This document shows positions 1 to 64,000 of a stretch of 64,000 bases of DNA, in pieces; the first letter of the stretch is position 1; each line of letters opens with the position of its first letter. Below the pieces are notes generated by a model. That model worked only from the letters and a program-made list of their open reading frames with translations. It was not told where the DNA came from and did not search any database. The stretch lies in the NCBI GenBank assembly GCA_024704765.1, contig JAKMXF010000055.1:256353-320352 (forward strand), given 5' to 3'. The translations under genes and the position numbers were made by a program. Source of the stretch: Oopsacas minuta (lineage: Eukaryota > Animalia > Porifera).

Positions 1-1979
1 CTTGGTACCCTCCCGCTTATAAAACAAGTTACAGAGATAGCGAGGAGAGTCTTGATTATATCTGATAGCAAGCCCAAAATCCCCGATGACAGCCTCTCCA
101 GTAGAGCTGACTAATATATTCTTTGATTTTAGATCTCTATGTATAATACAGGGTTTATACAAACCTTCACTAGAATTAAATTTATGTCCTCCCTTAATTT
201 CAGAGTGAAGGTGTGCCAGCCCTGCAGCCGCACCCTTACCAAGTCTTAGCGCGTCACGTAGTGACAAAGGATGCTCATACAAGAAATCTAAAAGGGATCC
301 ATGTGACATATAGTCTGTAATTAACCAATATTGTAAGGAGAAGTCCAGGTCTATCTTGTCAGCAGCAACAAACCCCAATATGTTCTCATGACGTATTAGA
401 TTAGTCATATAAATATGTGTTTCTGCTTCCCAAGATGGAGCATCCTGGCTATACGAAATTTTAACAGCCACCAACTGATCTCTCCAGACACCTTGCCACA
501 CCTCCCCGTATCGACCTGAGCCAATTAGCTTCTTTTTCTCAACCTAAATAGAATAGACACCACATAAGTCAAGCTAAATAATTCTAGGGTGGATTAATCG
601 AGAAATTAATTGCGATATATAAATACTAGCGGAAATAGTCTAGATTAAGTATAACAAGTGTCAAGGATTAGAAAATCAAAAATGAAATATTTTTGGTTCA
701 GTAAATCCAAATCCAGTGAATAATGGAAAATGATTATAAATATAAGAATGAGTGATGCAAAATGGAAATTTTGAAAACCTCAAAACTGCAAACAAATGAT
801 GCTAAGTTAATAATATTAAAGCACTCATGCTAAGATTACAAAAGAATTCAATATTTAATATGATTTGGTATTTAGTAATGTTTGAATGTCCAAAATTGAT
901 TGAAGTGGAAGACTTCCAGGACTGATTTGGCATACAGGGGCATTTTGGGTCTAGCTCGGAAAGTTCGAAATATGAGCTCCAAAAATACTGTGGGCGTTTC
1001 GCATTTTTTGGATTGAGTGGGGCCTATGTCGCTAATAGACGTACTAAACCCTATGCATAGAGTCTGCCTTTTTATGCAGCTAGATTTTCTAAACGAGTTA
1101 ATTGACGCGATTACGCAGTTTGGGGGAAACACTGAATGAGGCACAAAGTGCCGGGATTACTAACTAAAAGCCACGTAGTAGCTCCAATCTCACCACAGAA
1201 GGTCATTAAATGTAATTTGGATGGCCATGGATAATAAAATATTAACCTCGAGGCACATAGCGCCGAAAGTTTCAACTACTAATCAAAGGCACTTGCAAGG
1301 AAATGGACCTGAATTACATAGCTAGTCTGTCAAGTGTCAGAATTTACTCAGAATTTACTCATTGACCAACCTGCATAGCAATTGTCACTTGTGATAGTTG
1401 TGCCATTCCAGATCCAGAACCGGTTCCATAGGTACTATCCAAATCAGAACTCAGTTCATCTATATCTAGACGCTGCGGTGGATTCTTGTACTCCAAATGT
1501 ATTACTTGATGGTATTTTCTCCACCAACAACGAAAGAACGTTAGTGAGATAATAAAGGCAGTTATACAGCCGACAATGCATATAATAAGAACTGCTAGGG
1601 TGGATACTACTTGAACTAACGCAGAAGGGAGATCGCTTGTAGGATAGTCATTGTAGTATGTTGTTATGTAATCAGGTGGATTGCTAGTAGTTGGGAACTC
1701 AGTTGTTGTCAATAATAACTGAATAGAAGTAAGGTTGTTACAGAGATATGTATCACAGCAAAAACGGTGTATTGTACTATACACGCTACAGGTACTAGCT
1801 ATAAGATCTGGCGGCACACAACCTTGAGTTGTGGAAGTTAGTTCTGATCCGATTACCTGCTCGATACATAGGCCCTCTGTTATACAAGTTGGGTAGTCAT
1901 AACAACTGTCAGGACTACAGTGACAAATGAGAGGGGAGGAGACAGGGAGGCATAATATCAGAAAAACGAAATAATACAT
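1..1979 (-). CDS. TGF-beta/activin/BMP type I receptor Ser/Thr kinase (ALK-like), 3' end outside window; exons 1979..1371 and 543..<1
   Basis: Exon 1: signal peptide, 10-Cys ectodomain ending CCDTYLCN, TM helix, GS box TGSGSG. GT donor at 1370 and AG acceptor at 545-544, phase 0. Exon 2 (my translation) is open to the window edge: VEKKKLIGSGRYGEVWQG, VAVKI, RHENILGFVAAD, GSLLDFL, KPCIIHRDLKSKNILV, GDFGLA. Confidence 0.93.
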
Positions 1980-2299
1980 CTAAAGATAAATAAAAACAGA
2001 AAGATAGTGTCGTGTAATCACTTGTTCTGCGGTTCAAGCCACAAACTCCCCTAAAGTACAAATGCTCGCAACACTGTATATATCAAGATTATGAATCCTG
2101 GAATAACGAGCAGTGCGAACACTTTGTGTTCGTATAGGACTTGGCACTTTGTGCCTCGAATAAGCAAAGTATAAAATTGCAAAATTGAATTGATAAATAA
2201 ATATTCCAACTATTTATTTACAATTTACTCATTATTACAACCTGTGCTGACAGGTTAGTCTAGTAGGTAATTTGTTTAAATGTGGCACTATTAACTTGA

Positions 2300-3147
2300 A
2301 TATAACTATGGATTTATGAGATTAAGAAAAAAATCATAATGAGAAAAAATTATTATCAGAGTGAGTACTGTTCAAAAACGCCATAAAATATAGTGTTATC
2401 GAATATGAAAAATTCACGGATCATTCTCCTTGAGAGATAATTTCTCAAGATACGGTTTTGAAATCTTGTTCATTTCATGTATAAAGCATTGTGTTTTGGC
2501 AGAATCTGGATCTTCAAGCCAACGAACGGGCTATCCCATTTCATTTTGCTATAAGTGAAACCAATAATAACCACAAATTCTGCACCAATGCTAGAGATAA
2601 CTGGCGTAAATTCCAAGCTGCTAAATTTGATGATCGTGTTCCACCATCTCACACAGGTTTTCTATCTGATACATTAGTTGGTCAGGTAAATTCCGTATTT
2701 GATCAGTTCAAGTATAATGACGCCAGTTTTATTAAAACCATTAGTGCTGGAAAAACAACTAACAACAACGAATCATTGCACCACATATTATTTGATATGA
2801 CTTCAAAGAAAGAATCAGTTGGAAGGGGTGTAATAGGACTTGGAGCAGCGCTAGCTGTCAACCGTTATAACGACTGATATAGAGGAATAGTAAATGTGAT
2901 CAGGATTATATCTAATTCTGAGCCCAATTTGCGAACTAGTGATGCATTTCGTCTTTGTGATAATAAAAGGATCTTGTCTAGTGAAAAGGATAATAGACCA
3001 TCAGATGAAAGTATTAGAGAGGAAATGCTAATCACGAACTATATGAAGAATGTCGTGGAGGGTGGAGCAGGCTATTCATCTCAGAAATATTCAGGCGCAC
3101 AAAATTATTTGAAAAACTATACATTTGATATAACTGGTATTTTTTGA
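2300..3147 (+). pseudogene. C-terminal part of a eukaryotic Mutator-like (GDGDS/ECxxH-type) transposase, decayed
   Basis: ORFs 2491..2877 and 2896..3147 carry AIPFHF..NHKFC and GKTTNNNESLH..AV.RYN, resembling the FH..H..C and GKTQNxNES motifs of this family. In-frame stops are present. Start is approximate. Confidence 0.6.
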
Positions 3148-4381
3148 TAATACTACTATATTTGTCGTTATGGAATCAAATATTGAAATAAATTCAGAGC
3201 CTGGTACAGAAACTATTTACAGTCAATCCTCCCAAGATTCATTAGATACGAGGTTGAAATCATTGGAAATGACCAGTTCTGGTGGACAAATTGAATGTTT
3301 CAAGATACCACATTCCAAAGCCATAAGACGGAAGAAGTTTCATCAGGAATTGATGCGAGTACAATAAATGAAATATCGAAACCTAGCAAACGAATAAAAC
3401 TGTCCCCACTCAAACAATCGCTGCTCAGAAGTTGAAATTCATAGATGAGAGCTATACTCCTCCTAAATCAACGCTGCCTACAATCCTTGGAAAAGGTAAA
3501 ATTAGTAATGTGGTAGTTCTTCCTGTCTGTGGTAACTACATTGTTTATCTTCAAATGATGGAAGCAGCCTGGCAGAAGTTGCTTCTTGTATAAACTGTAA
3601 CAATAAATTGGAATTGTTTGAAATACGGAGTACTGGAACGTGTGCGTCCAAGTTGATGTTCAGTGTGCGGTATGCAATAGAAGGAAATCTTTCTGGAATG
3701 TGGGTAACTATGCAAATATGGAACCTAGTGCGGTCGGTACTTCCGGTCCTAGGGGGGAATAAGTTGCCCAATCTCGACTATCTTTCCGGACTAGCTGGTC
3801 GTCTTATTGGTGTTGGCTACGAGAAAGCGAAAGTTTAACATGCAACTTTGGGAATTCCCCCTCCTACGAATTCATATCAATACCCCAAGATTCAGGATAG
3901 CATATTTAGTGCAGCTGGTAAGGCAGCAAACTTAAGTATGACTAAGGCGAAAGCAAATCTTGAGATGCTGATTGGTACAGATGATACAACCAATTGTGTT
4001 CATTTTCCTGTCTCCTATGACGGTGCTTATTCTAAACCAAAGTTGGTCATCGGTAGTAAATATTGTTTCGCTTCTGCAATATCTACTGAAATAGCTAAAG
4101 TCGTTGCATAAAATAGCTTGCAACAGATGTACACAATGTACTTCTTATAAACTTAAGGTCTCTACAAATTCTTTGTCGGGGAGAGACCATTAGAAATGGA
4201 ATAAGCACATGAAAATCTGTCTAGCAGATTACCCTGACACTGCATCGACCCATCTGGAATCAAAATTACCTTCTGTTATGGTAAAAGAGTCTCATCACAA
4301 AGATATGATCTTTCCTGAAATAATGTGTGATGGTGACAACCATACCGTTGCGAACCTGAATGAGGAAAATGTATATCCATC

Positions 4382-6702
4382 CATAGCATTCTATATACTA
4401 AGGCAATGGCACTCTATTGAAATTTTGCACCATGGATTGTCATTACCATCGACTTTCAAAGTACAATGTATTATCTATAGGTATGATTCTACTGCTCCTA
4501 GCTAATTATTAATCACCAGTTTAAATGATTTACCACACCCGACCTGATTTATTTTATATTAGAATATTAAAAGTCAACATAATAGATTTTAATAATTCAA
4601 ACCATATATTTAACAGTACAATACGTATATGTAGTATACATCAAATAATATAATACATTCTCTTAGTAATAGTAGCAGTAATATATTATACTATCATAAA
4701 CGTCCAGCTGGAGATAACAAATCGAATAACAATACAATAGCTTCAGTCTTCTACACAAACTTCTAACAGAAAAATGATCTAAAATAAACAAAAAAAAAAC
4801 TATTTGTATTTTTAAGCTTAGTATTATCCTATTTAAAACCATAAAATTGTAATTGCGGACTCTCTTCGACAAGATTATATTTGACCGTGTAACACACAAT
4901 TTCTTCAATATGTCCCGATTCCCAACGCCACAGGAGCAACAATCATTCCAAACATCAGTATATTTCTCTGAAATGATTGTCATAGAAATAAGTACCAACA
5001 AACTACGGAACTGTGCAGAATAGAATTTCTTGCTGAGGGAATCACAGTTATCTATCATCAGAAAGGCTTTATACAAGATAGTAACAGGCTTTACTACACA
5101 AGAAGAAGGCTATTTAAGAGAACCTCGATCTACTAAATTAATCAAAGTATATTCAGAACCAACGTCATTATTAACTTCTAGGAGTCTATCTGTTGTTAAA
5201 AGATCGTGACAAGATTGGCAAGTATTTGACTTTTTTATATAAGAGAAGACTGCATATCCTGCTATATAGATGAGGCATTCAATCTGAGAAACTTCTAATT
5301 CAATGAGCGAGATATCATTCAATATAGTCATATAAGGTTCTATATCGAGTTGCTTTTCGTCACTTATAAACTCACAATCGTCTGCGAATTGCCTAAGGTA
5401 TCAATAGCTTGACCAAGACTATGAATAGAGTTCTCCACATGTTGTATCAGAGATGTCGCAGAGGTATTTGTATTTCTACTTGGAGAAATTTCAAATAAAT
5501 CAACTTCATGTATAATGTTTTCTAATAACCTGATATCATTTATTGAGGAAGACGAGAGCTGAATTTTGTTCTTTTCCTTATAAAAAGACTTACAAAATAA
5601 ACTTTCATCGACAATTATATATCGTTCGATAGTGGAAACTGCGTTACAAAAATGAATCTTAAGAAAAAGTATGTTAGAAGAATCAGGGCGATGGAAAAAC
5701 CAACCGTTTGGGAGTTCGATCATGTGCAACTTAGATATAATACAACTAAGACTCGAAATCATGAACTTAGCTTCGGTTTCTTGAAATTCTGCTCGACTTT
5801 TCTTGTATACATCCTGCATCCTCTTCTCCTCTTTATCGTCTGGAGATAGCCTTTGGATTTTAGCAACTGCATCTGTGAAATAAGTTGGACAATTTGGAAA
5901 GATACTAGGAACTGCAAATTTCTTAAGAACAACTTTTTTCCTAGGCATCTTGATCATCTAAACTCCGTTATAATATTCAATATTCCTCTCAATATCTTCT
6001 TCACGGAAATGATGAATACAGACCTATAAAGAGAGAAATAATTATACTATATCACAGACAAATTTCTATATCAACTTACCAAAAATCGTTTATTCTCCTC
6101 ATAGTCTCCTTTGGGTCGAGGAATATGAATTCCTCGACCGAAAGGAATCACCTTGACTGTGATAATTCGACTTACAGCCAGGTACTAGGCATGTCATGTT
6201 GAATATGTGATGATGCGGTACAAATATTGTAGTAATTGGAAGAAACGAAAATATTTACAATAATTATTATATATTATCAACATTGAATACAAAATTTATA
6301 GGTGGGTAAAATATTTTTCATATAAAGACGTTTAAGACACAAAATTTCAAAAGTAATCACAAATATTGACGCAAATACATAGTTTGCATGTTGCTACATA
6401 AGATCTCTATCCTCATAATGAATTATACATATTCTTAGAGCACTATAGGCGATTAATTCGCGCGAACAATACGACTGAATTAGATATTCAAATATGTGCA
6501 AAACTGAAGTTTTATCAATCAGGCAAAATTATACCAAAATATGTTCTAAGGAGTAGGCAGTTGTTGGATACACATAAATGTTGAAATCACTTTGATATAT
6601 TAAGAAATACAAAAGTTATGATGTAAAGTAGTCCGATGGTAATGACATCCATGGTCCAAAATTTCGATATAGTGCCATTGCCTTAGTATATAGAATGCTA
6701 TG
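4382..6702 (-). mobile_element. Internally deleted P-superfamily (THAP9-like) DNA transposon
   Basis: About 70-bp imperfect TIRs starting CATAGCATTCTATATACTAAGGCAATGGCACT; 7-bp direct repeat ATCCATC on both flanks; THAP and P-transposase C-terminal remnants inside. Confidence 0.9.
4663..6197 (-). pseudogene. THAP domain plus C-terminal P-transposase remnant, catalytic core deleted
   Basis: MTCLVPGC at 6197; GT-AG intron 6079..6024; then VCIHHF and AVPSIFP (THAP signature). 5110..5331 gives YIAGYAVFSY..C..C..DRGSLK. Internal stop codon; no RNase H core between 5364 and 5331. Confidence 0.8.
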
Positions 6703-7046
6703 ATCCATCTATGGATATTAATATTCAGATTATGAAGAGCGAATGTGTTGTGCATGTTATGAGACACTTAATGAAAACTCTAATGAAGATTCTTGTATGT
6801 AATAGAGAGGATGAATCTGTGAATACAAAATAATTGATCGTAAAAGCTGTGGAAAGATTGCCAGTGAATTTTACAAAACACTGAAAAGGAATCCAGGAAA
6901 TGCTATAAACGCTGCAAATAAGATACGATTAAATTTGCACTCAGTAGATTATGTATACCTTCTGGGTACATATTTCGTGTTATAGAGTGCCCAAAAGAAG
7001 GAAAACATTTCAAATATAGCTAAAATAGAATACGAATTGGATAATA

Positions 7047-7206
7047 CAGTGGATTTCGGGTATAATAATATGCTGGGTATTAAGCACCTCTGGAATATAT
7101 CGGTTCTCATATATTCCTGATTATTAAATGGCGGTTATAAGAACATGTATTGTTACTCCCAAAAGAGTTTCTTATAACCAATAGCTACAATAATCGAAAT
7201 TCACTG
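7047..7206. mobile_element. Tc1/mariner-pogo type MITE (CAGTGGA termini)
   Basis: Termini TA|CAGTGGATTTCG ... CGAAATTCACTG; related copy at 33345..33486. Confidence 0.6.
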
Positions 7207-7540
7207 TTCATATCACATATGGGAATCAGTTTGGCAAAAGCATAGGTAATTTACGAAGAAAATATAATAAAGTCAACAAGGGAGCTCGAATTTAAAGGCT
7301 CCTGAGTCTTTGTGGGCAAAGATGACGTCATGCCAACCCACCCTATAAGTTTGGATGACTCATCAATCATACGTAATATAATAGCAGTAAATTAGTAAGC
7401 TCGTTGTAAAATATGAACAATTATCTCCATTGCAACTTGGAATAAATATTTTGACATAAGAATAGGGAAAATAAAATACTGGATAAATCTAATTTAGTAG
7501 AGTATAATTAATGATAAGACATAAAATAAGAAATAGAGAC

Positions 7541-8050
7541 TCAGAGAGGTGAGAAGACCTGTATCATGTTATGTTCCTTCTCATCTACTGTTACAATAGA
7601 ACATAAGTCATCTACTGCTATTCCTGCTAGCCCAGTGAATTCTCCTAGAGCTGATCCTTCTTTACCGAATTTAGTAATCAGTTTACCTTCATTTGAGAAT
7701 ATCTTGATTTCAGAAGTTCTTGTATCAGCAACGAGTATGTTGTGTTGTTGATCAAGACAGAAATACCAAACTCCATCTAACAAATCTTTGTGTACAACAC
7801 ATATAATTATTGTACCTTGTTTAGAGAATGCTTGTATAGGATAACCTGTGTTAGTAAGAGCTATATAGAATACATCTCTAGCTAGTGATATATCTACTAA
7901 GTCAGTATCTTCTCCTTTGAATTGAGTGTTAAGAGTTATTCTCCTTATTTTTATCAATTCAGGTGTTAGGACTGTTAGCTGTATATTCTCCCATTGACCC
8001 ACAAAAATATAAGTATTATCTGTACAGATTCCTGATGGAGAATAGTCAAG
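7541..8050 (-). pseudogene. NHL-repeat (TRIM71-like beta-propeller) gene, C-terminal fragment
   Basis: The frame reads LDYSPSGICTDNTYIFVGQWEN ... ILVADTRTSEIKIFSNEGKLITKFGKEG..GEFTGLAGIAVD, typical NHL repeats. It is cut abruptly at about 8050. Confidence 0.85.
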
Positions 8051-9161
8051 ATATCAGTCAAAAGGCCAATGCTGTATTCTGTTACGCTTGTCGTCACTAC
8101 GTTATTGCTGGCCATGACGCTTACCGCACCAGAGGAATGCAAAACTTTGCTCACGGAAAAAAAAAGATAGAGGATCACAATGCCAGCGAGCAACACAAGT
8201 CTGCCATGGTAAAATGGCAAATGGCAGAGAAGGTGAAGTCGTCGGCCATCCAGTCAGTTGCCAGCAGCATTACAGCGGCACACAAGCAGGCAATCGATGA
8301 CAACCGCCACTACATCATCTGCATCATCCGCTGCATCCTCCTCTGTGCACTGCAGGGAATTGCTCTCAGGGGCCATCGTGAGCAAGTCGACGACGACAAT
8401 CCCACACTCAATCGGGGAAACTTCTTGGCCATAGTTTCGTTGACTGGTGTGTATGACGACGTGGTGCGCAAACGTCTCGACTCTGGACCACAAAACGCGA
8501 AATACGTCCATCATGACATACAGAATGATATTCTGTCTTCTGCCAGTTCTTTGGTTCGTCAGCTCATAGTTGCCCAAGTTGTCGAGGCAGGAGTGTATGC
8601 TGTCATGGCTGACGAAACACGTGACACGTGACACGTCCAAGGCGGAGCAAATGTCAATCGTCCTTCGGTATGTGAGCGATGGCGAGATCCATGAGGCCTT
8701 TCTTTGCTTCAAGGAGTGTCACAGACTGGACGCAGGAGGACTCTGTGAAACCATCCTCGACACTCTGCAAACGAGTGGCATCGATCCACAGCGGTGCTGT
8801 TCGCAATGTTACGACGGGGCGGCAGTCATGAGTGGTCACCTCAGCGGTGTACAACAACGCTTCAAAGAGGTAGTGCCTCATGCAACCTATGTACATTGTT
8901 ACGCCCACCGCTTCAACCTTGTTGTGGTGGATCTAGTGAAGACTCACGGTCGAGTTTGTGACCTTTTCGTTACTCTAAAACAGGGGTTTTCAACCTTTTT
9001 CTGACCACGACCCACTTTCCAACTTTTTAAAGCGTTCGCGCCCCACCCGATGAAGGCATAACCAAAACGTAAATTTCAAAATGTATGTACTTAACTCGTA
9101 TAAATTATTCTAATGTAAATTTACTACATCTACAATACTAATAATTATCACACATGATTAG

Positions 9162-10957
9162 TTAATGTGATTTTTGATGTTGTTTTTCATCAACTAGCTT
9201 TTGAATTCTAGGCTGTGTTATTGCTAAGCAGCAGCGTAGATCTGGTTCGACATCAAGTCTATTTCTAGCCTTAGTTTTGATTACTAGCATGCTAGAAAAC
9301 GCCGCTTCACACAAATAAGTTGATGGGAATGGCATGAGTAACTTCAGGGCAATCTGTGAAACTATTGGATAGCTTCCAAGCACAGAACTCCAAAAAGATG
9401 GCAAATCAACTCTTGAAAATAATGTTTGTGCTCCTGAATCGTTTACAAGTTTGATGAAATCCTCCTGTGCTGCATCGTGATTATCAGGAATGCAGTCATC
9501 TATTTTGGCCAGAAAAGGATTTCGAACAAGATTAAATTTGGATTTTGTTGTTTCTGGAAAGTATCTAGAGAATTCATCTTTAAGTGATTGCAAATGCGTT
9601 GCAATGTCATTTTGCAAAGCTTCGCTGAAACTAATTTCGCAATCTTCAACATAGCTACAGAGGTGAGAAAACATTGTAATCCTACCACTATTTATCTTGT
9701 TTCTCCAGAGGTCAAGCATTGCTTGAAAGGCAGAAAGCTTGTCTACAAAATCCATAATATTACTATCTTTACCTTGCAATGAGAGGTTCAGAGTATTGAG
9801 TCTTTCAAAAATATCGCAAAGATAACAAAGTCTAGTAATCCATTCGTGATTTTCGAATAAATCATGCCAATGCGTCCGCTTTTGGAGTTTTAAAAATTCT
9901 GTTGTTTCTTCCTTGAGGTCTAGAACACGTTTCAAAACATTGCCCTTTGAAAGCCATCTAACTTCAGTGTGATATAACAGATTCATATGCGCAGCATCCA
10001 TATCTAAACAAAGATTTCTGAAGAGACGAGTGTTGAGTGCGCTACTTTTAACGAAATTGACTGTTTTAATTACCTCCTGCAAGATAACATTTAGCGAGGC
10101 TGGCAAAGTCTTCGCTGCAAGGGCTTCTCGGTGAATCATACAGTGATTTGTTATCACATCTGGGACAAACTGTCTAACGCGTGTCTGGAACCCAGAATGG
10201 CTTCCCAACATAGAAGGAGCGCCATCTGTGCAAACAGCCCCAACTTTTTCCAATCGAGACCTTCTTTTACAAAAAAGGTGTCTACTTTGTTGAAAACATC
10301 AATTCCACGTGTTTGAGAATCAAGTGGCTGACAAAACAGGAACTCTTCTTTGAAGTTAGAATCGTGGATATAACGTACATATATCATCAGCTGAGCACAA
10401 GAAGAAACATCAGTTGACTCATCTAATTGCAAAACAAAGATGGGTGACTGTTTGATTTGCTCCACAACTTGGTTCTTAATATCCTCTGACATTTCCTGAA
10501 TTCTGCGCTGAACAGTGTTATCCGAAATTGACAGCGAACTTAGTTTTTTTACTGCATCTGCTCTAATCATTATGCGCACAATGTCTTTCGTGCAGGGCAA
10601 AACTAGCTCTTCACCAATAGTATGGGGTTTCTTAGATTTAGAAATACGTAGTGACACAACATATGATGCTTCAACTGCGGCTCTTATAGTGATAGCTGTC
10701 TGTCCTGTCGTATCAAGTCTAGATTTCTTGACAGATTGAGATTGTCTTTGGAAGAAAGAAACATCTCGGTCATTATATGTTGGATGTTCTTTCTCAAAAT
10801 GTCTTTTAAGCTGAAACGGCTTCATAGACTCTGTAGATAATACTTTCAGACATATCACGTATTGTGGTTTTTCAATACCTTCAATTACTATACTTGTAAA
10901 TCCAAATTTCAGATAATCATCTGAGTAAGCACGCTTCGGAGCACGTTTAGTTGCCAT
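9162..10957 (-). pseudogene. Buster/ZBED5/SCAND3-like transposase with a single frameshift near 10250
   Basis: ORFs 10154..10957 and 9162..10253 join into one transposase (QLDESTD, CTDGAPSM, HCMIHRE, EVRWLSKG, YLCEAAFS) if one A is added at TGGAAAAAGTTGG. Confidence 0.9.
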
Positions 10958-11086
10958 TTAAGTAAAAATACGATTAGAAGGACTTGTTAAAGTTGAAAGG
11001 CCTAGAAATGTCTTTATATAATTCTTTGTTGTACATACAAGCCTGGACTTCATAAGTCATTTAATAAAATATTACACTTCAATATT

Positions 11087-11204
11087 GGAATACATGCAAT
11101 TCGTGACATTACAATTCGTACCATTACAATTCGTGGCCTACAATTCGCGCCATTACAATTCGTGACATTACAATTCGTGACATGTCACGAATTGTATGTA
11201 TTCC
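11087..11204. repeat. 15-bp tandem array (ACAATTCGTGACATT, 6 units) bracketed by an inverted repeat
   Basis: Direct reading: GGAATACATGCAATTCGTGAC ... GTCACGAATTGTATGTATTCC. Confidence 0.85.
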
Positions 11205-12734
11205 TTCAAGATTCTATTTCTTCTATGTTATTTCATAATCAATACAATGATGTGATATAATGACAATAGGGTTTCTAATTACGCAATGCGACACTAACCA
11301 CAAATTAATAGTAATAGAATCACTGAAATTCAGTAAAAATTCCCACTTTCCACGACCCACTGAAAAAGCTCTCGCGACCCACTGGTTGAAAACCCCTGCT
11401 CTAAAACAACTTCACAACTTCTTGTCTACCAGCGTCGTTCATTCCCGTTATGTTGCAATTCAAAATGAACTTCACCCCGACATCAGACGCGTGAGATTCC
11501 CAGTATCTCTGAGACTAGGTGGGTCTGTCAGCACAGAGCCTTGTTTACGCTGTCTATAACACTGGACGCTGTGAGTGACGTCATCGACGAGTTTGCGGAA
11601 GAGAGTGGGGACCGTGGGACTACCGCCCGCAACCTACAACAAAAGCTCACTTCATGTTTCGTAGTCCACTTATTGACAATGCGTTGGTTGCTGCACATGT
11701 GTGCGGTGGCTACGGAGAAGCTTCAGGGCAAGACAGAGACAATGGTGGATGCCCTGGAAACTGTGAAGACTCTGAGCGGCATCGTCTCAAACCGCCCCGA
11801 ACATCCTTACCCTGATGAGATATGGGACTGCATCTGGAGCGAGGCTGTGGAGTTGACCACCCTGTGTGAGTTTCCTATTCTTCCAGCTCATCGTATACGC
11901 AGCGTCCGTAGAGGCAAAGGTGAGCGTGGTGGTAACTTCGAGGGCCCTGATGACTATAGACGTCGATTGTTCCTGCCACTGTGTAACGCACTCGCGAAGG
12001 AGCTCGATCGACGCTTCATGAAAAATGAGAACTGCGTCGTGTACAACGGAACTGTAGCACTCTCTCCCTGAAACAGTACTTTCTTGGATGTCGCCGACAT
12101 CAAGGCGTTCTGTCGACACTATAGTATATTTTGTGGAGATACACTGGCAGCGATAGAATCTGAGATTGCTTTGTTGAAGGATATGTTCACGAGAGAAGAA
12201 GAACTTCCGAAGACTTTGCTGGAATTCTACGTGTTCATGTCTCCACACAAGATTCTTTTTCCACGTATCTTCACAGCTATTCAAGTAGCTGCGACAGTTC
12301 CAGTTTCGAGCTCCTCGGCAGAAAGGTCATTCAGTGCACTGAATCGAATTAAATCATACCTTCGTTCGACAATGTCAGAAGAGCGGGGATGCGACTTGGG
12401 GTACTGCACGTGAATCGTAACATACTTTCCCTCATCGACGAAGAAGACATTCTGAATCGGTTCGCAGAGAAGAACCGCCGGATCCGCTTAGTTTAACTGT
12501 TTATTTAGTATATGTGACTTTAGTATTATATTGTTCCTGATTCTTTGACAGAATTTCACTTAATCTCATATAACAGAAAACTAAAATCACAAATTTCGTA
12601 AATATGGACCTATAAATCCTGCGCCCCCTCTAACGCCGCCACTGCTGAATTGATTAATTAAGGATTCTATAGTTGTGTTATTTCGTAATTGCTCGATAAA
12701 GAATCTAAAGTTGTGGTATTTCATAATTGCTCAA

Positions 12735-13380
12735 TTAAGTAGCTTCTTGGTTTTGCTTAGGCCCTAAGCAAAAGCAAGAATCTGTCCTAAGTGCCATCAA
12801 ACGCTTCAAGATTTGTCCTCTGGAAAGCCAGCGAACTTCTGTGTGATAGAGAAGGACTTCATATTCTGATCCCATTTCTTGACAAAGCTTCTTGAAAATA
12901 CGATGATTTAGGGCCCAGCCTCTGATGAAGTTGATGACTTTCACCACGGTAGACAAAACCTCTGAGAAATATTGGAAGAGTTTTCGATGCCAGTGCATGT
13001 CGATGTAAGAAACATTGAGTCACAGTTACATTAGGAGCTTCTTTCTTCACCAAAGCAGCAAAACCAGATCTATTGCCAAGCATCGTAGGTGCTCCATCTG
13101 TACACAGACTACCCAAATTTTTCTTCCAATCAAAGTTTCGCATAGCAAAGAAGCTTTTGACGTTTTCAAAAATATCGGTGGCCTTTGTAGTTTGCATAAG
13201 TGGTTCACAAAATAGAAACTCTTCTTTGATGCTTCGGCTTGCGCATAGCGGACGAAAACAAGTAGCTGGCTATACTGAGTGATGTCTGTAGTTTCATCAA
13301 GTTGCATACTGAAAGGGAATGGTGTGTCTGCTAGTTCCTTAATGATTTGTTTCAAAATATCAAAAGAAATATCAAATATT
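12735..13380 (-). pseudogene. Second Buster/Charlie-like transposase fragment, decayed
   Basis: QLDETTD, CTDGAPTM, LHRHALA and YHTEVRWLSRG are spread over three frames. Confidence 0.85.
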
Positions 13381-13401
13381 CGGGAATGTATTAGTATATA
13401 A

Positions 13402-13720
13402 CTAGCGCGCTCCTCTTGCTCTCGCTACGCTGGTTGCGAACACTTCGTGTCCGCAATCATACCTTCGGCTCTCAAGTAAGGGAAACTTATCTAGGATTTT
13501 TGAAGTTTGAGATTTGTTTCCCTTCACACACAAACAGAGTCGGCGTACACGTTTACGTTGAAACCACGTTCCTAAGATATTCCTGAAATTGATTTACTTA
13601 TTAGTCACCAACGCCAAGAAATATTCAAAATATGTTATTGACATTATCATCTTTGGATTCAGTGTACCCGATTACCCTAGGATAACCGTTGAAACCACGT
13701 TTCTAGAATAATATATAAAT
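13402..13720 (-). mobile_element. Non-autonomous Helitron-like element
   Basis: The minus strand ends in a GC-rich hairpin-like tract followed by CTAG|T; the 3' end resembles 63024..63060. The 5' end is approximate. Confidence 0.5.
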
Positions 13721-14058
13721 GTTTGAGTCATGGATGCACGTCCCTCTAAGTTCAAACTTTCTTGAATTTCTTAACTCCACAGAGGCACCAGGCTAACCGA
13801 TTAATTGCTACTATTGCTTTACAGCCATATTATCGCAAATTTCAGAAAGACTGAAATAGCCCTCTAGTTGATTTATGCTGGCTCCATCTTTTAATCATTT
13901 CGTATGTTCCCACTAAAAACCCTGATAGTTCGATGTGTCCCAATTGAAAAAACCCTGAGTTCCACAATGCGTATTCGTGAATGATAATGAAAGTAAGACA
14001 CAATACAAGTACAGATTGATCGATCTAATTGTATTTTATCTGAAATAATATATAATTA

Positions 14059-14151
14059 CCCCCTGTGTCTCCGTCAATGTCATTCTAGGCATATTGATCC
14101 CTAATAACAGAACTGGTAGTGCCTCCGATGCATTGACGGAGGCACAGGGGG
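14059..14151. mobile_element. 93-bp MITE with TA target duplication
   Basis: TIRs CCCCCTGTG(T/C)CTCCGTCAATG, flanked by TA on both sides. Confidence 0.8.
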
Positions 14152-14659
14152 TAATTTTATTCATTTTTGAGTATTTTAAATTAAAAATCTATCAAACATT
14201 TTCACACCTACATTGAAAATTCAACTCTCTAGTTATTAAAGTTTTAGCAGGACACATCAGAAGAAGGAATATAAACAAAAATAACGGCAACCATTTCAGA
14301 GCTGATCTACTATCTAATTGCCGGCGCAGTAAATATGTTGGTCCTGAATGAGTACTGGGTTTGCCTCGTACACCAGACTATTAATTTACGTCGCTTGTGC
14401 CACTGGTTTTGCCATGAATCGACTTATTCCTGTACACCAGTGTGATTGATAAGCCTTATACGCAAATGTGATGTACGCAAATGAAATTTATTCAAGTGTT
14501 CTAGACCTTGATTTTATTACTGATTTTCCTCAAATGAAAATTATATAAAGGAGTTGACTAATACATACGTCTCTGAATGTAAAAGGTACATTCTAGTCCT
14601 GAAAATTTCATTTATTATAATTTTACACCCAGAAGTGTCCAGGACTCAGAATTGTAATT

Positions 14660-16160
14660 CCTTAAGTGTATAAGACTTTTTGGAGATTTTTGTGTCCAAA
14701 GAGGGCCGGAATTTGGCAATTTTAGAGCGAATTTGGTTGAATTTGGTATTCAAAAAGCTCATCTACTGGTTAGGACACAGTGTTCCAATTATGTCGTCTA
14801 CAGTTATGTAAGGCATTGTCTACAAAAATAGTGGTAGCGTCCTGCCTCTAGGCCCCATTTTGTTGAGATGAGAGAGGCTACTCTTCAGCGTAGCATTTTT
14901 TAAATTGAGAGGGCGAAGCCCTCTCAATTTATTAGAAATTCCTTCCCATATATTTGAGACAATTCATTTGTATTTGATTTAATACCAGATACCATAGTTC
15001 ATTAAATAAATCCAGAAATTACAAATGCAATCAAACCTTTGCTTAAAATACCAAATAAAAACTCGTTAATTTGGCATTTTTTAATTGTTTTTATCTAAAA
15101 AGGTTGACTAGCTGTCATATTACACGATGCGTAAACGCTCTACCAAAATTGAAGTGTTTTAAATAAAAATATTTTCTAAATACCCTTCGTTTCGCCGGTT
15201 ATTTATAAATATTTTCCTTTTGAGATCATCTGGTTTGACACTTTTGACCTTTCAAAATGTGTCACCTTCTGACATTTTTACCTTCACAAGGAAAAGATCA
15301 TTTTGTGAATTTTTGATGAACATTCGTGGGCTTTGACGAAAATATACCATAAACCCTACTAAATTCCGAAAACCCCTATTTCCTGTCCAATTAAGCACTA
15401 TGGTAAAGCAAAAGTTTGCCTTGCTTTGCTTTTGACTTTATACGGCCTGAGACTTTTTGAGATTTTGTGTCCGAAAAATGGCTGGAATTTGGCAATTTTA
15501 TGGGAAATTTTCTTTTAATCTTGGGTTCAAAAAGGTCATTTATTGGTCATGAACAGTTTCCCAATTATGTCCTCTACAGTTGAGTTTGCCGGGTCTCAGA
15601 ATTTTTATATTCTGAAATTTCTCAGGTTTTAGAATAGTAAAGATTTTCCTGACCATTGTAATAACATTTAATTCTAGGAATTACAGCAATATGTGCATTA
15701 TGTAAAATTCATGCCGTGAATAGTCTATAGTTTCGTAGTCTGTGGTATACTTGTGTTCACATGCTTTGGAGGAAATGTGCGATTTTGTTCGTAAATCATC
15801 CACATTTCTCACACTTCTCACACTTTTGTTCCTATTTCCTTCAAATTCTCTCAAAATGACCTTTTCCACTTGTTAAAATCTAGTTACTCCTAAAAATTTA
15901 AATTTGCATTCAGTAGTCACCTTTTTATAGATGTAATGTGACCTTTTTAACAAAAGGTCAGTTTTTTCATTACCAACCTGGCGTACCACCGGGTTTTTAC
16001 TTTCCCAAAATGTGTCGATGAGTCTTTTACTTACAAAACCTGCATAATTTTTCTTTGGATAGGTTTTATATTTATATAGTTGTCAAAGTTTTATTATTTA
16101 GAGGGGAGAAATTCTCCTTTCTATTGAGAGTGCAATGCTATCTCAAATTCAATAATGTAC
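14660..16160 (+). repeat. Two diverged direct repeat units, each followed by a hairpin (possible Helentron-like non-autonomous elements)
   Basis: 14660..14805 resembles 15440..15590. Hairpin TTGAGAGGGCGAAGCCCTCTCAA near 14905-14928 and a related TTGAGAGTGCAATGCTATCTCAA near 16124-16146. Confidence 0.45.
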
Positions 16161-16984
16161 CTCTAGGGTTTAGCTTATCCTTTATGGAAATATAACCTGG
16201 GACCTATTTACACATCCACTAGTGTGTGTCTTTTATGCAACCGAACACTGTCGAAGAGTTACGATTGTAACAAACATCCATAACGACCTTTATCACCTGG
16301 AAAAACACGATTTTCAAATGAAAATTGTCCAAATTTGGCACTTTCTTTGAACTTATATATATCCTAAATTTCCCTAACTCTTCTCGGCATTAATCGTTTA
16401 TGTGTTTGTGCTGTATATATCTACATTATTAATACACAAGTAATCATTGCTTTGCTTTCGGGAGGGGAGGGGGAAAAAATATCCGAGCCTGCGCCCAAAG
16501 GGCCCCCGAAAATTTGATATTCCAGGGAATACTTTGGGGGATTTTATGGCTGTGTTAAGTAGGCAAGGTGAAAGTACATTCTTCCGCTGAGCCGAGTAAT
16601 ATCTTGGTTATTTATCATTTGATGCTACTAAATTTATTTCATCAAGGTTAGTCCAAATAGATTCAGAAGTTTCCAAAAGTTTATTGGCAACACGTTGTGC
16701 AATTTGCTATAGGTGCCATGGTTACACTAAATATTTCCTAACACTTCGAGTTGTGTTAGGGTTCGCGCATTTTAACTCAAGATTTGTATGGGTATATGTT
16801 GTGAAATGCGCAATTGCCATTTGGGCTACTAAATGGTTAAATATCCGATTTTGAGCTTTAGATTTAGGTAGTTTGAGCATGGTTTCTAAGTCAAAATAAT
16901 ACATTTTGAATAGTCTAGATCCATTGTTTTTGAGATATGATTGAGGTAAGTTGTGCAAGGACTGTATGGAGGGAGGAGTTGCAG

Positions 16985-17150
16985 AAGTCAGAATTTTCCT
17001 AGTTGTCAAGAGTCAGAATTGTTTTTTCGACTGTTGTCACTAGTCAGAATTGTTTTTTGGTCTGTTGTCAAAGTCAGAATAGTTTTTTGGACTGTTCTCA
17101 CAACTCAGAATAGCTTTTGGACTGTTGTCACAAGTCAGAATAGTTTTTCT
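16985..17150. repeat. About 31-bp tandem subterminal repeats of the adjacent MULE
   Basis: Units like AGTCAGAATTGTTTTTTGGACTGTTGTCACA, 5-6 copies; related units occur in the inverted arms at 45290..45830. Confidence 0.75.
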
Positions 17151-17304
17151 GAAATTTTGTTTACGCTTTGTTATTCTATAAATAATTACTGTTTAATGAA
17201 AATATTAGTAAAAGTAAAATATAACACAAAAAGAAATGAGAGCTTGTAAGATGGATGAGGAAGATGAAAGAAAGTGAATTGATTACCATTTATGAAATAA
17301 ATAT

Positions 17305-18690
17305 TTAGAATCGAATTTCGATATTTGATCGACAGATTGGACAAGGTTGTCCCAACTCTATGATTTGTTGGCTACAACTTGAACAACAGCTTGCATGGTG
17401 ACATGGCATAGAAATCCAAGGTGTTGCTCGTAGAGACAGACAAACGACACAACTATTTGCTTGATTAAGAACTTGATTAGGACTTTTATCATCAGACATT
17501 GCTGAATTGCTTGAATGGTAATTGTCCTCTAGATATGTTGCCAATTGTATGACTGATCGCCTGAACATATTTCATTGGAGTGAGGTCCCCTTCTCTTAAC
17601 TTTTGTTTATGCGTTCTCCTACAATAATCGTTATTAATTACTTTCCTTTTTCCTTTGTCTAATAATTTCTTTTCCAAGACCTATGCGACCTATTTCATTG
17701 TCTGTATCTTGAATAATCTCGTTTAGTGTATCCAGAAACGTCCATATTCTTGGATGAGCAGTTTTTATCATTATTTTCAGTTTGGAATGATAATTTTCGG
17801 CAGCATTATTTGTTGCAATATCTAGTTCAAAATCTAAAGTTCTTCTTAGGAAATTTGGTTGAGCCAACGCCTTTTAAAATATTTGGCTAGTTTGTCAAGT
17901 TTAATCATTATAATATTATCCAATGTAGGCAGCTCGAGGGAGGTAAAAGAGGGATTAATGAGAGCAGCAGGCAGAAAAGGTAAGGCCATTAGATTTCTGA
18001 TTAATTTTTTGACTTGTAGTTTGTCCTAAACTCTTGAATAAGCCTTAGCTTTTGTGTTTTGCCCCAATTCGCTGGGTATAATGGAACCAACAGCCAAAAA
18101 TCCTAATATGCTGATAAATTTGTCTAAACGCATTCCTTGCTGCAGGTTCCCAATCGGACAAGGATGCGTTGGATCTAAATAAAGGGATATTTACTTTTGA
18201 GACTCTCTAAAAAAGCTTGATATAATTCTTGCTTCTTTGAAGTCAACAGGCAATGAATAGCTAGTAAAGTGTTTCTTCCCACAGACACTAATATTGTCCA
18301 AAGTTGGTAGAATTGATTAGGGACTGTTTGGAAAGTCCCATCAAACTGTATGTTGATAACTTCAGCCATGAAAGTTTTCATCTTGGTCGGAAAAGAAAAC
18401 TACTCCTGTATGGCCATCACATGTGTCATTGAATTTGTTATTGATACCCAAATGAGTTGATAATAACATCTCGGAGAATTCAGAAGCCGATTGAGGTATT
18501 TTTGGTTGTAAAGTCCTCTTTGCACGATACATTGCAGCTTCACATTCTGCAAAAGAAATATCATCAGCAGATGGATCTGTTCTAGTTGCATAGTCGAATA
18601 CTTTCCTCAGATTCGTTTGAGTATGTTTGGCAAGGGTTTTACATTTTGTCTTGAAATCAAATTCTCATAAAAATTTGAGCTTAGCACAAC
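17305..18690 (-). pseudogene. MULE transposase with C-terminal RING finger, decayed
   Basis: FDGTFQTVPNQFYQL and ATNNAAENYHSKL..HPRIWTFL (MULE core), followed by CVVC..MPCHHASCCSSCS..CPICR (C3HC4/IAP-type RING). Several frameshifts. Confidence 0.85.
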
Positions 18691-19499
18691 TCCAATTGTT
18701 ACGAAATTTGTAGCGTAACCATATGTCACCTAAAGGAAACTTATAACGTGTTGCCAATATACTTTTCAAATTTTATTATTTTTTGGACCACCATATCAGA
18801 CTCCAAGGGACTAATTATAAGTATATAAACACTATCAGGGTTCCATACAAGGGGTTGGAAGCACTGGAATCTCCCCCTTCCAGAAAAAACATCTTATATG
18901 AAACATTGATTATAAATTCACCTGAATTGAACTGACCGCAACTGGGTGAAGGCTTCTTCTATAATTCTACTATTTGGAGTATTCATTGGCTCTAGGTTTT
19001 AATATAGACTACAGTCAACGAACTCGTATATATATATACATTCTTGCGATGTACGGAATGGAAGGTCCTAGTTCGCCTATTCCCATTTTGCCTACTAATC
19101 GGAAATCAATGCCATTTACTCAATCAAATAACACGTTTTTTAATATTTTCAGCTAGTCGTATGGTTTGCTAATCAATGAAATGCATTAATTTCTAGAAAG
19201 TACTAGATAACTGGGGTGTGCTGGGTCATACTCTCCTGGGCGCTTCGGTGCTCCACACGACATAAGACCAATCAGTTTGTTGGATTTCTAGAAAGAAGGA
19301 TGCAACTGGAGTGTGTTGATACAAATCTATGAAGAATAATTATGTTTACAATGAATTCTAGTATTTCGATAAAATTTCCAGCGATAAATTGTCCTGCGAC
19401 GAATTTTCTGCTATTCGTTATTTTTATTGAATACCCTGAAAACTATCCACTTCCTGAGAATATTTATTGAGAAACCTTAAACACTTGCTAATAACTAAT

Positions 19500-20204
19500 A
19501 ATTATTAACTGATGAACGTGTAGGCGAACTGGGTACAAAGCGTACAGAACATTGCTGAATTTTGGCATTTGTGGCTAAAATGAACACCGACCTATAACGG
19601 AATTATGACGTATTTGTTACCTTATTGGAAATCCGAAAAATAACTCATTTTGCCTCTGCTCAGCCAAAATACATGATGGAGGGCTGAAAATTTTTAGGGA
19701 ATATGTCGAACACTGATTCTTAACAGATGACCGTGTTTTCCACAAAAGTGCATGCTCATGGTGTGAATGTTACATCATCTTACTTATTAAATACTGATCA
19801 AATTGTATACTTTCTTATATATAAGGATACTATAAGCTTTATGGTGCTAAATGATTCAAGAATACATAGGGATATTAGGACCAAATGTAAGTTGTACCAC
19901 CGATTGCAATTTATATAATTTTCAATTAGTAATTTAGAGCAAAAAGTGCCGAGATTTGGAGAATCAATTGATTTGTTGCCTTGAAGCTGCCATGCTTGGG
20001 CTACAAAGTACCAAAAGCATTCGAACAACATCAGCTGAACGTTTGTTTGCCAGTAATTGTAATAAACACAGGCTTTGAAATATATAATAATTTTAGTATA
20101 GATGTATTCGATTTACTTGACAAGTGTCTAGGTATTAAGTTTAGTCACTGCGGAACGGTAATTCTGTAAAGTCGTGAAGAGACAAAGCAAGCGAAGCGCT
20201 CTAG
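19500..20204 (+). mobile_element. Possible non-autonomous Helitron-like element
   Basis: 3' end AGCGAAGCGCT hairpin followed by CTAG|T at 20204; 5' boundary uncertain. Confidence 0.4.
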
Positions 20205-20249
20205 TATGCAGTAGATATTGCATATAGTGATATATTGGATATAGTGAGG

Positions 20250-21800
20250 CGTGACCTACGTTATATAAGGCCTATTCACCAACTAAATTTTTCTGGACCA
20301 TGGATAATGGGAAGTCCATTGTTTAAATTAATGTATATGTACATAGATAGAAAGATATATTGATAATTGTATATTTTCATATCTTATTCAAGTTAGAAGT
20401 ACGTACAGTTGTAATAGGAATACAATCAACACTAGGTCAAATTACACATGAATCAGAATGACATGAAACTAGTAATAGCAATTAGAAAAGAACATGGAAT
20501 TCTATCAAGTGCTTTTAATCTTCTTCAATTTTCGAGTATTCTCAACCTCAAGTTTATGTAAAGCATTCAAGTTCTTGACTTTGTTTGAGAGAAAACAATT
20601 GGCGCCAGTAGTGAGTAACTTATTTAATATATCCCAACCAATCGTATTACAATTGGGGCACATATTCCGCCAGTATTCACCTTCTTCATTTTCAAGTACT
20701 CTTAATGTTAGGTTAACTATAATTTGTCTAGATGGTCCTTCAATAAGTTCTTGAAAAAGTTGAGGTTGTTGTTCGATCGAGGTGAAAATTTTCCACAAAC
20801 AAACTAGGACGTTGATTACAATACCTGATGGCCATTTCAATGCACCACGATCCATAACTTGTAACAGCTTGTAGATTGATTCTGGTGATGCTTCTATTTC
20901 CATCTCTTTGTTTTCTGTAAGGAAAGATAAGCAATTTTGACAAAGGAAAGAATTCTTGAGGTAACTATAAACTGCATATCCAGCAATAAACACAAGTGCC
21001 TGTTGAGTTGAAGTCGGAACTTTAATTACCGAATATTCTTGTACAGATGACAGAAAATGTTCCGTGTCAAGAGAATTAGCAGGTTCTGTTGAAGTTGAAA
21101 AGGAATCAATAAATTCTTTAAGAGATAAATCATGCACTGCACCTTGACTTGAAAAAACTTTTAGGGTACTAGATAACTTTAAGCGTCACTCGCTTTCGAG
21201 GATCTGACAGAAGGTAATATGATATTGAGCACCAGCCATCATTCTGTAAATTCCAAAATGATGCTCCAGAGGGTCATTTTGCAAAAAAGAAATGAGTAAA
21301 TATGAAAAGTTACAGTTCTGTGTAAGATGGTTTACTATTGAAGTTAACGCTAAACAAGAGTGGCGAATGTGTTGAAAGTCTGAGTAGTAAGTTTCCCAGT
21401 CTTGCGAGGTAACTCTTGCCATTTTTCAAGCCAATCAACAACTCATGATAGATAACTGAATCTGGAATCGTTTTGGACAAATGGGCGATACAGTTCATCA
21501 TTTACTCGAATCGCTTTGGATGGAGTATTAACGTTAAACATCTTCCAGATGTCACAAATCACACGAATGAATTCGCCTATGTAATGATAAGAATGGTGGC
21601 CAGGAGATGTAAGATACTGAACCTTGAGTGCAGAATGTGTAGAATCATCAAAAACTTTCTGTGCCAAATTTACATTCTGACGTTCCAAGTTGGAAGGCCA
21701 GCATGCTTTGGCTGTTAACCGAGGAGCCAACTTAGCTATTGAGTGTTGATCAGCTTTATATAAAGTTCGGATGTCTTCAAATGAAATGACTGTGAAGTTA
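20250..21800 (-). pseudogene. P-element (THAP9-like) transposase, central and C-terminal remnant with one terminus
   Basis: LAPRLTAKACWPSNLERQNV, QNDPLEHHFGIYR, FIAGYAVYSY..MDRGALKWPS. Terminus-like CGTGACCTACGTTATATAAGGCC at 20250 resembles CATGGCCTAC termini at 33543 and 42812. Confidence 0.85.
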
Positions 21801-22239
21801 GCTTAGTATTCGACTAGGGTCATTTCAATTCAATATTTAACCCACTTCCAGTTATCAGATTTAAATAAATTTAGTATATTTCGATAGAGGAGATTCAGAG
21901 GTTTTATGCTATATAATTTATTTTCCAAAATAATTATTTTTTAATCTGTTTTTTTGTCAAAGAAAGCAGGGTTGATAATCCCTCAAAAATCACTATCTAA
22001 ATTTCGAATTACAAATCTAAAATTTTGTCAACATACTGTCGAGACATGGAGGTTTATGCCATATAAATTTATTTTTACAATTCGCTAGATTTTTGGAGTT
22101 ACAACCATTCAAACTTGAAGTTGGTAAATCGAATTCTAATATAGATTGGATATTGTTATTTGTGTAAGCCTACTATAGTGATTGCGTACATACCTGTAGT
22201 ACATTCCTTGATTAATGACATCAAACCTTCGCTACTTTA

Positions 22240-22391
22240 CAGGGCGTAGATAAAGTTACAGAACTGGGGGGGGGACTTGGATAAGGTTATTATTACATGT
22301 GGTCGTAGGCTGGAGTGTCTAAATAATACTCTTGGCTGAGATCTGGGGGGGGCTGAAGCCCCCCAGCCTCCCCCCAGTGTCTACGCCCTTG
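22240..22391. mobile_element. hAT-like MITE
   Basis: Termini CAGGGCGTAGA ... TCTACGCCCTTG; no clean TSD. Confidence 0.55.
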
Positions 22392-22780
22392 CTTTAGCAT
22401 TAATTCGAAGATATTTAGTTTCAATTTGATCGATTTTCTTACATTACACACAGTAGACTCTCTAATGCGAACGTCTCAGTCTAAAATTTCATAAAAGCGT
22501 AGCTTTGAAAATTTATTGATGATCCCTCGAATCACAGAGGTTAGTGTTTGTATCATTCTATATACAGTATTGTAATTACCTTCCCGCCCAGATATCTAGC
22601 AGCGATATAAGGTCAACACATGATTATTTATTAATTTGAAGTAATACATTATAACAATGGTGAACAAAACATGAACATTTGCAAAAATTGAAGCAAAATG
22701 ATTGATAATTATATAATAAATCTAACAATTAAACAGTGAGAGGAAACACAAAAACATACTACATAAATACACAGTGAAAA

Positions 22781-23894
22781 TTAATTGATAAATATTTGCC
22801 TTGGGGAATCCTTTAAATCCACCTGCAGGACAGGTTCATAATGCTGTCCATTATGGTTTAAGTATATAGAGCCTGTATCATTGGCAGGGGGAAGTTCCAA
22901 GGTATCAATTAATTTAGAGCCTCTACCTGAGAATACCATCCATTTGTTACCCATATCAGAACTATATATCCAAATATCTGTCCGCATCAATAAAGCTGCA
23001 GCAAACATCTCCACATCACCTCCCCACGTATAATTTCTCTTCATGTTAGATTTCACCACATAATCAGCAACATTACGGTAATTACTTGCACATTTAGGAA
23101 ATTTATTCATAATAAACTTATTGCATACTTCTTTGAGTTTCCCTAACATATTTTCTACCACCTTAAATCGTACTAAACTAACAGATTCAATACTTCCTGT
23201 CATCCAATAAGAGAAAGAGGCGAATAAACAGTTTCCATCTCCAGGGATTTCAAACAATTTGGAAGGAACATGTTCTTTTAAATTTGAATTAACTGATATG
23301 GTACCTTTAACGTAATTTGGACAATCTACAAGATGTAATTGTAAATCCTCACATATTCCATTCTGTCCTTGATATGAAAGTGGTTGGAATGCTGGTAAAG
23401 TATAATCTAAGGAAGCCATTTCTATTATATCTAAATCACTTATTATTTCAATCTCATTAACATGCAGAGTTTTGCCATCAACTTTAACATTTCCTGAATT
23501 GTCCACAGGTAAAGTAGCTACTTTTCTGTTGGTTGCACATTTTCTTGAATTATCTACTTCAAAACCGTAAGAAGAATTGAAATCATTGAATGTTTTGTTT
23601 ACTTTATCAACAGTAGGTTTAGTATAACTAAATTTGCTTTTCTTACTTCTCGACCATTCCTCTTGACATTCCTCCTCGTTTTCAACACGTAACCTCTTCT
23701 TATGTTTAAATACTTTAGATGCCAGCGGTGTAAAAGCGAATGTAAATGCAGCAATCCTATCATCAATATTAGTATACATTGTTATGATGAAATTTGCAGC
23801 CCGTATCCCGGTTTCTGAATTAAATATGCTATGCTTAACAATCTTGAACCAATTCTCAACATATGCGTTACTATCCATTGGACTCCCTGACGAA
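22781..23894 (-). pseudogene. 3' part of a NOF-FB-like MULE transposase with C-terminal OTU-like cysteine protease domain; 5' cut by a hAT terminus
   Basis: N.YVENWFKIVK resembles the MULE C-terminal catalytic Glu motif. OTU motifs GDGNCLF, WGGDVE and NHNGQHYEP. The frame is open for 365 aa. Confidence 0.7.
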
Positions 23895-24303
23895 CAGGGG
23901 CGGCGCCAGCTTTTTCATCAGGGGTCGCATAGGGGTCGCATAGGGGTGGCAGAGCATCTGGCAGGGGTCGCAGAATAAGGAAAGGAAACTCAAAAATGTC
24001 TCATTTTTTAGATTGTATCCATAACCAACATGGTATGTTTGGAATCTAAAACCGACTTTAATGTTGAAATTATGATTTTCTTCTGATTAATATTATTTAT
24101 TCGTTTTTGTTAGTACCTTTAGTATCCAAAATGAGTGACATTCCTCCCGCAGCTACTAAACGTCATAGAACTGAAGCTCCTGGCCCAGATGATCTGTCCT
24201 CTTGCGCAGATGAGAAGCCCACCCAGCCCAAATTGCATTCTTTTCCTTTGTTTGGCACCACTGGCCGCCGCTTCAATCCTGACTGGTATGGAATGTTTCA
24301 GTG
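23895..24303 (+). mobile_element. 5' end of a ZMYM1-like hAT transposon (TIR plus N-terminal TTF-zinc-finger half)
   Basis: TIR CAGGGGCGGCGCCAG at 23895; MSDIPP..PTQPKLHSFPLFGTTGRRFNPDWYGMFQ, cut at about 24303. Confidence 0.8.
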
Positions 24304-24537
24304 TTTGTAAGATTCTTTCTCAAAGGTTGATTTGCTGAATTTACATATTCACCGTGGGCATTGTACAAAGATGGAGTCAGATAGAATGAGAATATTCTCT
24401 GGATACTTCGTTTCTTCATCTTCTAGGGATTGAATCCACTCTCCATTTCCAGAGAATATCTGAACTCTGTTAAGCCCCCAATCAGCTACATATATTCTAT
24501 CATTGATAGAATCTATAGCTACACCAGATGGATTATA

Positions 24538-25851
24538 CCAGGTTGTCCAAAAAGTTCGCGGAATTTTATCCCTAGTTTGTGTTATATACACTCTATCAAT
24601 TAGCCTATTGTTTCGATTAATTCTAATAATCCCTTATCTCAATTATCCTAACTTTTGTAATCAAAAAGTTTGGTTTAGGTATTCTTTTAGCATCATTTAC
24701 GATTGTCGTATTTTTTTCTATAATGGAAAACTCAGAAGATGGGAAACGATATATCATTTGGTTTCTCTGGAAACAAAATATAAGTGGAAGCGAGATTCTC
24801 TACGAGATGGAAAAGGTTTATGGTAGTAAATGCCCTGGTAAATCGATGGTTTACAAATGGATTGACAGATTTAATGATGGGCATTCAACTGTTGATGATT
24901 ACCCAAGACCTGGTCGTCCGAAAACATGTTCCAACCAAGAAAATATCAAAATTATATCAAACTTTCTTGATAAAGATAGACGTGTGACTCTGCGTCAGTT
25001 AGAGGAAGAATTGGGGATGTCAAAATCAATACTTGATAAGATTCTAACTGAACAATTGGGAATGTCGAGAGTTCTTTCTCGTTGGGTTCCCAAATTGTTA
25101 TCTGAATCTCAAAGGATTGAAAGGGTTCGTGTTTGTCGCCAGCTCTTACGGATTTCTAAGAAGGAGCCAAGGTTCTTTGATCGTTTAGTCACAGGGGACG
25201 AGACTTGGTTACATTTTTATGAGCCTAAGACAAGTTTACAGACGAGTCAATGGAAGCGTAGGCATGAAGCAACTCCTATTAGACCCAGAGCCGTCGCATC
25301 AGCAGGTAAACGGATGGCAACAGTTTTTTGGGACACAAAGGGAATAATCATGATTGATTGGTTACCTAACAAAGTAACAATAAATACTGAATACTATGTT
25401 CAAGTTCTGAAGAAATTGCGCGAAGCTATCAAGTCTAAGAGGCGTGGCAAGTTGAGTTCTCATGTTTTGCTTCAGCATGATAATGCTCCAGTCCATACCA
25501 GCAGGCGAACTTTGGATGAAATTCAACATTTAGGGTTCGAATTACTCCCACATCCCCCATACAGCCCAGATCTAGCGCCCAGCGACTACTGGCTTTTTTC
25601 AGAAATGAAAAGACCACTTAGAGGTAAACGTTTCAGCGATTTTGAGCACCTTAGGTCCGCTGTTAATTCATGGATTCAAGGTACCCCTGAAAAATTCTTC
25701 ACCACAGGAATAAATAAACTCCCATCAAAATGGAAGAAATTTATCGAGGTTAAGGGTGAATTTATTGAAAACTATGAACAATAATTAGTTGAGTATGATC
25801 ATTGATAAATAAAATATATTTGCAATTCCGCGAACCTTTTGGACAACCTAG
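24538..25851 (+). mobile_element. mariner transposon, full length
   Basis: About 28-bp TIRs C(C/T)AGGTTGTCCAAAA(A/G)GTTCGCGGAATT; TA duplication on both sides. Confidence 0.97.
24723..25784 (+). CDS. mariner DD34D transposase, intact 353 aa
   Basis: HTH region, WVPK, GDETW, HDNA and YSPDLAPSDY, with 34 residues between the second and third Asp. Confidence 0.97.
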   Translation: MENSEDGKRYIIWFLWKQNISGSEILYEMEKVYGSKCPGKSMVYKWIDRFNDGHSTVDDYPRPGRPKTCSNQENIKIISNFLDKDRRVTLRQLEEELGMSKSILDKILTEQLGMSRVLSRWVPKLLSESQRIERVRVCRQLLRISKKEPRFFDRLVTGDETWLHFYEPKTSLQTSQWKRRHEATPIRPRAVASAGKRMATVFWDTKGIIMIDWLPNKVTINTEYYVQVLKKLREAIKSKRRGKLSSHVLLQHDNAPVHTSRRTLDEIQHLGFELLPHPPYSPDLAPSDYWLFSEMKRPLRGKRFSDFEHLRSAVNSWIQGTPEKFFTTGINKLPSKWKKFIEVKGEFIENYEQ

Positions 25852-27117
25852 TATACCTGATCATTTAGCTTGCCTTTATCTCCAAAACTCGACTTGAGTG
25901 TAATATGAATGTCTTCTCCAAACTTCACAATTCTCTGTCCAACATGTACACAGTGAATTGATACTCTCCCTAAACTCATTAACTTTCCATCTCAAGTTCA
26001 CGTAAGGAATATCAATATTCATTCCTCTTTTCACAGATTCTATAGATTCATTGATTTGGTCGAAACAGGGAATTTGGTTCAATTCTTTGAAGATCTTCCC
26101 CATCTCTGCTGCTATCAATCACCTCTCTCAGCATATTCATTCTGTCCTGTAGCTTGTTGCTGACAGGCATCAAGCTAACAGGTCCAGGGCTGGAATTTCA
26201 TGTATCAATGCAGTTGCCATTATCACTTATATTTCAGTTTAATGCTAGTACTATTATAATATAGAACTATATAAAGTGGCTTATACATATCCGTATAGAG
26301 TATATATCTATTACAAGTATACGTAACATATAATGTATGTCTAAATATATCTCATATAATATTAGACACACGATTCTTATGGAATAGATTTCAATTGTAA
26401 ACTCTCGTTATAGCGAAGTGCTCATGCTCGGGACACCTGCTTCATTTCGTGGTAAGTGGAGTAAAATCAATTACGTACTTCCAAGCTATAGGGCAGGGGT
26501 AGAATTCCCCACATATAGAGGTAAATGATGTGGGGCATAAAGTATGCCCCATGGCCACTCCCCGCTTATAGAGCTTCCCATATTTCACGTCATTTCAAGT
26601 CAGTGAGTTTCCGTTTTTGCGATGCATTATTTACAGTAAATTGTTTCGCAGATTTACTATTATTCTATTCTACACTTGAGTTGTATTAACCCCTCATAAT
26701 CAAATACATATATACGTATATTATACTCGTTATTTCATTCTGGATGCAATTGATTGAATCCACATGAAATCAACCACATTGTCATATTTGAAATAACTTT
26801 CTTCTGCATATATACTGAATCGATCAAACCCTCATGCGGAATCACTCAAAAATGCATGCGAGATCACCTAACCCGTATGCGGATTGACGAATTTAAATTA
26901 TCCATTGTGAATTTGAAAAACATTTTATTCATAAATATAATATCAATAATTATAGCTTTGTTAAGATATAGGGAAAGATTCTCAATTATTACGGCTCCTA
27001 AATATAATTTCAGCAAAAATCAAACCCTTGGAGGAGCGTCCGGCGCTCCTAGATAATTGCCAGGTACATTTGGTCCAGTCATACTAATTTGCAAAACTAA
27101 CCTAAAGCACATATTAT

Positions 27118-27269
27118 CAGGGCTCTCAACTCTCAAGATTTCGTTCTAAAATACTATAAAATCCCTGGTCTTTTCATGGAAAACTAATAGTAAATTGAAC
27201 ATCCCACGATAGAATCATGAAATTTTTGACGAATCTCACGATTTTGAAGGTTCCAGGTTGAGAGCCCTG
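27118..27269. mobile_element. MITE with CAGGGCTCTCAAC termini
   Basis: 13-bp perfect TIR; flanked by 7-bp direct repeat ATATTAT. Confidence 0.75.
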
Positions 27270-28209
27270 ATATTATACCACTATCCTGGAATATTATATA
27301 TCTGTGTACTTTGTCCTATCCGGTAGAGTTGCGGTGGGAAAGGAATTTCAATCCCCATTCCCACTGGATTTCTGTGGGAATTCCCATAGGATTTCATAAG
27401 GAATTTCAGAATTCCTATAGGATAATTACGATTCCCATTCCAACGGCAACCCTGCCTGTCCCAGAGTATACCCTCCAGTATGAACAGAACTGGACTAGCC
27501 TAGTGAAATAAACTGAGACAACGATCTGGCATACTATTTCAGTTATAATAATAGATCAGAGTGTGTAGGCCTAATATTTAAATTTTATGTTTTGGGAACA
27601 TTTGTTTGTCGTAAAACCACCGGCTTAAACTTCGTCAAAACACACGAGGTGCCACGACACTGTTCATTCCCTAGTTATATATTTTTCTGAATAAATATTT
27701 CATTTTGTGATACACTTGACTAATCACAGCTTGTTGATGAATTCGTAATGAGGAATGAGCAACTCCAGGCAAGATTTGCTCTTGGGATGACAACAGACAC
27801 TAAAACTAGGAAACCTTACTTGTCTTAATTTTTTGTTAAGAGAAAATTTTTCGGTCACCACCTGGTAAATTGAGTTTGTGGGGTTAGTTCGGTTTGAAAA
27901 TGCCAAGGTGCCAGACACCTTTGGCACCATGGCATCACAGCCGCCAGGGTGCTAGGCCCCTGCCTAAACCGCCCAGCGTCATCACAGTCACACTGATGTT
28001 CGTTCAGTTCACGGACTAGTCTACGTTAGATAATTTCCAGTTCCTAGGGGTATCCGTGGGTCAGGCGTCCAATACATTATCCGTGTGCGTGTAGCGAAGT
28101 GTCCATAGCTAACTGTCCGTATCCCTAACCTAAATACGACACCTTTAATAGTGCCGCTTTAAAGGTTCTCTTCATTTCTAACTCTGTAATTATAATTAGT
28201 ACCTGTTTT

Positions 28210-28530
28210 ATGTCGAAAACTAAAGATAATCAATCAGCAAAAGAAAATTCACAGAATCTAGACTCTGATGCTGGCGAGGTTCAACCTAGTAAGATCTCTA
28301 GATTGGCTAGTTCTCGTTTTCTTGATATAAGCTTGCTGGATGAAGAAGACAAATTTGAGGAATTCTCTGAAGAAAATTGGCATGACAATTGCAATGAAGT
28401 TTCACCTTTGTTATCAGAAAAATCAATTGAAAATTCAAATATACGTTTCTGGGAAGAAGATTGGACTGATCTAGGAATTGATTCGAAGTTTAGCCAGATA
28501 TACCAACAAGTTGCTTTGGATGCGGTATAA
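28210..28530 (+). CDS. SEM1: DSS1/SEM1-like acidic protein (26S proteasome lid / TREX-2 / BRCA2 partner family), divergent
   Basis: LLDEEDKFEEFSEENW and FWEEDW..DSKFSQ match the two conserved DSS1 blocks (LEEDDEFEEF..W and WEDNWDD..DDFS.Q). Confidence 0.75.
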   Translation: MSKTKDNQSAKENSQNLDSDAGEVQPSKISRLASSRFLDISLLDEEDKFEEFSEENWHDNCNEVSPLLSEKSIENSNIRFWEEDWTDLGIDSKFSQIYQQVALDAV

Positions 28531-30419
28531 TAATCCGATTTGACTTTGCCATTTTGCCTAGTTGATGTTATGATTTCAATTTATTATACATCTGTTGAGT
28601 TAAAATATAGTTAGGCAAGCTTATTTATAATACTATTAAGTTTGGTGCTAGAGTGTCTGCCACGGTTTATAAAATACCAGTCATTCATTATCGAAATGTT
28701 AATCAATATTCATAGGATATTAGAATGTCCGCCAATTATTGGGCCACGAATTGTATTATTTGTATATCAATAATTTATGGTATATTGGGTGAATATTTAT
28801 TATTAATTAATACAATCCTGTGAAAATTATTAATGTTTTTGGGAAGATAAAGTAAACAAATTATCTAATCTCGTAATATACATCGAGACCTTCTCTAAAC
28901 ACCGCACAGAGATAACGCAGTAGGCTGATTCCGAATTTCACATTGCAAGTTTCTCATACATTGATAGATACAATATCTAACAATTTTGGGTAATAATGCC
29001 ATATATTTACTCAATTCGAGGTGCTAAGTACTGAGCATAGGCGGCCACGTGATTTTTGCAAGCCGCGGAATAGCGAGGGTCTACTGATCAAAGTTATTTG
29101 AAGTAAAAGCATATTGGGGTATAAATAATTATACGTATACGAAAGGTTAATCTTGTGATGAATCATGTGTATATAAAGAATATGTCAAAATTAGTACTAT
29201 CCATTGAAACGAAATTGCTGGCATCGTTTTGGTATCTACGTTATAAAAGGTCTGAAATGTAAAAAGGGGCTACTTTGGTCCATAGGGTTGACTTTAGCCC
29301 AAATATTGAGGTTTTCTTGAAATATCGTATGAGCCGTTATTCGATTTCAAAATGACCAAGCATATTTTAAAATTTGATGAAAATAATGCCTTGTCATTTT
29401 AAAGCAGTGGCGGCGCTAGGCTGACGCCCCTGATAGGGCTCATAAGGGCTGAGTTTATCTTTATAGGCTGACTTAACTAGCTAACCTGTTTTTAATAACC
29501 ATCTTAACTGAATACTGTTGGGGAAATGTGTAATTTTATGACGTCAAAAAGGTGCTAAAATCTCGATTTGGTGAGGGAATTGGTTAAAACGAAGTGGGAA
29601 AAGTTTCTAATATGTATCCTTATATCATCAAATCTAGATAATAGGATTATGGGATCAATAATTATTCAGGGAAATATTTAATATCAGAGCGGGCTTCGCT
29701 AGCTCCCGCTGCGAACCTCGTTAGCCCGAACAAATTCACTAATCCTAACTAAATATTTTTCAATTGGGACACTGCTGTCCGGATTGCGAGGATGTACTGT
29801 GGTTTGGTTCTAATCAGGGGCGTACCCAGGGGGGCGAAACTCTCTAGGGGTGCCTCTCTTAGGGTGCTGCACTTTAGATTTATCTCAACCCCTCGCTTTC
29901 TTATTTACGTACAATTAATTAATTACCCTTAACTAGATGTCTACCTAACCTCATTGAAGGTTAGCTAGATTTGTACTGCTTTGTTTTCATGTAGTTTTGG
30001 TGATTGTTGAACTGCTGAATTGTTCCTAATTTACCTTGGAGTTGCAACTTCAAATCTAGTATATCCAAATTTAGTCAGGAGTGTGAAGTGGCTTTGTATT
30101 CGACCCAGCACACTTCAGATCAATTTTTAATAAGCTTCCCTGTCATCTGATATACCAAATTTGGTAGTAAACGAAAGAGAAGACAACAAGGTTTCATTAC
30201 ATGTGAAAGGTATTTGAAAATAATAATTTTTTCACAAATTTTTCATAAAATCATTTCAAGCACACTTGAAATCTATTTTTTAATACACTTCCCGTCATCC
30301 ATCTACTAAATTATGTATTGTTTTAATCAAAGAATAGTTTTCGGCACATTGCGGCCACCATAATGGAGTATCGGGATCCAATAACATCTACCTCAGTTTA
30401 GCGTCCACCTGCATATACA

Positions 30420-31400
30420 ACCATAGTAATCATAGTCTAGAGAAAATTTGGACTAGGGACAGCTATATATAACAAGGAATTTTATACGGAATCCTATTAT
30501 TTCCTGTAGTATCAAAATGGTACACTTTTGCCCTACTAAATGTATTAGTGATATTTAACCATACACACAATCAATATCTAAAAATATTTTCAGGACGAAG
30601 TGACGTCACCAGATTGCTTACAAGACAATTTTGTTACCAAAAATGTCCCCTTTGGAAGCTCTGTAAAGAGTCTATTATTGCACATTATATTACGAAATTT
30701 TACCATGGGATTTCGGCCATCATTTTTTGTTCCTTACTGGCGCTAAAATGTCTATAGCGGCCACATGTATATACGGCCACTTTTGGCCAGTCCCTTCGGT
30801 GGTCGTTATAGACAAGTTTGACTGTAGTATATACCCGACTTCTCATACCCTGATAATATATTTTGATATGATATCTCCAAAGAATTTTGCGCAGACATCA
30901 ATAATACCATATATGGTCCTTTTCAAGATTGCGTCATAATCATTAGAGAAATCATATCAAAATGTATTAACAGTGTATGGGCATTCGGGTATATGCTATT
31001 TGATGCAAGATGATTTGGCCATAGCATTGAAGGTTATCAAGTTATATCACTCTGAAATTGGCGAACTCTATCATGACAAATTTTTGATATTTGTATGAAA
31101 ACATCCTAAAATCCCATGGCAAATTTTGTAATAAATAAGCAATAATAATCTCTTTACTGAGCTTCCAGATATGGCATTTTTGTAATAAAATTGTCTAAAA
31201 AGCAATCTGGTGACGTCATTTCGTACTGAAAATTGGATTGCGTGTATAGTTAAATATCACTAAGACATTTAGTCAGGCAAAAGTGTACCATTTTGATACT
31301 AAAGGAAATAATAGGATTTCCTATATAAATTAGTGCAATATATCGCTCCAAATTTTCAATGGACTTTCATTGCCTTAGGCTTAGTGTATAGAATGCTATG
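30420..31400. mobile_element. Fold-back non-autonomous element of the CATAGCATTC P family with nested MITEs
   Basis: About 30470..30715 is inverted relative to about 31105..31330. Right terminus ...GTGTATAGAATGCTATG ends at 31400; the left terminus is degraded. Internal MITE near 30830..30995. Confidence 0.55.
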
Positions 31401-31947
31401 ATTCAATCATCTTTAATAAGTTCAAAATAACAAAAGAAATAATACAAATCATACTTTACAAGTTTTCAATTAAGTATAAGAAAAATTCATAAGTAATATA
31501 ATTTGTTGTAAAGTTGATTTTTAGAATTGTTGATATGGTTATTGATTATAAGTATAATATTGAGTAAAAATCACATGTCCTGAAATTTCGTTGTCTGCTC
31601 TTACGAATAATACCATGGATGACGGTCGGTTGATGGGAAGTGTATCAAAAATTTATTTCGAGCGTACTTCACACTCGTAATTTAGTCTGGGTGGGTAGAT
31701 TGGGGGTAATACCGATTGAATAATAGTAGTGAAGAACATATTCCGATTCTACCATTGTTGCATATTAGAATGCTATAATGGATGCTAAACACAGTTTTCC
31801 AAAATCAGATAAAATGTCATTAACCCAATCTATGGTACATTGAATGTCATAGTGATTAATTATAGTCTTGCCTTCCGTGAATTTGTCGTTTTTGCTGCAA
31901 TTTCTGGAACTTCATTCCTGCAAAAGGCGAGGGATTCCTGTATATAC

Positions 31948-32067
31948 CAAGGTTGAAACCGATCGAACCGAATATCAGGGTTCATATAGTTGCTTGACCG
32001 AATAATGCTATTCGCTTGGCAACCAAATATTGAACTATTCGCGAAATATTATTCGGTTGCAACCTTG
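31948..32067. mobile_element. 120-bp hAT MITE
   Basis: TIR CAAGGTTG(A/C)AACCGA; perfect 8-bp TSD GTATATAC. Confidence 0.85.
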
Positions 32068-32215
32068 GTATATACGTACTTACAGCTGACACCACATCCC
32101 TGGTACTTTACTGTGCCCGGGATATATAATACAAGAATCTCATAATCAACTTTCCACAAATCACCTTTATTTGATTTAGATTAATATACATTTAGCGGTC
32201 TATACTTTACCAAAC

Positions 32216-33163
32216 ATGTTCAAGAATTCGATAAGAAGAAAGAAAAAATTCAATTTTCAGGTGAAGCTAACAATTGAAGAATTACTCTCCATACCATTCC
32301 TATCGAGTTTAATCTATGTTAAAGTCAAGCTTTTATCTTCCCTTTCTGCATTTAGTTACCAAACAAAGAAATATGAGGTGTCAAATCATACAGTACGTAT
32401 TTATGAACATTTATCATTTGACTCTAAAACATTAGCCAAATCTGATGGAGTTATTCAACCACTTTTGTTACATATATCTATCCGTCGTGAAATGATGGGC
32501 GGTAAATCTTATGAGAAACTTGGGTATGTAAATATCGACCTTACTCAGTATGCTGGTTCTGGAATTTCATCTCAACATTACTTATTGCAAAATTCACATT
32601 CTCGCAGTATCAATTCCATTCTCAAAGTAAGAATCTTTCTCCAACAAATCAGTGGTGATCCTTGTTATAAAGTTTGTGTGCCTAAACCCTTACCAGTTCC
32701 GCGAACTATAGAAGATAATTCAGTAATTAGTTGGGATATATTTAGCCCCACCTCTATTACAGACTCAAGCCAACCTTTTCAGCTCAACAACACATATAAT
32801 TCCATTATTCCAGAACATCAAACTAATTTGAATTCTGGAATACAAAGCGCAGATGAGCCAACACTAAGTTCAAAGGATTCAAATATTTCTACTTTTCCTA
32901 TTAAAATTCAATACCCTATCATACATTCTGAATTTGACACTATACCTATTCGAACCAAGCGTTTATCAACTATCGATCATCCTTCTGAAAGAGTTTATTT
33001 ATCTAGAATAAGTGCTGAAAACGTGGTAGAGCAAATCTTCAGTAGAGAAACCCCCCAATATATGACCTGCTCTCCTCAATATGTTTCTAAGTGCTTGCTA
33101 AATCTCGACAAAACAGGTACACTCACTCTTATCAGTACTAAAAATGAAAGTATATTGAGTTAA
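32216..33163 (+). CDS. EEIG1: EEIG1/FAM102 family NT-C2 domain protein, intronless
   Basis: RKKKFNFQV..EELLSIPF, RREMMGGKSYEKLGYVNIDL..YAG, NSILKV; C-terminal SRISAENVVEQI block. Confidence 0.88.
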   Translation: MFKNSIRRKKKFNFQVKLTIEELLSIPFLSSLIYVKVKLLSSLSAFSYQTKKYEVSNHTVRIYEHLSFDSKTLAKSDGVIQPLLLHISIRREMMGGKSYEKLGYVNIDLTQYAGSGISSQHYLLQNSHSRSINSILKVRIFLQQISGDPCYKVCVPKPLPVPRTIEDNSVISWDIFSPTSITDSSQPFQLNNTYNSIIPEHQTNLNSGIQSADEPTLSSKDSNISTFPIKIQYPIIHSEFDTIPIRTKRLSTIDHPSERVYLSRISAENVVEQIFSRETPQYMTCSPQYVSKCLLNLDKTGTLTLISTKNESILS

Positions 33164-33344
33164 TGCCTTTAATGTTTTATTACAAACTTACAGATTATTC
33201 AGATTATTGTATTGTAAAAATTCTATATATTCCTGCCTTTACAACTATTATTATTATTAGATGAAACTAGTGACTTTACTATTGTTAATTGAATGTGGTG
33301 GGAACATTTATCTATGATTAAAGTTTAAACAAGTTTATCCGTTA

Positions 33345-33486
33345 AAGTGGATGTCGGTATAAACACCCGCTATAAGAACATGCTGGAATTAAGCACTGTT
33401 CTATGAGAACCGATTCTCATTTATTCCTATATATTATGCCGGTTATAAAGACATGTATTGCTACTCCTTATAACCGGCATCCACTG
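33345..33486. mobile_element. Tc1/mariner-pogo type MITE, same family as 7047..7206
   Basis: Termini (C/A)AGTGGATG(T/C)CGGT, TA flanks, shared internal sequence. Confidence 0.6.
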
Positions 33487-34600
33487 TATATATGCAAACA
33501 TTCATAACCGAGAAGTTATCAACAAAATTTAGTTTATTAAAGCATGGCCTACTATACATAAGGCCTCGCAACTTCTTTAGGATTTTAAGCTAGGGATGAA
33601 CGTATTGACCGAAGTATCTGCATGTAGTTTCTATATTTTAGAACTGCCTCATTTTTGCCCGAATAAATGTATTACATATATGTATAACAACAAATATAAG
33701 GCATTATACGCTAAAAAGTTTCCGGAATGTTGCAAAATATACATGTCTATTAAGCATTTATTTGTTAAATTATGTCATTCTTTGATGCCTTGAAGAAGGT
33801 TAATATCGTATCTATCATTTCCAAGTGAATCTATCAAATGATTTATAGATACTTTTATACTAAATATCGAAAAACTTGAATACAAAAGTTGGCTTACAGT
33901 AGATACCATGGATCATTCATTTTATGAAAGTTCAATTACAACTCTATATTCATTAAAATTATTTTAAAATCAGGATAGCCAATTTGTAGTAAATTTCTCA
34001 CTCCCCATATCCTTGTTATCCTTTTGATGTAATATCTCTACACATCTTGCGTGATGTTAAAAATGACCATATATGGGTACGTACATAGACGTCCTTATTA
34101 TTTTTGTTTACTATATACAAATACTTCGGTCGACATGTACATCCCTAGTTCAAAATCATAAAGGAATTCTGAGGCCTTACCGCCCTTACGCTATAATTAA
34201 AGCTATTTATGTGTACACAATAAAAATTCAAATAGCTAATCAATCTCAGGCTGGACAGTTTCTAAAGAGCAGAGAGTTAAAGGCGCGCTCATATTTAAGG
34301 AGCAGGACCTGGAGTGGCGCTCCATTTTTGAAGGAGCGCGGTCCTATTTAATTACAAAAAATTTACAAAATTCATTGTTATTCTTCATAAAAGTCAGTAT
34401 TCTTGTTATAAAAAGTGGATGCTGCGACACATTGTATAATTCACAATTTATTGGAATGGTTTGATATATCGAATATGCTAAATCTAATTTACACACATTT
34501 GAATTAATCATTTGTAAATGTATTTGTTGTTTTTATCAATATAAACAAATAATCGAAGTCTCAAAATAGGAGATTTTGACATTTTTAGACTTGTATATAT

Positions 34601-37502
34601 CACGGGTACCTGAAAAATATTATGGCAAAAAAATGAGGTCGTTGAGATTTTTTCACTTTCTTGTACAGAATTTTATGAGGAATCCGAATATACACTCCAA
34701 AAAGTTTTCCTACCATTAAATTCTTTTTACAGATTATACAAAAATTTATGAAATCAAAAAAATTCTGGCTAAAATAATTTTGACATATCCCCATTTTTAA
34801 TATATTATCGTGATTCTTCCCTGATATACTTCTTTCTAGAATTCAATTTAATTACTAGTTACCTAATAGAATTGATGTTTTTAACAAATTCCTATCCAAA
34901 ATGTCATTACCATGGCAACAAAATGAAACGTAGGAATTTACGCAACAGTTTTCAATCTAGCTAAGTAGTACTTGTATGATATTACATTTAGGATATATAC
35001 GTGTAATTATTGATGCTTAACCTTAACTTAACCAATTATTTTTATTCCTAATATAATGTAGAACATGACCTAGCTTACCATACTATGATTTATTTATGAA
35101 ATTGACGAAGTTTACATCTGATACTGTGTTTAATAAGCACTTTGGAAATTTTTCATTTTCCTCTTGACATTTATATCTTGCCTCCCAAACTCTACCAAAT
35201 CTAGAATGGGCAGATTCAAATGCTTGTTCTGAAACTGATCCCAAACCCATTCCATCTGGAAGATAATTCGTGATAAACGGAATTAGGTGCCTACATAGAA
35301 CATGAACTTTGTAGAACAAGAAAGTCCTGATTGTTTAAATGATTGTTCAAATTGATATACTGCAATTTTGAAATCTCCCTTTATGTGTTTCCCGAAGCAA
35401 GAATCAAGAACATCCCTGAATTTTACAAGCGTGATATAAGACGAATTACTCTTTGGAAACCCCGAGTTCCAATACCTCCTTTGTGATTTTCCTCATTGCA
35501 TTACCTTCAAATGCTCCTCCATGGTAAGCACTTCTATGAATATTCAGTTTTTTTAGTATTGCTTCATGGTGTTCTTTTTCGTCCTCAGACATTATGATGA
35601 GGATGGCATCGTATAACTTCTGTCCTATCCCAAGTAACAGATGTAACTTGGGAAGATTAAACATTTGCATGAAATCTACCAGCCATACATTTAGTGCTTG
35701 GCGATCCTCAATACAATCGCAGTCAATTGCATGATTCTTAGAATCTCCCTGATACATATCTTGAAGATTTTGAAACATCTCTAGATGGTGAGCAGATGAT
35801 CGTTCTTCCCACTGAACACTGTCTAAACCCCTTCTATTGTCCCAAGTACACCATATACAAGGGTGACGCCCGTTCATTATTCCCAAGCAATAACTAGCAG
35901 CTTTCAAATCTACCGTAAATGAAACGTTGTATTTTTCCATCAGCCGTTTTATCTGGTAATCTTGAAGCATAACGGAGAAGTTATAATTACACTCAGGGGC
36001 ACTCGTAACCCATAGATAAACCAGGTTATCGACAGAATTATCATTCTGTAGACACATAAGTAGTTTAGTGAAACCACGACCAAAGTCTAATCCAAGCTTG
36101 AAATGAAGATCTTGTACCGATATTTCTCCGCTGATATTAAAGATCTTTTCTATCAGGGCATCGATATTGCAACATCTCACTATCCAGGAGTTCCTATATT
36201 CTGACTTGTATTTCTCTTTACTATAGTCCAGCTCAATCTGGATGCATTCGAATATTTCGTCGCACAACAAATGTCGTTCTCTATAGTAGCTATCCATTGA
36301 TGGACATGGTACTCCAACATCTCTAATAATTCGAGTTACTACCTTTAACTGCTTATTAGACAATGACATTCCTGAACACTTCAAATTCGCAATGTGAGAG
36401 AAATCCATTTTTGGTAATTTGCTGGACGTTCGTCAGTACTGGAAGAGGAGACATAAAGATGAAACGGATTCCCACCTGAAGTTTTAGGCAACTGAATTGA
36501 AGATTTGTTGTGGCTACATTCATGTAATCTTTGGTATACATTATCACCAACGAATGTATCAATAGCGTTATGGTGTTCCAACATATTATGTGCGTTGGTA
36601 ATCAATGTCTTTTTCAAACAGATATGACTAACACGACTCGCACATTTGTTGCATATCTTGTTCATCTTTTGAGGTGAATTGATTGTTGGTCTTCCTGGCT
36701 TTATATGGATTATCGAAGATGAAGCTTGATTCTTGCGACCGAACCTTGAAGTCTCGGCACACATTGAACATAAGTTCCCAATGCGGCAGGTGTTTAAGCG
36801 CGTGTTACGAATTATGGGCCAATCATATCGTGCGGGTGTTTTCCTCGTCGTATCCCCTGAAGACAGAGTGAACAAGTAGAGCTTACAAGTATTACACACG
36901 ATATAAGGGCGATTATCTTCTAAAATATTGATTGGTTCCAAATATTGGTTGTATAATTCACCTAACTTAGTGTCCTTTAGGTGATTATTCCTCAAAACAA
37001 TTTTGCCAACTTTCGAACAACACCAGCGACAAATTCTAGTTTTTGCATGTTCATGTTTCGTTTCTTCACTCATTTGCTTTAACTGAATTAATCATCAATT
37101 ACACGTATATATCCTAAATGTAATAACTTACAAGTACTACCTAGCTCGATTGAAAACTATTGCGTAAATTCCTACGTTTCATTTTGTTGCCATGGTAATG
37201 ACATTTTGGATAGGAATTTGTTAAAAACATCAATTCTATTAGGTAACTAGTAATTAAATTGAATTCTAGAAAGAAATATATCAGGGAAGAATCACGATAA
37301 TATATTAAAAATGGGGATATGTCAAAATTATTTTAGCCAAAATTTTTTTGATTTCATAAATTTTTGTATAATCTGTAAAAAGAATTTATGGTAGGAAAAT
37401 TTTTTGGAGTGTATATTCGGATTCCTCATAAAATTCTGTACAAGAAAGTGAAAAAATCTCAACGACCTCATTTTTTGTCATAATGTGTTTCAGTTACCCG
37501 TG
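34601..37502 (-). mobile_element. Chapaev (CMC superfamily) DNA transposon, full length
   Basis: About 410-bp TIRs starting CACGGGT; 4-bp direct repeat ATAT on both flanks; one internal transposase. Confidence 0.85.
35083..37073 (-). pseudogene. Chapaev transposase with N-terminal Chapa (RAG1-N-terminus-like) zinc domain, three frameshifts
   Basis: H..TRICRWC..RPYIVCNTC..W..CSMC, then LGLDFGRGF, VDLKAA..HPCIWC, LHLLLG, YHGGAFEGN, KVHVL, GLGSVSEQAFESAH. Confidence 0.85.
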
Positions 37503-38129
37503 ATATCATATACTTATCAGGTATTATATACATTGGGCAACTAAGCCTAGAATTCTCATTAACAATTCGAGAACTACTGTTTTGATGCAAAATGTTTATT
37601 GCAGAAATCAGCCCAATAGAAGTTATGTCACCAATAATTGTAGATTGTACATAATACGTATTTTACAATACCTATTATGCGTAATACGTCTTCATAGAAT
37701 GATTTATTAAACAACTTAACCACTGAGTATACTGATAGTTACTGATAATTTTGATAGAAAAATATTCATCATTAGTTTCATATTTTGTTCGAATTGTCTT
37801 TATTTTGGCATGTAACGCTATAAATGGTCCGGGTGCCATTAAAATTGATTAAATCCTTGAATGCGCTACTAAGCCAATACGAAATAATATCCATCCTGTT
37901 ATAGGATGTCCTTTCTCAAGTCTGACTAAAGTGATCTAGTATATTTGGATAAGTCAGAGAATACATATTTTCTTAACGAAGCTTATAAAGTCCAGTACTT
38001 TGAACTTTTCATGTATGCAAGTCTGGCAGCTGATATTGTAACTCTTCACCCATACAATATACTACAAGTGTATTAATAGCAATAGATCAGAATTAAAATA
38101 TATTAAAGTCCTACCGATTTATTACTAAT

Positions 38130-38678
38130 ATGTATAACTATCAAGGTAATCCTCAATTGCAATACCCCTCTCAAATAAGTTCCGCTCCTCCTCCACCATA
38201 TAACCCTACTGTCGTTCAATATCCGACACAACCTGTTTCAATACCATCTGTAGTACCTTATATCCCTGTAAACCAGCCTCAGGCCTATCAACAATTACAA
38301 GATGATGATATTCCAAGAAATGAAGCTAGGCAATCAAAACTATTTCCGACAAGAAGAGAGAGAGCTCATCATGTAACAGAAATCATGGACTTTGAGCCCG
38401 TGGTAGTTGGGCCATGTCTCTGGGTGTTGATAATAACAGGATTATTCTGTTGTTTTATTCTCGGCATATTTGCATTAGTTTTTGCAGCTTTGGCTTGCTT
38501 CAAAGAGTATTCAGGACGAATTGGTACAGCAATTAGACTCGCAAAGGCTGCGCGGGTTATATCTGTCCTATCGATAATTATGGGTATGGTGATTATCACA
38601 GTAAATCTACTGCTAGAGTTTACTGTACCTCAAGACTACTCCAAATATCTGTGGGACGGCTGGCATCAAGGAGAATAA
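38130..38678 (+). CDS. CD225/dispanin family membrane protein (PRRT/IFITM-related) with Pro-rich N-terminus
   Basis: LFCCFILGIFALVFA..G....AIRLAKAARVISVLSIIMG matches the CD225 domain architecture; N-terminal PPPY motif. Confidence 0.8.
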   Translation: MYNYQGNPQLQYPSQISSAPPPPYNPTVVQYPTQPVSIPSVVPYIPVNQPQAYQQLQDDDIPRNEARQSKLFPTRRERAHHVTEIMDFEPVVVGPCLWVLIITGLFCCFILGIFALVFAALACFKEYSGRIGTAIRLAKAARVISVLSIIMGMVIITVNLLLEFTVPQDYSKYLWDGWHQGE

Positions 38679-41600
38679 AAATTGGTAACGTATCTGATTT
38701 TCTCACTATAAATGAATGTAGTATATTGACTCAATAGCCAATCTAAAGAATGTATAAAAATACAGAATAAATACTCATCTATTTCACTATGTAAACATAA
38801 ATTCTTGTATGTTTTTTGTTGTCAAGCAAATGATTTTTGGTCTGTAATTTTGTAGGTAGTAGAATTCCGCTATTCTGGGATGTCGTATAACTATATAGGT
38901 ATTATGATAGTCATTAGGGAAGCTTCTTTAGAAGATGCCCTAATGTTAAGGACGCTGTGCGAAGGACGTTCATCTGGCCGATGAAGTAGTTGAATACTCC
39001 ATCGCGACGTTCAGGTCCAATTGAACGTAGCTTTTGATCAAAAGTTGTAATTACATTAGGTATTAAAATGCCGCTCTCCAATTCTTAGAAACTGATTTTT
39101 GGTAACAAGTAATAACTTTATGTGCCTCTCACAAAATACAAGATAAATATGGTTTAATAATACAATTGGAACATCTATATAGTCTGCCTATTGCACGCGT
39201 TACATGATGTTCATCAGAGTATCCAACCACAAGGATTATGATACCAGATACCACATGCCTTAAATTTGAGCATGTAGATATTCCAAACTTCTGGGATGTT
39301 ACAAGTGCTGTGAAGATCAACGTTTACCAATTTTTGTTGTTGTATTCGAATCCTACCCACTGTTGTATGGCTAGACAGGATTTCAGTGAATAAGGTTATA
39401 CGTCGATTTCAAATACACTGACCAAGGTGGTCGTGCATTTTATATTGAACCCGTAGCATTTTGTACACCTATAGCTTTCCTGTTGTTGCATCCGTTCAAT
39501 AGAGCATGTTAACTTATTTCTTTGATAATAAATCTGCACAAGTTGAATTTCTACTATTTCAGAAGTCTCTTCAAAGAAGGAACCGTCGTACCGAGAAACT
39601 TGACCACCCTTATTTGCACATTATACCAACCAATGGTCACGAGGTGCGTCATTATGTATTGGGATGCAATTGCGGGTGTAAAGTCCATACTCAATCTGTC
39701 CCTCGATGATATTTTGAAGGCCAAGAAGTTTAGGGAATTGATAAGTAAGATGAGCTAAATAATAATTGTGCAATACAAAATGTGAATAAATTAAGTCAGT
39801 ATTGATAAAACGTTCATTCAGTCAAAATTTGAATTTTAACTCTCCACAAGGGTTGCCGTAGGATTAGGATGGGAATGAGAATCGTAGTAAGATAATCTTG
39901 AATGTCCATTTCCAGTCCTAAATTGCTACTGTTGACAATATCTTGATAGGTACAGGGCTGTGAAAATAAATCCTGTGAGGAGTATAATTGCTAATTGGTC
40001 ATGTAAAATTAGCATTGAGTGAAGAAAATAATATTCGAAAGAAGATAATAAACCAGTACTCCACAGGGAAAATCGCGCAAACTTTAGATCATGATTGGCT
40101 AGAGGAAATTTTGAAATATTCATTTTGATCGGCTGCAGATCCGAATTGGCCGGCCGTCGGATGCCAAATTGGCGTTTTGGGCGGCCAGCCGGCCGGTCAA
40201 AACGCTTAGGGGGAACACTGCTAGTGTCTGCTTACATCCTGGTTGTTGGTAAGTGTATTTAGGGGAAGCGATTAGCTAGCTAAGTTTATACATATATAAT
40301 AATTAATCACAACAGGTTTTTGATCAAATTAGTTAATGTCTAATCGATGATTATGTGCATTTAGCTCACAGATTGAACGGTAGTGAAGAAATTTACATTA
40401 TATATGTGTTAAGCTTGCCCCTGGATGTTGTAAAGATGTCTGGCTACCTCTTGGTTAGTTGTTTGAGTTTGGGATAGATATATACCTGCTGCATGGGATT
40501 CTGATCGGACTCATTAATGCCCTCTAATAAATAAAACTTTGAATTGCCATAACTCTGTGAGTTTTCAATATTTTTAATGAAATTGAATTTACATAAACGT
40601 TCATATGGCACAAATGTATGTACAAATTTTCAGAATCAAATTCTAACTTTAAAGTGGTTTATTTTAATGAATTTATAAAAATTAAAAAATTTTGCACTAA
40701 ATTCATATTGTGTAAAATATTCAACTCTTCTCTATCGAATGAGATTAATTTCATAAAATCTGATAAGTTGAAGTGGGTTAAATTAGTGACTGAATTATAC
40801 ATGGTCGAATAGTCAGCTAACTTCACACTAGGTAATACAAATATTTATCTTCAATTTAGCAATTCTCATTAATACATTAGTGCAATACTAATTCTTTATC
40901 AGAGCTTGAAGTTTATTCAATTGTTTGGTGAACCAGAAATTATTTGCTTTTCATTCAAAATGTAAATGTAAGCAATTAGACATGCCTCGGATTCTGGATC
41001 CGGCGCATCCCTATATGTGGGGTAACAGTAGGTTCTTATTCAGGAGCGGATTAGAGTCTCGTGGCAATCCGGGAAAAAGTCCTAAAAACTGCCCATAGCC
41101 ATTGTCAGGTTCCGGTCCAGTGAACTAACTAAATGAAATTATTTGAGGGTAGATCCGTGCACAAATTTTTGTGGTTCAATAGCACTAGAAATGTGTATAG
41201 TAAAATATTGTTCAGCGTCCAAGAGATAGAAAACGAATAGTTGCAGGGGTGTTTTCGGGTTGTCCGCGGGGGAGCCCTCTACTTCTGTTCCTGGCCCCGT
41301 TTTCACTGAGTTTTTATAAGAAAAGGGTAAACTTGAATACGTGCGCCACACCTACTTCGATTTTGGCAAACCACCACATAAGAGTTGGAAGGTATGCATT
41401 CATTATCTAATTGTTCTCGGAAAACATTAAGTGCCCCAATGGTACATTGGATAGTGATCATACCTGCTAACCTTCTAGGGGAGTCTTTTCTAGCATAACC
41501 ACTGTCCACAATCCAGGTTCATAATCTTTATTTCATAACATGTCGCAAATATTTCTTCGTTGTCATCCGTCTTCAAAGCATGTTCTCTCTCATCCAGTAT

Positions 41601-42811
41601 AATGAGCGAGCGTAGTGATTGATCGGAAATTTATTGTTTGAACTCTCTTCAAATGTCCAGGGGAAATATCCATTTTTTGTAGGGAATACAAGCCTTTTGT
41701 CCAAGGATAAGTTTGACAAATTTTGTCAGGTTTGGGTGAAACAAACACTAGACAGGGAGATTTAATAACTAACATCTCCAGTTAGGGTCTGCTGCAGACA
41801 CTACGATCCCTATCAAACAGGCCCACCGGGAACTTCCCGATGTTCGCCGGGCCAATTCGCCCCTGTTCATATTCCGCAATTCGTTTTAGTGCAGCTCCTA
41901 TAAGAAGATGCGCTAATGGCATGGATAATATGCACGACGTCCGTCCGTGCAGCCGTGCGAAATCTAGCAGTTCAATTAACATGAAAGTTGGCATATATGT
42001 ACATTTGGGTACCCCCATACGGGAATATATCCGGGTATAATCAGGGGTGTAGTGTAGGGGTAGCGGGGTGAGCGGCGCTCCTTCACTTTAGCTTGATTAT
42101 TGTTATTATATTTTAATAAAGGTAGATTAAGTTTTCCGGAGTTGTCCTTTCGTACTCTAGTCAACTCCGCTTAATGGAGTACATCGGCTCCAGGCCATTT
42201 CCAACCAATTAAGCGGATTAAACGCGTTGGCCCGGTCTCCGGAATTATTTAACATCGCACTGCACTGTTTTGGCAAGTGATCCTATCAACCGTGGCAATT
42301 GAGCATATTCTGGACCATTATAACAACGGTGCAATTGGGCTTTGCCATATTGTCTCTCAATAAGTAATGGCCTCTACACCTGCAGTCATGTGAAATTCCA
42401 TGAAAGATTATTCGTTATTTTTCAACTTACTCTCGGATGTGGCAAAGAGTAGTAAAAGGGACCTAGAATTCAATACTTATGCTTTTAGACCTTTATTTAA
42501 TATAGAATCCTTTGTCAAGAATGGATTGCGGAGAGTATTTTTAGTTTATATTACTCGTAATGTGGATTACAACATGTTTCGTTGATATACAAATAACTCT
42601 GTTTTACCAATTTTTGCCTAATATATTCTTTTATAAGCGCTCCCCCACTAGAAATTTGAGCACTACACTCCTAGGTATAATGATTAATGAATATAATGTG
42701 GGCTACCCAAGGATAGTGTTTCTCCAAAGCGCGTTAAGCACGTCATTTCAATGCCCATTAAAGCGCTTAATATCTAGCTGCGTTAAAATGAGACTCGTTG
42801 ATATGTGGAGG

Positions 42812-43634
42812 CATGGCCTACTATATACACGGCTAGCTAAGCAAAGAATTGCGAAAATAATATCCAGGCCATTGATTATATTCTGTTTGATCATGAAGGA
42901 TTACAGTTATCATTACAATTTCAACTGTAAATAGGATTCCATATACGACGGAGACATCTAGAATACTTTTGAACCTGCTATCCTAGTTATTTTAACCACA
43001 ATGACGTAATCAAAGTTTATGCCCATATATGGTATTTTTTTTCATTTTCATCAATTTTTCAGAAACTCTCAAAACTTAAACTAATCCTTTTTATCAAAAT
43101 ACCTTCTACTTGTCATATGTTAGTTTAAGTAACCAAACGATGATCTTCATTTTCATAAACTCTCGTTAAATAATCATTCTTTGTGATATTCACAGTAAAA
43201 ACTGCATTAAAGTCAATCCTAGAAAATCGAAGAAATTCCATCAAAAATATGTATGCGAACACAAAATAAGTCATAATTGTTTACCATTTTTATAAGTTTA
43301 TTTTTATACAGTCTTTCTATTGTGTTTTTGTGCTAAGTTAATACGAATCATGATTCATTTCATGGGATTTGTGGGTTTTTCGCTAATATTGGTATTTATT
43401 AGTAAAATAATTACCATTATTGAAGGTGAACTTTGATTGCTTCATTGTGGTTAAAATAACTTAGAAAGAAGGTCCAAAAGTATTCTAGATGTCTCCGTCG
43501 TATGTGGAATCCTATTTACAGTTGAATTTATAATGATAACTGCAATTCTTCATGATCAAAGAGAATTTATTCAATTGCCTGAAAATTAATTGGGGAATTC
43601 TTTGCTTAGCTAGCCGTGTATATAGTAGGCCGTG
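42812..43634. mobile_element. Non-autonomous P-like fold-back element
   Basis: Termini CA(T/C)GGCCTACTATATACACGGCTAGCTAAGCAAAGAATT; imperfect inverted arms of about 180 bp; perfect 7-bp TSD GTGGAGG. Confidence 0.88.
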
Positions 43635-44019
43635 GTGGAGGCCTTACTCAATACCAATAATTTGCGCTCTACAAACATCTGTGGGAAACACTGGGCTAGG
43701 ATATACCCGGATATAATCTGTCCTAAGTCCTAACCCAGATCATACCCTGGGTACTAGTGAACCAGGGGCGCCTGCAGGATTAAAAATGATGTAGGCACAA
43801 TATGAAATGAATCACAAACTTGGGCCGCAGGACGGTAGAATACATTATGACTATTTAGTTCCTTTATTCAGTGTTGGTGGATATTTCAACGATTAAATAA
43901 CAATACAAAGACATTTGAAGAAAATTACTAGTGAAGATGGCCATGCCATGGTAAATAGCTGACAAAGATATGCTGTCAAACAAAGGCTAAAAAGCACAAA
44001 CTTATACTTAATTTATTAC

Positions 44020-44300
44020 TTAATCAAAAGTAACAATAATTCTCCTGTGCCTTGAGGAATCAAAGTTTTCCAATACATCGTTCGAGTTTATTCGAACATC
44101 CTTGTGGACATGCATTTGAGCGAGTCCTGTGAGTCTGTCATCTGACATTATTGATCTCATGCATGTTTTCAACCTGCGTAGTGCACTGAAGCATCGCTCC
44201 ACTGAGGTTGTGGACACAGGCATAGTAAGAAAGACGCGGCTGATCACATGAAGATTCGGGAAGAACTGATGTGTTACCACAGTAGATTTCACTTCGGATT
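44020..44300 (-). pseudogene. hAT C-terminal dimerisation (hATC) domain remnant
   Basis: FPNLHVI..TMPVSTTSVERCFSALRRLKTCMRS.MSDDRL; bounded upstream by a (CA)n tract. Confidence 0.85.
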
Positions 44301-44420
44301 CCAACTGTTCACATACACACACACATACACACACCCTCACAATAATTGAGTTTTAATAATATTAGATATTTAACCATGGATGGGAAGATTTCCTTTATAT
44401 GATTGTATGTTATTCAAGGT

Positions 44421-44559
44421 CAGCGGTTCCCAGCCTTTTTCACCGTGGACCCCCTAAATCAATTTTCACACATTCTGTGGACCCATTTACATACTGCAAT
44501 AGCCAATATATCCTGTGGACCACCAAGGGGGTCAATGGGCCCAAGGTTGGGAACCCCTG
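44421..44559. mobile_element. Charlie/Buster-type hAT MITE
   Basis: TIR CAG(C/G)GGTTCCCA(G/A)CCT; 8-bp flanks TTCAAGGT and TTCTAGGT (7 of 8 identical). Confidence 0.8.
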
Positions 44560-45289
44560 TTCTAGGTCATATAGAGAGAGTTTGGAATTATCCGCCATGC
44601 GTAAATTCTCCCAAATTTGTTCTAATTTACATATATAAATTCATTTATAATTCTGAGAACACAAAATACATTATATATCGTCCTAATTCTATATTATTCA
44701 ATCTCCATTGTCCTTTGTCCGTTGTCAAGGATAGTGTATATGGTATGCGATATTGAAATAGTATTTCGCAATCCTGGGATATCCGTACAGTTGATTCCAC
44801 TTAATCGGGACGCTATTGTTCCAAGCAAATGTGTCACAATAAAGATGAATTCCCGATTAACCGAAAATGAATTATATCATATCTATGGGCTCGGACCAAA
44901 TCCTTAGTTAGGTAACTGTCCCATTGACCACGATAAACCATTATACATGTATGTTGAGTATCTATTGAGAAAGATAATAGTTTTGGCACGGCATCGTGCA
45001 CGAATAAATAATGATAATATAGACACCCATTTCAAAACAGGGCAACTATATTATATACAGTAGTCTGCATAGAATTGTTACCTGATAAACAATCATTATC
45101 TGACAGGAGCACGTCAATGACAATGAAACAAGTTTAATCGTATCAAAGTATTATAGTATCGATGAAGAGTGCATATGTTTCTATTGAAAAGGTTAAATTG
45201 GAAAGACACATAGGTATAACCATAGCATTCTATACACTAAGGCAATGGTACTGATTGATGGACTTGGACCAGGGATACGTCAAGTCAGT

Positions 45290-45830
45290 GCCAAGGAAGA
45301 GGAGTATGCATTAGTTCGAATTTTAAGGTTGTCATTAGTTAGAATTTTCTGAATTGTAACAAGTTCGAATCGATTTTCTGACTGTTGTCACAAGTTAGAA
45401 TGGATTTTTAGATTATTATCACAAGTTTAAAAACAAAATATCCATGGTCCGCCATTCTGCAGACTTTACTAATAATTAGTCCAACAAAAGTCCATTCAAA
45501 CACAAAATTACTATGAAGTCCACATATCGCCCCTGGGTAGCTTAATAACGAGTACAAATGAAAACTCCCAGTTTCATAAGGTAGTGAACTAAATCCCTAA
45601 TCCCCTCCCAATGGTACGGGTTTATAATTATTAGAATAAAAAGTTTTTGCCGGGCCTCGTTTTGCCACGCGATATCTCGGAAAAGTAGATTCTGACTTGT
45701 GACAACAGTCTGAATTCGATTCGAACATATTACAATAAACTAAAAATAGATTCTAACTTGTTAGAATTCAGAAAATTCTATCTTATTACAACCTTAAAAT
45801 TCGAACTAAAGCAGCGCCCCACCAAGGAAT
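45290..45830. mobile_element. MULE-derived MITE with inverted arms built of ~31-bp subrepeats
   Basis: 45305..45420 is inverted relative to 45690..45810; units resemble 16985..17150. Confidence 0.6.
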
Positions 45831-45960
45831 TCTTTTAGTTGCAATAACTTTTAAACGTTATATTTTGGCCTAAATAAATGTCTTATTGATATTTGACATC
45901 ACTCGCAGTCTACATAAACAAACTATTTGTCAGATAAAGTTCGCGGGTTCCAGAGTTGTA

Positions 45961-47256
45961 CGAGGGGCACTCGAAAAGTTTTGTCGTTTATATACTTATA
46001 TAATAGGTATTACATATTATATGGTCACATTTTTTCAAAATATTCACCCTGACACTCTATACACCTTTTCATGCGTTTAAACCAGTATCAAAGCACATTT
46101 TCCATTCTTCTTTGGGTATCTCCTCAATTGCTAAGAAAAGTGCCCCGGTCAACTCTTCATTGCTGAAAAATCTCCTCCCACGAAGTTGATCTTTCAGCTT
46201 TGGGAATAACCAAAAATCGCAAGGGGCTAGATCTGGACTGTAGGGTGGGTGGGGTAGCGTTCCGATCCTATAATTCTCTAAAAACTCACGAGTTCTTAGT
46301 ACTGTATATGTGATGAAGCAGGATTCCTCGGACACCTGACTTCTCACGTTGTTTTTCGATAGCACTGAATACTTTCGGAAGACATATTGTGGTATACCAA
46401 TCAGCGGTGACTGTCTTCCTATCCTCAAGTGCAATTCCTTCAACAAATCCACTACGTCTAAAGAAAATCGCCCACATCTGCTTTCCGACTGATCTAATTC
46501 TCCGGACCTTTGTTGGAGGTAAACCACCTTCTTCGACCCACTCCTTAGATTATCTCTTCGTTTCTGGATCATAGTGGTATATCCATGTCTCATCGCCTGT
46601 GAGTATTTCGGAAACAGCTCTAGAAGTTCCATTAACAAATCTTTTAAGCATAATTGAGCAAAAGTCAACTCGGCACTTTTTCTGATCAGACCACAGAGAA
46701 TGCGAGATCCAACGTGCACATAACTTTCTAAGACCGAGCTCTTTATGTAAGATGACGTTTATAACCCCCGATGACAATTTGGTTTCATGTTCTAACTGAG
46801 CGTAAGTAACATGAGGGTCTTTTGTTACTTCGTCCAATACCAGCTCTACATTTTCGACCGTGTGTGTAATACTGGGCCTACCAGGATGGGGGCCATCTTC
46901 AAGAATAAAATTTCCATGAATAAACTCTTGAGTACCATCACTCTACTGTTCTCAAACAAGGAGCTATAATTGGGAAGTGCTTCTGCAAAGTTTCGTGTAT
47001 TTCCAAACGGCTCTTCTCAAGTTTGAACAAAATTAAAATCATCGCTCTAAAATCGCGTTTTGCGAGGTCAGATTCTGGTTGAGGAATCATACAAGCTATA
47101 GCTTTTAGAAATCAATCAATTCGAAAAGTACAAAGGATAAGCTGATGAAATTTGTTGTGTAGGTAAATAATATGCGTCTAAATATATATAAAATAATTTT
47201 ATTAGAAAATACTTGTGGTTTAATAACAAACGACTAAACTTTTCGAGTGCCCTTCG
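45961..47256 (-). mobile_element. mariner transposon, full length but decayed
   Basis: TIRs CGA(G/A)GGGCACTCGAAAAGTTT, TA flanks; GDETWIY and YSPDLAPCDFWLF in broken frames. Confidence 0.92.
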
Positions 47257-47259
47257 TAG

Positions 47260-47770
47260 TAGTGACCATGGATGGCATATTTTGACCAATATTCATCAAT
47301 AACCAACCTCCAATGCTATGGCCAAATCATCAAACAGACATGTAGTATATACTCGACTTCCCATACCCTGATAATACATTTTGATATGATATCTCTGATG
47401 GTTATGACGCAATATTGAAATGACCATATATAGCATTATATTGATGACTCCGCAATATTCTTTCGAGATATCGTATCACAATCTATTATCAGGGTATGGG
47501 AAGTCGAGTACAGTAGAGTCTCGTTAATACGAACACAGTTAAGGCGTACTCCGGAAAAGGAGTACAAATTTGTCCACTTTATCAGCCCCCTTCGATGCCT
47601 TTTCAATGTAAATTAGTTCGGAAAAATACGTACTCTGGATAAGGATTTTAGCGTTCCCTGGTTAACGAGAGTCTACAGTATATACCACATGTCTGTTTGA
47701 TGATTTGGCTATAGAATTGGAGGTCAAGTTATTGGTGAATATTGCAAAATATGCTATCCATGGTCACTAC
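47260..47770. mobile_element. Palindromic MITE (~95-bp arms) with two further MITEs in its centre
   Basis: Arms TAGTGACCATGGAT..ACAGACATGT; inner elements at about 47350..47510 (CTCGACTTCCCATACCCTGATAA termini) and about 47512..47678 (CAGTAGAGTCTCGTTAA terminus). Confidence 0.7.
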
Positions 47771-49115
47771 TATCGCGGCGCGAACATTTTCTGATTATGC
47801 TCGAATTTATCATGACAGAATATTGATATTTCGTACAGTAAAATCCTTAAATCCTATGGTATAAATCTTGAAACTGTAATTGTATTAATTTACTCTCTAC
47901 AGAGTTTCAAAACTAACATTTTCTGATATAATTGATGAGTAACCAATCAAATGACGGAATTTTGGCCTAAAATAGTTTGTAGATTGCGAATGATATCAAA
48001 TATCAATAATTCATTTATTTAGGCCAAATCTGAATTTTAAAATTTATCGCAACTAATAGAATTCCTTAACACTGACTTGACGTATCCCTGGTCCCAGTCC
48101 ATCAATCAGTACAATTGCCTTTGTGTATAGAATGCTATCGTATAACATTGCTAAATTATCTGGATTCCAAACCCAAATATAGTGACTCCTCGCTTTGTTG
48201 GATAGGCCAGATCCTTGGACCGCCCCATTGACTGTATATCAAGGATAATAAACATGTAAAAGAAATATATTCTTAATTCATGCCCGCTCATAATGGCAAT
48301 ATTGGCGCCTATGCTTTGTTGGATCGGATATTTACCCTGGATTAGTAGTTATGCTGCCTGAATGTCGTTCTACGTCGTTTAGATGCACTCCTAGCTCCTA
48401 GCTTTGTTGGAGGGGATTCATATAAAACATAAAATAACCAAATCGACCATCCATTGTTAAACATATACATATTTGGGGACCATTCTTATCTAAACAATAT
48501 TATCGACAGGGGTTAATTACCTACACCATATAGTCTTGACGAAATGGTACGAATAATCTTTCAAAAATCTATTTAGGTGTATGCCAAATGCGATAAACAT
48601 GGCCGTCATGTATGAGAGGATCTGGGCGTGTAGGGCTATCCTTCCCCAAATGCAGTGGTTCTCAATATGTTTTCGCCCGCGAACACCCTGCCATTAAACA
48701 TAATAAAAAATCTTTTAGGGCCACGGACCCTAGGTTGAAAATCACTGCCAGAAAGTCTAAACTCCAAACCAGTCATAAAACGTGGACATATTGTGTTCTT
48801 GAGGTAGAATTGGTACCCAGTGTATCATCCCGACATTTGGAAAGGAGGCAAACTAGAGATTTATGTGGAAATGAAAATTGTAATTCTAGCGTGTATAACC
48901 TCCCCTAATCCACGTCATTTCGTGATGCTCACTTCTTGCCAATCTAAGGCGGCTACGCCCTAGATTGGGATTTATGGGCCCCAATAGTTTCAAAGATTAA
49001 ACAATGATTATTGTTTATTAAATTATATGAAATATCTAAATAAAGAACTAATACATGATAAAATTACTTAATGCCTCATAAACTAAAATGTCTAAGTTAT
49101 ATTCAATTTAAACAA

Positions 49116-52100
49116 TTATCTAGCCCAATTATGTTTTTGTGTATGTTGTTGTAACATAAGACGAATACATTCATCCATTTCATTCTCAGTTAAAGATCGA
49201 TTTTGAGAGGAATAGGCCTTTGCTTGCCATGCATTTACAAGTTTGGTGATTTCCCTCCCAGAAAACCCATCAATTCTGAGAGAAATATCTTGAAACTTAA
49301 TATCGTAATCAATGATTGGCAATGATATCTTGCCCCAACCAAATTTATTCGAACGAATCTTAGAATATAAAAACTTAGTGAAATAATACTTGAGCATTTT
49401 GACACGTTCTTCATTATCAGGGAGACCTACTTCAATTATATCATCCAATCTATCTAATATCGCAGAGTCAAATTGGTAAGGTTGATTTGAAGAGAGAACT
49501 AACATATAACGCTTTGAGGTATCGCCAGTTAAATATAGAAATGCGTTCAGTGAACTTCGTAAGTTCTCACTCATTGATTCTGTACTACGATTTTTTAAAA
49601 ACGCGTCAGCTTCATCAATAAATATTAATACACCCTTTCTGCTTGTATTAGCCCACTTAAAGAGTTTGTGAATTTCAGTCACAGAATTAATTCCCAAAGG
49701 AACAATGTCGCCCCCTGTGAAGAGAGCATAATCCAACCCAGAATTCCAAGCTAGGCTTTTGGCATAGAGCGTTTTACCAGTTCCAGGGGGGCCATATAAG
49801 TATAAATTTCGAAAATTTCCATTATTAGTACGTGTATAATAAGTTGCAAGTGCAACATCCTGTAGTCGATTAGCAAGACCTGGATTGAAAAATATACCAT
49901 CCATAACAAATTGAGGACGAGTGAGTAATCGGCGTGCCATTTGAGGAAATATCCGAATTGGATTGAGTAGACTTATGCGAGATGTATCTCTTACTAACTT
50001 AGGCTTACCAATAATTGATTCTAAAAAGCTTCTTGTAAATATTGTAGCATTCTTTGCTGTATATATTCCTAATGCTAAAAGAGATATGCTTCCTACAAAA
50101 GCGCCCAATTTTGAGAAATCTGTTAAAATATTCACGACTCCGCCAGCAATGTTTCCATTAATCTAAGAAATACAAAATCACATGAATATAGTTCAATATC
50201 TCTGTACCTAAGTTGTTTAATACGTCTTCAACGAAGACTTATTTCGTATTTATAATTCGTATTATACGTTATATCTACAATTTTTAGTGACATAATTACT
50301 ATTAGGCTAATTTCTGCAATATATGCCGGGAACTTTTGTCGCCGGCTATTAGCATAAGGAACTCTTACAATATCGATTATTTCTGTTGATGTATTGATGA
50401 AAATAGATATTATATTGAAAAATCCCCTGAAGGTAAAATTATGTGCTAGGCGCCTAAAATATACCGATTTTCGAGCTAGTAAATATGTCAATACGGGTGT
50501 GGAATCAAGGAGATATTAAATAAGTATATCTGCATCCCGGGACCCGAGCTAGTGTGAATACTCGTATAACATTCCCCGATAAAATAGACCCTGATCCCTC
50601 CCAATGGAATTGTACATAAATAATTAATCTATATTATTAAATCTCAATTAACGTCTGTTTGTTTGTCTGTCCGTTGTCAAGGAAAGATTTACGGTTTGCA
50701 ATTTTGAAATTGTCGCATAACTATGTATATGTAGAGGTAGTAGCCGTAATAGTCAATTTAGTGTCAGTACGGAACCAAAAATTGTGGCCACAGGCCGCGA
50801 CGCGTTGAACAAGTAGCATCTATATAGAGGTCATAGTAATTGGAAATGGTAGAGGACAGCTTTGGGCAGTGAAGGTGACCGTTATACAGAGGTGGCCGTT
50901 AAGAAGGTTTTAAGTTAAAATAAAAACAATGATCGTACTTTCATTTATACAGGAACATAAACTAAGATAAAGACAGTGCATATGCAAGTAAACTAAAGCG
51001 TCTGAATATAACAAGAAACATGAACAGGTCTGCCCATCTGTTCTTCTTTCCATAGTCGCCGATCTTTACAGGAACCAGTCTCTATCTAGGGGCCGATGAC
51101 GTAATTGTCACCTTTTTGGATGTTCGAATAAGCACATTTATTGTACACTAGTATTTCATCTAGCCATCCCCTGACGTTTGATTCTAGATCTATCCCTGCT
51201 ACTCAGCAAATATACCGGTTGGGTAAAAAAAAAACGGGCCACGTGCATTTTTAAGGCCACCTTGGACCTATTAGTCAAACAAAGCAATACTGTTCTATTT
51301 ATTCTCTTTTAAGATATGTTAGATAATCCAAAGATGAAGTAATAGAGTATTCAGTATATTTCTTGATGAATTCATAGAATTTTTGAATCGCGGTCTTTCA
51401 AGGAAATTGCACAATTTTTTTGCATATATTCGATGTCAAAAATGCGGCCTGGAAATCGAGAATTCATGGTTGGGTTAAGAGTTTTCAGACTGGGAGAACT
51501 GTAAAACCTAAATAGTAAGTCTGAAGACTGTGCAAGTCATTCCGAGAGAAATAGTTCGGAAGAATGTAATGGGAATTTTGCTTTAAAAATCCAAAATGGA
51601 AATATTTTATGGTGTTCATCTTGGACATAAGCTCTAATCCTCTTACACTTTCAACCTACGATAAAATAGCTTCTATTCATCTTGTACACCATTTCAGCTC
51701 TAGAACTATAAGGTTTTGTTAATCTCTCCCAAATATTATGCACATTCGAAGCAATTTGTTCGGGCCCGTTTTTTGGCCCACTCTGTATATGGTAGATTGT
51801 TGGAATCAGTGAAACAGAATCGCACCAAGTACTTCCCAGTGGACCCCCTCCCCCCAGCTCTCCTAACTGGGGGGGGGGGCGGACTCCCTAGAACCCCAAC
51901 ATCGGTGCCTATACATCTCTTGGGATAAACCATTCAAACAAGGAGACATTTACCATGCCAGCACATGAGGGTATTAAAAAATAGGTCAGAAGATCCAATT
52001 TTTGATCCGGATAAACAGGGATAGACCCTAGTCCATACTGTTAAGTAACTAATTTAAGTTGTGAAAATTTTTTGTGAAGTGTATATAATACACAACGAAA

Positions 52101-53237
52101 AATCGCTTTTGTTAAAATCTATATGAAATTTTCACAAATCTCACAAGAGTATCACTAGAATATAACCGTACTGGTACAATTACCAAGAATGATTTTCACC
52201 TAAGAAATGATTCTTGGGTATATTTGCATCTGCCGTGTCCAGTTTTGAATATATAAACGTAACTAATGATAGTGCGTTTACAAAGCATTATCTCCTACAT
52301 ATCTCTGATAAATTTGAGTTCTTTATCAAATAATTTTGAAATATTTTTAAATTTGTGGGGCGAACTTAATACAGGCCTGAAAACCCCTAGCCCTCTGCTA
52401 ATGTAACAACCCTGATCAAAACTACTCGGCAGTGAACAGCCTTATGAGTTATGACAATATAGGTCAGGATGGTCGTTGGCTCGTAGCTCGAACATATGGT
52501 TTTGACTATATGCGTAATTAATAGAATGATAACCATAGATAAATCCTTACCTCACTAATTGATTTCAATACTGTACTTCTTCGTTCTTCTTCTTTTAGTC
52601 GTATTTCTTCAAGCGTTAGATCATGATTATTTCTCTGAATATCTCCTTTAGCTAGCATTTTAGCTTTAATCTTTTCTAATTCAGAACCGAGATTTAATTT
52701 ACTTTCATATTCTAATGTATTCTTTCGATAAGCCTCTTGTCTTAGCACAGATTCTTCTTGTGCCTTTAAATTATCGGAGTTAACCTTCTTCTGTTCTTGT
52801 AAAAGATCTAAAGATCTTTTTCGTTCCAATTGATCTTGATACTGAAGTAATCTTTGCTTTTGTTCAGCTTCTTGAAGCTGATATTGTTTTTTGGCATCTT
52901 GATCCTGTTGGAAAAGTTTCGATTTTTCATGAAGTAAATTAATACGCAATTGCTCCTGTTGGAGATCCATTTCCTTCCTCCGACTTTTTTCTTGTTCTAC
53001 TGTAACTTCTAAAACCTTCGAAGCATGAGGTGACATATTAATTTGTTTAATTGCATTGGCTGCTCTTTCAAATCCGGTAGGATCTATAGTTTGAAGAGAT
53101 TGTGTTGATGAAGCTATTGGATTACTGGGAACAGGATCAACTCTTGGTTGCAAATTCTGAGTCACTGTTGTCACTGGACTAGAATTATCTGACGTTAACC
53201 AGTTTGAAATCGAAGATATTCCAGGAATCCAAGACAT
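49116..53237 (-). CDS. ATAD3: ATPase family AAA domain-containing protein 3 (mitochondrial); exons 53237..52551 and 50162..49116, about 577 aa
   Basis: DPTGFERAA and coiled-coil N-terminus; GT donor at 52550 and AG acceptor at 50164-50163, phase 0; KPKLVRDTSR, Walker A GPPGTGKT, Walker B FIDEAD, GFSGREI. Confidence 0.95.
51215..51785. mobile_element. Tc1-like non-autonomous element in the ATAD3 intron
   Basis: Imperfect TIRs C(A/C)G(A/G)(G/T)TGGG..AAAAAACGGGCC, TA flanks. Confidence 0.55.
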
Positions 53238-54352
53238 GACCAATAATATCAATATTGAGTAATAATTACTAGAGAAATGTACATAAAGACAGTATGCAAA
53301 TATTCAATGTAATAGCAAGATAGAAACCTTCAGAGGGTGTTTAAATAGGATTAAAATCTCAGGTTGATCGGACAAATCTCCGACACGCTAATGGCGGATA
53401 GAAGTTTTCGGAACCTTATCATCAGCTAATTAAAATTTCAAAGATCAATATCTCGAGTTAGAGATGAAATATAATTGAACCTATGACTGTGATGAATGTT
53501 CAAAGTTAGGCCCTCTATAAGGTGATAGTTTTTAACACCTTTGATGTGACAATGACGCATCATATCATTGTTTTGGTAATTTTAAGGATTGGATGATCAG
53601 TACACACTCGATATTGGTACCAAAGGTGTCAAGTCATATCAGACTAATTCACTCGCAAACAAATTGGACTATGGAGTTTTAACATATTTAGAGTTTAAAA
53701 TTTTGCTTGTGTCATAATCGCGTAATTCGATTATATTATTACCCTGAGCAAATGTATACTTATTCATATACACAAAGTAGAGTCAATCGGAAAATAATCC
53801 AAACCATGCATTCTAATACACTAAGACACTTGTACCATGGATGGGTTAATGCCGTTCAATGCAGATATTGTAAATTATGTTTAGCTTCAAATATATCATT
53901 CAAATTTGCAAAATGGTGGATCTGAATATACTATGTTAACCAGTATTACTCAATCTACTCGCCTAGATAAAAATCTATTAGATTTTGAGAATATAATAGA
54001 TTATTATTGACAATTCTAAGGTAAAATTACAAAATAAAGCAGTTCAATAACAATAAAACAAAATTAAAACACCAACAAAAGCAGCACACATCTTGTATCT
54101 TGAATGGAATGAGTAATAAGGTTTAGTACCCAAATATTAATCTTCATTGAGGTTCAGTACCCATCTACTAACCCTTCACTGCGGTTTAGTATGCCTCAAG
54201 ATCGTAAAGTTTACAGGTGTAAATTTTCCAAATTTATCTAGCCAGGATTCCAGAAATTCAACCAATTTACTACTTACGCAATAAAATCTATTCGTGAATC
54301 ATAATAGCACAACAGAGCTAGAGCAGAGTATTATTGGAAATTTCAAAACAAG

Positions 54353-57300
54353 GATTTAAGCTCATTAGTATTATTGGACCAGGGACAGTCTTTCACCGTG
54401 AGATTTTAACTCATCTATATTAAACGACTGTGAATTTGCAAGATATTCGACCAGGATCATTTCAATCACTAATTTGTCCTACTTGTACTAATCAGATTTA
54501 CCCGAAATTAATATCATTCGGTAGAAGAGTGTTGGATGTTATATAGAATATAATTTTCTTAAATATTTTTAACTTTTACCTATTTATTTATGTCATGATG
54601 AGTAGGGTCGCTTCTCTATCAAAAAAGACGACCTAAAAGTGAGAATTCAAATTTGAATTTTGTCTCTATATTTGTGACCCGTGGACGTTGATGTAAATTA
54701 AATTTTCATCCAAAAATTCCTAAAGCTCGGGAGATACAAGTATTTAAAGTTGAAGACAGAGTTATATTGGAGGGGGTGAGTATCATTTTACAAAAGTAGG
54801 GTCAGTTCAAGTTAATATTTGATATCCCAAATCGAACTCAAACTATTATATTTTGATAACAATAGATAGCTGAGACATGGATGTATACCATTACGTCGCT
54901 ATAATCATGAAATTATGAAAGATAGAGTCACAATGGGGTTCTAAAAAGCATAATTGTCGTGTTTTTTATGTATTTTCGAAATTTCAAAAATAATAAATTC
55001 CCAGAATCGCCTGAAACTTTACAAGCTCCGTCTTTTATATTATATCATTCAATTTCCTTTACAAACAACAGGGGTCGCTAGTACTTTTCTAATGAATATT
55101 ACAAAAATAATATTTTGTGAAAATATGTTTTTCCACTACATATCATTATTCACATTGTCTAGTACAATACTAGATTATCTCATAAGACTAATGAGCATGA
55201 CTGTTATCTATGCACAAAGAAACACATGTTATAACTCTTCTCTTGGTTTCCATTCTAATGTTGCTACAACAAACGAATAATCAAACCGAAAATACTGAAA
55301 TTACGAATTACATTTTCTATTTTTATCCATCACAATGAAATATACATATTGACAAATGGAAGTCCGACATTTCGCTCCACTTTTGATTGGTCAATTTTTG
55401 TAAATAATTTAACAGGTTTTACATGGCTAAATAATTGAACTAATTTCTTGTCCTGAATTCGTTTGGTTAATTCTAACTTAAATTAAATTGGTTTACCAAT
55501 TGCTTTGCAGAATTTGCTAAATAAATTAATTAAGTAGCTTGTATAGATTCATTTAGATTGTGGTCGAAAATATACATAATTTATTATTAGACGATGACAT
55601 ATATAATTACGTAGTAGTTATTACAAACTGGTATAGCTTCAAGAGCAGTTGACTAGATCTTATTGCATTTGTTTCAATCAATTTTAGCGTCCTGGCGGAT
55701 TCAGTGGGTGCTAAAACCTGTTTTTCGGAGCCCGCTTCTTTGTGCTTCTTTGTCCCGGTTGAATTCCAAATTTCCAATAGACATTAACATTAATTTATTT
55801 CAGAATTACAGACACGCCATAATTCCGACTTCCAGCCATTTATTAGTACCAAATTATATTGATAACCCCGAAATTACGGCCATTTACCTGAATCCAAGGG
55901 TAACCGTAATTCAGATGTTCCACTGTACATATATGTGTGTGTGTGTGTGTGTGTTTGGCATGTATACTCGCAATGAGATCTAGATGTGCGCGGTTATCGA
56001 AGTGCTGAGCAGCACGCTCTGTGTTGGTTCTTCCTCTGTTGACTAAAAACATTATTTATTGATTATACATGTATACTGCCCACCGGCACCACATACGATG
56101 CAACAAAGCTGCGTCCTGTAATGTTTGCTTCATTTATGTTTGCATTATTTTATATATACGAGCGAGTTTCGCTTGCGGTTTACGATCACGCTATTAGGGG
56201 GAAATCAGGCCTGACTAAGCCAATGTACAGATGGCCAATTAGAAATGTTTTAAGTTTACATTTCATTGCTTTTGTCGAGATTACTGAGCCAAAGCTCTTT
56301 ATAGATCCTATTTTCCCAGTTTAAATATGCACTACTTGTATTATGAATAAGTAACTTGCAAGAAATATAATTAATTAATTATACATTCATCTAATAACAA
56401 ACAGAAGACTAAACAAAACAAATAGAAGCTAGAAAACTAAATTATGTTTTACTTGGGTGCAGCTACTACACTGTTCACTTCAATTGGTAGCTGCACCGTC
56501 AGGAATGAAGTGGAAATCAGGAGAGAGGTAGGAGAGAGGAGGTTTGACACATTGGCAGTGTGAGCAGAGAGGAGAGTGTAAAGCAAGGGTTCATACGAAG
56601 GGAATGGAGATAGTGAAGCGCATGAATGGGCATCTGTATGTACCTGATGTGCAGGCTACGGCCTGCTGTGAGATAAAGGCCGGCATCAAGAGGAAAGCAC
56701 GGGACACACAGGATAGCTCACACCACATAATCGGTGAGGGTATGCTAACAGCATCAGAGGGTACTGCTGCTAAACTACCTAAGCTGAACAGCGTGCAAGT
56801 GTATTATCAGCTCCAGTGCAGCCTACCGCCCTAGCAGAGTTGGTTCTACCTGTAGAATACTAGCGGACAGCCAAGGGGGAACAGTTCCTACTCTATGACT
56901 CTGGGGAAGACGATGCACATAGATTCCTCATCTTCGGGATGCTACAGCAAAGCAAGATCTGGCTAGCTGATGGCACCTTCAAAACGGCGCCCCCCTTCTT
57001 CGCCCAGGTGTATGTGGTGCATGGACTCCGAGGAGGAGACGATCCTATGAAGACTGGTCATCTGTTGCCGAGTCTGTTCGTGCTACTGCCCAACAAGACA
57101 GAGAATACCTACCGTAGGGTGTGGGAGCAGATCCACCTACTATGTCCTCTTGTCCAGCCTGAACAGATACTCCTACACTTTGAGAAGGGCGCAATTAACA
57201 GCTTTGAGCATGTCTGGCCTAACACAGTGGTGAAGTGCTGCTTCTTACACCCCACACAGAATACCTGGCGCCATGTGCAGTCTGCCTACACACATGACGA

Positions 57301-59511
57301 AGAGCTGGCCATGCGCATCCGAAAGATACCAGCCCTTGCATTCGCCCGACCAGCAGACGTCCCCAAACTGTTTGAGCAAGTGGCATGGACCTCCCCCTTA
57401 CGTCTGAGATAGGCGAGCTAGTCGACTACTTTGAGAGGACGTATATCGGTCGCACGCTAGCCAGTGGATACCATGTAGCGGCGACGTTCCCCATTGACCT
57501 GTGGAACTACCACTTCAGCACGCCCTTCGGACTACCCCGTACAACCAACCCCGTAGAGGCATGGCACCGCAGCTTCAATGCCACTGTCGGCTGCCATCAC
57601 CCCACCATATGGAAGTTCCTCCTAGCCCTCAAGCGTGAGCAGGGCCTAGTGGAGGTGCGGCAGACTAACTACCTTGCCGGGAAGCCGCCAACCAAGCGGT
57701 GGAGGTCCAACAGAGTGGACAAGCGTTGAAGACTCTAGTTGGAAAATATTATTCACCAAATCGTACCAAGATGGAGTTCTTGCAAGGTGTAGCACATCAT
57801 TTCAGTCTTGGGGCGGAATAACATGTTAACCTAAAGTATTATCTCAAAATCAAATTTATTTGAGGTATAGATAATACGAAAGATTAACATCTGTTCTCAG
57901 GCTGAGATGGTGGATATATTCTCCAACTAGAGTCTTCAACGCTTGTCCACTCTGTTACGGTTACCCTTGGATTCAGGTAAATGGCCGTAATTTCGGGGTT
58001 ATCAATATAATTTGGTACTAATAAATGGCTGGAAGTCGGAATTATGGCGTGTCTGTAATTCTGAAATAAATTAATGTTAATGTCTATTGGAAATTTGGAA
58101 TTCAACCGGGACAAAGAAGCACAAAGAAGCGGGCTCCGAAAAACAGGTTTTAGCACCCACTGAATCCGCCAGGACGCTAAAATTGATTGAAACAAATGCA
58201 ATAAGATCTAGTCAACTGCTCTTGAAGCTATACCAGTTTGTAATAACTACTACGTAATTATATATGTCATCGTCTAATAATAAATTATGTATATTTTCGA
58301 CCACAATCTAAATGAATCTATACAAGCTACTTAATTAATTTATTTAGCAAATTCTGCAAAGCAATTGGTAAACCAATTTAATTTAAGTTAGAATTAACCA
58401 AACGAATTCAGGACAAGAAATTAGTTCAATTATTTAGCCATGTAAAACCTGTTAAATTATTTACAAAAATTGACCAATCAAAAGTGGAGCGAAATGTCGG
58501 ACTTCCATTTGTCAATATGTATATTTCATTGTGATGGATAAAAATAGAAAATGTAATTCGTAATTTCAGTATTTTCGGTTTGATTATTCGTTTGTTGTAG
58601 CAACATTAGAATGGAAACCAAGAGAAGAGTTATAACATGTGTTTCTTTGTGCATAGATAACAGTCATGCTCATTAGTCTTATGAGATAATCTAGTATTGT
58701 ACTAGACAATGTGAATAATGATATGTAGTGGAAAAACATATTTTCACAAAATATTATTTTTGTAATATTCATTAGAAAAGTACTAGCGACCCCTGTTGTT
58801 TGTAAAGGAAATTGAATGATATAATATAAAAGACGGAGCTTGTAAAGTTTCAGGCGATTCTGGGAATTTATTATTTTTGAAATTTCGAAAATACATAAAA
58901 AACACGACAATTATGCTTTTTAGAACCCCATTGTGACTCTATCTTTCATAATTTCATGATTATAGCGACGTAATGGTATACATCCATGTCTCAGCTATCT
59001 ATTGTTATCAAAATATAATAGTTTGAGTTCGATTTGGGATATCAAATATTAACTTGAACTGACCCTACTTTTGTAAAATGATACTCACCCCCTCCAATAT
59101 AACTCTGTCTTCAACTTTAAATACTTGTATCTCCCGAGCTTTAGGAATTTTTGGATGAAAATTTAATTTACATCAACGTCCACGGGTCACAAATATAGAG
59201 ACAAAATTCAAATTTGAATTCTCACTTTTAGGTCGTCTTTTTTGATAGAGAAGCGACCCTACTCATCATGACATAAATAAATAGGTAAAAGTTAAAAATA
59301 TTTAAGAAAATTATATTCTATATAACATCCAACACTCTTCTACCGAATGATATTAATTTCGGGTAAATCTGATTAGTACAAGTAGGACAAATTAGTGATT
59401 GAAATGATCCTGGTCGAATATCTTGCAAATTCACAGTCGTTTAATATAGATGAGTTAAAATCTCACGGTGAAAGACTGTCCCTGGTCCAATAATACTAAT
59501 GAGCTTAAATC
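54353..59511 (+). mobile_element. Mutator-like (MULE) element with 1,557-bp terminal inverted repeats
   Basis: 54353..55909 is the reverse complement of 57955..59511; it was identical at every segment I compared and the mirrored 108-aa ORFs are identical. No clean TSD. Confidence 0.88.
56500..57821 (+). pseudogene. FLYWCH-MULE transposase, decayed
   Basis: WQC..CKARVH..GH (FLYWCH-like), LADGTFKTAP, RTTNPVEAWH..HPTIWKF. Stops, frameshifts, and the DFE motif reads HFE. Confidence 0.88.
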
Positions 59512-60689
59512 TCACTCAACAGATCTCATAATGTAACGATGTAATCAAATTCATAAAATTGTGGTAAATTTGAGACCAGTGCTACTTGTATATCTATTTT
59601 CGGATTCTCCATATGTGTGGTATTTGGATTTAAATTTCTAGCATTCACTTTAATCTAGGTTACACCATAGGTAAAAATATATATTGAAATAGGAATTGAA
59701 TGAATAAAGTTACTCATAGTTTGGCCTTTCCCTCATATGAGTCATATCCTCTCTATAGGGATTGCGCTAAACCACATCTCACAATTCTTTAACTATGTGA
59801 AATGAGAAAGTAGGATCGATGCTCCCAGCTCTTGTAATTAGAATTACAACCTGATACCACCAAATCACTTTCGTTTCAATCAAAAATGAGTACAGGTCTC
59901 CCTCGCCGTTCGAGAGGGTCACGTTCCTGTAAATTGCCGAATGACAAATTCCCGAACGGCGAGACTAATGCTTAATGAGAATAATGGGTTACGTTCCTAG
60001 ACTTTAGGACAACACACACACAGTGCTACTAAACACATTCAAAATCAAAAATAGATCATCGTTATGATTGAAATTATTGGCTATTCACAAATAGAGTTGA
60101 AAATCAAGAGTTTTGATACTTGGCCATTGGGCAAAGAATGGAAAATCTTGTTTGTTGAAAATATCTTTAGTCTTAACACAAAAATACTACAATATTTGAA
60201 GTAGTGAGTTACATGATATTTATAATGCAAATGGGGAAATACATGCTCGATACAGATGATGGTTATAGAAATATAGGAACAAATAACTTATTTATAGCTC
60301 AACCATACTATAGTACAGTTTTTGTGTATTAGCTTTTCTATGTTCGAGGAAAGGTCATTTGTTAGGCCTAATGAAAGTCACCTTTTTGGAATTAGGGTAT
60401 GGGTTTTTGTATTACAAAACTGTACTATACTATAGTTGAGCTATATATAAGGAATCTGATATAGGAAATATTTAGAAAAAAAACTGTAGAAATTTCTACC
60501 AAATTGGTGATGTGTAGGGAAACCGCGAATAGCCGAGGGAATTAGTCGCGAACAAAACCAACATAAAATATCATCTGAGAATAGTCGAAACCACGAACGG
60601 TAAACTCGCGAAAGGCGAGGGTTGCCAATATTCAAGTAATAAAGTTTGGTGAACCGGGCTAGCCCATATTAAGCCCCGGAGATAATTTA

Positions 60690-60900
60690 GGCTAGCCTAG
60701 ATTAACATCCTAATATCGTATGTCCTGAATTGAAGTATACTCATCAAGCGACACGCTGAATCGCATTCCATTCTCTAGTGAGATCTGTAATTCGGATGTG
60801 ATTGATTCCTTGATGTGTTTCGCATACCTGATTACCATCATAGAAATGTACACAGTGACTTTTGCCTGGAATAAATCCTCAAGGAAGCAATGCAGAATGA
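60690..60900 (-). pseudogene. hAT (hobo/Hermes-like) transposase fragment
   Basis: My translation MRFSVSLDEYTSIQDIRY*DVNL resembles the FSxxxDEWTS..RY motif. Confidence 0.55.
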
Positions 60901-62142
60901 ATAAATTAGCATTGACGAATCTTCAAATAGTAAATCTCATCCTCAGCTGATAACCTAGCAATTACTTCATCCAAAATTTTTGCGCCTGCAGTGTGCAATG
61001 ATTTAAACCAATCGAATATCGTTGGTGGAATCATTGGATGGATTGATAAATAATTGGGGCCAAATTAGGAGTTATCTTAATCATAAGAGGACAAATATCA
61101 CGAAAATTGAGTATCGAGCTATTAATACCATGTTAATAGATCATTTAGATTTTCGATGGTCGATACAGGGGCGTAGAAGCGCCTCAAATATAGTGGCCGT
61201 AAATTTACCAAACTGGTAATGGTAGACCAAACCAAATATATTAATGTTTCCATTATGTTTATGTCATCTTTTTCATCAGTTATTCCCTAAAGGACTGGAA
61301 TTCTCCCCTGGGGTTGATAAATTTTCTCATTCTATACGTAATACTCATTTCGGTACTGGTTCCATCTTCCATGTATTTTGTAAACATTTATATCTTCGTT
61401 TCCTTATCATAACTATTTTACAGTTTACCTAGCAAGTAAATTTGAAACCCTAATGGATTAAAATGTTCTGAACGAAGCTTCAGTCATTTGATAATAATTA
61501 AGAATGTCCTTAGGGCAACAATGGGTAATTACAGGTTAGGAATACTATTAAATTTGCCAAAGGGAAAAGTCGTAAAAAGAAATTCATTTAACAATTTCTA
61601 TCACTTATAATCCAATATGTGACTTTCATAATGTGACATTTGCTACTGAATTTGTTCCATGATTTCCAAAAACTGGTAATTACTATTTAGCAGTAATTCT
61701 GGCCCCCCGGAAAGGGCCCCACGAGCCTTAGCTATGGCCCTTGGTCGATATGTGCACAACTAGACTCAGCTAGCCTAGCGGCATAGAAGAAGGGATCACT
61801 CGATGGGGTTAAGACAAATTTTGAAATTGTCATGTTGTCATATTCCTACCTTGTAGGGGAAATATCTCATAATATTGTGAAAATTTGATGCTGAGCACGA
61901 CTGTACGAACCTGGTGGTTAAAAGTGTATTTGCTGTTAAAAGATTATCGCTTGGTGAGTGTATTAGCGAATTAGCAGATAACAGCCATTTACAAAGGCCA
62001 GAAGGGGTAGAAAATGTAACCTTTTGAATTCTTCCTATCAAAAATAAGGATCTATGGTCATGGGAAACATAGAGAAAAAGTTTGGCGCTTTGTCAGGGAT
62101 ATTCAAATTTTCCCAAATATGTGCTTAGGCTGTCTGACTAAG

Positions 62143-62170
62143 ATATATATATATATATATATATATATAT
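62143..62170. repeat. (AT)14 microsatellite
   Basis: Direct reading. Confidence 0.95.
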
Positions 62171-63023
62171 TACAGGGCCGGCTCAAGGGGGGGCTGCGAC
62201 CCTTACAAATGCACGATCCACCGAATAATTGACCCCAGGATACTGAACCTTAAAATGTATGGTCCGTATCATAGGCGCCAGAACTCAATTTGGTCAGAGT
62301 GGGTCAAAAAACACCCTACCTACCTTCTTTTGGCGCCCCTGGTCCCGATAGATAATGAATTTCTGACGGACCTGAAAGTGTTGTCAGGTGTCCCCTATTG
62401 TACATTGACAATGCTTTAATATTCAATAAGCGGAAATTCCTGCGATTTTCTCCAAATTGCGTTAATTTCATGTAACTGAATATTTTGCTTCAACATTAAT
62501 CGCAATGATTTCCTTCGCGTTATTTTTCATCTCATTAATTTGATTGAGCTTTTATTTCCTATAACAGGGTGTTCACCTGAAATTCTTTACCAATTTCTCC
62601 TTGATATATTTATCATATATTTAGGCAGTGACATTCTCTGATTTTCTACTCTATGTTTACGACAGGTTATTACACAAAGACCTCAATGAGAGAGTTATTA
62701 GATATGGTCTTCAAAGCGCAAAGTTGTCATCCTTTGTCACATCAATCCCTGGACAAAGCATTTCCGCAATGTAATCAACAAAACGATATTTTATGTGTGT
62801 CATCCAACAATGCATATAGGTACTGCAGCGGGCTGGGAATTTCATGGAACGGCTCAGACCGATAGCATAAACCTGGTCAATTCTTGTTCAGCCCACCCTA
62901 AAGTTTTGGCAAGTTTGGTGGAACATTAGCCCCAACACATGTCCAAAAAACCGGGACATTTGTATATTGGCTCATTAAATGGTTGGCTATCTATATAGTA
63001 TAAATTTAATTTTTTAATAATAA

Positions 63024-63603
63024 CTAGCGCCCTTCGCTTGCTAGGTCGCTGCGCGACATCGTAGGGCTCAGGTTAGCTAAAGTATAAACAGTTACATTTC
63101 TTGATGCTTTTGGTGGCTAGGCGACGAGCATGTACTCGGCCTCTGGGTTAACTTCTTGTAGAAATATTATATTTTTATCCTCTATGGTCCATCCACAATC
63201 CATTTAATGGCCTTCTGTGGTAATACTGGAACTCTTACGTGGCTTTTACTAATCTGGACGCTTCGTGTCTCGAAGAATAAGAAAAGGCATGATAACGTAA
63301 TTATCCCATGTCATATGAATTAGCTTTTGGTAGGAATCATGACGTCAGGACATTTGTCACATTGAGGGGGACCTGTAATTCAGATTTCAAACTTCTATCA
63401 TGTATATTGGCTGAGCAATGACGTCGTGGTTTCATCATGTGTGAATTTTCGTCCAAGACTCGTACTTGTCCTAGGCAGGCCCATAATACCCCTGTGCCAA
63501 AAATCAGCCCTGTGGGTTCTCCAGTTTCTTCAATCAATTCTGGACATACAAACATATATATATACACACTTAGAGCTAGATTAATTACGTTAAATAGTAT
63601 AGA
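63024..63603 (-). mobile_element. Non-autonomous Helitron
   Basis: The minus strand starts A|TCTATACTA and ends with a GC-rich hairpin-like tract then CTAG|T; inserted between A and T without TSD. Confidence 0.8.
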
Positions 63604-64000
63604 TTATACTAAATATATAAGCCATTTTCCTACGATTTCAGGCTTAGGTATATACCGTTTATACATTATGTAGTCAGAGTCGCTTAGGTAGAAAATTATA
63701 GATACAAACTTAATATAATAAATTTAATGATATTTCGTCGGCACAGGCGGTGATTTGAGATTATTATCCGAGTCGCCTGATTCTGTACAACGATACTACC
63801 GAAATTTGTCCTGTGATTATTCCGAGTTTAGAATCTGCCCTGTGCCTGGGTTTGGTATCTGTCCGAAGATAATTCAGAGTTCGGAATCCGTCCTAAATTT
63901 CTTAATAATATATTAGAGAAAATACTTAATGATTAGCATAAAGTCCACATTCCCGTCCCTAGGTAGCTTAATAACGAACACAAATGAACACTCCCAGACA

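Follow-up and report, generated by a model that had tools for sequence, protein, structure and literature searches.

A circularly permuted, transposon-rich block in an NHL gene copy of Oopsacas minuta suggests capture of a circular or unit-length DNA molecule opened inside a hAT element

Background

Among the closest described cases of a chromosomal segment moving through circular intermediates is that of the cattle KIT locus (colour sidedness), where Durkin et al. in 2012 (Nature 482:81, cited in PMC3784456 and PMC12235870) are said to have described a serial translocation by this route, with the segment lying in circularly permuted order at its new site. The permuted order reportedly argues for a circle that was opened away from its closure point. 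To our knowledge, germline circle-mediated relocations resolved to the base are few, with KIT in cattle and some primate duplications as the known cases. In human segmental duplication pairs, the order A-B/C-D was found to become B-A/D-C, with gains or losses of 1–27 bp and microhomology of 0–2 bp at the junctions; unrelated interspersed repeats hold the majority of the breakpoints, and involvement of homologous recombination or transposons was not found (Chicote et al. 2020, PMC7450558). In tumours and yeast, chromosomal circles (eccDNA/ecDNA) re-enter the genome by end joining and disrupt genes (PMC9527254, PMC8414719).

Here we describe an insert of 16,249 bp (positions 8055–24303), rich in transposable elements (TEs), which splits one collinear NHL gene of the glass sponge Oopsacas minuta. 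Like the cattle KIT segment, it appears to be relocated chromosomal DNA in circularly permuted order. In cattle, however, the donor and both alleles are known, and the event duplicated hundreds of kb with a functional gene and a phenotype, whereas in Oopsacas a pseudogene holds a 16-kb block of TE remains that lacks a donor and whose permutation is apparent from a single transposon. With the human pairs it shares the reversed order and the small junction changes (here a 9-nt loss and an extra T, with breakpoints in TEs), but those pairs keep the ancestral copy, while the Oopsacas block has no second copy and a transposon acts as the ruler that reveals the permutation. The tumour and yeast events arose in somatic cells or under selection in culture or tumours, whereas the present block is a fixed part of a reference assembly of germline origin. 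Finally, the block contains ordinary hAT elements (Buster/Charlie-like, DUF4371-type), of which hAT-B shows canonical terminal inverted repeats (TIRs) and an 8-bp duplication; unlike these, the 16-kb block itself is not TIR-bounded and has no 8-bp duplication.

Results and discussion

The window is a stretch of 64,000 nucleotides of contig JAKMXF010000055.1, in which the features of Table 1 were delimited. The order of the block is NHL C-terminal part (−), hAT body to 3′ TIR (+), a mixture of TE remains of approximately 11 kb, hAT 5′ TIR with N-terminus (+) and NHL N-terminal part (−), which bears out an earlier note on this DNA in which the NHL and hAT halves were both arranged in this way.

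Table 1. Features of the block and its host gene (positions in the window).
Positions	Strand	Feature	Basis
6915–8054 (coding 7541–8054)	-	NHL-repeat gene, C-terminal part and 3′ flank; ends at left junction	Pfam NHL match; paralogue collinearity
8055–8980	+	hAT-A body, first stretch	Pfam zf-C17orf113 (profile 10–60 of 63), DUF4371; 70.5% identical to C316 relic
8981–11398	-	Nested hAT-B, ordinary transposition into hAT-A	TIRs and duplication read directly; Pfam DUF4371, Dimer_Tnp_hAT
11407–12644	+	hAT-A body, second stretch, to 3′ TIR ending ...GCCGCCACTG at 12644	Pfam Dimer_Tnp_hAT; TIR read directly; C316 and C343 relic matches
12645–12740	+	Repeat R fragment, internal start with CTGAATTG (12645–12652); right flank of hAT-A 3′ TIR	
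12741–22780	.	Middle segment, mixed old TE remains	Own-genome search; Pfam RING, weak MULE matches
12781–13391		hAT-B-like fragment in middle segment	
~17098–18650		MULE-like fragment with RING ORF in middle segment	
20236–22177		Unclassified repeat in middle segment	
22781–23894	-	OTU-MULE transposase, C-terminal half, cut by hAT-A 5′ TIR; last 8 bp CTGACGAA (23887–23894)	Pfam OTU
23895–24303	+	hAT-A 5′ TIR (CAGGGGCGGCGCCAG), leader, first 57 codons and TG; ends at right junction	Direct reading; 68% identical to C316 relic
24304–24535	-	NHL gene, part directly N-terminal of junction	Pfam NHL; 86–88% identical to paralogues
24536–25852	+	Mariner within same NHL gene, separate event	Pfam Transposase_1, DDE_3, HTH matches
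25853–26522	-	Remaining N-terminal part of NHL gene, with upstream region	82–91% identical to, and collinear with, paralogues

The host belongs to a multi-copy family of intronless NHL-propeller genes and is a dead copy, with an in-frame TGA at 24349–24351. Comparison with eight paralogues showed that 6915–8054 (85–93% identical to, and collinear with, L016, L018, L020 and L021) and 24304–26522 make up one collinear gene, the mariner aside; the ends of the latter are 95–99% identical to more than 30 loci, and NHL homology picks up again directly behind it. A single paralogue base (L018:1497, L020:2014) matches both 8054 and 24304, so that the target lost nothing and gained a second T. Apart from this the acceptor site is intact, and all eight paralogues read across it; the empty site is known from these paralogues and not from an orthologous allele. 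The joining of the two NHL halves, which the earlier note had only thought apparent, is thus an exact abutment, and the uninterrupted paralogue that it proposed to look for exists in eight copies. Derivation of the halves from different paralogues was considered and rejected, as both have the same nearest paralogues and similar branch lengths (0.054 and 0.07); the trees of the two halves were unresolved and gave no hint of a mixed origin.

At the left boundary, GATAT (8050–8054) is NHL sequence in seven of seven aligned paralogues, and the insert therefore begins at 8055. The insertion thus stands as first described, but its left junction moves from 8050/8051 to 8054/8055. Neither boundary carries a TIR, both falling within the transposase ORF, and the target duplication amounts to 1 bp, compared with 8 bp for hAT elements. 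The lack of a TIR and of an 8-bp duplication at either junction marks the event as end joining and not as transposition, in agreement with the initial view that the ends were not of transposase type.

The break in hAT-A could be placed to within 9 nt. It falls in the W-L-E-Y-S motif that belongs to the N-terminal zinc finger: the 5′ piece stops at 24303 with the TG of a Trp codon, and of the codon at the Tyr position only the final base remains, at 8055, as the start of the 3′ piece. Both pieces are collinear with the same relic (C316), as an alignment of the two to one family should show, and 9 nt separate them on it. Five more distant hATs have the same spacing as C316 between the Phe and the first Cys, and this equal spacing indicates that 9 nt are missing between the hAT-A halves. 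The earlier note was therefore right that the halves are adjacent and that the break lies inside the transposase, in the W-L-E-Y codons, but the join is not residue-perfect when compared with these six related hATs. A reading without loss, in which GATAT and TTTG would come from hAT-A, fits in length but demands Cys-Leu-Asp-Ile at a site that is Trp-(Leu/Ile)-(Glu/Lys)-Tyr in the five distant hATs and Trp-Val-Glu-Asn in C316, a degraded relic. Since these bases are native to NHL in seven paralogues and the residues are mismatched, this reading is unlikely. Conservative site-specific recombination of the Crypton or tyrosine-recombinase type was likewise rejected, because the reconstructed circle site would lose its reading frame through the missing 9 nt; the only core common to both junctions is one T.

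These results support a block that is circularly permuted about a single point within one hAT family, the permuted order being read only from the hAT and not from the 11-kb middle. Two random breaks in a 2.57-kb element would fall within 9 nt of each other in approximately 0.7% of cases, and this comes besides the base-exact NHL abutment; a chance origin of the matched breakpoints is excluded. A single inversion, a tandem duplication and an unequal exchange were worked through on paper, and each yields only one of the two junction types, which upholds the previous exclusion of a simple inversion.

The two TIR flanks of hAT-A come from different contexts, as had been noticed at the outset. The 5′ TIR cuts an OTU-MULE, two relatives of which (L036 and L038) are mutually homologous for more than 560 bp past this point, and the N-terminal half of which is absent from the window. 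A MULE-domain fragment at approximately 18.2 kb was considered as this missing half and rejected, belonging to a different family. The 3′ TIR is followed by the interior of repeat R: the alignment with ten other copies starts precisely at 12645, and the conserved sequence that these have further left is missing in the window. The slight mismatch of the hAT-A TIRs, which agree at approximately 12 of 15 positions, had been taken as a further sign of two copies, but is uninformative, as slightly differing TIRs are normal within a single hAT. Both flanks share their first 4 nt, CTGA (approximately 1/256 by chance), and a microhomology closure or deletion at this motif would account for the differing flanks equally well as two copies; 12645–12648 is conjectured to be the closure point of a circle.

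Within the block, hAT-A is frameshifted and interrupted. The hAT-B element nested in it is flanked by the 8-bp duplication CTCTAAAA (8973–8980 and 11399–11406), its ends are 94–99% identical to approximately 20 loci, and the C316 relic is unbroken across the hAT-B site. Pieces of the middle segment have only 65–95% identical relatives in the own genome, and its remainder has no relatives there.

The 61.46-Mb assembly contains neither a second copy of 13400–23894 or of the collinear middle, nor a solo hAT-A. The other hAT-A sequence found is a 91%-identical 136-bp 5′ end with an unrelated flank at a contig edge (C215:1-136), and the remaining relatives are relics at 68–81%. A search for a donor scar, in which the left part of repeat R would be joined to CTGACGAA (17-mer, at most two mismatches), gave only chance-like matches, and no OTU-MULE N-half fragment starting at the break was seen among the best 40 candidates. 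One 17-mer match lies within the window at 62354 and is unrelated. The earlier note had expected a donor locus with a solo hAT and the N-terminal half of the MULE on its flank, and neither scar was found in the assembly, the sensitivity of the second search being limited; its proposal of recombination between two direct hAT copies is not supported, the predicted solo hAT being absent from the whole assembly. The assembly search likewise gave no donor locus with a mapped closure junction.

The probable explanation for the block is that a break in one NHL-propeller gene copy was mended by end joining that captured a DNA molecule of 16.25 kb, made up of one hAT-A and approximately 11 kb of adjoining TE-rich DNA. 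This molecule would have been circular, or a single exact unit of a head-to-tail array, and would have been opened in the W-L-E-Y codons of the hAT-A zinc finger with the loss of 9 nt; its new ends would then have been ligated to the NHL break with zero target loss and one extra T, the hAT transposase playing no role in the insertion. Such a circular or unit-length intermediate is supported as the most economical reading, and we consider that it probably explains the permuted block best. The locus combines permuted order, exact host abutment, a 9-nt gap, TIR-free junctions without an 8-bp duplication and unrelated TIR flanks, and thereby displays what characterises circular intermediates of the cattle Cs29 and human cSDP type, namely permuted order, an intact acceptor and short-indel junctions without transposase signature. 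It speaks against a circle that neither a donor locus nor an empty allele was found in this assembly, and that the circle itself was not seen.

We infer the free circle and its formation from the block. Given a circle, the chances are about even that one hAT-A was excised with its flanks and end-joined, possibly at CTGA, in which case the closure would lie at 12644/12648; this route is supported by the absence of hAT-A elsewhere in the genome and by the 4 nt common to the flanks. Recombination between two direct hAT-A copies is possible but somewhat doubtful as the source of a circle, and closure of a single-copy circle by end joining fits at least as well.

The same final sequence, with every junction of the end-joining type, would be expected from a multi-break event without a free circle (shattering with random re-ligation, or template switching of the MMBIR type). 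The donor would then have been cut at three points and NHL at one, and the 3′ part of the hAT with its right flank and the left flank with the 5′ part of the hAT would have been joined in swapped order at the NHL break. A donor destroyed in this way would be missing from the genome, as is the case, and Chicote et al. likewise weigh a replicative interaction (PMC7450558). However, this requires one simultaneous junction more than the opening of a pre-formed circle, and the rest of the 64-kb window does not look shattered, the host gene being collinear on either side; we therefore regard a multi-break event as unlikely.

A linear fragment with its ends halfway through two directly repeated hAT-A copies, and with breakpoints equal by coincidence or at a fragile or specifically cut site, would be in line with TIR flanks from different contexts, as two copies would give, and with the CAGT that starts the 3′ piece and the CAGTG that ends the 5′ piece, which recall the CAG(T/G)G at which the TIRs begin. 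The cuts are nevertheless unlike hAT ends, as an 8-bp duplication is lacking and the right end differs from ...CTG, coincident breaks in two copies meet the low chance expectation given above, and neither donor copy leaves a remnant in the assembly, which makes a linear fragment improbable.

The assembly was made with SPAdes from short reads and PacBio reads combined, with a largest k of 99, and was scaffolded with SSPACE and gap-filled (PMC10280926), and an 11-kb middle mis-joined into what is truly a simple reciprocal NHL/hAT-A exchange, or chimeric junctions, could in principle arise in this way. On the other hand, the block contains no N runs and no internal repeats, and exact matches of its middle segment to the nearest relatives compared reach 83 nt at most, which is shorter than k=99. 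Of long high-copy repeats it has one, hAT-B, on either side of which lie the matching 8-bp duplications and contiguous hAT-A. Repeat collapse cannot yield two reciprocal, base-precise junctions, because NHL and hAT-A have no repeat in common. A 198-aa ORF spanning the left junction is present in NCBI nr, solely from the 976,792-bp contig of the same assembly. An assembly artefact seems hardly probable.

A rearrangement by hAT transposase (macrotransposon, reversed-ends or sister-chromatid transposition, as known from maize Ac/Ds) is very improbable, and is already contradicted by the junction anatomy: the hAT 3′ and 5′ ends do face each other over 11 kb like a reversed-ends substrate, but the NHL junctions lie inside the transposase ORF and not at the TIRs, an 8-bp duplication is lacking, each TIR is still joined to its flank where reversed-ends transposition would have split the two, and hAT-A is itself disrupted.

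Conclusions

As the reinsertion of circles is known from cattle, human duplications and tumours, the locus is to be seen as a clean new example and not as a new mechanism, and one case cannot show the general TE-seeded eccDNA route that the first reading had advocated. No biological consequence is visible, the host being a dead family copy and the cargo TE debris. What the locus offers is a broken transposon as internal ruler, which fixes the permutation to within 9 nt so that the donor locus is not needed, and a genome-wide count of such events, recognised by abutting TE halves in swapped order, could be attempted in any assembly. That germline re-integration of multi-kb circles is recurrent in the compact Oopsacas minuta genome, with TE-rich regions supplying the circles, is a speculation to which we give a low probability. 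If true, a survey of permuted TE halves could gauge how often eccDNA naturally re-inserts in an animal of an early branch.

A 16-kb block inserted into an NHL pseudogene

The NHL repeats of the host gene lie on the minus strand in two stretches separated by 16 kb of transposon-rich DNA. The earlier note had taken these stretches for halves of one gene, and a DNA search of the whole genome assembly (61,460,524 bases in 365 contigs) bore this out, as at least eight uninterrupted paralogues were found in which the two stretches directly adjoin. In the alignment spanning the site, seven paralogues read ...AGTCAAGATATTTGTAAG..., while the left side of the window reads ...AGTCAAGATAT followed by foreign DNA, and the right side reads foreign DNA followed by TTTGTAAG.... 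When four paralogue loci were compared with the window by BLAST, they were collinear with 6915-8054, 24304-24535 and, beyond a 1.3-kb mariner, 25853-26522, and a single paralogue base matched both 8054 and 24304. The host has therefore lost nothing and gained one T, leaving an intact acceptor site, and the insertion starts at 8055, 4 bp further right than proposed earlier. The nearest paralogues were the same for both NHL halves and the terminal branch lengths were similar (0.054 and 0.07), with no sign in either measure of different source genes.

This NHL copy is a pseudogene, carrying an in-frame TGA (24349-24351) and the mariner in addition to the block. The mariner family looks young, since the end of the element matches more than 30 loci at 95-99% identity, and it is possibly active. 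Three copies of the NHL family lie about 4 kb apart on one contig, C111.

Features of the block and its surroundings (window coordinates unless a contig of the assembly, G000, is named)
Feature	Position	Strand	Description
NHL repeats (Pfam)	7541-8054; 24304-24535	minus	Host gene, split by the block
Insertion	8055-24303		16,249 bp
Junction-spanning ORF	8035-8628		198 aa
hAT-A 3' piece	from 8055		Left edge of block; starts C AGT CAA...; translation SQKANAVFCYACRHY...
hAT-B	8981-11398	minus	DUF4371-type; perfect TIRs; 8-bp duplication CTCTAAAA
hAT-A body after hAT-B	from 11407		Terminates in 3' TIR at 12644
Repeat R	12645-12740; other copies at loci L054, L061-L069		Short family with ~38-bp subrepeats
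RING-finger ORF	17305-17568		87 aa
hAT-A 5' piece	23895-24303		Right edge of block; 5' TIR (CAGGGGCGGCGCCAG), leader and ORF from ATG at 24131
Mariner	24536-25852		Intact 353-aa transposase ORF 24723-25784; in the same NHL pseudogene
hAT-A-like 5' end	29405-29460		CAGTGGCGGCGCTAGG...; flank TTTTAAAG
NHL family copies	G000:C111:437339-446320; C345; C312; C99		At least 8 copies, 86-93% identical

The block edges are halves of one transposon family

The two edges of the block are occupied by pieces of a single type of hAT transposon, here hAT-A, in permuted order. The ORF of the 5' piece at the right edge terminates with ...RRFNPDWYGMFQ plus TG, and the left piece encodes a C17orf113-type zinc finger from profile position 10, then DUF4371 and a hAT dimerisation domain (Pfam). 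Both pieces are collinear with one degraded relative on contig C316 (68% and 70.5% identity), which has exactly 9 bases of its own between them, and five hATs of the genome that are more distantly related share the motif F-x3-W-x5-W-(L/I)-(E/K)-Y-S-x7-C with identical spacing. The pieces are therefore halves of one element family, separated at one cut point. The almost residue-perfect join claimed for them proved close but not exact, as compared with these relatives 9 nt are missing, namely the final G of a Trp codon, the two codons after it in full and two bases of the codon that follows.

The body of hAT-A is interrupted by an unrelated hAT, hAT-B, and the C316 relative is uninterrupted across this site. 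The hAT-B coding region consists of two overlapping ORFs and is hence frameshifted, and its end matches about 20 loci at 94-99% identity. This nested element shows, within the block itself, how a transposase-made insertion appears.

Junctions and possible mechanisms

Transposition of the block as a hAT was rejected, as it has no TIR at either edge and lacks an 8-bp duplication. A conservative recombinase is unlikely, as the junctions have only one T in common and the implied site on a circle is 9 nt short. The one extra target base and the 9-nt donor loss are instead typical of non-homologous end joining, and both fall within the range reported for human duplications derived from circles, with indels of 1-27 bp and 0-2 bp of microhomology (PMC7450558).

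Two further features were observed at the left junction. The hexamer AGTCAA is present on either side (8044-8061), one occurrence lying in NHL and the other, 12 nt away, in hAT-A; the pair may be a microhomology aiding synapsis or could be due to chance, at a few per cent. The 198-aa ORF starts antisense to NHL and continues into the hAT-A transposase. It is found in NCBI nr as a protein, solely from this assembly's own contig, and is an annotation artefact across the junction.

The reciprocal junctions are both in cis at a distance of 16 kb, and none of the four pieces has changed orientation. A single inversion, a tandem duplication and an unequal exchange were worked through, and each accounts for one junction type but not for the other. 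This leaves an inserted segment that starts just past a point in hAT-A and stops just short of the same point, which a circle opened at that point would yield automatically. Insertion of such a circle is the best explanation of the block, and one that we hold to be moderately probable. The same product would result from a multi-break reshuffle, which sequence alone does not distinguish from a circle.

Assembly artefacts, taken all together, are improbable. The published genome (365 scaffolds, ~61 Mb, 36% G+C) was assembled with SPAdes from Illumina and corrected PacBio reads, followed by SSPACE scaffolding and gap-filling (PMC10280926), and what risk is left lies mainly in a mis-join in the ~11 kb of mixed transposon remains between the hAT-A TIRs (the middle segment), through which a simple reciprocal exchange would look like an insertion. 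However, the window contains no N and the block no internal repeats, and the longest exact match of the middle segment to its nearest fetched relatives (83 nt) is shorter than the largest k-mer (99). Moreover, hAT-B, the sole long high-copy repeat, has matching duplications and contiguous hAT-A sequence on either side, and NHL and hAT-A have no repeat in common that could make false junctions. For a linear fragment taken from between two hAT-A copies, both copies would have had to break independently at positions equivalent to within 9 nt, with a probability of about 0.7%.

Possible origin of the proposed circle

The flanks of the two hAT-A TIRs, noted earlier to differ, belong to different repeats. 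At the 5' TIR an OTU-MULE transposase (Pfam OTU) is interrupted, whose relatives are mutually homologous for more than 560 bp past the interruption; the 8 bp ahead of the TIR (CTGACGAA) appear to be the MULE's own, and its N-terminal half was not found anywhere in the window. The 3' TIR adjoins CTGAATTG, an internal position of the repeat family R. In ten other R copies the alignment starts at precisely that base, and conserved sequence that is absent from the window lies to its left; every other copy extends leftward past the window's fragment by 70 bp or more. The flanks are therefore not a target-site duplication.

The earlier note had derived the circle from recombination between two direct hAT-A copies, a proposal that found no support: the solo hAT-A that it predicts at the donor locus is absent from the full assembly. 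There, the sole match to the 5' piece was an end of 136 bp, 91% identical, which has an unrelated flank and lies at the edge of contig C215, the hAT-A body matched only relics (68-81% identity), and the middle segment had no second copy, its pieces matching just other members of transposon families (65-95%). A possible alternative is that just one hAT-A copy lay in the MULE and was excised together with ~11 kb of its left-hand neighbourhood, the ends then being joined. Both flanks open with the same tetranucleotide, CTGA (expected by chance in about 1 of 256 cases), as they would if the circle had closed by microhomology between the right-hand duplication copy and R, or if a microhomology deletion between these two had taken place earlier. 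That no further hAT-A remains also agrees with the single-copy route. The donor scar would read R-left, CTGACGAA, then the MULE N-half; it was not found in a 17-mer search with two mismatches, a weak test given that R copies vary, nor in two similarly weak searches with a relative's MULE N-half, in which the best 40 candidates were scored. On balance we lean slightly towards the single-copy route.

Two other elements were observed. The RING-finger ORF (C3HC4; Pfam E=1e-10) lies inside an old MULE-like repeat of the middle segment. The hAT-A-like 5' end 5 kb to the right of the NHL gene is closer to the hAT-A TIRs than these are to each other, and BLAST gave no similarity past the end.

Relation to known circle-derived insertions

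Permuted order is an established footprint of circle re-integration for extrachromosomal circular DNA in tumours, and was reportedly taken as such by Durkin et al. in 2012 for the cattle KIT translocations. In human, it is taken to mark a circular intermediate in 16 pairs of segmental duplications (PMC7450558). The block resembles these cases in its permutation, its intact acceptor and its junctions, but differs from them in that no donor was found. The class of mechanism is already known, and the locus is functionally inert.
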